This document shows positions 1 through 64,000 of a DNA stretch of 64,000 nucleotides, piece by piece. How positions within the stretch are numbered: position 1 is the first letter of the stretch; each line of letters begins with the position of its first letter. Source of the DNA: Alphaproteobacteria bacterium (GTDB lineage Bacteria > Pseudomonadota > Alphaproteobacteria > UBA6615); assembly GCA_965261975.1 (NCBI GenBank), contig CBDHEC010000046.1, positions 1 through 64,000 of the forward strand. Direction: 5' to 3'. Position numbers and translations under genes: made by a program. The notes beneath the pieces are model-generated. The model worked only from the letters and a program-made list of their open reading frames with translations, searched no databases and was not told the origin of the DNA.

Positions 1-731
1 TAGTCCACTATCAAAGGACGGTGGTCCGATCCGTGCAACTTTGTTTCGACATGCGCCCGGCGTACGCGAAAGCCGCGCGCTAGAATATGATCGAGATGAA
101 AGCGATAGCGCGGAAAGGTAATGGCCTTCGGGATCGCAGGAACCAGATTATGCCGTGCGCAGAATGCTGCGAGGCGCGCCCGGTCGCTGTCAAATAGATC
201 GCGTGATGACAGACCATAGGCCCAGCCCACCAGAAAATTGAGCCACGGCTTGGACCAGCTGTTCATATCTCCACACAGCAGCAATCGGTCCCCATCGGAC
301 AAATGCGGCGAAAGCGCTTCCAGCTCCCGCGCCCGATACGCAGCGGAGGCCGCCGCTGTCAGATGCACGTTGACGAACCGAAACTTCGTGCCGCCCATCG
401 ACACACGTACAGACAAGGATTGCAGGCACTCCACCCAGGATTCCCGACGCCCGACAACCGACGGGCTGATCTTTCGTTCTCGATTATGGTCAACGACGCG
501 CAGATCGTCGGCAGGATGGCGTGTGAGTATCCCGAGATATGTCATCTCACCGCGTTCGATGAAATCTTGCGCCGTGAACAACTGATAACCCGGAAGCGCT
601 TCGAGCGCCGTGATGTGCGTTTGGGTCAATTCTTGCAGAGCACAAATATCGGCATCACAAGCCACGACATACGCCGCCATCGCTTCCACATCCGGATTGT
701 CGAGAAACACGTTCCAATTCAGTACACGCAT
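1..731 (-). CDS. Endonuclease/exonuclease/phosphatase (EEP) family protein, 3' end runs off the window
   Basis: Not in the ORF track. Manual translation from ATG 731: MRVLNWNV..CALQE..NVHL..CGDMN..LDHIL..GSDHRPLIVD, the EEP motif series; no stop before base 1. Confidence 0.85.
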   Translation of the reverse strand, partial: MRVLNWNVFLDNPDVEAMAAYVVACDADICALQELTQTHITALEALPGYQLFTAQDFIERGEMTYLGILTRHPADDLRVVDHNRERKISPSVVGRRESWVECLQSLSVRVSMGGTKFRFVNVHLTAAASAAYRARELEALSPHLSDGDRLLLCGDMNSWSKPWLNFLVGWAYGLSSRDLFDSDRARLAAFCARHNLVPAIPKAITFPRYRFHLDHILARGFRVRRAHVETKLHGSDHRPLIVD

Positions 732-734
732 CGT

Positions 735-1106
735 TCAGACCAGCAGCAGCAATGCGCCGATCACGGCGAGGTTGGAAAACACGAAAGACAGGTGCAGGTG
801 ACGGCGCAGCGGGTCATCGACGGTCCAGAAGCGATGGAAGATGGCGCTTGCCAGCACCGTGAAGACAATCAGCACGATAGCCCCGGTTCCGGCATGCCAG
901 TCGATTGCAACCATCAACCCCCCGACACCCTGCATGGCGAAACCTGCCCACAAGGTGGCCCGGGGCAGCGGAATGTTCATCGCCGCCATCCGGTCCACAT
1001 GCTGTTGCTCCTTGGTCCCGGCGTTGAGTATCAGCGTGCCCAGAAACAGGGTCGCGATCATCAACTGGCCGACGATTTCAGGCGTCGTATGGTCGGTGTA
1101 GAACAT
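735..1106 (-). CDS. DoxX family membrane protein
   Basis: ATG 1106 just after the upstream stop; about 4 hydrophobic helices; FHRFW..F..NLAVIGALLL DoxX signature. Confidence 0.8.
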   Translation of the reverse strand: MFYTDHTTPEIVGQLMIATLFLGTLILNAGTKEQQHVDRMAAMNIPLPRATLWAGFAMQGVGGLMVAIDWHAGTGAIVLIVFTVLASAIFHRFWTVDDPLRRHLHLSFVFSNLAVIGALLLLV

Positions 1107-1111
1107 GGCGG

Positions 1112-2293
1112 TCACTTCAGATGGGTTTTCGGTTCCACGCCCAGCGCCACCTGGCCATAGGTCGTCGCCGCCACATCCCAGTTCAGTGCGAAGTGCCCGC
1201 TCATGGCGTGCATGTCCCGGAACTTCCGCTGCAGGGCGTTGTCCAGGAAGATTCCCTGGCCGCCCAGCGTGGTGAACAGGCGGTCCACCGCCGCCCGGCA
1301 TTCGCGCACCAGATAGGCCTGGTCACGGCGATTGCGCACACGTTCCAGTTCACCCAGCTCGCGGCCTTCATGCATCGCGGTCATGGCATCGCCCGTATCT
1401 CGCAACATCAGCAGCCGCGCCGCGTCGATCTGCGCCGCCGCCTCGGCGATATGCACCTGGATCGTCTGGTGGGATGCCACCCGCAGCCCGTTGGAGGTCC
1501 GGCCGGCCATCTGTTCCGTCACCCCGTCGAGCAAGCTCTCGGCAATCCCCAGCGCCGGGACCGCCAGCATGAACGGCACGCAGGGCGGGTGGGGCAACCG
1601 GTAGAGCGCCGGCGCATCCGCCTGGCCCCGGGCCTCGCCGCTCGCGCCGGCCAATCGGAACGGCAACGCGCGATAGTCCGGCACGAACGCGGATTCGACA
1701 TGTAAATTCTTGCTGCCGGTCCCGGCCAGCCCCATCACATGCCAATTGTCCTCGATCGCAACCTCGTCGCGGGGCACGACGCAGTAGTTCGGTTCAATCG
1801 CGCCGTCTTCTCCCGTCGGCAACAGGCAACCCAGGATCAGCCAATCGGCGTGATCGCACCCGCTCGACCATTGCCAGCTGCCGGAGACCCGCCAGCCCCC
1901 CTCGGCGCGCTCGTTCCGGCCGCCCGGGGTGAACCCGGCCGAGACGAGCGCATCGGGGTTCTCGCCCCAGACATCATCCGCGGCCCGGGGGTCGAACATG
2001 CCGATCAGAATCTGATGATCCGTATAGACCCCCGCCACCCAGCCGGTGGAACCGCAGCCCCGGGCCAGGCTGGCAACGATGTCGCAGGCCTCGTCAAGGG
2101 GGACTTCGGCCCCGCCGAAGCGCGCCGGCTGGCAGATCCGGTGAAGGCCCGCGGCCTTGAGTTCTGCGATCGTCTCGTCGGGCAGACGACGCAGGGCCTC
2201 CGTTTCCGCCGCGCGGGATGCCAGCGCGGGCTCGAGCGCGGCGGCGCGCGATTTGAGGTCCGACGAGGCCATCGGTGCGGTCGTATCTGGCAT
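1112..2293 (-). CDS. Acyl-CoA dehydrogenase-fold flavin-dependent monooxygenase (HsaA/HpaH-like oxygenase subunit)
   Basis: RRLPDET..QPARFGG, WQWSSGCDHADW, DNWHVMGLAGTGS, LQRKFRDMHA motifs. Confidence 0.85.
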   Translation of the reverse strand: MPDTTAPMASSDLKSRAAALEPALASRAAETEALRRLPDETIAELKAAGLHRICQPARFGGAEVPLDEACDIVASLARGCGSTGWVAGVYTDHQILIGMFDPRAADDVWGENPDALVSAGFTPGGRNERAEGGWRVSGSWQWSSGCDHADWLILGCLLPTGEDGAIEPNYCVVPRDEVAIEDNWHVMGLAGTGSKNLHVESAFVPDYRALPFRLAGASGEARGQADAPALYRLPHPPCVPFMLAVPALGIAESLLDGVTEQMAGRTSNGLRVASHQTIQVHIAEAAAQIDAARLLMLRDTGDAMTAMHEGRELGELERVRNRRDQAYLVRECRAAVDRLFTTLGGQGIFLDNALQRKFRDMHAMSGHFALNWDVAATTYGQVALGVEPKTHLK

Positions 2294-2424
2294 GCTGTGT
2301 CCTGTCCTCGGTAACCCCCAGTGAAGGCGGCACGGCCTGCCCGGTCAAGTGGGTTGAGTCATGTGGATTGGTACGCTCGCCCGGTTCGACTAGACTTGAT
2401 ACCGATGCAAGGGGGAGGCGGATC

Positions 2425-3345
2425 ATGGACGGAACGGTCAGCAATACCGATCAGGCGGAGCCGGAGAGCGTAGAAGCACGCGCGCGCTACTACAGTCCGG
2501 CCAACATCTTCAAGGTCGAACGCCCGCCGATCCCGCAGATGGCCTTCGTCGCCGAGCGCGACCGGGCCATGGCGCCCGACACCCCCACCGGCTGGATCAC
2601 CCTCGATATCGGCAGCCAGATCGGTCTCGACGAACCCGCCACCACGCCGCTCATGCTGGCGCGCTATGGCCGCATTGCGCCGGGCGAGACCCTGACCGGG
2701 TCGTTCCGCGCCAGCGGAGAGTTCTACTTCGTCATTTCCGGCAACGGCCGCGCCCACAAGGAGGGGGAGCATTTCGGCTGGGAGGCCGGCGACGTGTTTT
2801 CCCTGCCTGGCGGCGGCGAGACCCGCCTCGAAGGCGGTGCCAACGGCGCCGTTCTGCTCCTGGTCACCAACGAGCCGGAAATCGCCTTCCATGGGCTTGA
2901 GGCGCCCACGCCGCAGGCCGCCCCCACACAGGCGGTGCGTTATCCGATGGCCGAAATTCTCGCCGAGATGGGACGCGTCCGGTCGGACCAGTCGGCCGAC
3001 CCGAACGCATCGGGCCGCGCCCTGCACCTGACCAGCGAGCGCAACGGCAACGCCGATGCCGCCCACCCGTCGATCAAGCTCGCCATGAACACCCTGGACC
3101 CGCAGAGCGTCCAGCGCCCGCACCGGCACAACTCGGTCGCGCTGACCCTACCGATCGAGGCGGAGAAGGTATATTCGGTAATCGAGGGGAACCGCCTCGA
3201 CTGGCATCAGTACGCGCTGATGATTACACCGCCTGCCGAATTGCACGAGCATCACAACGAAGGCGACACCCCCATGCTCAGCCTGGTCATCCAGGATGGC
3301 GGGCTCTATTTCCGCTGCCGCACCATCGGCTTCAGTTTCGACTAA
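2425..3345 (+). CDS. Bicupin protein, gentisate 1,2-dioxygenase-like
   Basis: GGAGG RBS before ATG 2425; QRPHRHNS and TPP..LHEHHNE cupin metal motifs in the C-terminal cupin. Confidence 0.75.
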   Translation: MDGTVSNTDQAEPESVEARARYYSPANIFKVERPPIPQMAFVAERDRAMAPDTPTGWITLDIGSQIGLDEPATTPLMLARYGRIAPGETLTGSFRASGEFYFVISGNGRAHKEGEHFGWEAGDVFSLPGGGETRLEGGANGAVLLLVTNEPEIAFHGLEAPTPQAAPTQAVRYPMAEILAEMGRVRSDQSADPNASGRALHLTSERNGNADAAHPSIKLAMNTLDPQSVQRPHRHNSVALTLPIEAEKVYSVIEGNRLDWHQYALMITPPAELHEHHNEGDTPMLSLVIQDGGLYFRCRTIGFSFD

Positions 3346-3369
3346 ACCCCGTCCCCAGGAATACCAAAC

Positions 3370-3903
3370 ATGTCCTTATCCCTTCACCGGATCACCGTCC
3401 CGGTCTACGACCAGATGCTCACCAACCTCGACTTCGTCCTCGAGCGGGGAGCGGATTTCGCCCGGGAAACCGGGCTTGCCGAAAGCGAACTGCTGGAGCG
3501 CCGCTTCACGCCCGATATGTTCACCTTGAGCCACCAGGTCGACCGGGCCTGCTTCCATGCCCGTCTCGCCATCGCCAAGCTCGCGGACGTCGCGCCACCG
3601 GCCCTGCCCGAGGCGCTCGCGACGGATGTCGCCGATTTGCGCGCGCGAATCGCCGACACGCTCGGCTTCATTCGCGGTGTCGCGCCGGACGCCATGGACG
3701 GCGATATCGAGCGCGATATAACCATCACCGTAAGGCTCGGCGACCTCACCCTGCCCGCCATCGACTATGTGCAGCAGATCGCCCAGGCCCAGGTGTATTT
3801 CCACTGCACGACCGCCTATGACCTGCTCCGTGCCGCGGGCGTCCAGATCGGCAAGATCGACTTCCTCGGCAAGGTCATGAAAGACGCGTTCGCGGACAAG
3901 TAG
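3370..3903 (+). CDS. DUF1993 (DinB-like) protein
   Basis: PDMFTLSHQV and YFHCTTAYDLLRAAGVQIGKIDFLG motifs. Confidence 0.85.
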   Translation: MSLSLHRITVPVYDQMLTNLDFVLERGADFARETGLAESELLERRFTPDMFTLSHQVDRACFHARLAIAKLADVAPPALPEALATDVADLRARIADTLGFIRGVAPDAMDGDIERDITITVRLGDLTLPAIDYVQQIAQAQVYFHCTTAYDLLRAAGVQIGKIDFLGKVMKDAFADK

Positions 3904-4017
3904 GCGCGGCCTTTCTTTTCCGCCCGGACGGAGCTTGCGCAAGAGATCCGATTGCCTGGTGCCGGCGTATCAGGAATGGGCGGCTACAAGGCCGCACCAT
4001 TCATCCGGGACCCAACC

Positions 4018-4560
4018 ATGCTCCAACGCTACCTTGGACGCGCCGCATTTGCGCTCTGCCTCATCGGCCTCATCGCGGTCGCCCCTGCAACCGCCGACGA
4101 CTTCGAACGCGGCCTGTCGGCCTACAATCGTGCCGAATACAGCGACGCCTTCGAGACATGGCAGAATCTGGCGGCGCTCGGCCATCCGGGTGCGCAGTTC
4201 GGCCTCGGCATCATGTACAGCCTCGGACAAGGTGTCCCGCGCGATCATGGCATCGCCGCCCGCTGGCTCCACATCGCCGCCGCACAAGGCCATCGCGGCG
4301 CCCAGCTTTCGGTCGGACACAGCTACGAACACGGCCTCGGCGTTCCCCAGGACTTCGCCGCCGCCCATCGCTGGTACCTGGCGGCGGCCGAGCAGGGCGA
4401 GGCCAAGGCGCAGAATAATCTGGGCACCATGTATGAGCACGGACGCGGCGTGGCGGCCGACCGTGACCTCGCCCTCTATTGGTACGAGGAGGCGACGCGC
4501 AACGGCAACCGGAACGCCCGGGCCAACCTCGTGCGGCTGAACCGATCCGACAACAGGTAG
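4018..4560 (+). CDS. Secreted Sel1-like repeat protein
   Basis: Signal peptide (..AVAPATA-DD); three AQ..LG..Y..G.GV..D repeats. Confidence 0.85.
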   Translation: MLQRYLGRAAFALCLIGLIAVAPATADDFERGLSAYNRAEYSDAFETWQNLAALGHPGAQFGLGIMYSLGQGVPRDHGIAARWLHIAAAQGHRGAQLSVGHSYEHGLGVPQDFAAAHRWYLAAAEQGEAKAQNNLGTMYEHGRGVAADRDLALYWYEEATRNGNRNARANLVRLNRSDNR

Positions 4561-4569
4561 CGCCGTAAG

Positions 4570-5028
4570 ATGGACGCGCTCCAACCATTGATCTTCGCTG
4601 CCGGGCTGGTCACCGCGGTTCATCCGGCAAACCCCGAGGGGAACTCATGGTCCATGGACAATTATCTCTGGAACAATCGGCCGGTGATCGTCTTCACACC
4701 AGAGGACGAAGACCCTCTGTTGGGCGCCCAGCGCGCCGCCCTCGACCCGGATACAGCGCCCTTCCGCGACCGTGACATGGTTCTGATCGAGGTGGCCGGC
4801 GACAAGGTGACGGTCAACGGCAGGCCCGTCCCCGGGACCGATGCCGACGCACTGCGGGCGCGCTACCGGGTCGACCGCGAAACATCGAGCGCGGTGCTGA
4901 TCGGCAAGGACGGCGGCGTAAAGCTACGCGCCGGGACAGCATTCTCCGCCGCCGAGTTGTTCGACACGATCGATGCGATGCCCATGCGAAACCAAGAAAT
5001 CCGGCAACGCAAGGCCCACCACCGCTAG
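4570..5028 (+). CDS. DUF4174 domain protein
   Basis: W.NRPVIVF, FRDRDMV, LIGKDGGVK, LFDTIDAMPMR.QE motifs. Confidence 0.85.
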   Translation: MDALQPLIFAAGLVTAVHPANPEGNSWSMDNYLWNNRPVIVFTPEDEDPLLGAQRAALDPDTAPFRDRDMVLIEVAGDKVTVNGRPVPGTDADALRARYRVDRETSSAVLIGKDGGVKLRAGTAFSAAELFDTIDAMPMRNQEIRQRKAHHR

Positions 5029-5031
5029 GCG

Positions 5032-5799
5032 TTACCGCCCGCGCAGCATCCGGTCATACATCGCGTAGATGTGCTCCCAGTCCCGATAGGTTGCCTGCTT
5101 GTCGTAGGCGTCGCGGTCGGGAATCGCATAACCGTGCGGCGCACCCGGATGGATGATCTGCGTGTAATCGCAGTCCTGGCCGGCGAACGCCGCCTCGACC
5201 GCCGCGACCGTCTCGGGCGGCGCGTAATGATCGTTCTCACCGATGCCGTTGTAGAACATACCGCGCACCCGCGGCGCCTCCCTGTGGGGGGAATCCCCCT
5301 CCTCGACGAACAACCGGGTGCCGTGGAGGCACGCGCTGGCGACGAAGGTCTCGGGGAATGCACCCGCGACCCGCAGCACATGGCGCCCGCCCATGCAGTA
5401 GCCGACTGACCCGACCGGCCCCGGTTTGACCGCGTCATCCTTGGCCAGGAATTCCATCAGCGAGCCCGTATCCGCCACCGCCATCGGATCGCTCACATGG
5501 GTACGGTAGGCCTGGATCCTCTCCTGGTCTGCCTCGGGCAGGTCCTTCAGGGAGGCGGTCGTGCCGTCCGGGTTGCGATAGTCGAAATGCTCGCCGCCCA
5601 TGCGGTAATAGATGTTCGGCAGCACCACCGTGTAGCCCACGCAGGCAATCTGCCGGGCAATATCGCGCAGCTGCTCGCGCACGCCCCACACATCCATGTA
5701 AAGGATCACCGGCGCGAAAGGCCCCCCCGCTTCGGGATGGGCGATGAAGGTCTCCATCACGCCGTCTTCGGTCGGCACCTGAACGGTTTTCTCACGCAT
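5032..5799 (-). CDS. Dienelactone hydrolase family protein
   Basis: GYCMGG nucleophile elbow, HGYA catalytic His; GGAG RBS before ATG 5799. Confidence 0.88.
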   Translation of the reverse strand: MREKTVQVPTEDGVMETFIAHPEAGGPFAPVILYMDVWGVREQLRDIARQIACVGYTVVLPNIYYRMGGEHFDYRNPDGTTASLKDLPEADQERIQAYRTHVSDPMAVADTGSLMEFLAKDDAVKPGPVGSVGYCMGGRHVLRVAGAFPETFVASACLHGTRLFVEEGDSPHREAPRVRGMFYNGIGENDHYAPPETVAAVEAAFAGQDCDYTQIIHPGAPHGYAIPDRDAYDKQATYRDWEHIYAMYDRMLRGR

Positions 5800-5882
5800 G
5801 CGAAGTCTCCCCAATCACGATCCGGGGCTCATTCTAGGGGGCCGGCGGCAATGTGGCGAGCGGCGCGACGACGCGCGCCGCC

Positions 5883-6752
5883 TCAGTGAGAAATGATCTC
5901 GTCGATCGAACCGGGGAAATTTTCCTCGAGAAAGGCCCGCACCTGCCCCAGGGCTCGCGTTTCGAGCTGGCGCACCCGTTCCTTGGTCACGCCCAGTTCG
6001 CCGGCGATCACCGACAGCGTTTCCTTTTCCTCGCCCAGATAGCGCCGCCGGACGATATAGGCGTCGCGACCCTGCAGATCGTTCAGGGCCAGGTTGAGCC
6101 AGCGCGTGCGCGCCCGCGACGTGTTCGACATCGCCACCGATTCTTCGGTCTGGTCCGCCTCATCCTCAAGCAACTCCATGAGGCTAATCTCCCCGTCATC
6201 GCCCATGGGCATGTCGAGGGACATGTCCTGGCCCCGAATCATGGGCATTAGCGCCTCGACCTCGCGCGCCTCGACGTCCAACTCGTCCGCCGCGGCGTCG
6301 ATCAGAGTCGTACCCGAGGGGTCTTCGCCGGCCTGCTCGATCTTCTTGAGCACACCGCGCAACTCGAAAAACAACTTCTTCCGATTGTGGGACGTGGCGA
6401 AGCGAACGATCGACCAGTTGTCGAGCATGTAGCGCTGGATCGCCGCGCGCACCCACCAGCTCGCATAGGTTCCGAACCGAAACCCTCGGTCGGGGTCGAA
6501 TTTCTGTGCGGCCTGCAGGAGCCCGAACACACCCTCCTGGACGAGGTCCTCCCTGGACAGGCCATAGCGCGCGTATTTTCCCGCAATGGAGGCGACCAGC
6601 CGCAGATAGGCTGAAACGAGCAGATCGAGAGATTCCTGGCTGCCCGTGTCGCGCCAGTCGCGGGCGAGCTCGGTTTCGCGCTCGCGCGAGAGGATGTCTC
6701 CGTCGAAGACATCGCGGAGGATGGTATCGGTGTTGAACCTGTACTGGTCCAT
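5883..6752 (-). CDS. rpoH: RNA polymerase sigma-32 family factor (RpoH2-like paralogue)
   Basis: DLVQEG..GLLQAAQKFDPDRGFRFGTYASWW (region 2), degenerate RpoH box RKKLFFELR, region 4 LGVTKERVRQLE; ATG 6752 has a GGAG RBS. Confidence 0.85.
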   Translation of the reverse strand: MDQYRFNTDTILRDVFDGDILSRERETELARDWRDTGSQESLDLLVSAYLRLVASIAGKYARYGLSREDLVQEGVFGLLQAAQKFDPDRGFRFGTYASWWVRAAIQRYMLDNWSIVRFATSHNRKKLFFELRGVLKKIEQAGEDPSGTTLIDAAADELDVEAREVEALMPMIRGQDMSLDMPMGDDGEISLMELLEDEADQTEESVAMSNTSRARTRWLNLALNDLQGRDAYIVRRRYLGEEKETLSVIAGELGVTKERVRQLETRALGQVRAFLEENFPGSIDEIISH

Positions 6753-6787
6753 GAGGGTCTCCCCGGCCTGCTGTTCGATAACTTCTG

Positions 6788-6813
6788 TACGTTCGCGGAC
6801 GGCAGACGGATTA
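6788..6813 (-). promoter_or_regulatory. Putative RpoE (ECF11)-type promoter of the rpoH paralogue
   Basis: TAATCC-N16-CGTA on the minus strand, 36 bp upstream of the ATG. Confidence 0.65.
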
Positions 6814-6834
6814 ATCACCGGCCCCCATGCATGG

Positions 6835-7566
6835 TCAGGCGGGGATGCGCGTGCCGTCCCAGGCGAACACGCCGCCCGTATCGGCCGTCGTCAAATCATC
6901 CAGCACCCCCAGCAGATGCACGGCGGCGACGTCCGGCGTGAAAAGTTTGTTCGTCGGCACGTTACCCTGGAAGGGAGCCGACAATCCCGTGTCGACCGTT
7001 CCCGGATGCAAGCCAACGCAAAGCGCATCGGGCCAGCGTCTCGCGAGTTCAATCGATAGGCCACGGATCAGCATGTTCAGGGCCGCCTTCGACGCGCGAT
7101 AGGCATACCAGCCGCCGAGTTCGTTATCGGAAATACTCCCCACCCGGGCCGACAGGGCGGCAAACGCGGCCTTCCGGTCCCGCGCCAGCAACGGCAGGAA
7201 ATGCTTGGCGACGAGGGCGGGCCCCATCGCATTCACACGGAACGCCTGCGCAAGATTCTCCGGGTTGAGCGCACGCCAGCTCTTCTCCGGCTGGAGATCG
7301 CCACCGTCATGCAGGCTTCCGGTGGCCACAATCACCAAGTGAAGCACATCCCCACGGGACCGGATGGTCTCCGCCGCAGCTGCGATGGAGGCCTCGTCGG
7401 TCACATCGAGGAGCAGATCCGTCGGGTCGGGTCCCGGGTGGCGAGACAGCGTGAACAGCCGGTTGACTGAGGGCATCTCCGCGAGCCGCGCGCTGACCGC
7501 CGCTCCAATACCGCCGGTCGCACCGACCACCGCAACGTTCAAACCGGACCCGAAACTCTTCAGCAT
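6835..7566 (-). CDS. Short-chain dehydrogenase/reductase, C-factor (CsgA)-like
   Basis: GATGGIG, SARVGSISDN.LGGWYAYRASKAALNM, LHPGTVDT. Confidence 0.9.
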   Translation of the reverse strand: MLKSFGSGLNVAVVGATGGIGAAVSARLAEMPSVNRLFTLSRHPGPDPTDLLLDVTDEASIAAAAETIRSRGDVLHLVIVATGSLHDGGDLQPEKSWRALNPENLAQAFRVNAMGPALVAKHFLPLLARDRKAAFAALSARVGSISDNELGGWYAYRASKAALNMLIRGLSIELARRWPDALCVGLHPGTVDTGLSAPFQGNVPTNKLFTPDVAAVHLLGVLDDLTTADTGGVFAWDGTRIPA

Positions 7567-7576
7567 CTGATTCCTG

Positions 7577-9142
7577 TCATGATCCCAGCCCCCGGCCACC
7601 CTGAAGGCCCGCAAGGAACGCCTCCGCGTCGGCGCGCACCGCCGCCCGCCGAGCGTCGTCGAAACGGTCCCACATCGCATAGGCGCGGCCGAGCCGATGA
7701 TTGCTCTCGAGCTTGTCACGATGACGGTCGAGGAAATTCCAGTAGAGATAGTTGAAGGGGCATGCTTCGTCCCCGGTCTTGTGCGTGACGCTGTATCGAC
7801 ATGCCCCGCAATAATCGGACATCTTGTTGATGTAGTTTCCGCTCGCAGCGTAGGGCTTGGAGGCCAGCAACCCGCCGTCGGCGAACTGGCTCATGCCCAG
7901 CGTGTTGGGCAGCTCGACCCATTCATAGGCATCCGCATAGACCGCCAGGTACCATTCGTGCACCGCGGCCGGCAGCACGCCGGCGAGCATCGCGAAATTG
8001 CCGGTCACCATCAGCCGCTGGATGTGGTGTGCATAGGCCTCCTCGCGGGTTTGGCTTACGCAGGCGCGGATGCAGGCCATCTCCGTATCCGCGCTCCAGT
8101 AGAAGTCCGGCAGCTCGCGGGTATGGCCGAAGAAGTTTTCGTCAGCATAGCCCGGGCCCTCCCGCCAGTAGAAGCCGCGCACAAACTCGCGCCAGCCGAT
8201 GATCTGGCGGATGAACCCTTCCGCCGCATTGAGCGGAATGTCACCGCTGCGATAGGCCGACTCGACGCGGCGACAGACGGCCAGCGGATCGAGCAACCCC
8301 AGATTGAGATGCAACCCGACGAGGCCATGAAACACGAAGGGCTCGTCCGCCGGCATGGCATCTTGGTAGTCGCCGAACGCGGCGAGACGCTGATCAACAA
8401 AGTGCGTGAACGCCTGTTCCGCCTTCTGCCGGGTGACAGCGAACCAGAACGGCTCCAGATCACCAAAGTGATTTTCAAAGTGTAGGGCCACAAGGTCGAG
8501 GACCTCCCGGGTGATCTCGTCCGGGCGCGCGCGGCGCGGCGGAGGAATATCAAGATCCGGCCCAGGCGGCTTACGGTTTTCGGAATCATAATTCCAGCGC
8601 CCGCCAGCGGGCGCGTCGCCGTCCATCAGCAGGCCCGTACGCCGTCGCATCTCACGGTAGAAATTTTCCATCCGCAATTCCTTGCGGCCGTCTGCCCAGC
8701 GTTCAAAATCAGTGTGACTGCATACGAAGCGATCGTCCTCGAGGATGTCCAGCGGCACATCGAGGCGGTTGGCCAGTGCTTCGAACGAGCAAAGAAGACG
8801 CCACTCCCCAGGTTCCGTAAGGCTCACCGCATCGCAGTCGTGGCGATCAAGCGCGCGAACGACCTCGTCAGCCAACGAGCCTGAATTCTCGGGATCGTCC
8901 AGCTTGACATAATCGACCTCCCACCCTGCATCGACGAGCTCACACGCGAAGTGCCGCATCGCCGAAAGAACCAGGACGATCTTCTTCTTGTGATGGCGGA
9001 CATAGGTCGTTTCGTCCCGGGCCTCAACCATCAGCACGATGTCGCGGGCCGGATCGGCCGCGGTCAGGGACGTGAGATTGGGCGCGAGCTGGTCCCCGAG
9101 AACGAGGACCAGCCGGCGCCCGATATTCTGCGTGTTACTCAA
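7577..9142 (-). CDS. FeS-cluster bacterial cryptochrome/(6-4) photolyase (PhrB/CryB class)
   Basis: LVLGDQL, HHKKKI..SAMRHF, YAHHIQRLM, KPYAASGNYINKMSDYCGAC..ACPFN (FeS cysteines); probable TTG start overlaps the upstream stop. Confidence 0.92.
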   Translation of the reverse strand: MSNTQNIGRRLVLVLGDQLAPNLTSLTAADPARDIVLMVEARDETTYVRHHKKKIVLVLSAMRHFACELVDAGWEVDYVKLDDPENSGSLADEVVRALDRHDCDAVSLTEPGEWRLLCSFEALANRLDVPLDILEDDRFVCSHTDFERWADGRKELRMENFYREMRRRTGLLMDGDAPAGGRWNYDSENRKPPGPDLDIPPPRRARPDEITREVLDLVALHFENHFGDLEPFWFAVTRQKAEQAFTHFVDQRLAAFGDYQDAMPADEPFVFHGLVGLHLNLGLLDPLAVCRRVESAYRSGDIPLNAAEGFIRQIIGWREFVRGFYWREGPGYADENFFGHTRELPDFYWSADTEMACIRACVSQTREEAYAHHIQRLMVTGNFAMLAGVLPAAVHEWYLAVYADAYEWVELPNTLGMSQFADGGLLASKPYAASGNYINKMSDYCGACRYSVTHKTGDEACPFNYLYWNFLDRHRDKLESNHRLGRAYAMWDRFDDARRAAVRADAEAFLAGLQGGRGLGS

Positions 9143-9435
9143 GCGCCCCAAACGTCGTCGTAGCGCGCCGTGCCGTCCGACTTCGGGTGGTCACGATAGG
9201 TGGCCCGCTTCGCGGCCGAGTGGAACGTCGCACCGGTCAAGGCGACACCCAGGGCCACTAACACATGCGCGAAGAGCAGCTCTCCGTACCAGAACCAAGC
9301 CCCGGCAGCGGTGCAGAAAATCGTGGTCCACATCGAACTGAGCACCACCATGATCTGGAAGCGTTGCGCGCGCGGCAGATTGTTAAGTGGGTTGCGATCG
9401 GAATCCATGATCGTGCGGTAGAGTTCAAACATCAT
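9139..9435 (-). CDS. Small hypothetical membrane protein (about 98 aa)
   Basis: AAGGAG RBS; two hydrophobic segments; stop overlaps the photolyase start. Confidence 0.8.
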   Translation of the reverse strand: MMFELYRTIMDSDRNPLNNLPRAQRFQIMVVLSSMWTTIFCTAAGAWFWYGELLFAHVLVALGVALTGATFHSAAKRATYRDHPKSDGTARYDDVWGA

Positions 9436-9461
9436 CGTCTCCTTTGTTCTATGAACTTCTC

Positions 9462-9487
9462 TACGCGACGACCCCGAGGCCGGATCA
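9462..9487 (-). promoter_or_regulatory. Putative RpoE (ECF11)-type promoter of the photolyase operon
   Basis: TGATCC-N16-CGTA, matches the RpoE-ChrR consensus. Confidence 0.75.
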
Positions 9488-9538
9488 TTACCTCTCGTTG
9501 CACATGCAGGTCTCACGCACGAGCCATGCGCGGCACGC

Positions 9539-9564
9539 GCATCCGAGGCTTCGGTCGCTGCGTA
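9539..9564 (+). promoter_or_regulatory. Putative divergent RpoE-type promoter
   Basis: GCATCC-N16-CGTA upstream of the small ORF. Confidence 0.55.
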
Positions 9565-9599
9565 TTCAAGTCAACACAAATGCAAGAAGGAGTTTCACG

Positions 9600-9680
9600 A
9601 TGTTCAAATTTCTCTGCCGCATGGGCCAGAAAATCTACGAAAGCCGCAGTCCCTCACAGTGGACCCGTGACGCGGACTAA
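9600..9680 (+). CDS. Putative 26-aa small protein MFKFLCRMGQKIYESRSPSQWTRDAD (or dual-function sRNA)
   Basis: AAGGAG RBS, own promoter candidate and downstream terminator. Confidence 0.55.
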   Translation: MFKFLCRMGQKIYESRSPSQWTRDAD

Positions 9681-9706
9681 CAGCCCGCAAAAATCCAGAC
9701 TTCCCG

Positions 9707-9734
9707 ACGCCCGGCCAGATGGCCGGGCGTTTTC
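9707..9734 (+). terminator. Rho-independent terminator
   Basis: ACGCCCGGCC-agat-GGCCGGGCGT perfect 10-bp stem followed by a T run. Confidence 0.7.
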
Positions 9735-9745
9735 GTTACCGGCAC

Positions 9746-10759
9746 TCAGTCGTCAGACGCCAGAATCTCCGCGACCGTCACGTGGCGGCCCTCGGCGACG
9801 GACTTGATGCCCGCCTTGACCACCGCCAGCGAGGTCATCGCACTTTCGCCGCCGACCTCGGGTTCCACGTCGCTCGAAATGGCGTCGGCCCACTCGATCA
9901 GCTGCTCGGCGATGGCGTCGTTCTTCTCGACCGCAACCGGTGTCTGGCCCTTGTCCCCCTGGTTGAGCGAGCGCAGCCCGTCGAACAGGTTGTAGTAGGC
10001 GCTCATCTTCTTGCCGTAGATGTTCATCACATAATATTCCGACGCCGAGGCATAGCTGGTCGACAATGTCGACACGGCCCCGTTCTCATGCTGCATCAGG
10101 AGCGATCCCACATCCGGGTTGTCTCCCGGCAGCACCAGCTGGGAGGCCATGCCCGAGACGCTCTCGATGGGGCCCAGAAGCATGGTCAGTACATCCACAT
10201 AGTGCAGCCCGATCTGCAGCATCACGCCACCGGGCATGCCCTCGGCGGTATAGCGCCAGTGCCCGAGCTCGAACTGGCCGGCCCGGTCGCGGCTGATATT
10301 GGCCTCGGCCTGCACCAGGGTGCCGAACTCACCGGCATTGATCTTGTCCTGGATCCAGCGGAAGTGGCTCTCGCGCCGTCGCTGGTAGCCGACCGACAGG
10401 ACCACGCCCGCATCGGCGCAGACCTTCGTGATCTGGCGCGCCTCGCCGATGGTGTTGGCCACCGGCTTGTCGAGGAACACGTGCTTGCCCGCCGCAGCCG
10501 CCGCGGCCGTCGTCTCCAGATGCACATGGTTGGGCGTGGTATTGATGATCGCGTCGATGGAATCGTCGTTCAGGATTTCATCGAGCGTCGCCGCCGACCC
10601 GCAATTGTATTTCTCGGCGAAGGCCTGGCGCTTGTCTTCCGAGCGGGTGAAACAGGAAACGACCTCGACGCGGCCGTCCGTGCGACCGGCCGCATCGGCC
10701 AGAACATCGGACCACCAGCCCAATCCGACGGATGCAACGCGAAGCGGTGATGTACTCAT
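9746..10759 (-). CDS. Gfo/Idh/MocA family oxidoreductase
   Basis: VGLGWW, TTPNHVH, AGKHVFLDKP, VGYQRR. Confidence 0.9.
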   Translation of the reverse strand: MSTSPLRVASVGLGWWSDVLADAAGRTDGRVEVVSCFTRSEDKRQAFAEKYNCGSAATLDEILNDDSIDAIINTTPNHVHLETTAAAAAAGKHVFLDKPVANTIGEARQITKVCADAGVVLSVGYQRRRESHFRWIQDKINAGEFGTLVQAEANISRDRAGQFELGHWRYTAEGMPGGVMLQIGLHYVDVLTMLLGPIESVSGMASQLVLPGDNPDVGSLLMQHENGAVSTLSTSYASASEYYVMNIYGKKMSAYYNLFDGLRSLNQGDKGQTPVAVEKNDAIAEQLIEWADAISSDVEPEVGGESAMTSLAVVKAGIKSVAEGRHVTVAEILASDD

Positions 10760-12264
10760 GATGAACTCTCCTTGGGGGATGAGGGCGCAGACATGCGTCG
10801 GCGCCGGGCCGCACGCAGCGACCAAAGGATGGAAAGGGCCGACAGGCTGAGGAAGGCCAGGCTGATCGGCGACGAGAAGAAGATGGAGATGTCGCCCTGG
10901 GACGAGGTCAGTGCCACGCGAAGGTTCTCCTCCAGCGGCACGCCAAGCACCAGCGCAAGGAGCAACGGCACCACGGGCATGTCGAGCCAGCGCATGGCCA
11001 GCCCGACGAAACCGAAGAACAGCATCACATAGACATCGAAGAAATTGTTGCGCAGCGCGAAGGCGCCAATCACGCACAGCACCGCGACGGTCGGCATCAG
11101 CAGCGCGCGTGGCGTGGCCAGCAATTTCACCAGCACCCGCAGCGCCGTCAGCGCGATGATGAAATTGAAGATGTTCGCCCAGAAGAACGAGAAGATCAGA
11201 CCGAAGGCGAAGTCGCCGCGCTCGGTGAACATCAGGGGCCCCGGCGCCAGCCCGTGGATGATCAGCGCACCGATCAGGATCGCCGTCACCGGGTCGCCGG
11301 GAATGCCCAGGGTCATCATGGGGATCAACGCCCCGCCGGTGACCGCATTATTCGCCGATTCCGGCGCGGCAACACCCTCGACCGCGCCCTTGCCGAACTC
11401 CTCCCGGCGCTTCGAAATGCGCTGGGTGTAGTCGTAGCTGATGAACGCCGCGATGGGCCCGCCCGCGCCCGGCAGAATGCCGAGGAAGGCGCCGGTCAGC
11501 GACCCGATCGTGACGGGCATGCGGATCGCGCGCAGATCCGCCAGCCGCGGCAGAACCGATTTCAGTTTGGTCTGGATCCGCGCCGCACTCTCGGTGTCCG
11601 CAAGGTTGCTCACAAGCTGCGGGATCGCGAACAGGCCGATCATGGCGGTCAGGAAATGCACGCCGCCGATCAGGTTCACCTGGCCGAAGGTAAAGCGCTG
11701 GGACCCCATCACCGGGTCCTGCCCGATGGTGACGATCGCCAGCCCGATCACGCCCGACAGCAACCCCTTCACGAGGGACTGGGCCGCGAAACTGCAGATG
11801 ATCGTGATGCCGAAGAACACAAGCGCAAACATGTCTTCCGTGCGGAAACTCAGCGCGACGTCGGCGAGCAGCGGCGCGATGAACAGCAGGCACAGGAAAC
11901 TGACCATGCCGCCGATGAAGCTCGCGGTGATGGCGATCCCCAGCGCCCGGCCGGCCTCGCCGCGCGCCGACATCGGGTAACCGTCGAGCGCGGTGGCTGA
12001 GGCCGATGGCGTGCCGGGAATATTGAGCAGGACGGCGGAGAAACTCCCGCCGGTCATCCCGCCGACATACAGGCCCAGCAGGAGGGCGATGGAGATGTCC
12101 GCCGGCAGGACGAACGTCACCGGCAGCAGGATGATGATGCCGGTGCTGATCGTCATGCCCGGGATCATGCCGACCGTCAGGCCGATGAAAACGCCCAGTG
12201 CCGTCGCCAGCAGAACGAGGAAGCCCGACGCCTGGGCGATGCCGGCGAAAACATCCGGGCTCAT
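10756..12264 (-). CDS. tctA: Tripartite tricarboxylate transporter large permease TctA
   Basis: LLNIPGTPSASATALDGYPM, APESANNA, TLGIPGD. Confidence 0.93.
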   Translation of the reverse strand: MSPDVFAGIAQASGFLVLLATALGVFIGLTVGMIPGMTISTGIIILLPVTFVLPADISIALLLGLYVGGMTGGSFSAVLLNIPGTPSASATALDGYPMSARGEAGRALGIAITASFIGGMVSFLCLLFIAPLLADVALSFRTEDMFALVFFGITIICSFAAQSLVKGLLSGVIGLAIVTIGQDPVMGSQRFTFGQVNLIGGVHFLTAMIGLFAIPQLVSNLADTESAARIQTKLKSVLPRLADLRAIRMPVTIGSLTGAFLGILPGAGGPIAAFISYDYTQRISKRREEFGKGAVEGVAAPESANNAVTGGALIPMMTLGIPGDPVTAILIGALIIHGLAPGPLMFTERGDFAFGLIFSFFWANIFNFIIALTALRVLVKLLATPRALLMPTVAVLCVIGAFALRNNFFDVYVMLFFGFVGLAMRWLDMPVVPLLLALVLGVPLEENLRVALTSSQGDISIFFSSPISLAFLSLSALSILWSLRAARRRRMSAPSSPKESSS

Positions 12265-12719
12265 GCCACGATCCCCTTCAGCACGCCCGTGGGCAGAAAC
12301 ACGCCGAAGCCGTGGCGGAACAACAGATAAAGCACACCCGTCACGACGATGGCCCCGCCCGCGACGCGCAGCGCGCGCGTCTCACCGAACAGGACCATAA
12401 GCGCCGCGAAGAAGGGCGCGGTCGCCAGGATAAAGCCGAGGCCGGGCAGAATGGCGAGGTAGACGATAAACACACCCAGCGCCCAGATCGCCCGCTGGCG
12501 GCCCTCCGTTTTCGCGGGCGCAGGCTCGTCCGCGCCCCGCAACCCCTGCACCAGCAAGAGGGCCGACAGGGCGAGAATCACGATCGTGTTGATCCAGGGG
12601 AAGAATGGCGGCCCCGGCGTATCGGGAAGGCTGCGCACGGGCAGTTGCGACGTGAGCACCCCATAGCCCGCGCCGAGCGCGAGCAGGACCAGTGCAGCAA
12701 TCAGGTTACGACGGCGCAT
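12261..12719 (-). CDS. tctB: Tripartite tricarboxylate transporter small permease TctB
   Basis: PGPPFFP motif, 4-5 TM segments, LP.G C-terminus, lies between tctC and tctA. Confidence 0.88.
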   Translation of the reverse strand: MRRRNLIAALVLLALGAGYGVLTSQLPVRSLPDTPGPPFFPWINTIVILALSALLLVQGLRGADEPAPAKTEGRQRAIWALGVFIVYLAILPGLGFILATAPFFAALMVLFGETRALRVAGGAIVVTGVLYLLFRHGFGVFLPTGVLKGIVA

Positions 12720-12776
12720 GACACCCGCAAGAAATGGACTGAAACCGCCCGGTCAGCACCGGGCAGAAAAGGCGAA

Positions 12777-12812
12777 GGGCCCGCCCGGAAGACTGTCTCC
12801 CGGCGCGGGCCC
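12777..12812 (-). terminator. Intergenic stem-loop after tctC (mRNA stabiliser or attenuator)
   Basis: GGGCCCGC-CCGG...CCGG-C-GCGGGCCC inverted repeat. Confidence 0.45.
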
Positions 12813-12824
12813 AATGCGTTTTAC

Positions 12825-13784
12825 TTAGTTGGTCTTCAGAAGACCGGCGCTCGCGAAGATCGTTTTCACCTTCGCGTTCTCGTCGGCGAGCAGGACCTCG
12901 AAGTCCTCATGGCCCAGCGGCGCCACCGTGAACCCCTTGGCCTTGGCGAGCTTCTGGAACTCCGGCGAGTTGGCCGCCTTGGCCATCGCGTCGGCCAGCT
13001 TCGACTTCACATCGTCGGGCGTGTTCGGCGCCACGGACAGGCCGCGGAACAGGTCCAGCGATACGTCATAGCCCGCCTCCTTGGCGGTCGGCACATCCGG
13101 GAAGACCGGGCTGCGTTCGGCCGTCGGCATCACCAGGATCTTCAGCTTGCCGGCGTTGGTCAGGTTCACGGCACCGGTCAACGGCGCGATCATCGCGTCG
13201 GCCTCGCCGTTCAGGACCGACTTGTTGCGGCCCTTGATGCCCTTGGGCAGATGCACCACCTTGCAGCCGGCCGCATCCATGAGCTGGATGGCCGCGGCAT
13301 GGGTGGCGCTGCCGGTGCCGGAGTTGGCAACCTTCAGGGTGCTCGGCGCGGCCTTACAGTCGGCGACGAACTCGGCGAAGCTGTTCCACTTGGCATCGGC
13401 CTTCACCACGAACGGCTGGGGCTGGAACTCGACCCGGCCCACATGGTCCATCGCGTCATAGGCAAACTCCGTGTTGCCGAGATTTGTCGTGGTCAGCACG
13501 GATGTGGAGTTCCAACCCACAGTGTGGCCGTCGGGCTTGGAGTTCTTGATGTAGGTGTAGGTCACAGCACCGCCGCCGCCGGGGCGGTTCACCGGCGTCA
13601 CCGGAACACCCAGGATGGCACTCATTTCCTTGGCGAGAAGCCGGCCCTCGATATCGGCACCGCCGCCGGCGCCGAAGGGAATGACGAACTCGATCGGGCC
13701 GTCGGGGAAAGCCTGCGCGGGCGTCGCCGCTAAGGCAAGGCCGACCGCCGCAGCGCCGACCATCATTGTATGGAACATGTTCAT
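12825..13784 (-). CDS. tctC: Tripartite tricarboxylate transporter substrate-binding protein TctC/Bug
   Basis: Signal peptide, PFGAGGGAD, NRPGGGG, KPDGHT, PDVPT..E.G. Confidence 0.92.
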   Translation of the reverse strand: MNMFHTMMVGAAAVGLALAATPAQAFPDGPIEFVIPFGAGGGADIEGRLLAKEMSAILGVPVTPVNRPGGGGAVTYTYIKNSKPDGHTVGWNSTSVLTTTNLGNTEFAYDAMDHVGRVEFQPQPFVVKADAKWNSFAEFVADCKAAPSTLKVANSGTGSATHAAAIQLMDAAGCKVVHLPKGIKGRNKSVLNGEADAMIAPLTGAVNLTNAGKLKILVMPTAERSPVFPDVPTAKEAGYDVSLDLFRGLSVAPNTPDDVKSKLADAMAKAANSPEFQKLAKAKGFTVAPLGHEDFEVLLADENAKVKTIFASAGLLKTN

Positions 13785-13823
13785 GTTGGAATCCTCCCAG
13801 ATTCTATGTGTGTGGTTGGTTGT

Positions 13824-14261
13824 TTAACTTGAGATGCCGACCGCCTCGAGAGCGGCCGCGGCAATGTCTGCGTCCTGCTGCCAGTCGCCGCCACTCACGC
13901 CGATGCCGCCGAGGCATTCGCCATCGAGGATAATGGGATAGCCGCCTTCCATGGCCGTCCAGCGCTCGGGCCCGGCGGCCAGTGTCAAACCGATGGCGTG
14001 CAGCGTGTCGAGGTCCTGGCCCTGTGCACCCTGGGTCGTCGTGATCCGCTTGTTGGACGACGCGGTGACGGCCTTGGTGGTCGAAGAGTGCACGGTGTGG
14101 AACCGGCCACCGTCCATGCGCTCCAGCATCATCGGATGTCCGCCGGCATCGACGACGACGACCGTCGCCGCGATTCCGAATTCCTCGGCCTTGGCGATGG
14201 CGGCAGCCACCATCAGTTTTGCGCCCGCACTGGTCAGGCGCTTGGTATCTGCAAATGACAT
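13824..14261 (-). CDS. GlcG/HbpS family heme-binding protein
   Basis: VVVDAGGH..RMDG, KAVTA, GGYPI..G..LGGIGVSGG. Confidence 0.88.
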   Translation of the reverse strand: MSFADTKRLTSAGAKLMVAAAIAKAEEFGIAATVVVVDAGGHPMMLERMDGGRFHTVHSSTTKAVTASSNKRITTTQGAQGQDLDTLHAIGLTLAAGPERWTAMEGGYPIILDGECLGGIGVSGGDWQQDADIAAAALEAVGISS

Positions 14262-14464
14262 TTTGTTCGTCCTCCCAGACGACGCGCCCTTGAGATGGCG
14301 CATTCATTTCTGGCCGATAGTTATACGTGATTGCTTGGGTCTGACGGCCAGACAGCGAACACCGTAGGGGGTCCGGTCACGATCGGGCAAGGGCCGTAAT
14401 CCGAAATAATTTCGTTCCGCTTGTTCATATGTGACGCGGCCAGAAATCACACGCCAACGACGCC

Positions 14465-15214
14465 CTACTGAGAGGCCGTGTGGGTCTGGATGAATCTGCG
14501 TACGCGCTCGATCGTGCGTTCCTTCAGCTCGGGCGGTTCAGACCACGGAAAGACCGTGATCTCGGCATTCGGCGCCAATGAGGCCACATCAATCGATGTT
14601 TGCAGCGGGTGGGCCGGCACATCGTCCGGCAGCACGAGGATCGGCGTCGCGCAGTCGCGCATGAAATCCCGCGACACACTGTAGAGAAAGTCCGGGTTCA
14701 CCCGGTACAGGGCGTGCAGGTATGCGTCGATCATGTCCTGGTCCAGGTCCGGCCGGCGGGCAAGGAAGTCCTCGACCCAACCATCCTGCCCGTGCCGGTA
14801 CATGACATCGGGATCGTCCGGCCGATGGCCGACACTCTGGCAGAACACCGCCGCCACCACCCGCTCGGGCGCGCGTTTGAGCAGCGACCCTGCGAAGCAG
14901 CCACCGATGCAGTAGCCCATATAGGCGAATTCGCGGATGCCCAGATGGTCCATCAGGCCAAGCTGATCGTCGGCGAAGGCGCCCCAGGGGTCGTCGGTGT
15001 CGAGAGGCCCCGTGCTCTCGCCGCCATTGGCGTTTCGCTGATCCATCGTGATGCAGTGCAAATCGTCCTTGAAGGCGTCCACCGCGTTGAAGACCGCGGT
15101 CGGCCAGTTCTCGACCCGCGAGTTGAGACCGCCGCCCGGCGTGACCAGAAGCGGGAAGCCACTCCCGGCCTCCTCGTAACGGATACGCACGTCGCCTTTC
15201 TCGTAAAACGGCAT
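14465..15214 (-). CDS. Alpha/beta hydrolase with Cys nucleophile
   Basis: YEEAGSGFPLL, MDQRNANGG, GYCIGG, D..H near the C-terminus. Confidence 0.85.
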   Translation of the reverse strand: MPFYEKGDVRIRYEEAGSGFPLLVTPGGGLNSRVENWPTAVFNAVDAFKDDLHCITMDQRNANGGESTGPLDTDDPWGAFADDQLGLMDHLGIREFAYMGYCIGGCFAGSLLKRAPERVVAAVFCQSVGHRPDDPDVMYRHGQDGWVEDFLARRPDLDQDMIDAYLHALYRVNPDFLYSVSRDFMRDCATPILVLPDDVPAHPLQTSIDVASLAPNAEITVFPWSEPPELKERTIERVRRFIQTHTASQ

Positions 15215-15314
15215 GGCTGCCTCCTTCACAATTGAAAAATGGTGCCGAACTCGGTTCGGGCCTGGCAGCGTAGGGCGCCTGCTAACCGACAGGCAAGCGC
15301 CCGCGCGGGCATAC

Positions 15315-15349
15315 AAAAAGGGCCCGGCGGTGTTCCGGCCGGGCCCTTT
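15315..15349 (-). terminator. Rho-independent terminator after tRNA-Gly
   Basis: AAAGGGCCCGGC...GCCGGGCCCTTTTT. Confidence 0.8.
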
Positions 15350-15355
15350 GAGAAT

Positions 15356-15430
15356 TGGAGCGGGAAACGAGATTCGAACTCGCGACCCTCACGTTGGCAA
15401 CGTGATGCTCTACCACTGAGCTATTCCCGC
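15356..15430 (-). tRNA. tRNA-Gly(GCC)
   Basis: GCGGGAATAGCTCAGTGGTAGAGC..TT-GCC-AA..GTTCGAATC..TCCCGCTCCA cloverleaf with encoded CCA. Confidence 0.97.
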
Positions 15431-15562
15431 ATCGAGTTGCCGGACATAACCGCAACCGGCCCTCGATTTCAAGTGCCGATCAACCGGAATCGTTCGATTC
15501 CGTTACTTCAGCCAAATCCCCTCAGCTATTCAGGTCATGACAAACCAGCTATATCGCCCCCT

Positions 15563-16066
15563 ATGAACGACGCCCACGATATCGAAGCACCGCTGCTCGC
15601 GCGCCTGGACAGGCTGAACATCCATGTGGAGATCCACCGGCACCCCCCCCTCCACACCGTGGAAGAATCCCGTGAGCTGCGCGGGGCCCTGCCCGGCGGT
15701 CATATCAAGAACCTGTTTCTGCACGACAAGAAACGCAACCAGTGGTTGGTCACGGTGCTCGAAGACGCCACCGTCGACCTCAAGGCGCTACGCCACACCC
15801 TCGGCGCCAGCGGCAATCTGAGCTTTGGCAGCGCCGACCTGCTGTCCGCGTCGCTCGGCGTGGCGCCCGGCTCCGTCACCCCGTTCGCGGTGATGAACGA
15901 CCCCGACGGCATCGTCTCATTCGTGCTCGATCGCGCCATTCTCGATCATGACCCGATCAATGCCCATCCGCTGCACAACGAGGCCACGGCCGCCATCGGA
16001 CGCGAGGATTTGCTGCACTTTCTGGCCGACTGCGAACACCCGCCGGAACTGATCGACCTCGATTAG
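15563..16066 (+). CDS. YbaK/ProX aminoacyl-tRNA editing protein (ProXp-ala-like)
   Basis: HPPLHTVEES, KNLFL.DKK, LSFGS, LGV.PGSVTPF, HPL.N. Confidence 0.9.
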   Translation: MNDAHDIEAPLLARLDRLNIHVEIHRHPPLHTVEESRELRGALPGGHIKNLFLHDKKRNQWLVTVLEDATVDLKALRHTLGASGNLSFGSADLLSASLGVAPGSVTPFAVMNDPDGIVSFVLDRAILDHDPINAHPLHNEATAAIGREDLLHFLADCEHPPELIDLD

Positions 16067-16100
16067 GCGTCCCAAACCACCCGCCAGGGTGCACTGGGGG

Positions 16101-16129
16101 CTTGATAGCCGGGCAGTGAGGCTCCATCT
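16101..16129 (+). promoter_or_regulatory. Putative sigma-32 promoter of the cnoX operon
   Basis: CTTG-N17-CTCCATCT upstream of a known heat-shock gene family. Confidence 0.55.
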
Positions 16130-16173
16130 TCTGCCTCGCACGCACAAAAACACGAACAAGACAGAGTTTCACG

Positions 16174-17118
16174 ATGGACCCGATCCAGATCGACCCCACA
16201 GCAGCAGGTGCGGCACCGGCCGAGGCCTCCGCCGTCATCATCGATGCCGACCAGAACAGCTTCGTGCGCGATGTGATCCAGGCGTCGCGCGAGTATCCTG
16301 TCATTGTCGATTTCTGGGCGACCTGGTGCGGGCCCTGCAAACAGCTTACGCCGCTGCTTGAGAAAGTCGTCATGGAGGCCGGCGGTGCGGTGCGCCTCGT
16401 CAAAGTGGACGTCGACAAGGCCCCCGACATTTCCGCCCAGTTGCAGATCAAGTCCATCCCGACCGTCTATGCGTTCCGCGACGGCCAACCGGTGGACGGT
16501 TTCCAGGGCGCGTTGCCCGAAAGCCAGATCAAGGCCTGGGTCGACCAGCTCGTGAAGGTCCATGGCGGGGCCGGGGCCGCCGGCCCGTCGCCGCTCGACG
16601 AGGCGCTTGATGCCGCCGACGCCGCGATGGAAGGCGGCGATATCAGCAGCGCCGGCGCACTCTATGCGCAGGTTTTGAATCAGGAGCCCGAAAATCTGCG
16701 GGCCCTGTCGGGCATGGCGCGCGCCTACGTAAAAGGCGGCGCGATCGACAAGGCCCGCGCGCTAATCGACGACGCCAGCGACGAGGCCCGCGCGAGCGAA
16801 GACCTCAAGGGCGTGATTTCCGCGGTCGAACTGGCGGAGGCCGGCGCGGCCAATGCGGGCGAAATCGACGGGTTGAAAGCGAAGGTCGAAGCCGATCCGG
16901 CAGACCATCAGGCGCGGTTCGATTACGCGGTCGCGGCGTTTGCCGCCGGCGACCCCGAGGGTGCCATCGACGCGCTGCTGGAAATCATTCGCCAGAGCCG
17001 CGAGTGGAACGAAGAGGCCGCGCGGACCGAGTTGCTGAAGATTTTCGACGCGCTGGGCCCGACCGAAGAGGCCACGATCGCCGGCCGGCGCAAACTCTCT
17101 TCCATTCTGTTTTCGTGA
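16174..17118 (+). CDS. cnoX: Thioredoxin-TPR chaperedoxin CnoX/YbbN
   Basis: DFWATWCGPCK plus TPR C-terminus ending RRKLSSILFS. Confidence 0.93.
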   Translation: MDPIQIDPTAAGAAPAEASAVIIDADQNSFVRDVIQASREYPVIVDFWATWCGPCKQLTPLLEKVVMEAGGAVRLVKVDVDKAPDISAQLQIKSIPTVYAFRDGQPVDGFQGALPESQIKAWVDQLVKVHGGAGAAGPSPLDEALDAADAAMEGGDISSAGALYAQVLNQEPENLRALSGMARAYVKGGAIDKARALIDDASDEARASEDLKGVISAVELAEAGAANAGEIDGLKAKVEADPADHQARFDYAVAAFAAGDPEGAIDALLEIIRQSREWNEEAARTELLKIFDALGPTEEATIAGRRKLSSILFS

Positions 17119-17128
17119 GCCTCGCCGC

Positions 17129-17806
17129 ATGAATACATCTGCGCCGGACTCACCGCTTCACGCGCTCCCCGGTGATTTGCCGCTCTTCCCGCTGAACGGC
17201 ATCCTGTTGCTGCCGCGCGGCACCCTGCCACTCAACGTGTTCGAGCCACGCTATCTGGCAATGGTCGACGCGGCGCTCGAGGGTGGACGCATGATCGGGA
17301 TCATCCAGCCCGCCGCCGATGGCACCGTGGGCCTGTCCGCGCCGGACGGCACCAATCTCTACCGGACGGGCTGTGCGGGCCGGATCACCGGGTTCCAGGA
17401 AACCGAGGACGGACGGTACCTGATTGAACTGCGCGGCATCTGCCGCTTCGATGTCGCCGAAGAGCTCGAGTTGCGCGACGGCTACCGACGGGTGCGGCCC
17501 GACTTCACCCCCTATCACCAGGACCTCTCGCCCGCCGAAGAACTGCCGATCGAGCGGGAACGGCTACTCAACGGCCTCAAGGGCTATTTCGAGCAACAGA
17601 GTATCGGGGCCGACTGGGACTCTCTGGTGAAAACCCCCGATGAGCGGTTGGTGACGACCCTGTCCATGGTCTGCCCGTTCGACCCGGCCGAAAAGCAGGT
17701 GCTGCTCGAGGCCGAAGACCTGGCGCAACGATGCAAGCTGTTGATCGGTTTCGTCGAATCCGCCTTGCGCGCCGACAATGACAACGGCAACACTGCGCTG
17801 AACTGA
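17129..17806 (+). CDS. LON peptidase substrate-binding domain protein
   Basis: LPLFPL..LLLP...LPLNVFEPRYLAMV, GCAGRI, EKQ.LLEA. Confidence 0.9.
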   Translation: MNTSAPDSPLHALPGDLPLFPLNGILLLPRGTLPLNVFEPRYLAMVDAALEGGRMIGIIQPAADGTVGLSAPDGTNLYRTGCAGRITGFQETEDGRYLIELRGICRFDVAEELELRDGYRRVRPDFTPYHQDLSPAEELPIERERLLNGLKGYFEQQSIGADWDSLVKTPDERLVTTLSMVCPFDPAEKQVLLEAEDLAQRCKLLIGFVESALRADNDNGNTALN

Positions 17807-17815
17807 GGAACCGTC

Positions 17816-18004
17816 ATGAACGACACCACCAAGGTCGACCCCAAGCTGCTCGAGATTCTCGTCTGCCCCGTCACCAAGGGGCCGCTTGAATATGACGCGG
17901 CGGGGCAGGAATTGATCAGCAAGCAGGCCGGCCTCGCCTATCCGATCCGCGACGGCATCCCGATCATGCTGGCCGACGAGGCCCGCCAGATCGACGCCGG
18001 CTAA
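17816..18004 (+). CDS. Trm112/YcaR (UPF0434) family protein
   Basis: [26 protein letters not shown]. Confidence 0.92.
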
Positions 18005-18020
18005 CTCAGGCACGCTTGTT

Positions 18021-18380
18021 TTGAGCGATCCCTGGCCGACGGACCTTCGCTACAGCAAGGACGCCAAGACCCTGACTGTCGTTTTCGACGACGGGGTCGA
18101 GCACGCGCTTCCGGCTGAGTATATGCGGGTCTACAGCCCTTCGGCGGAAGTGCGCGGCCACGGCGCCGACGAACGCCAGATCGTGCCGGGCCGCCGCCAT
18201 GTCGGGATCATGAAAATTGAACCCGTCGGCAATTACGCGGTGCGCATCCATTTCGACGATCTGCACGACACCGGCCTGTTCACCTGGGCCTACCTGCGCG
18301 AGCTTGGTGACAAGCACGCCGAGTGGTGGGCGCAGTATCTGGCGGACCTGGAGTCGCGTGGCCTCAGCCGCGACCCCTGA
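18021..18380 (+). CDS. DUF971 / GBBH-like N-terminal domain protein
   Basis: EYMRVYSPSAEVRGHG, PVGNYAVRIHFDDLHDTGLFTW. Confidence 0.9.
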   Translation: MSDPWPTDLRYSKDAKTLTVVFDDGVEHALPAEYMRVYSPSAEVRGHGADERQIVPGRRHVGIMKIEPVGNYAVRIHFDDLHDTGLFTWAYLRELGDKHAEWWAQYLADLESRGLSRDP

Positions 18381-18395
18381 TCTTGTTGGCGGGTG

Positions 18396-19658
18396 TTAAA
18401 GGGCCTCGCCGCGGACCAGCCGCGGCAGGTCGCCGACCACGCCCATGGCATGGCGCATGGAGAATTTCCGCGCCGCCGGGATCGCGTTGACGACCCCCAG
18501 GCCCAGGTCACGCGCGGCGCGCACCGGCGCAATATCGTTGGAGAACAGCCGCAACAGATTGTCGGTCACCACGGCCAGCAGCATGTTGTCGAATCGCCGC
18601 CACCGCTCGTAGTCCGCCAGGATGTCCGGATCGCCGATGTCACGGCCGAGCCGGCGCGCATCCACAACCACTTCGGCCAGCGCGGCCACATCGCGAATTC
18701 CCATATTCAGGCCCTGCCCGGCGATCGGGTGAATTCCGTGGGCCGCATCGCCCACCAGCGCCAGGCGCTGGTCGGTATAGCGTGCGGCATGGTTGAGGCC
18801 GAGCGGGTGGACCCAACGGGGACTGGCCAGCGCGATCTCGCCGAGGAACCCGTCGACACGCAGTGCGAGTTCGGCGGTAAAAGCTTCGTCCTCGAATGCT
18901 TTGATCGCCGGCACCAGGTCGTTGGATTCGCTCCATACGATCGACGCCGCATGGCGTAACTCCCCGGTCGGCGTCTTGATGGGCGTGTCGAGATCACGCA
19001 TCGGCAGGATCGCGAACGGCCCGCCCGGCAGGAAACGCTCATGGGCAATGTTCTGGTGCGGGCGCTCATGGGCAATCGTGCACACGAAGCTCGACTGGTC
19101 GTAACGCCACTCGGTCACGGGGATTCGGGCGTCCCGGCGCATCGAAGAGCCGCGCCCGTCACAGGCAAAGATCACCCGCGCGCGCACGGTCCGGTCACCG
19201 TCCAGCTTCACCGAGACACCGCCGGCGTGGCGGTCGACCGCGACAATGTTCGCGGGTGCGATGAGTTCAATATTTGCTGATGCTGCGGCATTGGCCAGCA
19301 GTGGCCCACGGATATCGCGGTTCTCCAGGATATATCCCAGCGGATCGTCGCCGACTTCGTGATGGTCGAAATGGAGAAACATCAGCGCGTCGCCGTCGCT
19401 GACCCGGATCGTGTCGATCGGACAGGATCTAGGTGCCAAATCCGGCCACAGACCGATGCCCTCCAACACTTTCGCGCTCCCCGTCGCGATCGCCGTGGTG
19501 CGCCCGTCGAAGGCGGCATCGGTGAAATTCGCCGGATCCGCTCGGTCTACGACCGCGACGTCGATCCCCGCACTTGCCAGCGCATGGGCCAGGGTCAGGC
19601 CGGCCATGCCGGCACCGACGATTACCGCTTCGACAGTCTGGGTCTGTTGCACGCTCAT
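18396..19658 (-). CDS. ubiH: UbiH/UbiL/COQ6 family ubiquinone biosynthesis hydroxylase
   Basis: GAGMAG, ACDGRGS, AHERF..GPFAILP, GDAAHGIHPIAGQGLNMGIRD. Confidence 0.88.
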   Translation of the reverse strand: MSVQQTQTVEAVIVGAGMAGLTLAHALASAGIDVAVVDRADPANFTDAAFDGRTTAIATGSAKVLEGIGLWPDLAPRSCPIDTIRVSDGDALMFLHFDHHEVGDDPLGYILENRDIRGPLLANAAASANIELIAPANIVAVDRHAGGVSVKLDGDRTVRARVIFACDGRGSSMRRDARIPVTEWRYDQSSFVCTIAHERPHQNIAHERFLPGGPFAILPMRDLDTPIKTPTGELRHAASIVWSESNDLVPAIKAFEDEAFTAELALRVDGFLGEIALASPRWVHPLGLNHAARYTDQRLALVGDAAHGIHPIAGQGLNMGIRDVAALAEVVVDARRLGRDIGDPDILADYERWRRFDNMLLAVVTDNLLRLFSNDIAPVRAARDLGLGVVNAIPAARKFSMRHAMGVVGDLPRLVRGEAL

Positions 19659-19726
19659 CGCCGAAACTTGGCCCGCCCCCGGCGCAATGTCTAGGCCACG
19701 CAGACACCGGGCCATGCGGCGATTCC

Positions 19727-19783
19727 GCACAAAATATGTGCACAAAAAACAGGCATATCTATTTGTCTGGTCAATAAATGTGC
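19727..19783 (+). promoter_or_regulatory. NtrC-type enhancer sites upstream of glnK
   Basis: GCAC-AAAATAT-GTGC (19727-41), overlapping TGCAC-N7-AGGCA, and GGTC-N7-GTGC. Confidence 0.7.
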
Positions 19784-19833
19784 GACCCGGCTTGGCCCAC
19801 GATCAAAGATCATGTCTATCCTGTTGATTATAA

Positions 19834-20280
<447 letters not shown>

Positions 20281-20300
20281 GCAAAGGAGATATCAAGACA

Positions 20301-21656
20301 ATGTTTCGTATAACGACCAAAACGGCGGTCGGTATCGGTGCCGCGAGTGCGGCCCTGCTGGCGGCCCCACCGGCCATGGCGGCGGTCGAGGCCGAGACCG
20401 GCTACGTGTTCAACACCTTCTCGTTCCTGTTTTCCGGTGCGCTTGTCATGTGGATGGCCGCCGGGTTCGCGATGCTGGAATCGGGCCTGGTGCGCTCGAA
20501 GAACACGGCCACGATCTGCCTCAAGAACATCGCCCTCTATTCGATCGCCGGCATCCTCTACTACCTTGTCGGCTACAACCTTATGTATGTCGACGTCGGC
20601 AGCTTCATGGGATCGATCTCGTTCCTCTACAACCCGTCCGACGCGGAACTGACGCTGCTCGGCGCGGAAGAGGCGACCGACGCCATGGTCGCCGCCGTTG
20701 TGGACAACAGCTATTCCGTGGGTTCCGACTGGTTCTTCCAGATGGTCTTCGTCGCCACCGCGGCCTCGATCGTCTCGGGCACCGTGGCCGAACGCATCAA
20801 GCTCTGGCCCTTCCTGATCTTCGTTGTCGTGCTGACCGCGATCATCTACCCGATCCAGGGCTCCTGGACCTGGGGTGGCGGCTGGCTCGCCGAGATGGGC
20901 TTCTCCGACTTCGCGGGCTCCACCATCGTCCACTCCGTGGGCGGCTGGGCCGCGCTGACCGGCGCCGTCATCCTCGGCGCACGTCGCGGCAAATACGGCC
21001 CGAACGGCCAGGTGAACCCGATTCCCGGCGCAAATCTGCCGCTGGCGACCCTGGGTACCTTCATCCTGTGGCTCGGCTGGTTCGGCTTCAACGGCGGCTC
21101 TCAGCTGGCGCTGGGCTCTGCCGCGGACGCCACCTGGATGGCCATCGTCTTCACCAACACCAACCTCGCAGCCGCGGGCGGTGTGGTGGCCGCGATGCTC
21201 ATGACCCAGATCATGTACAAGAAGGTCGACCTCACGATGGCGCTCAACGGCGCGATCGCCGGCCTCGTGTCCATCACCGCCGGGCCCGACCTGACCAACC
21301 ACCTGATGTCGATCATCGTCGGCGCGATCGGCGGTGTGCTTGTCGTGATCGCCATCCCGCTGCTCGACAAGCTGAAGATCGACGACGTCGTCGGCGCGAT
21401 CTCGGCCCATCTGGTGGCCGGCATCTGGGGCACGCTTGCCGTGGGTATCTTCGGCAGCGGCGACCTGGGGGTCCAGATCATCGGCATCCTCGCCATCGGC
21501 ATCTTCGTCGTGGTGACGAGCTCCATCGTCTGGCTCGCGCTCAAGTACACGATGGGCATCCGGGCCGAAGAGGAAGACGAGGATATGGGGCTCGATTCGG
21601 CCGAGCTCGGCCTCGAGGCCTATCCCGAATTCGGGCGCGGATCGCAACGCGCCTGA
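20301..21656 (+). CDS. amtB: Ammonium transporter
   Basis: GFAMLESGLVRSKN, DFAGSTIVH, WFGFNGGS, IDDVVGAISAH. Confidence 0.97.
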   Translation: MFRITTKTAVGIGAASAALLAAPPAMAAVEAETGYVFNTFSFLFSGALVMWMAAGFAMLESGLVRSKNTATICLKNIALYSIAGILYYLVGYNLMYVDVGSFMGSISFLYNPSDAELTLLGAEEATDAMVAAVVDNSYSVGSDWFFQMVFVATAASIVSGTVAERIKLWPFLIFVVVLTAIIYPIQGSWTWGGGWLAEMGFSDFAGSTIVHSVGGWAALTGAVILGARRGKYGPNGQVNPIPGANLPLATLGTFILWLGWFGFNGGSQLALGSAADATWMAIVFTNTNLAAAGGVVAAMLMTQIMYKKVDLTMALNGAIAGLVSITAGPDLTNHLMSIIVGAIGGVLVVIAIPLLDKLKIDDVVGAISAHLVAGIWGTLAVGIFGSGDLGVQIIGILAIGIFVVVTSSIVWLALKYTMGIRAEEEDEDMGLDSAELGLEAYPEFGRGSQRA

Positions 21657-21684
21657 TCAGTTAAGTCCCAACCTCCCCAGACAG

Positions 21685-21719
21685 GGGCCCGGCGGTTAAT
21701 CCGCCGGGCCCTCTTTTTT
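21685..21719 (+). terminator. Rho-independent terminator after amtB
   Basis: GGGCCCGGCGG-ttaat-CCGCCGGGCCC followed by TCTTTTTT. Confidence 0.88.
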
Positions 21720-21783
21720 GCGGAAAATGCGTCAAAATCAGCAGAAACAGGCCTAAAACCATGAAAATGACGTGTTTTCAGGG

Positions 21784-21792
21784 TTATCCACA
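21784..21792 (+). promoter_or_regulatory. Perfect DnaA box in an AT-rich intergenic region
   Basis: TTATCCACA; GANTC sites at 21818 and 21829. Confidence 0.5.
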
Positions 21793-21949
21793 CATAATGC
21801 TCCACTTTAAGAGCCTCGATTCAAGCCCGAGTCTCATGCCAGACAAGCATTTTTCTTGAGCAATGCATTAGCTTATGGATATAACCCTATGTATATGATA
21901 GACTTTTGTCGCTCTCATAAGTTTAGGGGGCAACAAACACGCGCCTGGC

Positions 21950-23158
21950 ATGCACAACGACGTACTCGACACGCTTACGGATTACCCGTTCGACCGCTTG
22001 CGGTCGCTGCTCGGTGACAGCACGCCGCCGGACGGCTGCGCGCCCATTCACATGCAGATCGGCGAACCCAAGCACCCGCCGCCCGGCTTCATCGAGCCGC
22101 TCCTCACCCAGGACATGTCCGAATGGGGCAAATACCCTCCGCCCAACGGCCCGGACGACCTCCGCGCCGCGATCGCGGACTGGCTGACCGACCGCTACGG
22201 ACTTGCGCCGGGCATGGTCGATCCGGCGCGCCATATCGCCATCGTGTCGGGCACCCGCGAGGCATTGTTCATGGCAGCACTTCTGGCCGTGCCGGGGAAG
22301 AAGAACGGCACACGGCCCGCAGTTCTCATGCCCAACCCCTTCTATCAGGTCTATGTCGGCGGGGCCGCACTGGCCGGCGGCGAGGCGGTCTATCTGCCGG
22401 CCGGGCCCGACACGGGTTTCCAGCCCGATTTTTCGGCCGTCGCGGACGACGACCTCGCCCGCACTGCGCTCGCCTACCTGAACACCCCGGCCAATCCCCA
22501 GGGCTCCGTGGCCAGCCTTGATCGCCTGAAAGCCGCGGTCACCCTGGCCCGGGAGCGAGATTTCGTCCTTGCGGTCGACGAATGCTATTCGGAAATCTAC
22601 ACCGGCGACAAACCGCCGGGCCTGTTCGATGCCTGTCGTGAACTGGCGGGCGATGATCCCTTCGAGAACACCCTTGTCTTCCACAGCCTCAGCAAGCGTT
22701 CGAACGTGCCCGGCCTGCGGTCCGGCTTCGTGGCCGGCGATCCGGCGCTGATCCGGCTGTTGCTGCGCCTGCGCCAGTATGGCGGCGCCCAGGTGCCGCT
22801 GCCGGTCATGAACGCGTCGGCCGCCCTGTGGCGCGACGAGACCCATGTCGAGGCCAGCCGCGACCTGTACCGCCAGAAGTTCGACCTCGCGCTCGACATG
22901 CTCGACGGCGCGTTCGGCGCCACCCGGCCCGGCGGCGGCTTCTATCTCTGGCTCGATGTCGGCGACAGCGAGACCGCGGCATACAAACTCTGGACCGAGG
23001 CCGGCCTGCGGGTCCTGCCGGGCGCCTACCTGGCCCGCGACAACGCTGACGGCTCCAACCCCGGCGCGGCCTATATCCGCCTGGCGCTGGTGCACGACCT
23101 CGAGACGACCCGGGAGGCCATGACTCGCCTCCTCGACATTCTGGGCCGGCAGGCCTGA
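21950..23158 (+). CDS. dapC: Class I/II PLP aminotransferase, DapC-like
   Basis: [44 protein letters not shown]. Confidence 0.8.
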
Positions 23159-23196
23159 GCGAAACCAAACGTAACCTCGAAAGAGAGACGACGATC

Positions 23197-25662
23197 ATGG
23201 TGGCAAAGACACAGACCGGACCCGGCCGCGGGCTTGCAGCAAAACTCGCATTCCTGCCCGAACCCGTGCGCCTGTTCGCCAGGCGGCGGATGTTCGAAAT
23301 CGGCGGCGCGCTCTTCATCGCCGGAGCGGCGGCGCTCTCCATCGCGCTCGCCAGCTACGACAGCCTCGACGTCTCGTTCAACAACGCGACCAGCCAGGCC
23401 CCGTCCAATCTGCTCGGACCGGCCGGGGCGACGATCGCCGACATCGCGCTGCAATCCTTCGGAATCATCGCCATCCTGCCTGTCCTCGCACTGCTCGCCT
23501 GGGGCACGCGGCTGATCCGCCACCGCGGCATCCCACGTTTCGGCTGGCGGGTGCTGGGCCTGCTTATCGCCATCTGCGCCTTCGCGTTTGCACTGCATCA
23601 GGTGCCGGCCTTCGCCGGCTGGCCGATCAGGGCCGGACTGGGGGGCACCTTTGGCGACCTGACATTCCCCGGGGCCACGGCGTGGCTGTCCGGGTTCGGC
23701 ATTCCCGCAATTGCCGTCGCCGCCACGGCCGGTGTCATGGCGACCGTCATGGCCTTCCTGGCTCTCGGCCTGACCCGCGACGAATGGCGGAGCATGGGCC
23801 TGGGTGCGGCGCGCGGCCTGCGGTTCGGCGCGCGAGGCGCCAGCCTGGGTGCGGGCTGGTCGGCTCGTCACGGGGCAGGGGCCGCCCGGAGCGGCGCCGA
23901 CGGTGTGCGCCAGTTCATCGCCGCGCGCACGGCCGAACGCCAGGAGCCCTCGCTCGTACCCGGCACCACGCCGACGCGCACGCCCCCGCGCTTGTCGACC
24001 CCGGAGCCCGAGGACGATAACGACGGTATCGACGAAACCGCCACGAAGGGCCCGTCGCCGCGCGTCGCGCCGCGCGCGCCGAAACCCAAGACCAGCAAAC
24101 GCGCGGAAGCCGCAAAGCAGCGCAAGCTCGACCTGCCCAACCCCAACGGCGCCTATGAATTCCCGCCGCTGGACCTGCTCGAGGAGGCCGACGAGGCCGC
24201 GCGCGCGGCCGGCCGGGCCAAGGACGATTCCCTCGAGGCCAATGCCCGGATGCTCGAATCCGTGCTGCAGGATTTCGGCGTCCACGGCGAGATCGTCCAG
24301 GTCCGCCCGGGCCCGGTCGTGACTTTGTACGAGCTCGAGCCCGCGCCGGGCACCAAGACCAGCCGCGTCATCGGCCTGGCCGGCGACATCGCGCGGTCCA
24401 TGAGCGCGGTGTCGGTCCGCATCGCCGTGGTGCCGGGCCAGAATGTCATCGGCATCGAGCTGCCCAACATTTCGCGCGAAATGGTCTACCTGCGCGAACT
24501 CCTGGCCTCGCAAAGCTTCGAGAAACACAGCGCCGGCCTGTCGCTTGCGCTGGGCAAGGACATCGGCGGCGAGCCCGTCATGGTCGATCTCGCCCGCATG
24601 CCCCATCTGCTGATCGCCGGCACCACCGGCTCGGGCAAGTCGGTCGGCGTCAACTCGATGATCGCGTCACTGCTCTACCGCCTGCGGCCCGAGGAATGCC
24701 GCTTCATCATGATCGACCCCAAGATGCTGGAGCTGTCGGTCTATGACGGCATTCCCCATCTCATGGCCCCGGTCGTTACCGACCCGAAGAAGGCAGTGGT
24801 CGCGCTGAAATGGGTCGTGCGCGAAATGGAGACCCGTTATCGCTCCATGTCCAAGCTCGGGGTGCGCAACGTCGCCGGTTACAACCAGCGCGTCGAGGAG
24901 GCGCGCAAGAAGGGCGAGATTCTCTCCCGCAAGGTCCAGACCGGTTTCGACGAGGAAACCGGCAAGCCGGTGTTCGAGGAAGAGCCCCTCGATATGTCGC
25001 CGCTGCCGTTCATCGTCGTCGTGGTCGACGAGATGGCCGACCTGATGCTGGTCGCCGGTAAGGATGTCGAGGCAGCCATCCAGCGCCTCGCCCAGATGGC
25101 GCGCGCGGCAGGCATCCATTTGATCCTGGCGACCCAGCGTCCCTCGGTCGACGTTATTACCGGCACGATCAAGGCCAACCTGCCGACCCGGATCTCGTTC
25201 CAGGTCACCACCAAAATCGACAGCCGCACCATCCTGGGGGAACAGGGCGCCGAACAGCTGCTGGGCCAGGGCGACATGCTCTACATGGCCGGCGGCGGGC
25301 GGATCACGCGCGTCCACGGGCCGTTCCTCGCCGACACGGAGGTCGAGGACCTGGTCGCCTTCCTCAAGACCCAGGGCGAGCCCGAATATATCGATGCGGT
25401 CACGGAAGACGAGGGGGCCGCGGACGGCATCCCCGGTTTCGAGCCGACCGAGGGCGAGAGCAGCGGCAACGACCTCTATGACCAGGCCGTGGCCCTCGTC
25501 GCCCGTGAACAGAAGGCCTCGACGAGCTTCATCCAGCGCCACCTGCGGATCGGCTACAACCGGGCCGCCACCCTCATCGAACAACTGGAGAATGACGGGG
25601 TGGTCAGCCAGGCGAACCATGTCGGCAAGCGCGAGGTGCTGGTCGGCGACCACAGCGGCTAG
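23197..25662 (+). CDS. ftsK: DNA translocase FtsK
   Basis: N-terminal TM segments, [27 protein letters not shown], gamma domain [13 protein letters not shown]. Confidence 0.97.
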
Positions 25663-25733
25663 GCGCCGGCAAGCTCCCATTGCCACAAAATCGTCACTCG
25701 CCCCCGCGCGCCCGGACGCCTATTCTGACGCCC

Positions 25734-26408
25734 ATGTTTAAGGTCAAATCCAGATTGCGCGCGATCCGCCTCGTGGCGGCCCTCGTGGCAACCGCAGTGG
25801 CCGCCGCGTTGCTGCCGCTCCCGGGCGGGTCCGCGGTCGCCGCCGAGGCCGTGCCGGCAGAACTGAGCGGCGCCGACCTGGCCGATCTCGCGCGCATCGA
25901 GACCTATCTCAACGGGCTCACCACCATGGAGAGCCGGTTCCTGCAATTCTCTCCCGAGGGTGTGGCAGAGGGCCGGATCATGCTCGACCGGCCGGGCCGC
26001 CTGCGCATCGAGTATTCACCCCCGGTGCCCGTGCTGATGGTCGCCAATAATTTCCTGCTCATGTATCACGACACCCAGCTCAAGCAGACGACCTTCCTGC
26101 CTTCCAGCGAGACCCCCGCGGCCCTGCTCATCGACGATGAGATCAAGCTCTCGGGCGACGTCACCGTCACCGCGTTCGAGCGTGCGCACAGGGCATTCCG
26201 GGTCACGCTGGAACAAACAGAATCCCCCGATACCGGCTCTGTCACGCTGATGTTCGAGGATGCCCCCATGCGTCTTGCGAAGTGGCGGGTCATCGACGCC
26301 CAGGGCACGGCCATCGACGTGGCGTTGGTGGAGCCGCGGTTCGGGGTGAAGTTCAAGAACGCCGGCGACCTGTTCTCAACCATCGACCCGAACGACGTAA
26401 TCGAATAG
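25734..26408 (+). CDS. lolA: Outer-membrane lipoprotein carrier LolA family
   Basis: Signal peptide, YLNGLTT..RFLQ, RPGRLRIEY; follows ftsK. Confidence 0.88.
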   Translation: MFKVKSRLRAIRLVAALVATAVAAALLPLPGGSAVAAEAVPAELSGADLADLARIETYLNGLTTMESRFLQFSPEGVAEGRIMLDRPGRLRIEYSPPVPVLMVANNFLLMYHDTQLKQTTFLPSSETPAALLIDDEIKLSGDVTVTAFERAHRAFRVTLEQTESPDTGSVTLMFEDAPMRLAKWRVIDAQGTAIDVALVEPRFGVKFKNAGDLFSTIDPNDVIE

Positions 26409-26463
26409 ATTTCCGGGCGTGATTTCCGGCGCGGCAAGCGCGCCTTCCTGCATGAGAGTTTCC

Positions 26464-27276
26464 ATGTCCCGCACCGATACCCTCCGTCCCCTGATCGGCG
26501 TCAACGCGGACTTGCGGGACAATAACGGCATCGATTTCATCGGCACCGGCCTGAAATATGTCACCGCCGTGATCGAGGGCGCGGGCGGCATACCGGTGAT
26601 GCTGCCAACCCTGGGCGATGTCGACGGGGGCGGCCAGCTCCATGTGGACGACCTCATCGACCGGCTCGACGGCCTGGTCCTGACCGGCGGGCGCAGCAAT
26701 GTGGAGCCGCACAATTACGGCGGCGAACCCTTCCGGCCCGAGACCCTGCGCGACCCGATGCGCGATTCCACGACCCTGCCGTTGGCCCGGAAATCGGTCG
26801 AGCGCGGGCTGCCCATCTTCGGCATCTGTCGCGGCATTCAGGAAATCAACGTCGCGCTGGGCGGCACCCTGCATCCCTATCTGTGGGAGCTCGATGGCGT
26901 CAACGACCACCGCATGCCACAGACGGACGTGATGGCGAACCGCTTCGCCGTCCGCCACCCGGTGCATCTGACGACCGACGGATTGTTCGCCGAGATCGCG
27001 CAAGGTGCAGGCATCGACGGCCATGAGGTGATGGTGAATTCCCTGCACGGCCAGGGCCTCAACCGGGTGGCCGACGGGTTGCGGGTCGAAGCGGTCAGCG
27101 ATGACGGGGTGGTCGAGGGGGTCTCGATGCCGGACAGCGCGAACTTCGTCGCCGCGGTGCAGTGGCACGCCGAATACAATGTCGAACGCCACCCGTTCAA
27201 CCGCGCCCTGTTCGAGGCCTTCGGCCATGCGTCGCGCCGCCGGGCAGCCGCCCGGGCCGGCGCGAACGTCGCGTAA
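26464..27276 (+). CDS. Gamma-glutamyl-GABA hydrolase family (peptidase C26)
   Basis: LTGGRSNV.P, GICRGIQEINVALGGTL, VNSLHGQG, VQWHAE. Confidence 0.9.
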   Translation: MSRTDTLRPLIGVNADLRDNNGIDFIGTGLKYVTAVIEGAGGIPVMLPTLGDVDGGGQLHVDDLIDRLDGLVLTGGRSNVEPHNYGGEPFRPETLRDPMRDSTTLPLARKSVERGLPIFGICRGIQEINVALGGTLHPYLWELDGVNDHRMPQTDVMANRFAVRHPVHLTTDGLFAEIAQGAGIDGHEVMVNSLHGQGLNRVADGLRVEAVSDDGVVEGVSMPDSANFVAAVQWHAEYNVERHPFNRALFEAFGHASRRRAAARAGANVA

Positions 27277-27390
27277 ACATTCCGGCAAATCCGGACCGGC
27301 AGTTTTTCCCGCCCAACCCCGTGACATTGGCCGGCCGAGCAGCCTAAATAGGCGCAACACACAACAACTCATTTGAAAGCGAGATCAGGG

Positions 27391-28074
27391 ATGGATTACG
27401 TCATTCCCGCGCCGGAACAGGTTTCCGTCGCCGTCGTCGGTGAAACCGCCCGCTATCCGGTGCGCCGCATCTTCTGCGTCGGCCGCAACTATGTCGCGCA
27501 TATCCGCGAGATGGGCGGCGACGAACGCGATCCGCCCTTCTATTTCTGCAAGCCAGCAGACGCCATCGTTCCAACCGGTGGCACGATCGACTACCCGCCC
27601 CAGACCAGCAATTTCCACTACGAGATGGAGCTGGTCGCGGCAATCGGCAAAGGCGGTGCGAACATCGCCGAGGAAGACGCGCTCGACCATGTCTACGGCT
27701 ACGCGACCGGCCTCGACATGACCCGCCGCGACGTCCAGATCGCCCATCGCGAGAAGGGGCGTCCCTGGGACATGGGCAAGGGCTTCGACCAGTCCGCACC
27801 GTGCGGCGACATCCACCCGGTGTCCGAGGTCGGGCATTTCCCGAAGGGCAATCTGTGGCTCAAGGTCAACGGCGAGACCAAACAGGACTCGGATCTCGAA
27901 CTGATGATCTGGAACCTCCAGGAAACCATCGCCAACCTGTCCGGCCTTGTGACCCTGGCACCGGGCGATCTGATCTACACCGGCACCCCCGATGGCGTCG
28001 GGCCGGTCGTGGCGGGCGACAAGATGCACGGCCATATCGACGGGCTGAGCGACATCGAGATCACCGTTCGCTAG
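27391..28074 (+). CDS. Fumarylacetoacetate hydrolase family protein (fumarylpyruvate hydrolase-like)
   Basis: CVGRNY.AH..EMG, HYEMELV, LDMTRRD, PGDLIYTGTP.GVG. Confidence 0.92.
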   Translation: MDYVIPAPEQVSVAVVGETARYPVRRIFCVGRNYVAHIREMGGDERDPPFYFCKPADAIVPTGGTIDYPPQTSNFHYEMELVAAIGKGGANIAEEDALDHVYGYATGLDMTRRDVQIAHREKGRPWDMGKGFDQSAPCGDIHPVSEVGHFPKGNLWLKVNGETKQDSDLELMIWNLQETIANLSGLVTLAPGDLIYTGTPDGVGPVVAGDKMHGHIDGLSDIEITVR

Positions 28075-28093
28075 CCGCCCGAGGAGCCGCCCG

Positions 28094-28882
28094 ATGCGGA
28101 TCGCGACCTGGAACATCAACTCGGTCCGCATGCGGGCCCACCATCTCGAGCGCCTCGATGAGCTCGCCGCACCCGACGTGGTCTGCCTGCAGGAAACCAA
28201 GGTGGTCGACGAGCTGTTCCCCCACGACGCGGTGGCGGATCTGTATCCCCACCGCCATGTGCGGGGCATGAAGGCCTATAACGGCGTCGCGATCCTCTCG
28301 AAACTGCCGTTCACGACAACGGGCGGACGCGACTGGTGCGGGCGCGAGGACGCCCGCCACATCTCGGCGAAGTTCAAGGGCGGGGTCGAGATCCATAATT
28401 TCTACGTGCCCGCCGGCGGCGACGTGCCCGACCCCAAGAAGAACGACAAGTTCGCCCACAAGCTCCAGTTCCTCGACGAGATGACCAGCTGGCTCGGCGA
28501 CATCGCCGGCCCGCGGGCCAAACGCGTGCTGGTCGGCGACCTCAACATCGCGCCGCTGGAATCCGACGTCTGGTCGCACAAACAACTCCTCGACGTGGTC
28601 AGTCACACACCGGTGGAGGTCGAGGCACTGGGCCGGGTGCAGGCCGCCCATAGCTGGGTCGATGCGGTGCGTCATTTCGCCGGCGACGAGGAGAAACTGT
28701 CGAGCTGGTGGAGCTACCGGGCGCGGGACTGGCGCGCCTCGGATCGCGGCCGACGCCTCGACCATGTGTGGGTGACACCGGCCCTCAAATCGAAGCTTCG
28801 CTCTTATGAGATTCTACGCGACGCACGCGATTGGACGAAAAGCTCCGACCACGTCCCGATCATCGTCGAGATCGACGCCTAA
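28094..28882 (+). CDS. xth: Exodeoxyribonuclease III
   Basis: MRIATWNINSVR, CLQETK, YNGVAILS, GDLNIAP, RRLDHVW, SDHVP. Confidence 0.95.
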   Translation: MRIATWNINSVRMRAHHLERLDELAAPDVVCLQETKVVDELFPHDAVADLYPHRHVRGMKAYNGVAILSKLPFTTTGGRDWCGREDARHISAKFKGGVEIHNFYVPAGGDVPDPKKNDKFAHKLQFLDEMTSWLGDIAGPRAKRVLVGDLNIAPLESDVWSHKQLLDVVSHTPVEVEALGRVQAAHSWVDAVRHFAGDEEKLSSWWSYRARDWRASDRGRRLDHVWVTPALKSKLRSYEILRDARDWTKSSDHVPIIVEIDA

Positions 28883-29368
28883 CCCATCGCCCGATACATG
28901 AAGTAGCGCTCCGCCGGCACACCGTCGGGCAGGGGCAGGGCGTCCCAGCCCGCATCGGGAAACGGGTTGTTCGCCACCAGCACCGCACCGGGCGCCAAAA
29001 GTGGGCGCAGTAGGGGGATCAATGCGGCGGTCAGGGGGGGCGTCTTCCGCCGTCCCGGTCCCGAGATCGGAATGCACGAGCGCCACCGCGCCCGCGAAGC
29101 GGGCCTGCTGTTCGGCCAGCTGATCGAGTACCTCGCCGAGAAAAAGATGATCGGCATCAGGCGTGCTCTTGGGGTTGGCATTCACGACCCGGTCAAACAC
29201 GAAAACCTCGCGGTCCGGCATGATCTCGCGCAGATGATCGAAGGTGCGGCCGTTGCCGAGCCCGAGATCGAACACCGACCCCGGGACATCCGCGACCATG
29301 GCGGCAGCCACGTTCAGGCAGTCGCGCTGCGCCTGCATGCGCCGGATAAAACTGTCGAGACGGCTCAC
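28879..29368 (-). pseudogene. SAM-methyltransferase-like protein (Methyltransf_17-like), frameshifted at a G7 run
   Basis: N-half MSRLDSFIRRMQAQRDCL..DLGLGNGRTFDHLRE..VHSDLGTG; C-half LTAALIPLL..PLLAPGAV..LPLPDGV...YFMYR lies in another frame; removing one G at 29034-29040 joins them. Confidence 0.7.
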
Positions 29369-29817
29369 GAGCTTTTCGCCAGTGCCTCGCGCAACTGCTG
29401 GGTCGTTTGTTCCAGACGCGATGCCAGTTCGCGCATGATTTCGACCGACATCTCCGGGAACTCCGCCACCAGGCGGAAGAACAAATCCTTGGTAATTCGC
29501 AACGTCACCGTCGTGTCGCTGGCGCGCACGGTGGCCGTGCGTGGCACATCGCAGAGGATTGCAATCTCGCCGACAAAATCATTCCGCCCCAGCGCGGCCA
29601 CTTCAAGCTCACCATCCGGCGTGTCCACGATCACCTTGGCGGCGCCATCGACGATGATATAGGCCGCGTCGCCGACATCACCCTGGCTGAACAGGGTCTG
29701 GTCCGCCTCATAGGTGATTCGCTCGGCAGTAAACGCCAGCAGTTTCAGCTTCGATGGCTCAAGTTTCGCGAACAGCGGAATGTTCCGCAGCAGTTCGACT
29801 TCTTCGTTCAGGCTCAC
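29365..29817 (-). CDS. Stand-alone cyclic-nucleotide-binding domain protein
   Basis: LF.QGD.GDAAYIIVDG, FVGEIAILCDVPRTATVRA phosphate-binding cassette; no HTH. Confidence 0.92.
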   Translation of the reverse strand: MSLNEEVELLRNIPLFAKLEPSKLKLLAFTAERITYEADQTLFSQGDVGDAAYIIVDGAAKVIVDTPDGELEVAALGRNDFVGEIAILCDVPRTATVRASDTTVTLRITKDLFFRLVAEFPEMSVEIMRELASRLEQTTQQLREALAKSS

Positions 29818-29874
29818 GTTTCGTTACTCCCCATCGGGACCGGCTCCGATCCCTTGCGTCCTGGTCTCATGCGC

Positions 29875-30077
29875 CTAGCTCGACTGAAGCAGCTCATGCA
29901 GGGCCGTCCCATCCTTGTTCAACTCTTCATATGTGCCTTGTTCGGCCATCTGACCATCCCTCAACACCGCGACGCGCTGGAACTGCGATGCCATCGAGGC
30001 CCGGTTGACCACCCAGATCACACCCTGGCCGTCGCGCGCCTCGAGGACCTTCGCCGCGATCCGGTCCTGGGCGGCCC
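29875..30077 (-). pseudogene. C-terminal remnant of an ABC exporter ATPase
   Basis: AAQDRIAAKVLEAR..GVIWVVNRASMASQFQRVAVLRDGQMAEQGTYEEL: post-D-loop ABC tail with no start and no Walker motifs. Confidence 0.65.
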
Positions 30078-30424
30078 TTGCGGAGCTTGAAGGTGAAGAC
30101 CTTGTCGTCGACAGCCTCGAAGGATTCGAGGATGTCGGGCACCAGGTTATAGTCGTCGTCATAGCCGACCAGCCGGGCGTAGCCGTAGACGGTCATCAGC
30201 CGGGTGTCGCGCGCGCGGGCCATGGCGATGCGCAGGTCGCCGCCATACTGGCCGCCCTCGATGTCGATGACCCGCGGCGGCTGGGGCAGGCGATCCGTGA
30301 CCGGCGGCAGTTTCCCGTCCGCAACTTCCTTGGCCAACATCGGCGACTGGCCGAAGTCGGCGATGGCAGGCGGCGACAGCAGAGCCAGTGCGGCGATAAC
30401 GGGGACAATGATCTTCAGGCGCAT
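30073..30424 (-). pseudogene. N-terminal remnant of a family-5 ABC substrate-binding protein
   Basis: Signal peptide, SPMLA..V..GKLPPV.DRLP..P, G.YGG.LR, PDILES, FTFKLRKG, then breaks where H.WSDG is expected. Confidence 0.75.
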
Positions 30425-32313
30425 CACGCGACCTCCGGCAGGGCGCCGCGCGCGGGATCGGCGCGGACGTAATGTCCGTCCTCCAGCTCGACGAGCCGGG
30501 GCTGGGACTGGTTGTCGATGGTGAAGGGGGCGGGCCACAGCGCGGGTTCCGAGGCGCGATCCTCCATCAGGTCGGTGAGGTTGAGTCGGTTCTCGAGGCT
30601 CGGCTCGGGCACAGCGGAAAGCAATGCCTGGGTGTAGGGATGTGCCGGGTTGCGGAACAGGGTCTTGGCCGGGGCCATCTCCACGAGGCGGCCGGCGCAC
30701 ATCACCGCGATCCGGTCGGCGATGTAATCGACGACGGCGAGGTTATGGCTGATGAACAGGTAGGTCAGCCCGAGGGCCGACTGGAGATCCTTCAGCAGGT
30801 TCAGGATCTGGGCCTGGATCGACACATCCAGCGCGCTGACCGGCTCGTCGCAGATCAGCAGGTCGGGCTTGAGCGCCAGCGCGCGCGCGATGCCGATGCG
30901 CTGGCGCTGGCCGCCGGAGAAGCTGTGGGGATAGCGGTTGAGAAACCTCGGATCGAGGCCGACCAGGCGCATCAGTTCGCGCACCGTGTCCGCCCGGGTC
31001 TCGGCGGTGCCGATCTCGTGGATCACCAAGGGCTCGGCGATGATTTCGAACACCGTCATGCGGGGGTTCAGGGAACCGAAGGGATCCTGGAAGATGAACT
31101 GAACCCGGCGGCGGAAATCCTTGAGCTCGCGGCCCTTGAGCGCCAGTACGTCGACCGGCTGTCCGCCGTCATGGAAGGTGATGGTGCCGGTGTCGGTGGC
31201 GAGCGCGCGCATGATCATCTTCGAGGTGGTGGTCTTGCCGCAACCGGACTCGCCCACCAGGCCGAGGCATTCGCCGCGCGCGATCTCGAAGCTGACATCG
31301 TCCACCGCGAGGACCGAGCGCGCCTCCTGGGAGCCGAAATAGCTGCCCTTGCGGATCAGGAAGCTCTTGGAAATACCCTCGACGGTTAGCAGCGGCGTGC
31401 CGGCCGCCGCCTGGGGCGCGCGGTCGGCATTGGGTTTGATCAGCTCGCCGGATTCCGCCTTGATCTCGCGCAGCGGCACGAGGCGTTCGCCCTCGGCCAG
31501 GCCGAAGCGCGGCACGGCGTTGAGCAGCGCCTTGAGATAGGGGTGGCCGGGATCGCGGTAGATATCCTCGACCGTGCCGCTCTCCATCACCTTGCCGCGG
31601 AACATCACCACGACTTCCTCGGCAACGTTCGCAACCACGCCGAGATCATGGGTGATCATCAGCACCGCCATGTCGAGCTCCGACTGCAGGTCCTTGATCA
31701 GCTTGAGGATCTGCGCCTGGATCGTGACGTCCAGCGCGGTCGTCGGCTCGTCGGCGATGAGCAGTGCGGGCCGGCAGACCAGCGCCATCGCAATCATGGC
31801 GCGCTGGCGCAGCCCGCCGGACAGCTCGAACGGATAGGTCTTCAAGGCGCGGGTCGGGTCGGGGAAGCCAACAAGACGCAGCATATCGGCGGCCAGCTCG
31901 TTGCCGGTCTGCTTATCGACGTCGCGGTGCAGGTGCAGCGCCTCGGTGATCTGGTCGCCGACCGTGTGCAGGGGCGAGAGCGAGGTCATCGGTTCCTGGA
32001 AGATCATCGAAATCCGACCGCCGCGGATCGCGCGCATCGGCTTGCCGTCGCGCTCCAGCTTCGCCAGGTCGACCGGCGTGCCGTCGCCGCGCGGATCGGT
32101 GAACAATATTTCCCCGCCCGCGATGCTCCCGATGTTGGGCAGGATTCCCATGATGGCCTGGCTGCAGACCGACTTGCCGGAACCGGATTCGCCGACCAGT
32201 GCCGTGGTGCCGCCCTGGCGGACCCTGAAGGACACGCCGTCCACGGCGCGCAGCTGGTCGCCATGAACGGTGAAGTCGACCTTGAGGTCGCGAACATTGA
32301 GGAGGTCGGTCAT
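30424..32313 (-). CDS. Peptide/nickel ABC transporter ATP-binding protein with fused DppD-DppF domains
   Basis: Two cassettes: [21 protein letters not shown] and [21 protein letters not shown]; HPY motifs. Confidence 0.93.
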
Positions 32314-32846
32314 CGTCGCCAATCCGCCGGGTTGCCCCAGCCGGTGAGGGCCGCGGGTGTGGGCTCATGGTCCGGTGCAATCGCGCCCAGGCCGAGGGCC
32401 GCGAAGTTGCGCGCGCTGGCATCGGTGAGCTCGATGTCTTGATCGCGCACGGCTTCGAAGGCGGCGCGGCACACGGTGTCGAAATCCTCCAGCGCGGAGT
32501 TGAGCGCGATGGTGCGTTGGCGCCCCTGGAGCTTGAGCTGCATCCAGCCATTCTCGCGATCGCGACGGGTCGAGAAATACGAAAGCTTCGCGCCGGTGAG
32601 ATCTTGCCAGGGGATGGTCGTGGCCGGGGTCGAGATTGCGTCTGCGTCGACGCGGACCGTGATCGCCCGGTTGCGCCATGTGCGGAGCCCGAAGATCGCG
32701 AACAGCGCGGCCGGAACGGCGAAGACCAGGGTGACGACAACACCGAAATCGACCGTGGCCAATGGCACGAGGCAGCAGATCAGCCCGATGGCGGCACGCA
32801 GCAAATCCGCGTTCAGGGCGCGGGGCGAGTAGCGGTGGGTGGTCAT
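32310..32846 (-). CDS. Hypothetical membrane protein (2 TM segments plus soluble domain)
   Basis: ATGA overlaps with both neighbours; YFSTRRDRENGWMQLKL segment. Confidence 0.75.
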   Translation of the reverse strand: MTTHRYSPRALNADLLRAAIGLICCLVPLATVDFGVVVTLVFAVPAALFAIFGLRTWRNRAITVRVDADAISTPATTIPWQDLTGAKLSYFSTRRDRENGWMQLKLQGRQRTIALNSALEDFDTVCRAAFEAVRDQDIELTDASARNFAALGLGAIAPDHEPTPAALTGWGNPADWRR

Positions 32847-33637
32847 GAGATCGAGAATACCTCGCTGGCGGATTGCCAGACTACCGCAGGGTGGGCCCTT
32901 GTGCGGTTCACAAATTCGGTGACGAAATCGAACATCGGGTCGTCCATGTCGGCGTGATGAGTCATCAAGCCGGTCGCCTCCAGCGCATCTTCGCCGGTCC
33001 GTCGTGCGGTCAGGTGGTCGAGAATGTCGCCGATGATATTATCCGCCCCCAAAAATCCGCGCGCCACGCCCGTGCGCTTGCCGCGCCAGTCGATCACATC
33101 CGCATGGACGTTGTTTAGACGCATGCCGCCGGTAAAGGTTACACGCGAGCGTGCCCCGAATGTGCTCAGCCCCTGAATGCCGAGTTCCGGCAAGAAGGGA
33201 ACAAGGTGGGGGGCGATTCTATTCCATGGCGGGACGAGAACGGGCAGGCGGCGGGTGAATTTCTCCATCGCCTGTCCGCCCATCGCCAGGTCCGCGACCA
33301 CATATTCGGCCGGCCGGCTGTCGTCGAGCTCGATCTTGCGGCCCTCGCCCGCGTTGAAGTCCTTGTGGGAGTAGCCGTGCTGCAGGACGGATACGGCCGC
33401 CTCGTCGGCCAGCCGGTCGCGCAGGGCATTGGTGGCGGTGGCGGGAATGACCGCCAGCGCGAGGGGCACGTCGGTCGCGGCACGCAGCGCCAGCAGCCGG
33501 TCGAGCGCCGGGCTTTGGTCCGCCGCGTCGTCGTCGCGCCACCAGAGCGTCGCGGTCAGGCCGGCGTCGGCCCAGGCGTCGAGTTCGCCCATCAGGGCGC
33601 CCCACGCCGAGTCCGGAACGTCAGGTCTGGTAGGCAT
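32843..33637 (-). CDS. Polysaccharide deacetylase (CE4/NodB-like) protein
   Basis: ELDAW..WWRDDDA, PLALAVIP, VLQHGYSH, VLVPPWNRI, GLMTHH; start at 33637 or 33649. Confidence 0.82.
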   Translation of the reverse strand: MPTRPDVPDSAWGALMGELDAWADAGLTATLWWRDDDAADQSPALDRLLALRAATDVPLALAVIPATATNALRDRLADEAAVSVLQHGYSHKDFNAGEGRKIELDDSRPAEYVVADLAMGGQAMEKFTRRLPVLVPPWNRIAPHLVPFLPELGIQGLSTFGARSRVTFTGGMRLNNVHADVIDWRGKRTGVARGFLGADNIIGDILDHLTARRTGEDALEATGLMTHHADMDDPMFDFVTEFVNRTRAHPAVVWQSASEVFSIS

Positions 33638-33775
33638 CGCCAAGGCCATGGATTTCAAACACTCCCTGCACGTCCGGACCCCCCAATCCGGACTGTCTCC
33701 CAAGGGCCAGACTAGACGGTTCGGGAGCGCGGAGTAACCCGGATTTCGGGGATTTTCTGCGTCAATTCCGGCCGA

Positions 33776-34261
33776 TCAGGCCATCCGGTGACGATTCAGT
33801 GCCGATTTCATGATTTCCGCACTGTTCTGCGCGCCGCCAAGGTCGAGACCGGAGGCCGGGGCGCGGGTCTCGCCAACGGCGCGGTCGGCCGCTGCCGCGA
33901 TGGCTTTCGGGTTTACGGCGTCGGGCTCGATGATTTCGAGCGCCCCCCGGTCGGCCAGCAGGCGGCAGCGCAGGGTCTGCTCACTTTCCAGCCCGCCGGC
34001 ATAGGGGATGCACACGGCCGGGGTGCGGGCGGCCAGAACTTCCATCACCGTGTTGTAGCCGCCCGGTGCCAGCAGGAACAACCCGCCGAAGATCAGCACG
34101 ATGGCGATCTGCACGAGCGAGATAATCTGTTCGGAACGATCCTGCTGGCGCGCCACATCCTCGCGCACCCGCGGCGGCAACACCGGCGCGGTACCCCCAC
34201 GCAATGCGGTGAGCATGCGGGAGATCGGGTTGCGGGATGCCTCTTCGGTCGGTGTCGTCAT
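33776..34261 (-). pseudogene. In-frame chimera: membrane-protein (cyclase-like) N-terminus fused to a glycosyltransferase C-terminus
   Basis: LPPRVREDVARQQDRSEQIISLVQIAIVLIFGGLFLLAP joined directly to GGYNTVMEVL..PAV..PY..G.E.EQTLR..LA..G (GT28/MurG-like C-domain). Confidence 0.6.
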
Positions 34262-34346
34262 GACGGGTATATGGGGCGGGCGTCGGTGGTTTCCCATAAA
34301 CGTCCCGTGATCGGCGAGCTGGCCCGGGATACGGCCCACACCCGCG

Positions 34347-35243
34347 CTAGAATTTCAGCGTCAGGCCTTCACGTGCGACCACGGTATTCTCGAACCGGTC
34401 TTTCGCCTCTTTCTCGATCTGCGCCATCGCGGCGTCGTCATGGGACGGGTCATGATGGAAGGGCACATAGGTGCCCACCTTTGCGATCTCGGCCAGGGCC
34501 GCGCCCTCCTGCCAGGTCGAGTGGCCCCAGCCCTCATGGGCCGGGTATTCGTCCTCGGTGTAGGTGGTGTCGTAGATGAACAGGTCGGCCCCGTCGATCA
34601 ACGTCAGGATCGCCTCGTCATGGGTGCCGGCCACATGCTCGGTGTCGGTCACGTAGCAGACGGCCTTGCCGTCGCGCTCGATCCGGTAACCGGTGGCGCC
34701 GCCCGGATGGTTCAGGAGCGCGGTCGTCACGCTGGCGCCGCAGGACAATTCGAAACTCTCGCCCGCCTTGAAGTCCTCGACGGATTTGGCCGCCACCAGA
34801 ACATCCATGGGGATGGGAAACAGCGGGTCAGCCATCATCATGTGCAGCACCTCGGAGAGATTGCGGTCGTCGGGCAGGTGCCCCGCCCACAGGCGCAGAT
34901 TCGAGTCCGGGCAGTAGGCCGGCGCGAAGAAGGGCAGGCCGACCAGATGATCGAGATGGGTGTGGCTCAACAGGATGTCGGCATCGACCCCGGTGTCCGA
35001 CGCGACCAGGGCGTTGCCCAGCGGCCGGATGCCCGTGCCGGCATCGAGGATGATGTGGCCGGGCTTGCCGCCGGGTCCGCTCCCGCAGGTGATTTCCACG
35101 CAGGAGGTGTTGCCGCCGAACGCCGTCGTCTCCGGGCCCGGACACGCGATCGACCCGCGCACGCCCCAGAAGGTGACCTCGACCTTGCCCCCCGCGTCAG
35201 CCACGTCAGGCACCCACAACGCCGGCCTTGCGGCGCGGCACAT
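34347..35243 (-). CDS. MBL-fold metallo-hydrolase (RNase Z/phosphodiesterase-like)
   Basis: FWGVRGSI, GGNTSCV, DAGTG, SHTHLDH, HPGG, TDTEH, GWGHST, FHHDP; true start probably near GTG 35204. Confidence 0.9.
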   Translation of the reverse strand: MCRAARPALWVPDVADAGGKVEVTFWGVRGSIACPGPETTAFGGNTSCVEITCGSGPGGKPGHIILDAGTGIRPLGNALVASDTGVDADILLSHTHLDHLVGLPFFAPAYCPDSNLRLWAGHLPDDRNLSEVLHMMMADPLFPIPMDVLVAAKSVEDFKAGESFELSCGASVTTALLNHPGGATGYRIERDGKAVCYVTDTEHVAGTHDEAILTLIDGADLFIYDTTYTEDEYPAHEGWGHSTWQEGAALAEIAKVGTYVPFHHDPSHDDAAMAQIEKEAKDRFENTVVAREGLTLKF

Positions 35244-35444
35244 ATGTCAAACTAGAATACATCGAACCGGATAGTGCCCCATTTCAGACCGGTCCGGTAA
35301 TGGCGGAGTGATATAGCGAAGAGCTATTTTCCGCCGCCAACATGCGTCTGCGAACATTGAGTATTCCGGGAACAACCCGGCGCACCACCATCGGCGCAAG
35401 ATCAGCGTGCGGGCCGACGAGACCCGCACACTGTCGTTACGCGC

Positions 35445-37127
35445 TCAGGATTCCGACGGCTGGGCCGATGATGGCTCCACATGGGTCGTCGGCTGGCCGA
35501 TCTTCTGGCGCTGGCCGTCGCGGTAAATCGCCGTCAGCAGCGAGATCCCCATCAGCACCATGACGAGGCTAAACGGCAGCGCGCCGATCACCATCGCGGT
35601 CTGGATGGCGCCCAGTCCGCCGGCAATGATCAAACCGCCGACCACCAGCGCCAGCGCGCCACCCCAGAATAGGATATGCGGGCGGGCCTTGGGGCCCTCG
35701 TCGCCGGCGGCGTTGATGGTGTTGATGATCAGGACCGCGCTGTCGGCCGACGTCACCAGATAGGTCAGCAACAGGATGACGATGATGATCGACATCAGAT
35801 AGGCCAGGGTGTCGCTCAGGATCACCGCCAGCATCGCGAACAGCTGGTCGGCCTGTCCGGCATCGGCGATGGCGCCGTTGGCGACCCCGGAAAGCTCCAG
35901 GTCGATGGCGGTGCCGCCGACCAGCGCGAACCAGATGAAGCACATCGCCGCCGGGATGATCAGCGCCCCCAGGACGTACTCACGAATGGTCCGCCCCTTG
36001 GAGATGCGGGCGAGGAATACGCCCACGAACGGGGCAAACGCGATCCACCAGGCCCAGTAGAAGATGGTCCAACCACCCTGCCAGCCCGCCAGCGCGTCGC
36101 CGGTCTCCGTGCCGTCCTCGGCCCAGACCGTCAGCAGATTGCCGGGGATCGAGGCCAGGTAGTCCCAGATCCCGACGAAGAAGGCCGTCAGACCGAAGAA
36201 GGTGGAGCCGAACAGGAGGAAGAAGATCAGAACGAAGAAACTCAGTCCCATGTTGATGTTCGACAGCCATTTGATGCCCTTGCCCACACCCGAAAGCGCG
36301 GACAGGGTCGACGCGCCCATGATCACGATCAGCGCCATGATGATTCCGGCCGTCGAGGAAGATCGGGTGCCGTCCGCCGCGATGTCATAGAGCCAGTCGC
36401 CCACGCCGATCCGCGACAGGCCCGAGATGAACTGCTCCACACCGAAACCAAGCGTCTGGGACACACCCAACACGGTCGCGACCACTGCAACCACGTCGAC
36501 CAAATGCCCGACGGGGCCGGAAAGGGATTTGCCGAACAGCGGCGTCAGCGCCGAGCGGATCGTCAACGGGAGCCCGCGCCGATAGCAGAAATAGGCGAGC
36601 GCCAAGCCGACGATGGCATAGGAGGCCCAGGCCGCGAGCCCCCAATGGGTGAAGGACCAGACATAGGCTTCACGCACGTTGCCGGCCGTGCTGCCCTCGG
36701 TCACCCCCATGATCGTGCTGGGGTTGGACGCGAAGTGATACATGGGTTCGGCCGTCGCGAAGGTCAGCATGCCGATGCCAATGCCCGCGCCGAACATCAT
36801 CGAGAACCAGGAAAAGTTCGAGAATTCCGGTCGGTCGTCCTCATGGCCCAGGCGCAGCCGGCCGGCCGTCGGCCAGAGCGCCAGCGCGAAGCAGAGGATG
36901 ACGAAGAACGCCATCGCATAGACGTACCAGTAGTTGAAAGAAGCCAGGATGATGCTGTTCAGATCGCCCAGGACGGCGGCGGCCTGGGCGGGAAAGGCAA
37001 TCGCCCACAGGATCAGGGCGCCGACCAGGATTTTGCCGGTGATGGTGACGTCCTTGGTGAAGCCCCGGTAGAATCCCGACGCCGAAATCGGAATGGGCAG
37101 ATCAGTAACTGGCTCTTTGAATGACAT
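35445..37127 (-). CDS. BCCT family (betaine/choline/carnitine) transporter
   Basis: SWFSMMFGAGIGIG, HWGLAAW, WTIFYWAWW, FLARISKGRTIRE, LVTSADS. Confidence 0.95.
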   Translation of the reverse strand: MSFKEPVTDLPIPISASGFYRGFTKDVTITGKILVGALILWAIAFPAQAAAVLGDLNSIILASFNYWYVYAMAFFVILCFALALWPTAGRLRLGHEDDRPEFSNFSWFSMMFGAGIGIGMLTFATAEPMYHFASNPSTIMGVTEGSTAGNVREAYVWSFTHWGLAAWASYAIVGLALAYFCYRRGLPLTIRSALTPLFGKSLSGPVGHLVDVVAVVATVLGVSQTLGFGVEQFISGLSRIGVGDWLYDIAADGTRSSSTAGIIMALIVIMGASTLSALSGVGKGIKWLSNINMGLSFFVLIFFLLFGSTFFGLTAFFVGIWDYLASIPGNLLTVWAEDGTETGDALAGWQGGWTIFYWAWWIAFAPFVGVFLARISKGRTIREYVLGALIIPAAMCFIWFALVGGTAIDLELSGVANGAIADAGQADQLFAMLAVILSDTLAYLMSIIIVILLLTYLVTSADSAVLIINTINAAGDEGPKARPHILFWGGALALVVGGLIIAGGLGAIQTAMVIGALPFSLVMVLMGISLLTAIYRDGQRQKIGQPTTHVEPSSAQPSES

Positions 37128-37237
37128 CGTGCTCGCTCTTTGTAATTACGTACGAGTGTATGATCATATAGATTCGCCACCAGATAACAAATATGTCCGG
37201 AATACTTTGTGATTAACTATCGGCAAAGAAAATTTTA

Positions 37238-37285
37238 TTCATTGAATACTTGTTGTTTTCGTTTTTACATATATTTCATTGAATA
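37238..37285. repeat. Direct repeat TTCATTGAATA x2 (candidate operator)
   Basis: Exact 11-mers at 37238 and 37275, each with a TTCA-T-TGAA dyad, in an AT-rich spacer. Confidence 0.5.
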
Positions 37286-37390
37286 TCTGCGATTCCTCTT
37301 TCCGCGCTTCACACGAACACTGTAAACCCGGCACCATGGGGCAAGCCGCCCGAACACGAATGACCGGCAGTATCTGAGGGCCCTTGAAGC

Positions 37391-38638
37391 ATGTCCAACC
37401 CCGCCACGCAGACCTCGCAGACGAACTGGACCGGCGTGTCCTATGGCATCGTGCTCGGCTTCGTCGCCGCCTACTTCCAGTTCAAGGTCCCGCCGGTCCT
37501 GCCGGTGATGTTCGACCTCTACGCCTACAACACCATCGTCGCGGGCGGGTTCATGTCGATCTTCGCCATCGCCGGCATGCTGATCAGCGTGCGCGTCGGC
37601 CGGGCGATCCGGCGCGACGGCGCCCAGCGCTACCTGATGGCCGCCTTCGGGCTGATGCTGGCGGGCACCGCGCTTGGCCTGGCGTTTCCGGAATCGGGCA
37701 CGGTGATGCTCACCTCCCGCCTGATCGAGGGGTTCGGGGCCGCGGTGCTCGCCGTGTGCATGCCGGCGTTTGCCAACATGAGCGCGGGGCCGGGGCACCT
37801 GCCCATCGTGATCGCCGCCCAGGCCACCTGGATTCCCGTCGGCCAGCTGGTCGCCAACATCGTCGCCCAGCCCTCGGTCGCGGTGAATTTCTGGCAGCCG
37901 GTCTGGTGGTTCGGCGCGGCGGCCACCCTCGCGGTGGCGCTGTGGACCCTGTGGATCGTCAGGCGCGGGAGCGTGCCGGGTGTGGCGCATATCCGTGCGG
38001 CAGCGGCAGGCGAAGATGGTGCAGCAGCGGCCAAGGACGCGGTGGCGCTCACAGCGAAAGAGATACGCGCGCTGTGGGTCGCCGCCGTCCTGTTCTTCCT
38101 GTGGCAGGCCCAGTTCATGGGCTATTTCACCTGGCTGCCGGTCTACCTGGTGGACGTCCGCGCCTTCAGTGCCGACGGCGCGGTGCTGATCAACCAGATC
38201 CCGGTGGTCGTGCTGCTGATCTTCTCGCTGCTCGGCGGGATGATCTTGAAGATCGGCGTCGGCGTGGTCCGGCTGCTCACCTTCGCCCTGGCGCTCCAGG
38301 CCGTGGGCTGGGCGATGATCCCGTTCGCGGGCAACGGCGTCATCGGGCTGGCCAGCCTTGTGGTCTGGGGCATCGCCGCGGGGCTGACGCCGACGTCACT
38401 ATGGGCATTGCCGTCGACCCTCGTCGGCGGCCACCGCGCGGGTACCGACGCCTTCGCGGTGGTCCTGACCGGGCGTTATCTCGGCATCCTCGCCGGGCCG
38501 CTCATCGCGGCGGGCATGTTCGAGCTGACCGGCGACTGGATCACCGTCGCCTACACCTTCGTGGTCATCGCGGGGCTGACCATCGTCGGCACGCTTTATC
38601 TGGGAACGCGCATCCGCGAGCTCAGGGCCGACGCCTAG
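37391..38638 (+). CDS. MFS transporter (CynX/NimT-like)
   Basis: About 12 hydrophobic helices; QFKVPPVLP, SRLIEGFG. Confidence 0.85.
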   Translation: MSNPATQTSQTNWTGVSYGIVLGFVAAYFQFKVPPVLPVMFDLYAYNTIVAGGFMSIFAIAGMLISVRVGRAIRRDGAQRYLMAAFGLMLAGTALGLAFPESGTVMLTSRLIEGFGAAVLAVCMPAFANMSAGPGHLPIVIAAQATWIPVGQLVANIVAQPSVAVNFWQPVWWFGAAATLAVALWTLWIVRRGSVPGVAHIRAAAAGEDGAAAAKDAVALTAKEIRALWVAAVLFFLWQAQFMGYFTWLPVYLVDVRAFSADGAVLINQIPVVVLLIFSLLGGMILKIGVGVVRLLTFALALQAVGWAMIPFAGNGVIGLASLVVWGIAAGLTPTSLWALPSTLVGGHRAGTDAFAVVLTGRYLGILAGPLIAAGMFELTGDWITVAYTFVVIAGLTIVGTLYLGTRIRELRADA

Positions 38639-38647
38639 GAAACGTTC

Positions 38648-39373
38648 TTACGGAACCAGGCGGTACCCGCCCGGCTCGGTCACGAGAATCCGCGCGTTCG
38701 ACGGGTCGGCCTCGATCTTCTGGCGCAGGCGGTAGACATGGGTCTCCAGCGTGTGGGTCGTGACCCCGGCGTTGTAGCCCCAGACCTCGCCCAGCAGGGT
38801 GTCGCGGCTGACGACCTTGTCGCCGGCGCGATACAGATATTTCAGGATCGCCGTTTCCTTCTCGGTCAGGCGCACCTTTCGTTCGTCGCCGTCGACCAGG
38901 ATCTTCTGGGCCGGCTGGAAGGTGTACGGCCCGATGGAGAAGACCGCGTCCTCGCTCTGCTCGTGCTGGCGCAGCTGCGCGCGCAGGCGGGCCAGCAAGA
39001 CATTCAACCGGAACGGCTTGGCGATATAGTCATTCGCGCCGGCGTCCAGGCCGAGGATCTGGTCGGCGTCGGTGTCGTGGCCCGTCAGCATGATGATCGG
39101 CGACTTCACGCCGTTGCGGCGCAGCAGCCGGCAGACCTCGCGGCCGTCCATGTCGGGCAGGCCGACATCGAGCAGGATCGCATCGAAATACTCGTCCTTC
39201 GTCACCTCGAGCGCGGCCTCGGCGGTCGTCGCCTCCGTGGTCACGAACTCCTCGTGCAGGCGCAGCTGCTCCGACAGGGAATCCCGCAACGCGTCGTCGT
39301 CGTCGATCAGCAGAATCTTCTTGCCGTTCGCGGACTTGGTCTCAATCACATTCGTCATCGCCAAACTCGCCAT
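38648..39373 (-). CDS. cenR: OmpR-family response regulator, CenR/OtpR-like
   Basis: ILLIDDD, LDVGLPDMDG, AGANDYIAKPF, LTEKETAIL, VWGYNAGVTTHTLETHVYRLRQKIE; orphan regulator near ribA. Confidence 0.8.
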   Translation of the reverse strand: MASLAMTNVIETKSANGKKILLIDDDDALRDSLSEQLRLHEEFVTTEATTAEAALEVTKDEYFDAILLDVGLPDMDGREVCRLLRRNGVKSPIIMLTGHDTDADQILGLDAGANDYIAKPFRLNVLLARLRAQLRQHEQSEDAVFSIGPYTFQPAQKILVDGDERKVRLTEKETAILKYLYRAGDKVVSRDTLLGEVWGYNAGVTTHTLETHVYRLRQKIEADPSNARILVTEPGGYRLVP

Positions 39374-39375
39374 GT

Positions 39376-39660
39376 TTATGCGCTCACCTGAACGCCGCGC
39401 CAGAAGGCGACGTGGTCGCGGATGTTTTCCGCAGCCGGTTTCGGATCGGGATAATACCACGCCGCATCGGCGTTGACCTCGCCCTCGATTTCGACGGAGA
39501 GATAACTCGCCACGCCCTTCCAGGGGCAGCCCGTGGTCGTGGTGCTGTCCGTGAAATACTCCCGCTTCAGCGAGTCCATCGGGAAATAGATGTTCCCCTC
39601 GACGGTTTCGTAGCTCTCGCTCTCGGCAAGCACGATGTTGTTCCAGACTGCTTTTGCCAT
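39376..39660 (-). CDS. DUF427 domain protein
   Basis: VEGNIYFP, CPWKG.ASY, AAWYYPDP...AENIRDHVAFW. Confidence 0.92.
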   Translation of the reverse strand: MAKAVWNNIVLAESESYETVEGNIYFPMDSLKREYFTDSTTTTGCPWKGVASYLSVEIEGEVNADAAWYYPDPKPAAENIRDHVAFWRGVQVSA

Positions 39661-39902
39661 AACGGCCCCCTTTGCGTTGCCAGACAGGTAGCGCTCCGGC
39701 GCGGTATTGCAAGAGGCAGGCCCCCGAATCCGGGGGCTCACGTTCGATCACATTCCAGCGAGCGACAGCATGATTCCCGCCGCGCGCTCGTATCACGAGA
39801 CAAGTGCCGCGCCCGTATTGCCGAGGGCACAAGGTTGGCGCATATTCCGCCCAACCGCGTAACCGCCAACGTCAATAAACGCCCCGACCGACCGACCCCG
39901 TA

Positions 39903-41021
39903 ATGCAGCAGCTTCCCAACACGCTCCAGCCCGTCGAACGCGCGATCTCCGATCTGCGCCGCGGGGCGACCATCGTCCTGATGGGGCAGGACCGGGCGCT
40001 GCTGGTCCACCCCGCCGAGGGCGCGACCGCGTCTCAGCTCGCGCGAATCTCGGGGCTGACCAACGCCACCCCGGCCCTGCTGCTTACCGGGCGCCGCGCG
40101 GCCGTGCTCGAGTTGACCGAGAATCCCGGCGGCGCGGTCCGCCTGGCGCTGGCCGACGGGATCACGGCGGAGACCGTGCGGATGATGGCCGATCCGGCCG
40201 GCCCGCAGTCGGAGAAGAAACTGCCGGCCATCTCGATTTCCCAGATGGACCCCGGCCGCGACGCGATCGAGACCGGCGCGATCGAGCTGCTCAAGCTTGC
40301 CGGGCTGCTGCCCGCCGCCGTGGTCGCCGCCGTGCCGGCCGAACGGCTTGAATATCTCTCCGCCTGGGCCGAGACCCAGTCGCTGCTGACCGTCGAGCTC
40401 GAGCATGTGCTCAACTACCAGGAAATCGAGGCGCGCACCCTGGGGCGGGTCGGCGCGGCCCGGGTGCCCCTGGGCACCAACGAGAATGTCGAGATCGTTG
40501 CCTTTCGCCCCAGCGACGGCGGCCGCGAGCATCTGGCCATTATCATCGGCGCCCCCGACACGGCCGAACCCGTGCTGGTCAGGCTCCATTCGGAATGCTT
40601 CACCGGCGACCTGCTGGGCAGCCTGCGCTGCGATTGCGGCGACCAGCTGCGCGGCGCAATCGACGAGATCGGCGCGCAAGGCGGCGGCATGGTCCTGTAT
40701 CTGGCCCAGGAGGGCCGGGGGATCGGGCTCGTCAACAAGCTGCGTGCCTATATGCTCCAGGATCAGGGCCTCGACACCATCGACGCCAACCAGCAGCTCG
40801 GCTTCGAGGCCGACGAGCGGCTCTACCGGCCGGCGGCCGAGATGCTGCATCAGCTCGGGTTCAAGACCGTCCGGCTCATGACCAACAACCCCGACAAGGT
40901 CTCGGCCTTGCGCGAATGGGACATCGATGTCGTCGAACGTGTCGAACACAGCTTCCCGTCGAACCAGCACAATGAATTCTACCTGGCCACCAAGCGGGAC
41001 CGGGCGGGCCATTTGTTCTAG
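39903..41021 (+). CDS. ribA: GTP cyclohydrolase II with degenerate N-terminal DHBP-synthase-like domain
   Basis: RLHSECFTGDLLGSLRCDCG.QL, QEGRGIGL.NK, MTNNPDK. Confidence 0.93.
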   Translation: MQQLPNTLQPVERAISDLRRGATIVLMGQDRALLVHPAEGATASQLARISGLTNATPALLLTGRRAAVLELTENPGGAVRLALADGITAETVRMMADPAGPQSEKKLPAISISQMDPGRDAIETGAIELLKLAGLLPAAVVAAVPAERLEYLSAWAETQSLLTVELEHVLNYQEIEARTLGRVGAARVPLGTNENVEIVAFRPSDGGREHLAIIIGAPDTAEPVLVRLHSECFTGDLLGSLRCDCGDQLRGAIDEIGAQGGGMVLYLAQEGRGIGLVNKLRAYMLQDQGLDTIDANQQLGFEADERLYRPAAEMLHQLGFKTVRLMTNNPDKVSALREWDIDVVERVEHSFPSNQHNEFYLATKRDRAGHLF

Positions 41022-41142
41022 CCGACCGGCAATTAGTGCCGGGGCGACGCAGATGACCGACATCTGCAACGCTGTAACTGCATGAATTAGCTGCATATTT
41101 TTTATCGCCGGCTGGCCCCGGGCTTGCAACGTCGGTTTCGAT

Positions 41143-41964
41143 ATGAATCTGACCGACCCCGTCGAACACAGCGAAGCCATGCTTGGCTATCACGACCCCA
41201 CCTTGCGCGTGGGCATCGACGCGCGCGGCGAGTTTGGCGGTATGGAGAGCGCAGACGGCGAGGGTTTCTTCTCCACCCTGCTCGATATCATCAACCCGCT
41301 GCAGCACATCCCGCTGGTGTCGAGCCTGTATCGCGAGATCACCGGCGACGAAATCAGCCCCGCGGCGCGAATCCTCGGCGGCGGCCTTTTCGGCGGCCCG
41401 ATCGGCCTCGCCACGGCATCCGCGAACGCGGTTTTCGAGCAGGCATCGGGCGACGACATTCTTGGCCACACGCTCGCCGCCTTCTCCGACGAAAGCGGGC
41501 CGGACGCCGCACCCCAGCAGGCCGGCGTCCCGATTGTCCACGAACAGGCCGCCGCCGATCTCGACGCCGGCATCGTCATGAGCGGCCCGCCCGCGCTTGC
41601 CAGCCTGAAGGCGGCACCGCGCGAGGCCGCGAAAGCACCGAGCCCCCTGACGCCGCCGCCGGCCCCACAGAAGACCGCGCTTGTGGATCAGGCGGTAAAT
41701 AGCGACGCCGCGGCCACACCGGCCGACGCCGACGCGGCGGAAACCGAGGCATTCCTGCGAGCGTTGCCGGCGAACTGGGTGAACGAGGCGCTGCGCGACG
41801 CGGCCACCGTAAACCAGGCCGTCCAGAACGGTGACGCCCCGGCACTGGGTGAGGCGAAACCCTGGGTCGGGAACGCCATCCTCGATGCGCTGAGCAAGTA
41901 TGAAGCGATGACCAGGGCCCGAGCCGAACGGCCGGCCAACCAGGTCCCCGGCGCGCCGTCGTAA
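41143..41964 (+). CDS. Hypothetical protein
   Basis: LLDIINPLQHIPLVSSLYREITGD..GGGLFGGPIG core, Pro/Ala-rich linker, ALSKYEAM tail. Confidence 0.75.
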   Translation: MNLTDPVEHSEAMLGYHDPTLRVGIDARGEFGGMESADGEGFFSTLLDIINPLQHIPLVSSLYREITGDEISPAARILGGGLFGGPIGLATASANAVFEQASGDDILGHTLAAFSDESGPDAAPQQAGVPIVHEQAAADLDAGIVMSGPPALASLKAAPREAAKAPSPLTPPPAPQKTALVDQAVNSDAAATPADADAAETEAFLRALPANWVNEALRDAATVNQAVQNGDAPALGEAKPWVGNAILDALSKYEAMTRARAERPANQVPGAPS

Positions 41965-42010
41965 CGTATCTGCGCTCGCAGGGCGCCCGCCGCACGGCTA
42001 GACTCAGCCC

Positions 42011-42523
42011 ATGGATATTCTCGTCACCCCCCGTCACGGGCACCGCGGCACGTTCTCCGTGTTCGATGAAACCCATGATTGCGCGCTCGGCCGCACCGGC
42101 GTGCGGGCCGAAAAGCGCGAGGGGGACGGGGCGACACCCGCCGGGCGGTTCGCCCTTCGCGAGATCCGCTACCGCGCCGACCGGGTCGCCTTGCCTGAAA
42201 CCCGGCTCGCCGCGGCACCCCTGAACAAAGACGACGGCTGGTGCGACGACCCCGCCGACCCGGCCTACAATCGCGCGGTGACATTGCCGTACGACGGCTC
42301 TGCCGAGACCATGTGGCGCAAGGACGGCCTCTACGATTTGCTGGTGATCCTCGGCCACAACGATGCGCCGCCGATCGCCGGGATGGGCAGCGCGATCTTC
42401 CTGCATTGCGCGTCCCCGGAACTGGGCGAAACCGAAGGCTGTGTCGCCTTGCCGCGCGACACCCTGCTGGCACTCGTCCCGCGCCTGCGCGCAGACATGA
42501 TGATCGATATTCGCGTCGCTTAA
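42011..42523 (+). CDS. L,D-transpeptidase (YkuD-like) family protein
   Basis: KREGDGATP.G, GWCDDP, GSAIFLH...TEGCVAL. Confidence 0.9.
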   Translation: MDILVTPRHGHRGTFSVFDETHDCALGRTGVRAEKREGDGATPAGRFALREIRYRADRVALPETRLAAAPLNKDDGWCDDPADPAYNRAVTLPYDGSAETMWRKDGLYDLLVILGHNDAPPIAGMGSAIFLHCASPELGETEGCVALPRDTLLALVPRLRADMMIDIRVA

Positions 42524-43218
42524 GCGGCGGTCACCCGCGGGCCGAATACACCGGTGCCGACGCGCACATGGGTCGCCCCCAGCTCCGTCGCCGCCTCGTA
42601 ATCGGCCGACATGCCCATGCTCAGATTCGCCAACCCGTTGCGCGCCGCGATCTCGCCGAGCAGTGCGAAGTGGGGCGGGGCAGGCTCGTCTGCCGGCGGG
42701 ATGCACATCAGGCCCTCGACCGGCAGCCCCAGCGCGCGACATGCGGCGATGAAACCATCGGCTTCGGCGGGCAGGATTCCGGCCTTCTGCGGCTCCTCGC
42801 CAGTATTGACCTGGACGAAACAACGCAACGTCTTGGCCGCACGGTCGAACTCCCGCGCCAGATGCTCCGCCAGTTTTTGCCGGTCGAGGCTCTGGATCAC
42901 ATCGAACAGTGCGACCGCCTCCTTGACCTTGTTGGTTTGCAACGGCCCGACCAGGTGGAGCTCCAGGCCGTCGATGTTCTCGCGCCGCGCGGCCCAATGG
43001 GCCTGGGCCTCCTGGACACGGTTTTCGCCGAACACGCGCTGGCCTGCCGCGAGCGCGGCATCGATCCGCGCCTCGGGCTGGGTCTTGCTGATGGCCACGA
43101 GCGTGACGTCGCCGGGATCGCGCCCTGCCCGTGCGGCCCCGGCGGCAATACGCTCGCGGACTTGTTCCAGCCGCCCGGCAATATCAGCTCCGCCGGGATT
43201 CTCGTCTTCGTGCGACAC
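42520..43218 (-). CDS. yggS: YggS family PLP homeostasis protein
   Basis: LVAISK, FGENRVQE, GPLQTNK, QVNTGEE.QK.G, GLMCIPP, LSMGMS.D, VRVGT. Confidence 0.95.
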   Translation of the reverse strand: MSHEDENPGGADIAGRLEQVRERIAAGAARAGRDPGDVTLVAISKTQPEARIDAALAAGQRVFGENRVQEAQAHWAARRENIDGLELHLVGPLQTNKVKEAVALFDVIQSLDRQKLAEHLAREFDRAAKTLRCFVQVNTGEEPQKAGILPAEADGFIAACRALGLPVEGLMCIPPADEPAPPHFALLGEIAARNGLANLSMGMSADYEAATELGATHVRVGTGVFGPRVTAA

Positions 43219-43278
43219 AACGCCCTCCGTTCCGTGAACGCGATGTTCGTACGCGCCCTGTCGTATTATAAAGATGCC

Positions 43279-44487
43279 ATGGCAAATCGAATCGATACAT
43301 TCGCGGATCTCATCGCCCCCATGAGCGAGGCGGAATTTTTCGCCGAATACCACGACAAGAAACCGCTGCACATCCGCGCACCGGCACCCGACAAGCTTGA
43401 CGATGTCATGACATGGGAGACGCTGAGCGCGATCCTCAACATGACGGCGATCTGGAGCCCCAGCAATCTGCGGCTCTTCCTCGATACGGAGGCGATTCCG
43501 GTCGAGAAATATTGCCGCCCGGCCATCGACCGCAACCATCAGCAGACGATGCAGCCTGATTCCGAGCGGGTCATTAGCTGGCTGCAGCGCGGCGCCTCGA
43601 TCGTCGCCAATGATATCGACACCCTCACGCCCGGCCTGGCCGCCGCGACCAACGCGCTGGAAGCGCGTCTCGGGGCGAAAGTACAAAGCAACCTCTACTG
43701 CTCCTGGGAAACCCACCAGGCCTTCCCGACCCATTTCGACACCCACGAGGTGTTCGCCCTGCATGTCGCCGGCGAGAAAGTCTGGAACATCTATGAGGGC
43801 CGCCTGGAAAACCCCATCGCCAACGACGCCTATAAGAATGTCGACGATGCCTTCAACGAGAAGAACCGCGGCGCGCTGAAGGAGGCGATCACCCTGCGCC
43901 CGGGGGACGTCCTGTATATCCCGCGCGGCCAGTACCACGACGCGCTCGCCTCGAGTGAAGGCTGCATTCACCTGTCCCTGGGGGTCACCCATGTCATCGG
44001 GATCGACGTGATGACGCTGTTGTTCGAGCATGCGCTCGCCGACCCCGCCATCCGATCGAACATTCCGCTGATCGGATCCGGCGACGCGGCGCGCAAGGCC
44101 TGGGTCGACAATCTGGTCGACCAGGTGGCGAAGATCGGCAAGAGCGAGGCCTTCCAGTCGTCCATCGCCCCAATGCATGACGATTTTCACTATCATCGCG
44201 GCGGCTTCGATCTACCGGGCGACGCCCTCTCGAAGGACGCCGATCCACGGTTCGAGGTTTCGGCCAAAAACCTCAAGATTGTGCGTCAGAAGGGCAAAGC
44301 GCTGCTGGAAAGCCCGAAGGGGCAGGTGCCAATCCCCGACGATATCGTCGACCCGGTCACCTGGATCGTCGATGCAGGCCAGTTCACCGACGGCGAATTC
44401 GCCGACGCCTTTCCGGGCCTCGATACCGCCGCGCGAGCGAAACTGATCAAGGACTTGTCCTCGATGCGCGTCATCGCGCCGGCGTAG
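43279..44487 (+). CDS. JmjC/cupin_4 2OG-Fe(II) oxygenase (ROX-like)
   Basis: THFDTHEVFALHVAGEKVW, L.PGDVLYIPRGQYHDA; C-terminal winged-helix-like region. Confidence 0.85.
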   Translation: MANRIDTFADLIAPMSEAEFFAEYHDKKPLHIRAPAPDKLDDVMTWETLSAILNMTAIWSPSNLRLFLDTEAIPVEKYCRPAIDRNHQQTMQPDSERVISWLQRGASIVANDIDTLTPGLAAATNALEARLGAKVQSNLYCSWETHQAFPTHFDTHEVFALHVAGEKVWNIYEGRLENPIANDAYKNVDDAFNEKNRGALKEAITLRPGDVLYIPRGQYHDALASSEGCIHLSLGVTHVIGIDVMTLLFEHALADPAIRSNIPLIGSGDAARKAWVDNLVDQVAKIGKSEAFQSSIAPMHDDFHYHRGGFDLPGDALSKDADPRFEVSAKNLKIVRQKGKALLESPKGQVPIPDDIVDPVTWIVDAGQFTDGEFADAFPGLDTAARAKLIKDLSSMRVIAPA

Positions 44488-44671
44488 ACACCGCGATCGC
44501 AGTCCGGTGGAGCGCGCCTGAGCGCCACCACCCGGCCCGAGGTCAGGGCCACAGGCCCTTTGCGGGCCCGGCGATGGTGCCCCAAACACCATATGTCGAG
44601 CTTTTCGCCGGGCATTTGCACACGAAATGGACAAACTCGGCGAATCCCAACGATTCAAGGCGCTTAGGCAC

Positions 44672-44719
44672 TGTTGTTTAATTGCAACAATCGGTGGAAA
44701 TCGTTGCGGAATAATCACG
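44672..44719. promoter_or_regulatory. Tandem imperfect palindromes upstream of the porin
   Basis: TGTTG-N8-CAACA at 44672-89 and related CGTTG-N8-ATCACG-like copy at 44702-19. Confidence 0.4.
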
Positions 44720-44874
44720 GAATTCGTTGCAACGCCCGGGCTTCGGGGGTTTTATCCTTCGCAAGGCTTCGTAACAAATGTCTGGCGTCCGCGAAAACGC
44801 CAGTTGTCTCGAAGCTGAACAGGCCCTTCGGGGCCATTCGCGGACGCAAGTCCATGATCTTGGAGGTTGGATTA

Positions 44875-46038
44875 ATGAAGAAAACTCTACTAGCCACGAC
44901 GGCTTTGGTCGGTGCTGCGGTTCTCGCTGCTCCGGCAAACGCCGGTACCGTGGGTTCACGTGACAACATGAATGTCACGCTCGGCGGTATCTTTTGGTTC
45001 TCCGCTTACCTGAAGGATGAGGATGTCTCTGCGGCCAGCGGCCGTGGTTACGGTTTCACGGTCAGTGAGTCCGAAATCCACATCGGTGCCTCGGCGACCG
45101 CCGACAACGGCATCAGGTATGGTGTCAACATCGAGCTGGCGGCTGGTGCTGCTGACACGACGGACGCCGACGAAGCTTATGCGTTCCTGGACAGTGACTC
45201 CTGGGGCCGTATCGAGCTTGGCGATCAGGACGACGCAACGAACCGTATGCAGGTTGGCGCGTGGAACGCTGTCAAGGGTGCTGGCGGACCGTTCGGCGGC
45301 CTCGGCGACCTGAACACCGTCTTCGACGGCGTTGGCCTTTTCGGCGACGGCTTCATCGCTCGTTCTGACTGGCAGGTCTTCACGACCTCGGACGACACGA
45401 AGGCGACCTACTTCTCGCCGCGCTTCTCTGGCTTCCAGATTGGTGCTTCGTGGACCCCGGACACGGGTGAAGTCTCGGGTGGACCGGCGACTTCCGACTC
45501 GGATGCCGACGGCGACTTCGAGAACGTCCTTGGCCTCTCCGTCAACTATGTCGGTAACTTCGACAATGTTGGTGTCGGCCTCTCGGCCGGTTGGGAGCAT
45601 GGTACGGACGAAACCGCTGCTGGTGCCGAGAACGAAGATCTCGACATCTGGGGTGTTGGCGGTCGCGTCAGCGTCGCTGGTTTCACCATCGGTGCTAACT
45701 ATCGTGACCTCGGCGACACGCTGTTGACCGCTGCTCAGACGGCTGCGGGCGCAGACGCCGGCTCCATGTGGGCCCTCGGTGTCGGCTATCAGGCAGGTCC
45801 TTGGGGCGTCAGCGCCTGGTACCTGAATGGTGAGATGGACAACACGAACGCTGCAGCGCGTGAAACCGAGATCACCCGTTATGGTCTTGGTGCCGGTTAT
45901 GCAGTGGCTCCGGGTTGGGCCCTTCGCGCCGAACTCACGTTCCTCGACCATGAGAACCGCCGTACCGCGATCGGTACCGGTGGTACGACGGACAACGACG
46001 GTAAGGGCTTCCTGCTCGTCAACCGTTTCGTCTTCTAA
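44875..46038 (+). CDS. Outer-membrane porin (Porin_4 type)
   Basis: MKKTLLATTAL signal, WGRIELGD, TYFSPRFSGFQIGASW, terminal Phe; highly-expressed codon bias (GGT/GCT). Confidence 0.92.
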   Translation: MKKTLLATTALVGAAVLAAPANAGTVGSRDNMNVTLGGIFWFSAYLKDEDVSAASGRGYGFTVSESEIHIGASATADNGIRYGVNIELAAGAADTTDADEAYAFLDSDSWGRIELGDQDDATNRMQVGAWNAVKGAGGPFGGLGDLNTVFDGVGLFGDGFIARSDWQVFTTSDDTKATYFSPRFSGFQIGASWTPDTGEVSGGPATSDSDADGDFENVLGLSVNYVGNFDNVGVGLSAGWEHGTDETAAGAENEDLDIWGVGGRVSVAGFTIGANYRDLGDTLLTAAQTAAGADAGSMWALGVGYQAGPWGVSAWYLNGEMDNTNAAARETEITRYGLGAGYAVAPGWALRAELTFLDHENRRTAIGTGGTTDNDGKGFLLVNRFVF

Positions 46039-46060
46039 GCTGTCTCTTACAGCTTGACGA

Positions 46061-46098
46061 GAAAGCAGGGCGGCAGATTTCTGTCGCCCTGTTTTTTT
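46061..46098 (+). terminator. Rho-independent terminator after the porin
   Basis: CAGGGCGGCAG-attt-CTGTCGCCCTG followed by T7. Confidence 0.88.
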
Positions 46099-46182
46099 GT
46101 GCCCAAATCTCTGCTAATGATTCGGCACTTGGTTTCATGACGCCGCCGCGCGTTTGAAACAGCTGCATATCGGGTCCAAACC

Positions 46183-46695
46183 ATGAGTGCCAAACATGCA
46201 TTGCGTATCGCCGCCACCGTCCTGCTCGTCGGACTGACCGCGTGCGAGGGTATCGAGACCGAGCGGGCGGATGCCGAAGATTTTCGCGACAAGGATGACG
46301 CCAGCATCGGCAAATTGTTCGGTGATATCGACCTGCTTGGCGGCGGCAGCGATGAGCAAACGAATTCCGGGATCGGCGTCAACGGCTTCCTGTGGCGGGC
46401 TTCGCTCGACACGCTTTCATTCCTGCCCTTGTCATCAGCGGACCCGTTCGGCGGCGTGATCATCACTGACTGGTATGCGCCGCCCGAAAGCCCCGAAGAA
46501 CGCTTCAAGGTGACGGTGTTCATCCTGGGCCGGGAGCTCCGCTCGGACGGTGTCCGCGTATCGGTGTTCCGTCAGAAGCGGGATAGCGGCGCTGGATGGC
46601 TGGACGCGAATACCGGCAAGAACACATCGACCAGCCTCGAGAATGCCATTCTCACGCGCGCGCGCGAGCTGCGAATCTCCCAGTCGGACGGCTAA
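46183..46695 (+). CDS. DUF3576 lipoprotein
   Basis: Lipobox LTAC; VN.FLWRASLDTLSFLPL.SADPFGGVIITDWY. Confidence 0.9.
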   Translation: MSAKHALRIAATVLLVGLTACEGIETERADAEDFRDKDDASIGKLFGDIDLLGGGSDEQTNSGIGVNGFLWRASLDTLSFLPLSSADPFGGVIITDWYAPPESPEERFKVTVFILGRELRSDGVRVSVFRQKRDSGAGWLDANTGKNTSTSLENAILTRARELRISQSDG

Positions 46696-46785
46696 CGGAG
46701 TACATCGCCGTTCGGCCCCTGACCCGATACGAGTTTTTCAAGCCGCCACGTCTGAGCACGTATGGCGCCGAGAAGGTTTCCGGCC

Positions 46786-49353
46786 ATGTCACAACGCTAT
46801 AATTTCCGCGAAGCCGAGCAAAAGTGGCAAGCGGCCTGGACAGAACGCGGCACGTTCGCGGTCGAGGCAGACCCATCGCAGCCTAAATATTATGTCCTCG
46901 AGATGTTTCCGTATCCTTCCGGGCGCATCCATATGGGCCACCTGCGCTGCTACACGCTCGGCGACGTCGTCGCTCGATACAAGCGCGCGCAGGGCTTCAA
47001 TGTTCTGCACCCAATGGGGTGGGACGCGTTCGGGCTGCCCGCCGAAAACGCGGCGATGGAAAAGGGTGTCCACCCGGCGTCCTGGACCTACGAGAACATC
47101 GCCACAATGCGCGACCAGCTCCAGGCGATGGGGCTGTCGATCGACTGGAATCGCGAATTCGCGACCTGCGACCCCTCCTATTACCGGCACGAGCAGGCGA
47201 TGTTCATCGACTTCCTCGCGAAGGACCTGGTCTACCGCCAGGACGGATGGGTGAACTGGGATCCCGTGGACAACACGGTCCTCGCAAACGAACAGGTGAT
47301 CGACGGCAAGGGCTGGCGATCGGGCGCGCCCATCGAACGACGCCGGCTGTCACAATGGTTTGGCCGGATCACCGCATTCAGCGATGAACTTCTGGCATCG
47401 CTGGAAACCCTCGACCGCTGGCCGGCCAAGGTCCGGGCGATGCAGGAAAACTGGATCGGACGCTCCGAGGGCGCCTATATCGATTTTGCGTTCACCGATG
47501 AGCGCGACACGTCATTGCGGGTCTACACGACGCGGCCGGATACGATTTTCGGTGCGAGTTTCTGCGCCGTTGCAGCCGACCACCCGCTGGCCGAGGAAGC
47601 GGCGTTGGCCGACCCGAAGGCCGCGGCCTTTATCGAGGAATGCCGCCAGCTCGGTACCAGCGAAGAGGCCATCCAGACGGCCGAGAAGCGCGGTTACGAC
47701 ACCGGGCTTCGGGTCAAGCACCCGTTCGCCGAGGGCGTCGAACTTCCCGTCTATATCGCGAATTTCGTGCTGATGGGATACGGGACCGGAGCGATATTCG
47801 GCTGCCCGGCGCATGATCAGCGCGACCTGGATTTTGCCCACGCCTATGACTTGCCGGTCTTGCCCGTCGTCGTTCCCGGCGACGCCGACCCCGCGACCTT
47901 TGACGTCGGGACGGAAGCGTTCACCGACGATGGGAAACTCGCAAACTCCGAGTTCCTCGACGGGCTGGACGTGGAGGCGGGCAAGCGCGCCGTGATTGAT
48001 CGGCTGGCAGCAGCCGGTCAGGGCGAAGGCACGACCAATTATCGCCTGCGCGACTGGCTGGTGTCGCGGCAACGATACTGGGGCTGCCCGATCCCGGTCG
48101 TCCATTGTCCCGATTGCGGTATCGTCCCCGTACCCAAGGCAGAGCTGCCGGTCGTATTGCCCGAGGATATCGACTTCAAATCGCCGGGTAACCCGCTCGA
48201 TCGCCACCCCACATGGAAGCATGTCGATTGTCCGGACTGTGGCAAACCGGCCGAACGCGACACCGACACTTTCGACACATTCATGGACTCGTCCTGGTAT
48301 TTTGCGCGCTTCTGCTCGCCCGAGGCGGAAGCCCCCGTCGGGGCAGACGAAGGCGCCTACTGGTTGCCGGTCGATCAGTATATCGGCGGCATCGAGCACG
48401 CCATTCTCCACCTGCTCTATTCTCGCTTCTTCATGCGGGCGATGCGTGACACCGACCATTTGGGGATCGACGAACCCTTTGCCGGCCTGTTCACCCAAGG
48501 CATGGTCAATCACGCCACCTATCGCGATGAAGCGGGCGAGTGGCTCGAGCCGCAAAGTGTCATTGAAAATGAAGACGGAAGTTTCGTGCGGGCCGACAGC
48601 GGCGCCGCGGTGACCGTCGGACGCATTGAAAAGATGTCGAAGTCGAAAAAGAACACGATCGACCCGACGGACGTGATTGCCTCTTACGGTGCCGACACCG
48701 CTCGCTGGTTCATCCTCTCCGACAGCCCGCCCGACAGGGACATGGAGTGGACGGATTCCGGCGTGCAGGGCGCCTTCCGGTTTGTGAACAGGGTATCCCG
48801 CATCATCCTGGACAATGTTGCCGCCCTGCCCGAACCCGGAACCGACCCGGCGAGCGGGGACGGCCCCTCGGATGAATTACGTCGTGCCGTCCACCGGGCC
48901 ATTGCGGATGTAACCGACGACTTCGAGCGCTTTCACTACAACCGTGCGGTCGCGCATCTCTATGAACTGGTCAATTCGGTCTCCGCGGCAACAAAGGCCG
49001 GAAGCGTTTCAGGTGCCGCGCTGCGCGAGGCGCTCGAGACAATCGTCCGGCTGATCGGCCCGATGATGCCCCATCTGGCTGAAGAAATGTGGAAGGCCCT
49101 CGGGCGCGATACGCTTATCTGCGATAAAGCCTGGCCCGTTGCCGACACCTCACTGCTTGTGGCCGACAGCTTAACCGTTGCGATTCAGGTGAAGGGCAAA
49201 TTGCGTGGTACGATCGATATAGCCCCGGATACGGATCAGGCGGCCGTCGAAGCCGCCGCCAGGGCGGTACAAAACGTGGCGGACTCGATTGGCGACAGCG
49301 ATGTGCGAAAGGTCATCTATGTACCGAACAAGCTGGTCAATTTTGTTGTCTAG
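46786..49353 (+). CDS. leuS: Leucine--tRNA ligase
   Basis: [27 protein letters not shown]. Confidence 0.98.
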
Positions 49354-49870
49354 GCTGCACGCTTTTCTCGTTATCGGTCTGCTCGGCCTGACGGCTTGCG
49401 GATTTGAGCCGCTGTATGGCGATCAGGATCAGGGAACTCCTACCGAAGACCTGCTGAGCCAGGTTTACGTTCCGCCGCTGGCAGACAGGCTCGGGCAGCT
49501 CGTTCGTATCGAGTTGACCAACCGCCTGACCCCCAAGCCCGGGCCCGCGCCGGTGTATTCGGTCAACGTCGAGCTGACCGAATCGAAACAGGGCCTTGCC
49601 GTGCGACGCGACGCCAGTGCGACACGCGCAAACCTGATCATCACGGCAACCTTTTCGCTCTCCGTCATCGGAGAGAAAGAAAAATTGATGTCGGGCGTGA
49701 ACCGTTCATCCAACGGCTACGACATCCTCAAATCGGACTTCGCCACCCTGGCGGCCGAGAACGATGCGCGGCGTCGCGGCGCGCGCGACATTGCCGACGG
49801 AATTGTCAGCCGTATCGCGATATATCTTTCCCGTGCGGCCAACCAGACTGCGGCGCCCGCCCAAAGATGA
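49346..49870 (+). CDS. lptE: LPS assembly lipoprotein LptE
   Basis: Lipobox [11 protein letters not shown]; between leuS and holA; start approximate. Confidence 0.88.
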
Positions 49871-50898
49871 AGATCTCCGCCGGACGCGTTGCTGGTTTTG
49901 TGGCGAACCCCGATCCGGGCGTCAGTGCGATCCTGGTTTACGGGCCCAATGCCGGCCTCGTTCGTGAACACTGCAACAGTTTGGCGCGCTCCATCCTCGA
50001 GGACCCCAGTGATCCGTTCCGGGCGGCCGAGCTCACCGGCGCCGCGATCACAGAGGCACCAACCCGGCTTGCTGACGAGTTGCTCGCCCTGTCGTTTGGC
50101 GGGGATCGTCGGCTCGTGACCGTCCGCGATGCGACGGATGGACTGACCAAAAGCCTCGAGAGCGCGCTGAACGCCGGGGCGGAAGCGGAAATGAATGCCG
50201 TTGCGCTGATCGAGGCGGGGTCGCTGACCGGACGCTCCAGCCTGCGAAAGCTCTGCGAGAAACGAGATGATTGTGCCGCCCTGCCCTGCTATGCCGACGA
50301 CGAGGAAGCGCGCGCCGGGCTTGCCCGCAGGCTGCTGTCCGACGCCGGCGTCGGTATCGAACCGGACGCCCTGCGCACACTCACCGGGTTTCTCGGAGAC
50401 GACCGGCTCTCAAATCGGCGAGAGATCGAGAAACTCATTCTATTCGTTGGCCCGGATCAATCCGCAACAGAAGCCGATGTGCTGGCCGCGGTTGGCGACA
50501 TCGGCTCCACCACGATGGACGACACGGTTTTTGCAGCGGCCGGGGGTGACATCGGACAGCTGGACCGCGCGATCGAAAGGTTCTGGGCCGAGGGTGGCGA
50601 GCCGATCGGCCTGATCCGCGCCACTCAGCGCCATTTCCAGCGGCTGCATCGCGTCGCCGGTCAGATTGAAGCCGGCGTTCGCTATGAGGACGCCGCGCGC
50701 AAACTTCGCCCGCCGGTGTTCTGGAAGCAGTCGGGGCCGTTTCAGCACCAGGCGCGTAACTGGTCACGCGGCCAGCTGGAACTCGCACTCGCACGTCTCG
50801 GCGAAGCCGAGCTTGTGCTCAAGACGACCGGCGTGCCCGCCCATGCGGCGTGCGGCCGTACGCTCTATGCAATCGCCAGCATGCGTCGGTCGCGATAG
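49867..50898 (+). CDS. holA: DNA polymerase III delta subunit
   Basis: LVYGPNAGLV.E, SSLRK..E, CYAD, EIEKL, RPPVFW; synteny. Confidence 0.92.
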   Translation: MKISAGRVAGFVANPDPGVSAILVYGPNAGLVREHCNSLARSILEDPSDPFRAAELTGAAITEAPTRLADELLALSFGGDRRLVTVRDATDGLTKSLESALNAGAEAEMNAVALIEAGSLTGRSSLRKLCEKRDDCAALPCYADDEEARAGLARRLLSDAGVGIEPDALRTLTGFLGDDRLSNRREIEKLILFVGPDQSATEADVLAAVGDIGSTTMDDTVFAAAGGDIGQLDRAIERFWAEGGEPIGLIRATQRHFQRLHRVAGQIEAGVRYEDAARKLRPPVFWKQSGPFQHQARNWSRGQLELALARLGEAELVLKTTGVPAHAACGRTLYAIASMRRSR

Positions 50899-50950
50899 TG
50901 TAACCCACTGTAATAAAACGAATAATAAGGGTTCAGGCTCCCCTGGGGGG

Positions 50951-51835
50951 TCAGCCTTTCCGGTTGAGCCGTTGCAGGACATCATCGAGCTGATCGAAGG
51001 TGCTGAACTCGATCTCCAGCACACCCTTGCCCGAACTCTCGTCGCCGCGCGGATTGATCGAGACCTTCAGGCCGAGGACGTCCGACAGGTCGCGCTCCAA
51101 CGCCAGCGTGTCGGTGCTCTTCGAGGGCTTCGCTTTCTTCGGTTTTTTCCGGCCGGCAGCCTTGCTTACCCTTCCCTCGATATCGCGCACGGTCATGCCG
51201 TCCCGCGCGATCTTGTGTGCCAGCTCCACCGCATCTTCGCGCCCGACCAGCGCGCGCGCATGCCCGGCTGTCAGCTCCCCGCGATCAACCATCGCGCGGA
51301 CCTCGTCCGGCAGCGTGAGCAACCGAAGCTGGTTCGCGATATGGCTGCGGCTCTTGCCCATGGCCTTGGCCAGCGCATCCTGGGTGTGGGAGAAGTGATC
51401 CATCAGGCGCTGGTAGCCTTCGGCCTCCTCAATCGGTGACAGGTCCGCGCGCTGGATATTCTCGATCAGAGCAATCTCCAGTGCCGCCCTGTCGTCCAGC
51501 TCGCGGATGATGACCGGGACCTCGTGCAGCTTCGCGCGCTGTGCGGCCCGCCAGCGACGCTCGCCGGCAATAATTTCATACAAATCGGCCTGCACCGGAT
51601 CGCGTCGGACCAGGATCGGCTGCAGGATGCCCTTCTCACGGATCGATTCGACGAGCGAGGCGAGTTCGTCCTCGTTGAAGTTCGTACGCGGCTGGAAGCG
51701 ACCCGGGTGGAGCTGCTCGATCGGTAGCTCGCGTGCAGGCTTGGCCTTTTCCAGTTCCTGATAGTCTTCGCCGTCGTCGCCCAGAAGTGCCGACAGGCCG
51801 CGGCCGAGGCGCGGCCGCGAGGTGGGTTCGCTCAT
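50951..51835 (-). CDS. parB: Chromosome partitioning protein ParB
   Basis: LGRGLSALL, QPR, IIAGERRWRAA, ENIQRADL, HTH GKSRSHIANQLRLL. Confidence 0.97.
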   Translation of the reverse strand: MSEPTSRPRLGRGLSALLGDDGEDYQELEKAKPARELPIEQLHPGRFQPRTNFNEDELASLVESIREKGILQPILVRRDPVQADLYEIIAGERRWRAAQRAKLHEVPVIIRELDDRAALEIALIENIQRADLSPIEEAEGYQRLMDHFSHTQDALAKAMGKSRSHIANQLRLLTLPDEVRAMVDRGELTAGHARALVGREDAVELAHKIARDGMTVRDIEGRVSKAAGRKKPKKAKPSKSTDTLALERDLSDVLGLKVSINPRGDESSGKGVLEIEFSTFDQLDDVLQRLNRKG

Positions 51836-52689
51836 TCGGCTGCCTCCCCGATGGGCCCGATACCTTCGCGCCGCAGGAGCTCGGCCGCCAGGCGGGCATA
51901 GGCCTGGGCGCCGGAGCAGGCCAGGTCGTAGACCAGCGCCGGTTTCCCATAGGACGGCGCCTCGGACAGGCGGACATTGCGCGGAATGACTGTCTTGTAG
52001 ACCCGATCGTTGAAATGCGCCCGGACATCCGCCTCGACCGAACGGCACAGATTATTGCGGCCGTCATGCATCGTCAGCACGATGCCCTGAATATCCAGGC
52101 GTTCGTTGTAGGCACGGCGAATGCGCTCGATCGATTTCATCAGCCGGGTCATGCCCTCCAGGGCGAAATACTCGCACTGCAGCGGGACGAGGACCGAATC
52201 CGCGGCAACCAGCGCGTTGATGGTGAGCAAACCAAGCGCCGGCGGGCAATCAATCAGGACGTAGTCGTACCTGCCCAGGACGGGCGCCATGGTTTCACGG
52301 AGCCGGGACTCCCGGTGGGGAATGTCGATCAGCTCGATCTCCGCGCCCGCCAGGTCAGCGGATGCGGGCGCCACATCGAGCCCGGGAATTTCCGTCCGGC
52401 AGATCACATCGTCGAAACGGCCGCCGCCGATGATGACGTCATACACATCTGTTTCATATTCTGAAACACCCAGGCCCGTGGAGGCGTTCCCCTGGGGGTC
52501 GAGATCGACCACCAGGACGCTTTGGCCGCAGGCGGCCAGGCCGGTCGCCAGGTTGATCGCGGTGGTGGTTTTGCCGACACCGCCCTTTTGATTGGCCACC
52601 GCTATGGTGCGTGTACCCCGCGCTCGCGCTGGGCCCTCGGGCATGAACGGGCCGGTTGTCGGGCGGTCAAAGATGCGCTGATCAGACAC
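51832..52689 (-). CDS. parA: Chromosome partitioning ATPase ParA
   Basis: NQKGGVGKTT, DLDPQGNAS, DCPPALG, IPRNVRLSEAPS. Confidence 0.97.
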   Translation of the reverse strand: MSDQRIFDRPTTGPFMPEGPARARGTRTIAVANQKGGVGKTTTAINLATGLAACGQSVLVVDLDPQGNASTGLGVSEYETDVYDVIIGGGRFDDVICRTEIPGLDVAPASADLAGAEIELIDIPHRESRLRETMAPVLGRYDYVLIDCPPALGLLTINALVAADSVLVPLQCEYFALEGMTRLMKSIERIRRAYNERLDIQGIVLTMHDGRNNLCRSVEADVRAHFNDRVYKTVIPRNVRLSEAPSYGKPALVYDLACSGAQAYARLAAELLRREGIGPIGEAAE

Positions 52690-53338
52690 GAGACAGGTTC
52701 CTTATCTTGAGCACCACGCCATCCGGCTCGGACAGGCTCGGGTGTTGTTCCACTTGCATATTCCAGTTTTCGCGCGCGTCGGTCAATTCGTCTTCGACAC
52801 GCGCGCCCTTGAGAAAAAGACAGTATCCGTCGGGTTCCAGGAGCCCGTCGGCATGGCCAAGGAGGCCCGACAGGGGCGCGAGCGCCCGGGCAACTACGAC
52901 ATCGAAGGTACCCGTGTCGAGCTTCTCGATCCGGCCCTCGGCGATCTCGGCACTCGCATCGGTCAGGCGGCGAACCTCCCGGAGAAACGCGCACTTGCGG
53001 GCATCGGACTCGGCCAGGACCACCCGGGCGCCGGTGATGATCGAGACAAGCAGACCGGGGAAACCGGCGCCGCTGCCCATGTCCAGCACCCGCATCTCCG
53101 GCGTTATCCATTTGACCAGCTGGGCGGAATCGAGGAAATGTCGCCGCCACACATCTTCGAGGGACCGGTTCGAGACCAGGTTGATCCGCGGCTGCCAGGC
53201 CCGCAGGGTCTCCGCATAGACGTCGATCCGCGACAATGTTTCACGTGAAACATGTCGTTCCCCCGCTGTCGCATCTGTCACGAACGCGGCGAATTCATCG
53301 CGGGTCATCGGAGAGGACGAGGGGGCGCCGAAATTCAT
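52682..53338 (-). CDS. rsmG: 16S rRNA m7G527 methyltransferase
   Basis: INLVS..RHFLDSAQL, DMGSGAGFPG, ARALA, LKG. Confidence 0.95.
   Translation of the reverse strand: MNFGAPSSSPMTRDEFAAFVTDATAGERHVSRETLSRIDVYAETLRAWQPRINLVSNRSLEDVWRRHFLDSAQLVKWITPEMRVLDMGSGAGFPGLLVSIITGARVVLAESDARKCAFLREVRRLTDASAEIAEGRIEKLDTGTFDVVVARALAPLSGLLGHADGLLEPDGYCLFLKGARVEDELTDARENWNMQVEQHPSLSEPDGVVLKIRNLSRV
53237..53252. promoter_or_regulatory. parS site inside rsmG
   Basis: Perfect palindrome TGTTTCACGTGAAACA. Confidence 0.92.
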
Positions 53339-53344
53339 GCGCTC

Positions 53345-53373
53345 CCTATAGCAAGGATGAGACTAGGCACCAA
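53345..53373 (-). promoter_or_regulatory. Candidate sigma-70 promoter for rsmG-parA-parB
   Basis: TTGGTG-N17-TATAGG ending 7 bp before ATG 53338. Confidence 0.35.
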
Positions 53374-55273
53374 CCACAATATGTTGGGCACTACCATCGC
53401 TTTTCTTGTGTTTGCGCTTCACATAGCGGAGCAAGACCACCAGTGCTGCCGGGGTGACGCCGGGGACACGCCCGGCCTGGCCGAGGGTTGCCGGACGCAA
53501 CCGGTCCAGCTTCTCGGCAATCTCGTTCGACAGTCCCGACACGGCGCGATAATCGAAATCATCCGGCAACACGAGCGCCTCGTCCCGCCGATAGGCCTCC
53601 ACGTCGGCCGCCTGGCGATCGAGATAGCGGGCATACTTCGCCTCGATCTCCATGGTCGCCCGGATCGGCGCCGGGATCTCCGCGAGGGCCGGCCAGATCT
53701 CCGCCGCCTGATCGAAGCTCGTATCGGGCATGGTCAGGAGGTCGAAGGCGGTCCGCCGAACTCCGTCCCGGTTTATCTGTATCCCGTACTGGGCAAGGGC
53801 GTCGGGTGTCGCATTGACCGCCTCAAGTTGCGCGCGCGCCTGGTCCAGCGCCGCCGCCTTGCGTTCATAACGTTGCGCCCGGGCCGCGCCCACGCAACCA
53901 ATCTCCACCCCGAGACGGGTGAGGCGCTGGTCCGCATTGTCGGCGCGCAACAGGAGACGATACTCGGCGCGCGACGTGAACATCCGATAGGGCTCGTCGG
54001 CCCCGCGGGTGATCAGATCGTCGACCATCACGCCGATGTAGGATTGTGCCCGATCGGGCCGAAAACGAACCGCGCTCCCCGACGCGACCAGCGCGGCGTT
54101 GATTCCGGCCACCAGCCCCTGGCCCGCAGCCTCTTCATACCCGGTAGTGCCATTGATCTGACCCGCCAGGAACAACCCGGAAATCCGCCTCGTTTCCAAA
54201 GTAGTGCCAAGTTCACGCGGGTCGACGTAATCATATTCGATGGCGTAGCCGGGGCGGAGCACAGTCGCATTTTCAAGCCCCGGAATCGCCCGCAACATCG
54301 CCCGCTGCACATCCTCGGGCAGGGACGTGGAAATGCCGTTGGGATAGACCGTGTCGTCATCCAGCCCCTCGGGCTCGAGGAAGATCTGGTGATGCTCCTT
54401 GTCGGCGAAACGAACCACCTTGTCCTCGATCGACGGGCAGTAGCGCGGGCCGCCGCTTTCGATCTGGCCGGAATAGATCGGCGCGCGGTCCAGGTTCGCA
54501 CGAATCAGCTCGTGGACCGCGGAACTGGTGTGGGTGATGTGGCAATCGATCTGGGGCGTGGTAATCGCGTCGGTCATGTAGGAGAAGGGCACCGGCGGCG
54601 TATCGCCCGGCTGCCGGTCGAGGCCGTCCCAGTCGATCGTACGGCCGTCGAGGCGCGGGGGAGTCCCGGTTTTCAGGCGTCCCAGCGCAAACCCGGCGGA
54701 TTCCAGCGTCTTCGAAAGCCCCATCGCCGGAGCCTCCCCGTACCGCCCCGCCGGCGTCTGGCTCTCGCCGATATGGATGACACCGCGCAGGAACGTCCCG
54801 GCCGTCAGGACCACGCAGCCGGCAGCGATCTCACGCCCGTCCGACAGCACCACGCCCGAGGCCCGGCCGTCCGGGTCAAGCATCAGGTCGTCCACGCCGG
54901 CGCCGAGAATATCGAGATTCTCCTGCTCGGCGAGGATGTCCTGGATCGCCTGCCGGTAGAGCTTCCGATCGGCCTGGGCGCGGGGCCCCCAGACAGCAGG
55001 CCCCTTGGTCCGGTTGAGCATCCGGAACTGGATTCCGCCACGGTCGATCGCCCGGCCCATGATCCCGTCCAGGGCGTCGATCTCGCGCACGAGATGTCCC
55101 TTGCCCAACCCGCCGATCGCGGGATTGCAGGACATTTCGCCGATGGTCTCGAGCCTGTGGGTGACCAGGAGGGTGGACGCGCCGACCCGCGCAGAAGCCG
55201 CCGCGGCCTCACAGCCGGCATGGCCGCCGCCGATCACGATCACATCGTAGGTCTTGCTTTCCGGGTTGCTCAT
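53363..55273 (-). CDS. mnmG: tRNA uridine-34 modification enzyme MnmG (GidA)
   Basis: [42 protein letters not shown]. Confidence 0.98.
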
Positions 55274-55363
55274 TGCGCGCGCTATGTAGGCCCTGTGGCC
55301 GAGCCTGTCAAAGAAGCATATCGGGGAGCTTCCGTATGGCCCCATGGGCACCCGGAAATCCGA

Positions 55364-55379
55364 TGTTTCACGTGAAACA
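55364..55379. promoter_or_regulatory. parS site between mnmE and mnmG
   Basis: Perfect palindrome TGTTTCACGTGAAACA. Confidence 0.93.
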
Positions 55380-55396
55380 TTCCCACCCGGGTATTC

Positions 55397-56728
55397 CTAC
55401 TTCCCAATGCAGAAATCACGGAAAACCGTGTCCAGGATCTCGTCGATATCCACCCGGCCGGTGATCCGGCCCAGCGCCCGCAGCGCAACCCGGGCATCCT
55501 CCGCGGCGAGCTCGGGGTAGGCCGCGTCGGCCACATTCGACAGCGCGGCGTTGGCCTCCACCAAGGCGTCGCGATGGCGCTGGCGAGTCGGCAGGGGTGC
55601 TTCGGTCGACTCCAGGCGGTCGCGAACGAGGGCGGTCAGCCGGTCGAGCAAATCCTCCATCCCCGCGCCGGTGCCTGCCGACACGAGCATCGGCGACACG
55701 GGCAACGCCGGGGCGCCATAGTCGCCGTCGAGCAAATCCGCCTTGTTCGCCACCACAAGGGTCTCGTCGGTGATCAGGGCGCGGACTTTCGCGGGCAAGG
55801 TAGCATCGGTCGCATCGAGCACCACGAGCCGCAGGGCGGCACTCTCGGCGCGCTGTTGGGCCCGCCTGACGCCCTCGGCCTCGATATCGTCGGAAGCTTC
55901 ACGGATGCCGGCCGTGTCCGAAACGGTGACCGCGAACCCGCCGAGATTGAGCTGCACCTCGATCACATCACGGGTCGTACCAGCGACCTCGGAAATTATG
56001 GCCACGTCGCGTTGTGCTAAGTAATTGAGAATACTGGATTTTCCAACATTCGGCGCGCCAAGTATGACTATCGGGAAGCCGCTGCGGATTTGTTCACCCC
56101 GATCTGCACCTACTATATGTTGTGCTATTTCGGCGTTGAGCGCGGCGATGCGTGCCTCGGTCCCGGCCTTCAACCCCTCGGGCAGCTCCTCGTCGGAGAA
56201 GTCGATTTCGGCCTCTGCGTAGCCCATCAGGTCGACCAGGCGCGCGCGCCAGCCTTCATAGAGATCCGCCAACGCCCCGTCATACTGGCGGAGTGCCAGC
56301 CGCCGCTGGGCGTCGGTCTGGGCCGCCACGAGGTCCGCCAGGCCCTCCGCCGCGGTCAGATCGAGCTTGCCGTTTTCGAATGCGCGCCGGGTGAATTCAC
56401 CCGGTTCGGCGTGCCGGGCCAGGCCGGCGGCAGAGATCGCCTCGAACACCGCCTCCAGAACGGCGCGTCCGCCGTGCACCTGCAGCTCCGCGACATCCTC
56501 ACCGGTGAAGCTGTCGGGCCCGGGAAACCGCAAGACCAGCGCCTGGTCTATAACCGCACCGTCGGCGTGTAGTTTATGTAACGCGGCATAACGCGCATCG
56601 GGCAACGGCGAGACCCCGAGCGAGGTCAGGAGCGCATCGGCATAGGGACCGGAAATGCGCACGACCGAGACGCCGGCCAGCCCCGCGCCGCTCGACAATG
56701 CAAAGATGGTATCTGCTGCGGTGCCCAA
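55397..56728 (-). CDS. mnmE: tRNA modification GTPase MnmE (TrmE)
   Basis: SFTGED..E..HGG, GAPNVGKSS, GTTRD, DTAG, NK.D, FCIGK. Confidence 0.97.
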   Translation of the reverse strand: MGTAADTIFALSSGAGLAGVSVVRISGPYADALLTSLGVSPLPDARYAALHKLHADGAVIDQALVLRFPGPDSFTGEDVAELQVHGGRAVLEAVFEAISAAGLARHAEPGEFTRRAFENGKLDLTAAEGLADLVAAQTDAQRRLALRQYDGALADLYEGWRARLVDLMGYAEAEIDFSDEELPEGLKAGTEARIAALNAEIAQHIVGADRGEQIRSGFPIVILGAPNVGKSSILNYLAQRDVAIISEVAGTTRDVIEVQLNLGGFAVTVSDTAGIREASDDIEAEGVRRAQQRAESAALRLVVLDATDATLPAKVRALITDETLVVANKADLLDGDYGAPALPVSPMLVSAGTGAGMEDLLDRLTALVRDRLESTEAPLPTRQRHRDALVEANAALSNVADAAYPELAAEDARVALRALGRITGRVDIDEILDTVFRDFCIGK

Positions 56729-56735
56729 GGCAGGA

Positions 56736-57002
56736 TTACTTGCCGGGCTTGGTCGCGTTGGTCATCGACGACCAGAACGCATTCTGGAACTGTTCCCAGC
56801 CCTCGGCAGCGTCCGCGCCGGGCATGCCGCCGTCCGGCATCCACGCCTTGAACAGGCTCTGGGGGTCCATGGCCGACATCGCCTCCATGGCCTGCTTCTG
56901 CCATTCCTCGACGACCGCCTGCTGCGCCGCCGAGACGTCCGGCAGACCCATGAAGCTGCGCGCCTCTTCGGGGGTGCAATCGATATCGATCGTGACTTTC
57001 AT
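56736..57002 (-). CDS. DUF6489-like small protein
   Basis: MKVTIDIDCTPEEARSFMGLPDV. Confidence 0.8.
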   Translation of the reverse strand: MKVTIDIDCTPEEARSFMGLPDVSAAQQAVVEEWQKQAMEAMSAMDPQSLFKAWMPDGGMPGADAAEGWEQFQNAFWSSMTNATKPGK

Positions 57003-57108
57003 CTTCCGTGCCTCCACAAGCTGCCTTGCCACCACCTTGTCTATGCGCGCGGCGCACCGACATTGTAGGTTGCGTTATCTTCCATCCCGATAGACCCGAG
57101 ACCGCCAC

Positions 57109-59136
57109 ATGTCCGAACAGACGTCGCAAAACATGCTGGCGAACGAGACCAGTCCGTATCTTCTGCAACACGCGGACAATCCCGTCCACTGGTATCCGTG
57201 GGGCGACGACGCCCTGGCGCGGGCCCAGGCCGAGAAAAAGCCGATCCTGCTGTCGATCGGCTATGCGGCCTGTCACTGGTGCCACGTGATGGCCCATGAG
57301 AGTTTCGAGGACGACGCCACCGCAAAAGTGATGAACGAGCTGTTCATCAACATCAAGGTCGACCGCGAGGAGCGCCCAGACCTGGACGCGATCTACCAGG
57401 GCGCGCTGTCCCTGATGGGCGAGCAGGGGGGCTGGCCGCTCACCATGTTCTGCACGCCCGAGGGCAAGCCCTTCTGGGGCGGCACCTATTTTCCGCCGCG
57501 CGCGGGCATGGGCCGGCCGGGCTTCCCGGACCTGCTGATGAATATCGACAAGATCTACCGGGTCGAGCAGGAGAAGGTGCAGTCCAACACGCAAGCCATC
57601 CTGCAGGCGCTCGGGGACATGGCCCGGCCTCAGCCGGGCGCGGCACCCGGGCCCGAACAGATCACCGCCTTCGCCGACGCGATCGCCGAGCAGGTCGACC
57701 GGCGCCATGGCGGCTTCGGCACCGCACCGAAATTCCCCCAATGCGGGGTGCTCGCGCTGATGTGGGCCCATGGCGGCGAGGCCGCGCGCGACGCCGTGAC
57801 ACTGACCCTCGACCGGATGGCCCAGGGCGGCATCTACGATCATCTGGGCGGCGGGTTCGCGCGCTACTCCACCGACGCGGCCTGGCTGGCGCCCCATTTC
57901 GAGAAGGTGCTCTACGACAACGCCCAGCTGCTGGAGCTCTACGCCCAGGCCTGGCGCGGCACGAAGGCTCCGCTCTATGCGCAACGCGCCGAGGAAACGG
58001 TCGCCTGGCTGCTGCGCGAGATGACCCACCCCGAGGGCGGCTTCTGCGCCACCCTGGATGCGGACTCCGAAGGGGTGGAGGGCAAGTTCTACGTCTGGAG
58101 CGAGGCGGAAATCGACGCGACGCTCGGCGCCGATGCCGGCTTGTTCAAGGACCATTACGACGTCCGGCCCGACGGCAACTGGGACGGCCACAACATCCTG
58201 AACCGGACCCGCGACCCGGGACTGAAAGACGCCGACACCGAGGCACGCCTGGCCGCGGCCCGGGCCAAGCTGTTCGAGGTTCGCGCGCCACGCATTCGCC
58301 CCGCGCTGGACGACAAGATCCTCACCGACTGGAACGGGCTGATGATTGCCGGACTGGTCGAGGCGGCGATGACCTTCGCCCGGCCGGACTGGCTGGAGGC
58401 CGCACACAACGCCTATGGCTTCGTGCGCCACCATCTCGCCACCGCCCTCCCGGACGACAGCATCGAACTCACCCACAGCTGGCGGGGCGGCGAGGCGCGC
58501 CACCGCGCCACCCTCGACGACTACGCCAGCCTGATGACCGGCGCATTGGCGCTTCACGAGGCGACGGGCGCGCAGCAAATGCTCGACGATGCGCGCGGGC
58601 TGGCGGCCTATATCGAGGGGCATTTCGCGTCGACGGACGGGTCGTATTTCTTCACCTCCGACCTCGCCACCGACGTGATCACCCGCACCCGTACCGGCTT
58701 CGACAACGCCACCCCGGCGGGCAACGGGCTGCTCGCCACGGCGCTCACCCGGATGTTCTACCTGACCGGCGACCCGGTTTATCGCGACCGGGCCACGGCG
58801 ATCATCGAGGCCTTCTCGGGCGAGATCGACAACAACGCCTTCGGTTACGGCACGTTGCTGCGCGCGTCGGGCCTGCTCGCCGCCGCGACCCAGATCGCGA
58901 TCATCGGCGACCCGGACGCCCCCGGGACGAAAGCCCTGCAGCGCGCCGCCTTCCGGGGTGCCGCGCCCGAGCGGATCGTCTCGGTGATCGCGCCGAAGGG
59001 CACCCTGCCCGACGGGCACCCGGTGACCGGCAAGGAGCCTGTCGACGGCAAGCCCACCGCCTATGTCTGCCGCGGGCCGGTCTGCTCCCTGCCGATCACG
59101 GGCAAGGACGAACTCATGGCGGAGCTCTCGCGGTGA
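57109..59136 (+). CDS. YyaL/SSP411 thioredoxin-domain glycosidase-like protein
   Basis: ETSPYLLQHADNPV.W, CHWCHVMAHESF, GGWPLT, PHFEK.LYDNA. Confidence 0.93.
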   Translation: MSEQTSQNMLANETSPYLLQHADNPVHWYPWGDDALARAQAEKKPILLSIGYAACHWCHVMAHESFEDDATAKVMNELFINIKVDREERPDLDAIYQGALSLMGEQGGWPLTMFCTPEGKPFWGGTYFPPRAGMGRPGFPDLLMNIDKIYRVEQEKVQSNTQAILQALGDMARPQPGAAPGPEQITAFADAIAEQVDRRHGGFGTAPKFPQCGVLALMWAHGGEAARDAVTLTLDRMAQGGIYDHLGGGFARYSTDAAWLAPHFEKVLYDNAQLLELYAQAWRGTKAPLYAQRAEETVAWLLREMTHPEGGFCATLDADSEGVEGKFYVWSEAEIDATLGADAGLFKDHYDVRPDGNWDGHNILNRTRDPGLKDADTEARLAAARAKLFEVRAPRIRPALDDKILTDWNGLMIAGLVEAAMTFARPDWLEAAHNAYGFVRHHLATALPDDSIELTHSWRGGEARHRATLDDYASLMTGALALHEATGAQQMLDDARGLAAYIEGHFASTDGSYFFTSDLATDVITRTRTGFDNATPAGNGLLATALTRMFYLTGDPVYRDRATAIIEAFSGEIDNNAFGYGTLLRASGLLAAATQIAIIGDPDAPGTKALQRAAFRGAAPERIVSVIAPKGTLPDGHPVTGKEPVDGKPTAYVCRGPVCSLPITGKDELMAELSR

Positions 59137-59669
59137 CGGGGACGGACGCAACACAGAGCTGCGTCCTGGAATCTCCCGTGGGCAACATCCGCGTGACGGC
59201 CGCGGGCGGTGCCGTCTCGGCCCTGGACTGGACCGATAAACAACCGCGCGTGCCCGGCACGAAAATCCTGCGCGACGCGGCCAGGCAGCTGGCGGAGTAT
59301 TTCGCCGGCACCCGCACCGAGTTCTTCCTGCGCCTCGCGCCCGTCGGCACGGACCACCAGAAGAAGGTCTGGGCCGCGATGTGCGAAATTCCGTCCGGCG
59401 CCGTGCGCAGCTATGGCGACATCGCCCGCGAGATCGGCTCGTCGGCCCGCGCGGTAGGCACGGCCTGCGGCAAGAACCCGATCCCGATCATCGTGCCGTG
59501 TCACCGGATTCTTTCGACCGGCGGCGGCATCGGCGGCTATTCCGGGCGCGGCGGCATCGCGACCAAGCGCCAGCTGCTCGCCCTCGAAGGCTATGCCGTC
59601 GCGGGCGACGATCAGGGCCACCTCGATCTTGAAGGCGGCCGTCTTGAAGGCGAAATCGCCAGCCGATAG
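59133..59669 (+). CDS. ogt: Methylated-DNA--protein-cysteine methyltransferase
   Basis: GTG overlapping the upstream stop; ARAVGTACGKNP.PIIVPCHR active site. Confidence 0.92.
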   Translation: MTGTDATQSCVLESPVGNIRVTAAGGAVSALDWTDKQPRVPGTKILRDAARQLAEYFAGTRTEFFLRLAPVGTDHQKKVWAAMCEIPSGAVRSYGDIAREIGSSARAVGTACGKNPIPIIVPCHRILSTGGGIGGYSGRGGIATKRQLLALEGYAVAGDDQGHLDLEGGRLEGEIASR

Positions 59670-59717
59670 GCTCGACACAACACGAACCCACAAAAGAACC
59701 TTTCAGGGGGAACTCAC

Positions 59718-60692
59718 ATGGTCCACGCAATCCGATTCCACGAGCCCGGCGGGCCGGAAGTCATGAAGTGGGAAGAGGTCGAGGTCGGCGATCCCGGCCC
59801 CGGCGAGATTCGCGTGAAACACACCGCCGCGGGCCTCAACTTCATCGACATCTATCTCCGTTCGGGTGCGCGCCCGGTCCCCATGCCGAACGGGCTGGGG
59901 CTCGAGGGCGCCGGCGAGATCGTCGCCGTGGGCGACGGCGTGAGCGACCTGGCCGTCGGTGACCGGGTCGGCTATGCCGACATGCCGCTCGGGGCCTACG
60001 CGGAAGAACGCGTGATGCCGGCGAAGATCACGGTGAAACTCCCCGACGGCATTTCCGACGAGCAGGCCGCGGCCATGATGCTCAAGGGCATGACCGTGCA
60101 GTTCCTGATCAAGTCCTGCTTCCCGGTCCAAAAAGGCCAGACCGTCCTGTGGCACGCGGCGGCCGGCGGGGTGGGCCTGATTGCGTGTCAGTGGCTCAAC
60201 CATCTCGGGGTCACGGTCATCGGCACCGTGGGTTCCGAAGAGAAGGCCGAACTCGCCAAGGCCCATGGCTGTCACCACACGATCAACTACAAGGACGAGG
60301 ATTTCGTCGCGCGGGTGAAGGAGATCACCGACGGCGCGGGCGTGCCCGTGGTCTATGACGCGACCGGCAAGGACACACTGCGCGGCTCCATGGAATGCCT
60401 CCAGCGGCGCGGCTACCTGATCAGCTTCGGCAATGCGTCCGGCGCACCCGACCCGGTCGAGCTCACAGAGCTCTCGGCCCATGGCTCGATCTACGCCGCC
60501 CGGCCCATGCTGTTCGACTTCACGGCCGAGCGCGACGAACTGCTGGCCTGTGCGGGCGACCTGTTCGACGTCGTGTCATCGGGCGCGGTGAAGATCGAGA
60601 TCAACCAGCGCTACCCGCTGTCGGAGACGGTGCAGGCCCATATCGACCTGGCCGGCCGCAAGACGACGGGTTCGACGATCCTGATGGCTTAG
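59718..60692 (+). CDS. qor: NADPH:quinone oxidoreductase (zeta-crystallin family)
   Basis: GLNFIDIY.R.G, HAAAGGVG, FGNASG, RKTTGS. Confidence 0.92.
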   Translation: MVHAIRFHEPGGPEVMKWEEVEVGDPGPGEIRVKHTAAGLNFIDIYLRSGARPVPMPNGLGLEGAGEIVAVGDGVSDLAVGDRVGYADMPLGAYAEERVMPAKITVKLPDGISDEQAAAMMLKGMTVQFLIKSCFPVQKGQTVLWHAAAGGVGLIACQWLNHLGVTVIGTVGSEEKAELAKAHGCHHTINYKDEDFVARVKEITDGAGVPVVYDATGKDTLRGSMECLQRRGYLISFGNASGAPDPVELTELSAHGSIYAARPMLFDFTAERDELLACAGDLFDVVSSGAVKIEINQRYPLSETVQAHIDLAGRKTTGSTILMA

Positions 60693-60798
60693 GCAAACCG
60701 TCATACGCAAATCCGATCCGCGCATCTCGGCACGGACAGAAACGAGACGCCCGGATCAGGTCCGGGCTCGACAAATGGAGAGGTGAGGCCGAGAGCCC

Positions 60799-62064
60799 CT
60801 ACTGGTTCATCGTGTCGTAGAAGTCGTTGTTGTTCTTGGTCGACTTCATCTTGCCGAGCAGGAACTCCATGCCGTCGACGACCCCCATGGGGTTGAGGAT
60901 CCGGCGGAGCACCCACATCTTCGAGAGCGCGTCCTTGTCGACCAGGAGCTCTTCCTTGCGCGTGCCCGACTTGGTGATGTCGATGGACGGCCAGACGCGC
61001 TTGTCGGAAAGCTTGCGGTCGAGGACGATTTCCGAGTTACCGGTGCCCTTGAACTCCTCGAAGATGACCTCGTCCATGCGCGAGCCGGTCTCGATCAGCG
61101 CGGTCGAGATGATCGTCAGGGAGCCGCCCTCCTCGATGTTGCGGGCGGCACCGAAGAAACGCTTCGGGCGCTGCAGGGCGTTGGCGTCCACGCCGCCGGT
61201 CAGCACCTTGCCCGAGGACGGGACGACGGTGTTGTAAGCGCGTGCGAGACGCGTGATCGAATCCAGGAGAATCACCACGTCGCGCTTGTGCTCGACCAGG
61301 CGCTTGGCCTTGGCGATCACCATCTCGGCGACCTGCACATGGCGCGAGGCCGGCTCGTCGAAGGTGGAGGAGATCACCTCACCGCGCACGGTGCGCTGCA
61401 TGTCGGTCACCTCTTCCGGCCGCTCGTCGATCAAGAGCACGATCAGGTAGATATCCGGATGATTGGCCATGATCGCCTTGGCGATGTTCTGCATCATCAC
61501 GGTCTTACCGGTGCGCGGCGGTGCGACGAGCAGGGCGCGCTGGCCCATGCCGAGGGGGGCCACCATGTCGATGACGCGGCATGACGGGTCCTTCATCTCG
61601 GGATCGTCGATTTCCAGCTCGATCTTCCGCTCGGGATAGAGCGGGGTCAGGTTGTCGAAGTTCACCCGGTGCTTGGTGTGGTCCACATCGTCGAAGTTGA
61701 CCTGGGCGACCTTGACCAGGGCGAAGTAACGCTCGCCATCCTTGGGAGAGCGGATCTCGCCCTCGACCGTGTCGCCCGTGCGCAACGCAAAACGCCGCAC
61801 CTGGCTGGGGGAGACGTAGATATCGTCGGGGCCCGGCAGGAAATTGGATTCCGGCGAGCGCAGGAAGCCGAAGCCGTCCTGCAGCACCTCGAGCACGCCG
61901 ATGCCGGTGATCGGCACCTCGTCTTCCGCGAGTTCCTTGAGGATCGCGAACATCATGTCCTGGGTGCGCAGATTGCTCGCGCCCTCGATCTCGAGTTCCT
62001 CGGCGAAGGCGAGGAGATCGGCGGCGGATTTGTCTTTGAGGTCTTGGAGTTTCATTGCTTCCAT
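60799..62064 (-). CDS. rho: Transcription termination factor Rho
   Basis: [34 protein letters not shown]. Confidence 0.98.
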
Positions 62065-62329
62065 GGGGGATGCCAGTTCTGTCTGGGAAATACGACGCGC
62101 CCTATCGGTGGGGAACCGAATTTTCGGGGGCGTTTGAATGTGTCAGCGAAAGATCGTGGACGCCGACGGGAACGCCGGTGGAAAACGACTTATGCGGAAG
62201 GGTGCGCGCGTTGGGTACTCTCTTGTGCGCGCCATTATTACGCACTTAGTGGGCGTGCTGCGTCAAGTCAATCCTTGTGACGGTTATGGGGCAATCTCGT
62301 GACGCCGGCACGCGGCGCGAAATACCGGC

Positions 62330-62779
62330 CTAGAACGGCCGGGCGATGATCATGAAAACAATCACGATCATGAGCACCGTCGGCACCTCGTTGGCGAGGC
62401 GGTAAGTCCTGGCCGGGCGGGTGTTGGCGTCGGCGGCGAATTCCTTGAACCATTTGGCAAACACATGATGGGCCACGGTCATGCCCGTGATCGCGGCGAG
62501 CTTGACCCAGATCCAGCCCGACCCCCAATCGACGACACCGGGCGTGCCCAACAGCAGCCCGCCGAAGATGAATGTCGCAATCATCGCCGGGTTCATGATC
62601 GCGCGCAGCAGGCGCCGCTCCATGACCTTGAAGGTCTCGGACTTGTCGGACCCCGGCGCGGCGTCGCAGTGATAGACGAACAGGCGCGGCAGATAGAGCA
62701 TCCCTGCCATCCAGGAGATCACGGAGATCACATGGAGCGACTTGATCCAGGGATAGGCCGCGACGAGAAAATCACCCAT
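62330..62779 (-). CDS. hemJ: Protoporphyrinogen oxidase HemJ
   Basis: LHVISVISWMAGMLYLPRLFVYH, NEVPT. Confidence 0.95.
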   Translation of the reverse strand: MGDFLVAAYPWIKSLHVISVISWMAGMLYLPRLFVYHCDAAPGSDKSETFKVMERRLLRAIMNPAMIATFIFGGLLLGTPGVVDWGSGWIWVKLAAITGMTVAHHVFAKWFKEFAADANTRPARTYRLANEVPTVLMIVIVFMIIARPF

Positions 62780-62782
62780 GAG

Positions 62783-63850
62783 TCAGGATCCAGCATGCGC
62801 CGATGATGCCGCAACCGGGCATTTCGACCATTCGGCCGCGCAGACGCGGCCGCTTTTTGCCAACGGGTCGCCACTGCAGATATCACAGCCCGCCGCGATG
62901 TTCCCGCGCACCTGATCGGCCAGCCCCGCGATGAACGCCGGGGCGGTGTCCACGGTCGGGACACGGATATATTCGGCCACCCCGGCCCTGTCGGCCAGCT
63001 CGCGATACTCGATGTCGAGCTCGACGAGGGTCTCCGAATGTTCCGACACGAAAGCGATCGGCACGATGACCACGGATTTCCCGTCCGCCCCGGCGCGCTC
63101 GATCTCGTCGTCGGTCGAGGGGCCGATCCATTCGAGCGGGCCGACCCGGCTCTGGTAACAGCACAGCCAATCGAGCTCCTGCCCGAGACTTTCCATCACG
63201 GCGGCAGCGGTCTGTTCCACCTGGGACTGATAGGGATCACCACCCTCGACGATCTGCTTCGGCAGACCATGGGCGGAAAACAGCACGCGCACATCCTTGG
63301 TATCACGCGATACCCCTTCCAGGGCCGAGGCCAGCAATCCGCTCACCGCGCCGATGAAGCCCGGGTCGGTCGGGTAACAGCACAACGCCGTCACGGGAAT
63401 ATCGAGCTTCTGCTTGCGCGCCGCCCGCGCCCAGACCCGCATCATGGAACCCACCGTGGTGGTCGAGAATTGCGGATAAAGCGGCAGCAGAACAATCCGG
63501 TCCGGCTGCGCCGCGATGACCTCTTCCATCACGGCATCGCACATCGGGTGCCAGTAGCGCATGGCGACGAAGCATTTGTATTCCCCGCCGCCATCCGCGT
63601 TCATCACAGATTCCAGTGCGTCGGCCTGGGCGCGGGTGTTGGCGAGCAGGGGCGATCCGCCGCCGATGTTGGCGTATATCTCCCGGGCGATGGGTGCGCG
63701 CTTGCGCGAGATGACCTGGGCCAGCAACCAGCGGATGGGCGTGGGCGCACCGATGATCATCGGATCGTTGAACAGGTTGAACAGAAACGGCCGGACGTCA
63801 TCGGGCCCGTCGGGTCCGCCCAGATTGTAGAGGATAACGGCGGTGGTCAT
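62783..63850 (-). CDS. hemH: Ferrochelatase
   Basis: NLGGP, GGSPL, LPLYPQFS, FSAHGLP, QSRVGPLEW, FVSEHSETL.ELD. Confidence 0.96.
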   Translation of the reverse strand: MTTAVILYNLGGPDGPDDVRPFLFNLFNDPMIIGAPTPIRWLLAQVISRKRAPIAREIYANIGGGSPLLANTRAQADALESVMNADGGGEYKCFVAMRYWHPMCDAVMEEVIAAQPDRIVLLPLYPQFSTTTVGSMMRVWARAARKQKLDIPVTALCCYPTDPGFIGAVSGLLASALEGVSRDTKDVRVLFSAHGLPKQIVEGGDPYQSQVEQTAAAVMESLGQELDWLCCYQSRVGPLEWIGPSTDDEIERAGADGKSVVIVPIAFVSEHSETLVELDIEYRELADRAGVAEYIRVPTVDTAPAFIAGLADQVRGNIAAGCDICSGDPLAKSGRVCAAEWSKCPVAASSAHAGS

Positions 63851-64000
63851 GTGCCGGCGTTCCATTCGCGAACGATCTCGGCGAGGCGTTCGACATGAGA
63901 AAACGGCGTGTCCTTATGGATCCCGTGCGCCAGGTTGAAGACGAACGGCCCCGCGCCCAGGCCGTCGAGAATTTCCCGCGCCGCTTGCTCCATCTCTTCG
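63847..64000 (-). CDS. hemE: Uroporphyrinogen decarboxylase, C-terminal part
   Basis: Manual translation ..GPFVFNLAHGIHKDTP.SHVERL..; ATGA overlap with hemH. Confidence 0.88.
   Translation of the reverse strand, partial: EEMEQAAREILDGLGAGPFVFNLAHGIHKDTPFSHVERLAEIVREWNAGT

Follow-up and report, generated by a model that had tools for sequence, protein, structure and literature searches.

Pathways of the mycothiol and bacillithiol type follow a logic in which a GT4 glycosyltransferase acts first, then a phosphatase, and then a deacetylase. Opp/Dpp-type importers such as GsiABCD and YejABEF unite an ATPase with a family-5 solute-binding protein (SBP) and two permeases, and the MBL-fold phosphodiesterases (RNase Z/ElaC, YhfI, the PhnP family, Apyc1, and class II PDE1) share an HxHxDH motif. 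Partial likenesses to each of these systems are found in a gene cluster for which we found neither a curated family nor a paper. Here we consider a version of this cluster in the first 64,000 nucleotides of contig CBDHEC010000046.1 from an alphaproteobacterial genome (this whole stretch is hereafter the window). Judging from sequence comparison with intact relatives, the segment at 28.9–35.2 kb is very probably what rearrangement has left, largely dead, of a conserved ~20-kb cluster. The state of the locus in the source genome is one of ordinary gene-cluster decay, and the function of the intact cluster is undescribed.

Results

Gene content and order of the intact cluster

In genome G010 (G010:C5:1134500-1153800), the cluster proteins of which are 75–98% identical to those of the window, xth is followed on the opposite strand by genes for a Methyltransf_17 protein, a cNMP-binding protein, and an ABC exporter. 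A third unit, running in the direction of xth, comprises genes for a GT28C-like transferase, two GT4 transferases, a histidine phosphatase, a second GT28C-like transferase, a CE4-like protein, a membrane protein, a DppD/F ATPase, an SBP, and two permeases, and the series ends with a class III cyclase and an MBL hydrolase, again on the opposite strand. Pfam assigns these intact genes an ABC_membrane and ABC_tran exporter, SBP_bac_5, two BPD_transp_1 permeases, and Guanylate_cyc, together with two Glyco_tran_28_C-like and two GT4 transferases and His_Phos_1. The same order is intact in G011, G002, and G019 (the last from another genus), and it is regarded as ancestral since these three are collinear with G010, with the G019 and G021 branches falling outside the genus; the tree behind this polarity, and behind the independence of events discussed below, is built from two locus proteins only and does not resolve G000 (the source assembly), G008, and G010.

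Two expectations of an earlier note on this DNA are borne out by these relatives. The cyclase it had proposed by analogy with similar clusters does exist, the intact neighbor of the MBL gene in G010 encoding a 486-aa class III cyclase with Guanylate_cyc at residues 292–449, and synteny of the cluster genes extends across genera and classes. Intact clusters occur widely in Alphaproteobacteria and in some Gammaproteobacteria, and the named genomes among the matches listed are those of Azospirillum, Thalassospira, Reyranella, Inquilinus, and certain Gammaproteobacteria. Relatives of the CE4-like gene were confirmed at at least 555 places in reference genomes, the membrane protein gene adjoins it in 61 of 80 loci, and 28 of the 38 loci that span 20 kb or more contain all ten core genes. 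The note had further envisaged a self-contained module in which a cyclase, the MBL enzyme, and the cNMP-binding protein write, erase, and read a cyclic nucleotide signal. For intact relatives this stands in part: the cyclase and the synteny agree with it, as does the cNMP-binding gene, which lies near the exporter, upstream of the cluster, in 37 of the 45 loci with enough upstream DNA (the exporter is found in 33 of 45 with reach). However, the parts do not form one operon but are divided among three or four transcription units that differ in orientation, and a cyclase or MBL gene is an occasional neighbor (13 of 43 loci with reach).

With respect to described systems, a GT4 gene of intact relatives lies beside genes for a histidine phosphatase and a deacetylase-fold protein, as in mycothiol and bacillithiol pathways, and BshA and MshA are among the better NCBIfam matches of its product (E about 1e-23, well short of the cutoffs). 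Nonetheless, the intact cluster has no cysteine ligase, its putative deacetylase has the CE4 rather than the LmbE fold, and there are four transferases instead of one, such that the likeness is a lead only; no mycothiol/bacillithiol-like biosynthetic genes survive in the window. On Rhizobium sp. Pop5 plasmid NZ_CP099400.1 and S. meliloti pSymB (CP130050.1), a CE4-like gene (35–45% identical) is likewise found beside MBL-fold and GT4 genes; adenylate/guanylate cyclase genes lie within a few kb, and pSymB additionally carries genes for a fused double ATPase and a binding protein. These rhizobial modules, which represent 2 of 258 matching records, are much smaller, and the stretches examined showed no GT28C-like pair, histidine phosphatase, exporter, or cNMP protein.

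Rearrangement of the locus in the window

Alignment of window positions 26000–39000 with the G010 region (blastn) gave three clean blocks of even identity (87–89%). The first is collinear with G010 up to 30076 and the third is collinear from 34048, whereas 30073–34064 is a 4.0-kb inverted block that matches G010reg 19566 to 15557 at 89% identity. Missing from the window are G010reg 7760–15556 (7.8 kb) and 19567–24533 (5.0 kb). The window and the intact cluster have genes, local order, and flanks (xth at one end, MBL/MFS at the other) in common, but in the window 12.8 kb of the cluster is missing and the middle 4 kb is inverted. The 7.8-kb loss took most of the ABC exporter, the histidine phosphatase, and the four glycosyltransferases, of which the sole leftover is 96 C-terminal codons of one. 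The 5.0-kb loss took most of the binding protein, both permeases, and the cyclase catalytic domain.

Junction A (30073–30076) joins the exporter tail to the inverted 5′ end of the SBP gene, out of frame, through a 4-bp microhomology (GGCC) that is shared by the blastn blocks and agrees with a three-way sequence view. At junction B (34048–34064), the inverted 3′ end of the glycosyltransferase gene meets the 5′ end of the cyclase gene in frame; here the blastn blocks overlap across a 17-bp microhomology (15 of 17 positions identical), and the sequence view again agrees. Short microhomology at both joins points to illegitimate recombination or template switching. In one event or several, the piece bounded by the 3′ end of the final glycosyltransferase gene and by the 5′ end of the SBP gene would have been inverted, with loss of the 7.8 kb and 5.0 kb of DNA flanking it. 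Such a process would leave an in-frame chimera of cyclase N terminus and glycosyltransferase C terminus, an out-of-frame fusion of SBP N terminus and exporter C terminus, and survivors that all appear co-oriented.

A chimeric mis-join in metagenome assembly or binning could produce a similar picture, and G000 is indeed a set of 59 contigs (94.6% complete, 2.8% estimated contamination) for which most of this stretch is held by one run only. We consider this highly improbable, as contigs from a second assembler span both junctions, namely a 0-mismatch Logan contig of run X12 at junction A and a 15,357-nt 0-mismatch contig of X12 at junction B; X12 is probably the source sample of the window, which makes these contigs independent of the assembler and not of the reads. 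Moreover, the junction homologies of 4 and 17 bp are far below assembly word length, identity to G010 is uniform across the three blocks, and comparable rearrangements occur at the same locus in other genomes. Five contigs of three other runs (~90–92% alike) end their alignment where the record continues, at 30076 or 30073 for contigs of all three runs at junction A and at 34064 for an X2 contig at junction B. The exact junction words were absent from the JGI metagenome contigs searched, leaving the allele without second-sample support. No second copy of the cluster was found when 16 reference proteins were compared with the whole 94.6%-complete assembly (tblastn).

All nine units described in the earlier note are present on the minus strand at their given positions (ORF list, Pfam/NCBIfam). 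Their shared direction is real yet secondary, because the central segment is inverted relative to the ancestral order. The start/stop overlaps said to couple the units were also found, four of 4 nt at 4 of the 8 gaps (CE4/membrane, membrane/ATPase, ATPase/SBP, and cNMP/Methyltransf_17), and all four are inherited, as identical overlaps occur in the intact operons of G010.

Surviving genes and remnants

Whole ORFs remain for the MBL hydrolase, the CE4-fold protein, the small membrane protein, the DppD/F ATPase, and the cNMP-binding protein; fragments account for four of the nine units, and three of the ten core genes are whole. The MBL-fold metallo-hydrolase (34347–35243, minus strand) matches PF12706 (Lactamase_B_2, 80 bits), contains an HTHLDH motif, and probably starts at an internal codon, given that its homologues are ~277 aa. 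Its AF2 model (pLDDT 85) places it in the phosphodiesterase branch, with Foldseek matches to RNase Z, YhfI, an AMP/GMP-bound Brucella protein, the PhnP family, Apyc1, and yeast PDE1. The predicted fold (TM 0.57–0.70) and the HxHxDH motif are thus shared with described MBL-fold phosphodiesterases, but sequence identity is only 14–20% and no curated family cutoff is reached, including that for NF041851 cNMP phosphodiesterases (40.6 bits, cutoff 400). The fold is no closer to Apyc1/PDE1 than to RNase Z or YhfI, and JGI labels relatives "phosphoribosyl 1,2-cyclic phosphodiesterase."

The chimeric ORF (33776–34339, minus strand) begins 7 nt past the MBL stop. Its residues 22–97 match the N terminus of the gene adjoining MBL in relatives, and its sole Pfam match is Glyco_tran_28_C at residues 93–157. 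The upstream part (34065–34339), which likely starts at the ATG at 34261, is a 5′ remnant of the class III adenylate/guanylate cyclase gene that retains ~84–94 N-terminal codons of the 486-aa protein, covering only the membrane-anchor region (G010 cyclase residues 11–94 vs 34300–34049, 75%; tblastn); the PF00211 catalytic domain is absent from the ORF. The downstream part (33776–34047) holds the last ~96 of 388 codons of the second GT28-C-like transferase (G010 GTb residues 291–388 vs 34072–33779, 85%; tblastn), as opposed to the two Rossmann-like halves (~390 aa) of a GT-B enzyme.

For the intact CE4-like gene (32843–33703, minus strand; likely true start the ATG at 33649), no Pfam match was obtained even at E 10, Polysacc_deac_1 included, nor any PDB sequence or profile match to a CE4 enzyme. 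Its assignment as a putative NodB-like deacetylase comes from the AF2 model (pLDDT 81), which has a NodB-type barrel fold and for which Foldseek lists 24 PDB structures at E≤1e-3 (TM 0.42–0.55). Most of these are CE4 deacetylases (E about 1e-4 at TM 0.45–0.55), with a haloarchaeal virus turret protein at rank 1. Residues D57, D58, H109, and H113 are invariant in 22 sequences and may correspond to the CE4 metal-binding Asp-His-His triad and catalytic Asp; relatives are named "polysaccharide deacetylase family protein" in their sources. The adjoining 178-aa membrane protein ORF (32310–32846, minus strand) is intact and has no Pfam or NCBIfam match.

Among the transporter parts, only the fused DppD/DppF-type double ATPase (30424–32322, minus strand; 632 aa, two ABC_tran and oligo_HPY) is whole, and it is 97.6% identical to its G010 counterpart (dN/dS 0.045). 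It matches GsiA (623 bits, cutoff 1077) and YejF (582 bits, cutoff 834) over its full length, although below both curated NCBIfam cutoffs. In relatives, a family-5 SBP and two permeases then follow, as in GsiABCD/YejABEF-type importers. In the window, the SBP gene is a 5′ remnant (30077–30427, minus strand; G010 SBP residues 1–129 vs 30427–30059, 74%; tblastn) of about 117–124 of 634 codons that includes the signal peptide and continues out of frame as far as the stop at 29927. Neither the window nor the G000 assembly contains the cognate permeases, tblastn having found paralogues only (≤41% identity) in the assembly. The ABC exporter is similarly reduced to a 3′ remnant (29875–30072, minus strand) of the last ~66 of 892 codons plus the stop (G010 exporter residues 829–892 vs 30069–29878, 95%; tblastn), falling short of the transmembrane and nucleotide-binding domains of an MsbA/HlyB-like protein. 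NCBIfam exporter families are matched at the C terminus only, and blastn collinearity stops at 30076.

The stand-alone cNMP-binding protein (29365–29817, minus strand; 150 aa) is intact, matches PF00027 (74.4 bits, cutoff 27.5), displays a predicted GE...RTA phosphate-binding cassette (FVGEIAIL..PRTATV), and is 97% identical to G010 (dN/dS 0.036). Beyond it, the Methyltransf_17 gene (28879–29368, minus strand) is frameshifted: 109 N-terminal codons lie in the 29368 frame (first-frame ORF 28814–29368; PF12692 profile positions 1–108 of 160), and the C-terminal part lies in the frame ending at 28879, whereas the intact G010 protein spans 162 aa and profile positions 1–159. DNA alignment with G010 and G008 reveals one extra C in a C7 run near 29037, which may be a homopolymer sequencing error.

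Taken together, these features leave very little room for the proposal of the earlier note that the source genome holds a working cyclase/MBL phosphodiesterase/cNMP-reader module controlling how a small glycoside is made, tailored, exported, and taken up again. The cNMP-binding domain and the MBL protein are intact, the MBL fold does fall in a branch that includes the cyclic-nucleotide enzymes Apyc1 and PDE1, and class III cyclase paralogues on other G000 contigs (C25, C8, C57, and C51; tblastn) could supply cNMP. However, the window encodes neither a cyclase catalytic domain nor a complete glycosyltransferase, and the exporter, SBP, and permeases are missing from the rest of the assembly as well. 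The proposed link to a BCCT transporter also fails to generalize, with BCCT lying between MBL and MFS in only two (G000 and G010) of the nine genomes with that side covered. As read from the sequence, the source genome has lost synthesis, export, re-uptake, and the local cyclase, and the proposed module cannot work there because one flip and two deletions have left remnants. The five whole, highly conserved ORFs may still be expressed and useful.

Decay of the locus in related genomes

The locus has decayed independently, with differing breakpoints, in at least 6 of 12 related genomes (G000, G008, G001, G021, G009, and G006). Inversion plus deletions are seen in G008, G001, and G021, and deletions only in G009 and G006. 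The MBL and CE4-like genes are kept in all six, whereas each of the other parts is missing from one or more of them. The MBL gene is kept in 12 of 12 related genomes and the neighboring cyclase is broken or lost in 7, which argues against a strict writer–eraser pair and further against a working module. Between G000 and G010, dN/dS is 0.02–0.30 for every piece (dS 0.23–0.67), and the low values even in remnants indicate that the rearrangement is recent.

An alternative, compatible with decay, is that selection has kept the MBL and CE4-like enzymes as a functional core, and that the inversion was retained for placing the CE4-like, membrane protein, and ATPase genes behind MBL and its presumed promoter. 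Consistent with this, the two genes survive in 6 of 6 decayed genomes, the CE4-bearing segment has been turned to the MBL direction in four genomes with breakpoints that all differ (on the tree, no fewer than three separate events), and the chimeric ORF follows the MBL stop closely. Both rhizobial replicons examined also place a GT4–CE4 pair beside a convergent, 3′-overlapping MBL gene, with cyclase genes nearby. We nonetheless view adaptive rewiring as possible and less probable than not, since G009 and G006 kept CE4 without inversion, low dN/dS in clearly dead remnants is no proof of ongoing selection, and the sample consists of ~12 related, non-independent genomes.

Discussion

The preferred reading of the window is therefore gene-cluster decay, and labeling its ORFs a pathway would be wrong. 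More generally, tidy co-orientation and translational coupling can be a by-product of an inversion and two deletions. Comparison also reveals a widely conserved 18–20 kb cluster of undescribed function with a cNMP-binding protein as a regular member. In several marine relatives with small genomes, inversion and trimming of the locus have taken place independently.

As for the intact cluster, one speculative and somewhat doubtful reading is that of an undescribed cNMP-controlled system for a small amino-sugar glycoside or oligosaccharide. Four transferases, the phosphatase, and the CE4-fold deacetylase would carry out synthesis, the ABC exporter would act with its stand-alone cNMP-binding partner, and recovery would proceed via the GsiA-like importer. 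The MBL phosphodiesterase and the CE4-fold enzyme would form a minimal core that outlasts the loss of all other parts. If this minimal-core reading is true, the partial deletions that arose independently in the marine genus of the window would serve as a natural set for dissecting the system. Cultured carriers of the intact cluster (Azospirillum, Thalassospira, and Inquilinus) make its function directly testable.

Gene content of the run

All nine minus-strand units claimed by the earlier note are present in the window between 28.8 and 35.3 kb, as judged by ORFs and by Pfam and NCBIfam searches. In the direction of transcription, these begin with an MBL-fold hydrolase (34347–35243; Lactamase_B_2, 80 bits) and a chimeric 187-aa ORF (33776–34339) whose sole Pfam match is Glyco_tran_28_C at aa 93–157, followed by a CE4-like protein (32843–33703) and a 178-aa membrane protein (32310–32846), neither with a family match, and a fused DppD/F-type double ATPase (30424–32322) with two ABC_tran domains and oligo_HPY. 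Comparison with the intact genes of the reference genome G010 identified the next two units as an N-terminal fragment of a binding protein (about 30077–30427) and the C-terminal tail of an ABC exporter (29875–30072), and the run closes with a 150-aa cNMP-binding protein (29365–29817; PF00027, 74 bits) and a Methyltransf_17 gene (28814–29368) that covers profile positions 1–108 of 160 only. The latter is frameshifted at about 29030–29045, where a C7 run has one C more than in G010 and another relative, G008; this may be a sequencing error in the homopolymer. At four of the eight boundaries between neighbouring units, the genes overlap by 4 nt. The assembly holding the window (G000, contig C46) comprises 59 contigs and 3.03 Mb, with 94.6% completeness and 2.8% contamination.

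The intact cluster and its rearrangement

When window proteins were compared by tblastn with the corresponding regions of relatives, four genomes (G010, G011, G002 and G019, the last from a different genus) were found to carry the glycosyltransferase-to-binding-protein block on the strand opposite the MBL gene, together with several kb of additional genes relative to the window. In G010, where gene order was taken from ORFs and Pfam searches, a plus-strand xth gene at the left flank is followed, from left to right, by a minus-strand unit of Methyltransf_17 (162 aa, full domain), cNMP-binding protein (150 aa) and ABC exporter (892-aa ORF; ABC_membrane and ABC_tran). The plus-strand unit then runs from a GT28C-like protein (422 aa) through two GT4 proteins (417 and 385 aa), His_Phos_1 (198 aa) and a second GT28C-like protein (388 aa) to the CE4-like protein (286 aa), membrane protein (178 aa) and DppD/F ATPase (629 aa), and ends with SBP_bac_5 (634 aa) and two permeases (332 and 408 aa). 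The last unit, again on the minus strand, consists of a class III cyclase (486 aa; Guanylate_cyc at aa 292–449) and the MBL gene. The cyclase that the earlier note had assigned by likeness to similar clusters, with no catalytic domain visible in the run, is therefore real and the natural neighbour of the MBL gene, as an intact copy adjoins it in G010. In the G010 exporter (fetched region L040:3557–6235, minus strand), family models match aa 36–459 and aa 740–891; the roughly 280 residues in between, which fall within the nucleotide-binding domain, have no Pfam or NCBIfam match.

Alignment of window 26000–39000 with the 28-kb G010 region by blastn resolved three blocks. Window 26000–30076 is collinear with G010 region 3577–7759 (87.6–88.1%, two HSPs flanking an indel of ~110 bp), window 30073–34064 is inverted relative to 19566→15557 (89%), and window 34048–37503 is again collinear, with 24534–28000 (87%). 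No window counterpart was found for G010 region 7760–15556 (7.8 kb) or 19567–24533 (5.0 kb). Relative to G010, 66 of 892 codons are left of the exporter, about 124 of 634 of the binding protein, 96 of 388 of the last glycosyltransferase and about 84–94 of 486 of the cyclase. At the first junction (30073–30076) the bases GGCC are common to both parents and the join is out of frame; at the second (34048–34064) the parents share 15 of 17 bases and the join is in frame, which accounts for the 187-aa chimeric ORF. When 16 reference proteins were searched by tblastn against the whole G000 assembly, none of the lost genes had a further copy; the matches elsewhere were only to paralogues, namely GT4s of at most 40% identity, permeases of at most 41% and class III cyclases of 28–37% on four other contigs. 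The inversion produced the co-orientation that made the run look like an operon. In G000 the run is not the working module of cyclase writer, MBL eraser and cNMP-binding reader that had been proposed for a small glycoside: writer, synthesis genes and exporter are destroyed, as are the substrate-handling parts of the importer.

With respect to the indel, the ~110 bp missing at window 28074–28077 lie between an FAH-family gene and xth (G010 region 5649–5761); in G008 (L022:7851–9056) this interval contains about 1.1 kb of extra sequence, in which the first 35 codons of xth are repeated.

Authenticity and age of the arrangement

The arrangement was also recovered in Logan contigs of sequencing run X12, which has 0.94 of the sampled words of window 29700–34400 and is probably the window's source sample. 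One contig spans the first junction (record 9, covering 29700–30245) and another the second (record 16, 15,357 nt, covering 31738–34400), each with 0 differences; this bridging is independent of the assembler and draws on the same reads. Eleven runs had only 0.05–0.12 of the sampled words and none was used to infer habitat, three small-share runs being compared only to locate the ends of relatives' contig alignments. In runs X1, X2 and X4, the alignments of five contigs about 90–92% alike to the window break off precisely at 30076, 30073 or 34064, with the records themselves running on, the pattern that would be expected from relatives with the ancestral order. The exact 27- and 28-nt junction words are absent from JGI metagenome contigs, which has no bearing on rarity either way.

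Between G000 and G010, pairwise dN/dS is 0.02–0.30 for every piece, with dS from 0.23 to 0.67. The remnants are included in this range (exporter tail 0.13, glycosyltransferase tail 0.12, cyclase head 0.30) and have thus not drifted yet, which points to a recent rearrangement. Because values in dead remnants are as low as those in whole genes, we rejected dN/dS as a test of function, and it is no guide to ongoing selection on the surviving whole ORFs.

Recurrent decay among related genomes

A tree of the MBL and CE4-like proteins from 11 genomes has the topology (G019,(G021,(G003,(G011,G002,(G000,G010,G008,(G001,(G009,G006))))))), with G000, G010 and G008 left unresolved. The G010-type order falls on both sides of the genus root and is therefore ancestral. 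Among 12 related genomes scored, the locus is intact in order and genes in G010, G011, G002 and G019, has suffered only collinear deletions in G009 and G006, and shows an inverted CE4-bearing segment with flanking losses in G000, G008, G001 and G021; G003 keeps the order with a broken cyclase (an internal deletion of aa 186–364 plus a stop), and the contig of G007 is too short to judge. All breakpoints differ among the four inverted genomes, and the interleaving of intact or non-inverted genomes with inverted ones on the tree implies that inversion took place independently at least three times. Genome size is mostly 3.5–4.3 Mb where the cluster is intact versus 2.6–3.0 Mb where it has decayed, a comparison among genomes that are not independent and from which G003 (2.2 Mb, 87% complete) departs.

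Several features of individual loci were also recorded. The G008 inversion junction (L022:5690–5780; compare G010 region 17776–17866 and 7788–7878) falls exactly within the ABC signature motif, fusing the first nucleotide-binding domain of DppD/F (…LSGGLR) in frame to that of the exporter (…QRLGIARALLKRADIMV); two homologous ABC domains in inverted orientation seem to have recombined here, giving a hybrid domain. In G003 (L042, about 16293–17188) the deletion removes part of the cyclase catalytic domain and the whole cluster order is kept, so that the cyclase was lost without the remainder. Within window 32843–35243, the MBL gene is nearest to G006/G009 (87–88%, and only 81–82% to G008/G010), and the CE4-like gene is nearest to G008/G010 (88–91%, and only 73–75% to G006/G009); these conflicting identities suggest that lineages may have recombined within the locus. 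A BCCT gene (35445–37127) lies between the MBL and MFS genes only in G000 and G010, two of nine genomes, the MFS gene adjoining MBL directly in the other seven, which marks it as a lineage-specific insertion and not a cluster member; its suggested role as an osmotic partner was accordingly rejected.

Surviving proteins

The CE4-like protein gave no Pfam match and nothing in a PDB sequence search. For it and the membrane protein, Pfam at E 10 returned only noise, and PDB searches by sequence and profile returned nothing or spurious TAL-repeat matches. The AF2 model of the CE4-like protein (pLDDT 81) has a haloarchaeal virus turret protein as its rank-1 structural match and resembles CE4 peptidoglycan, chitin and xylan deacetylases (E about 1e-4, TM 0.42–0.55). 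Residues D57, D58, H109 and H113 are invariant across 22 homologues, and relatives are labelled 'polysaccharide deacetylase family protein' in their sources.

The MBL model (pLDDT 85) resembles RNase Z/ElaC, YhfI, a Brucella protein solved with AMP/GMP, PhnP-family enzymes, Apyc1 and yeast PDE1 (TM 0.57–0.70). By this structural likeness the protein is predicted to belong to the phosphodiesterase branch, its substrate not being narrowed further; a cyclic nucleotide is possible and no more indicated than other substrates. Against the curated cNMP-phosphodiesterase model it scored 40.6 bits (cutoff 400).

Distribution and possible roles of the cluster

Scanning reference genomes with a CE4-like alignment pattern yielded at least 582 stretches, at least 555 of them confirmed. 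The best 80 loci came from Rhodospirillaceae-labelled marine MAGs, Reyranella, Azospirillum, Thalassospira, Inquilinus, Enhydrobacter, Hyphomicrobiales and several Gammaproteobacteria. By tblastn with 16 G010 proteins (at least 28% identity and 50% coverage; at least 40% identity for ABC parts), these 80 loci contain GTb (68), membrane protein (61), ATPase (58), GT4b and His phosphatase (56 each), GTa (55), GT4a and permease 1 (54 each), permease 2 (53), cNMP-binding protein (49), exporter (40), Methyltransf_17 (37), SBP (35), MBL (15) and cyclase (9). Among loci of 20 kb or more, 28 of 38 carry all ten core genes. Where at least 4 kb of upstream sequence was available (45 loci), the cNMP gene was present in 37 and the exporter and Methyltransf_17 in 33 each; among the 43 loci with at least 2.5 kb past the second permease, the cyclase occurs in 5, MBL in 10 and either in 13. 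Of the ten loci nearest by CE4 identity (at least 59%), six are missing most core genes although their flanks are long enough, three have most of them and one does not reach far enough; some of the ten may come from genomes already compared above. No curated NCBIfam equivalog exists for the cluster genes, and full-text literature searches found no relevant paper on the cluster.

Matches to the CE4-like gene were found in 258 plasmid and chromid records, most of them from Rhizobium and Sinorhizobium, and the gene sits in a small module in both rhizobial records examined (2 of 258). That of Rhizobium sp. Pop5 reads cyclase-FkbM-cyclase <-> GT4-CE4 <- MBL; that of S. meliloti pSymB reads GT4-CE4 <- MBL, with cyclase-lyase-double ATPase-SBP a few kb further. 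In both (L124:13055–14634 and L125:8989–10576) the CE4-like and MBL genes are convergent, their 3′ ends overlapping by a few bases.

The MBL and CE4-like genes are kept in every related genome with the region covered. This retention, along with the rhizobial CE4-MBL modules, fits a reading in which inversions were favoured because they let the MBL promoter go on driving the CE4-like gene, with MBL and CE4 as a persistent functional core; we regard it as rather unlikely, and as compatible with recurrent decay of an ancestral cluster. With respect to the product of the intact cluster, transferase-phosphatase-deacetylase logic is known for small amino-sugar glycosides, and such a glycoside would be our guess, prompted by weak GT4 similarities and these pathways.

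In terms of signalling, 7 of the 12 genomes (G000, G003, G008, G009, G006, G001 and G021) have a broken cyclase or none. MBL is universally kept even in those that lost the cyclase, which speaks against a dedicated cyclase-MBL pairing. At the level of gene families the proposal of the earlier note does find some comparative backing, in a cNMP-binding gene within the cluster and cyclase and MBL genes that recur nearby in distant lineages.
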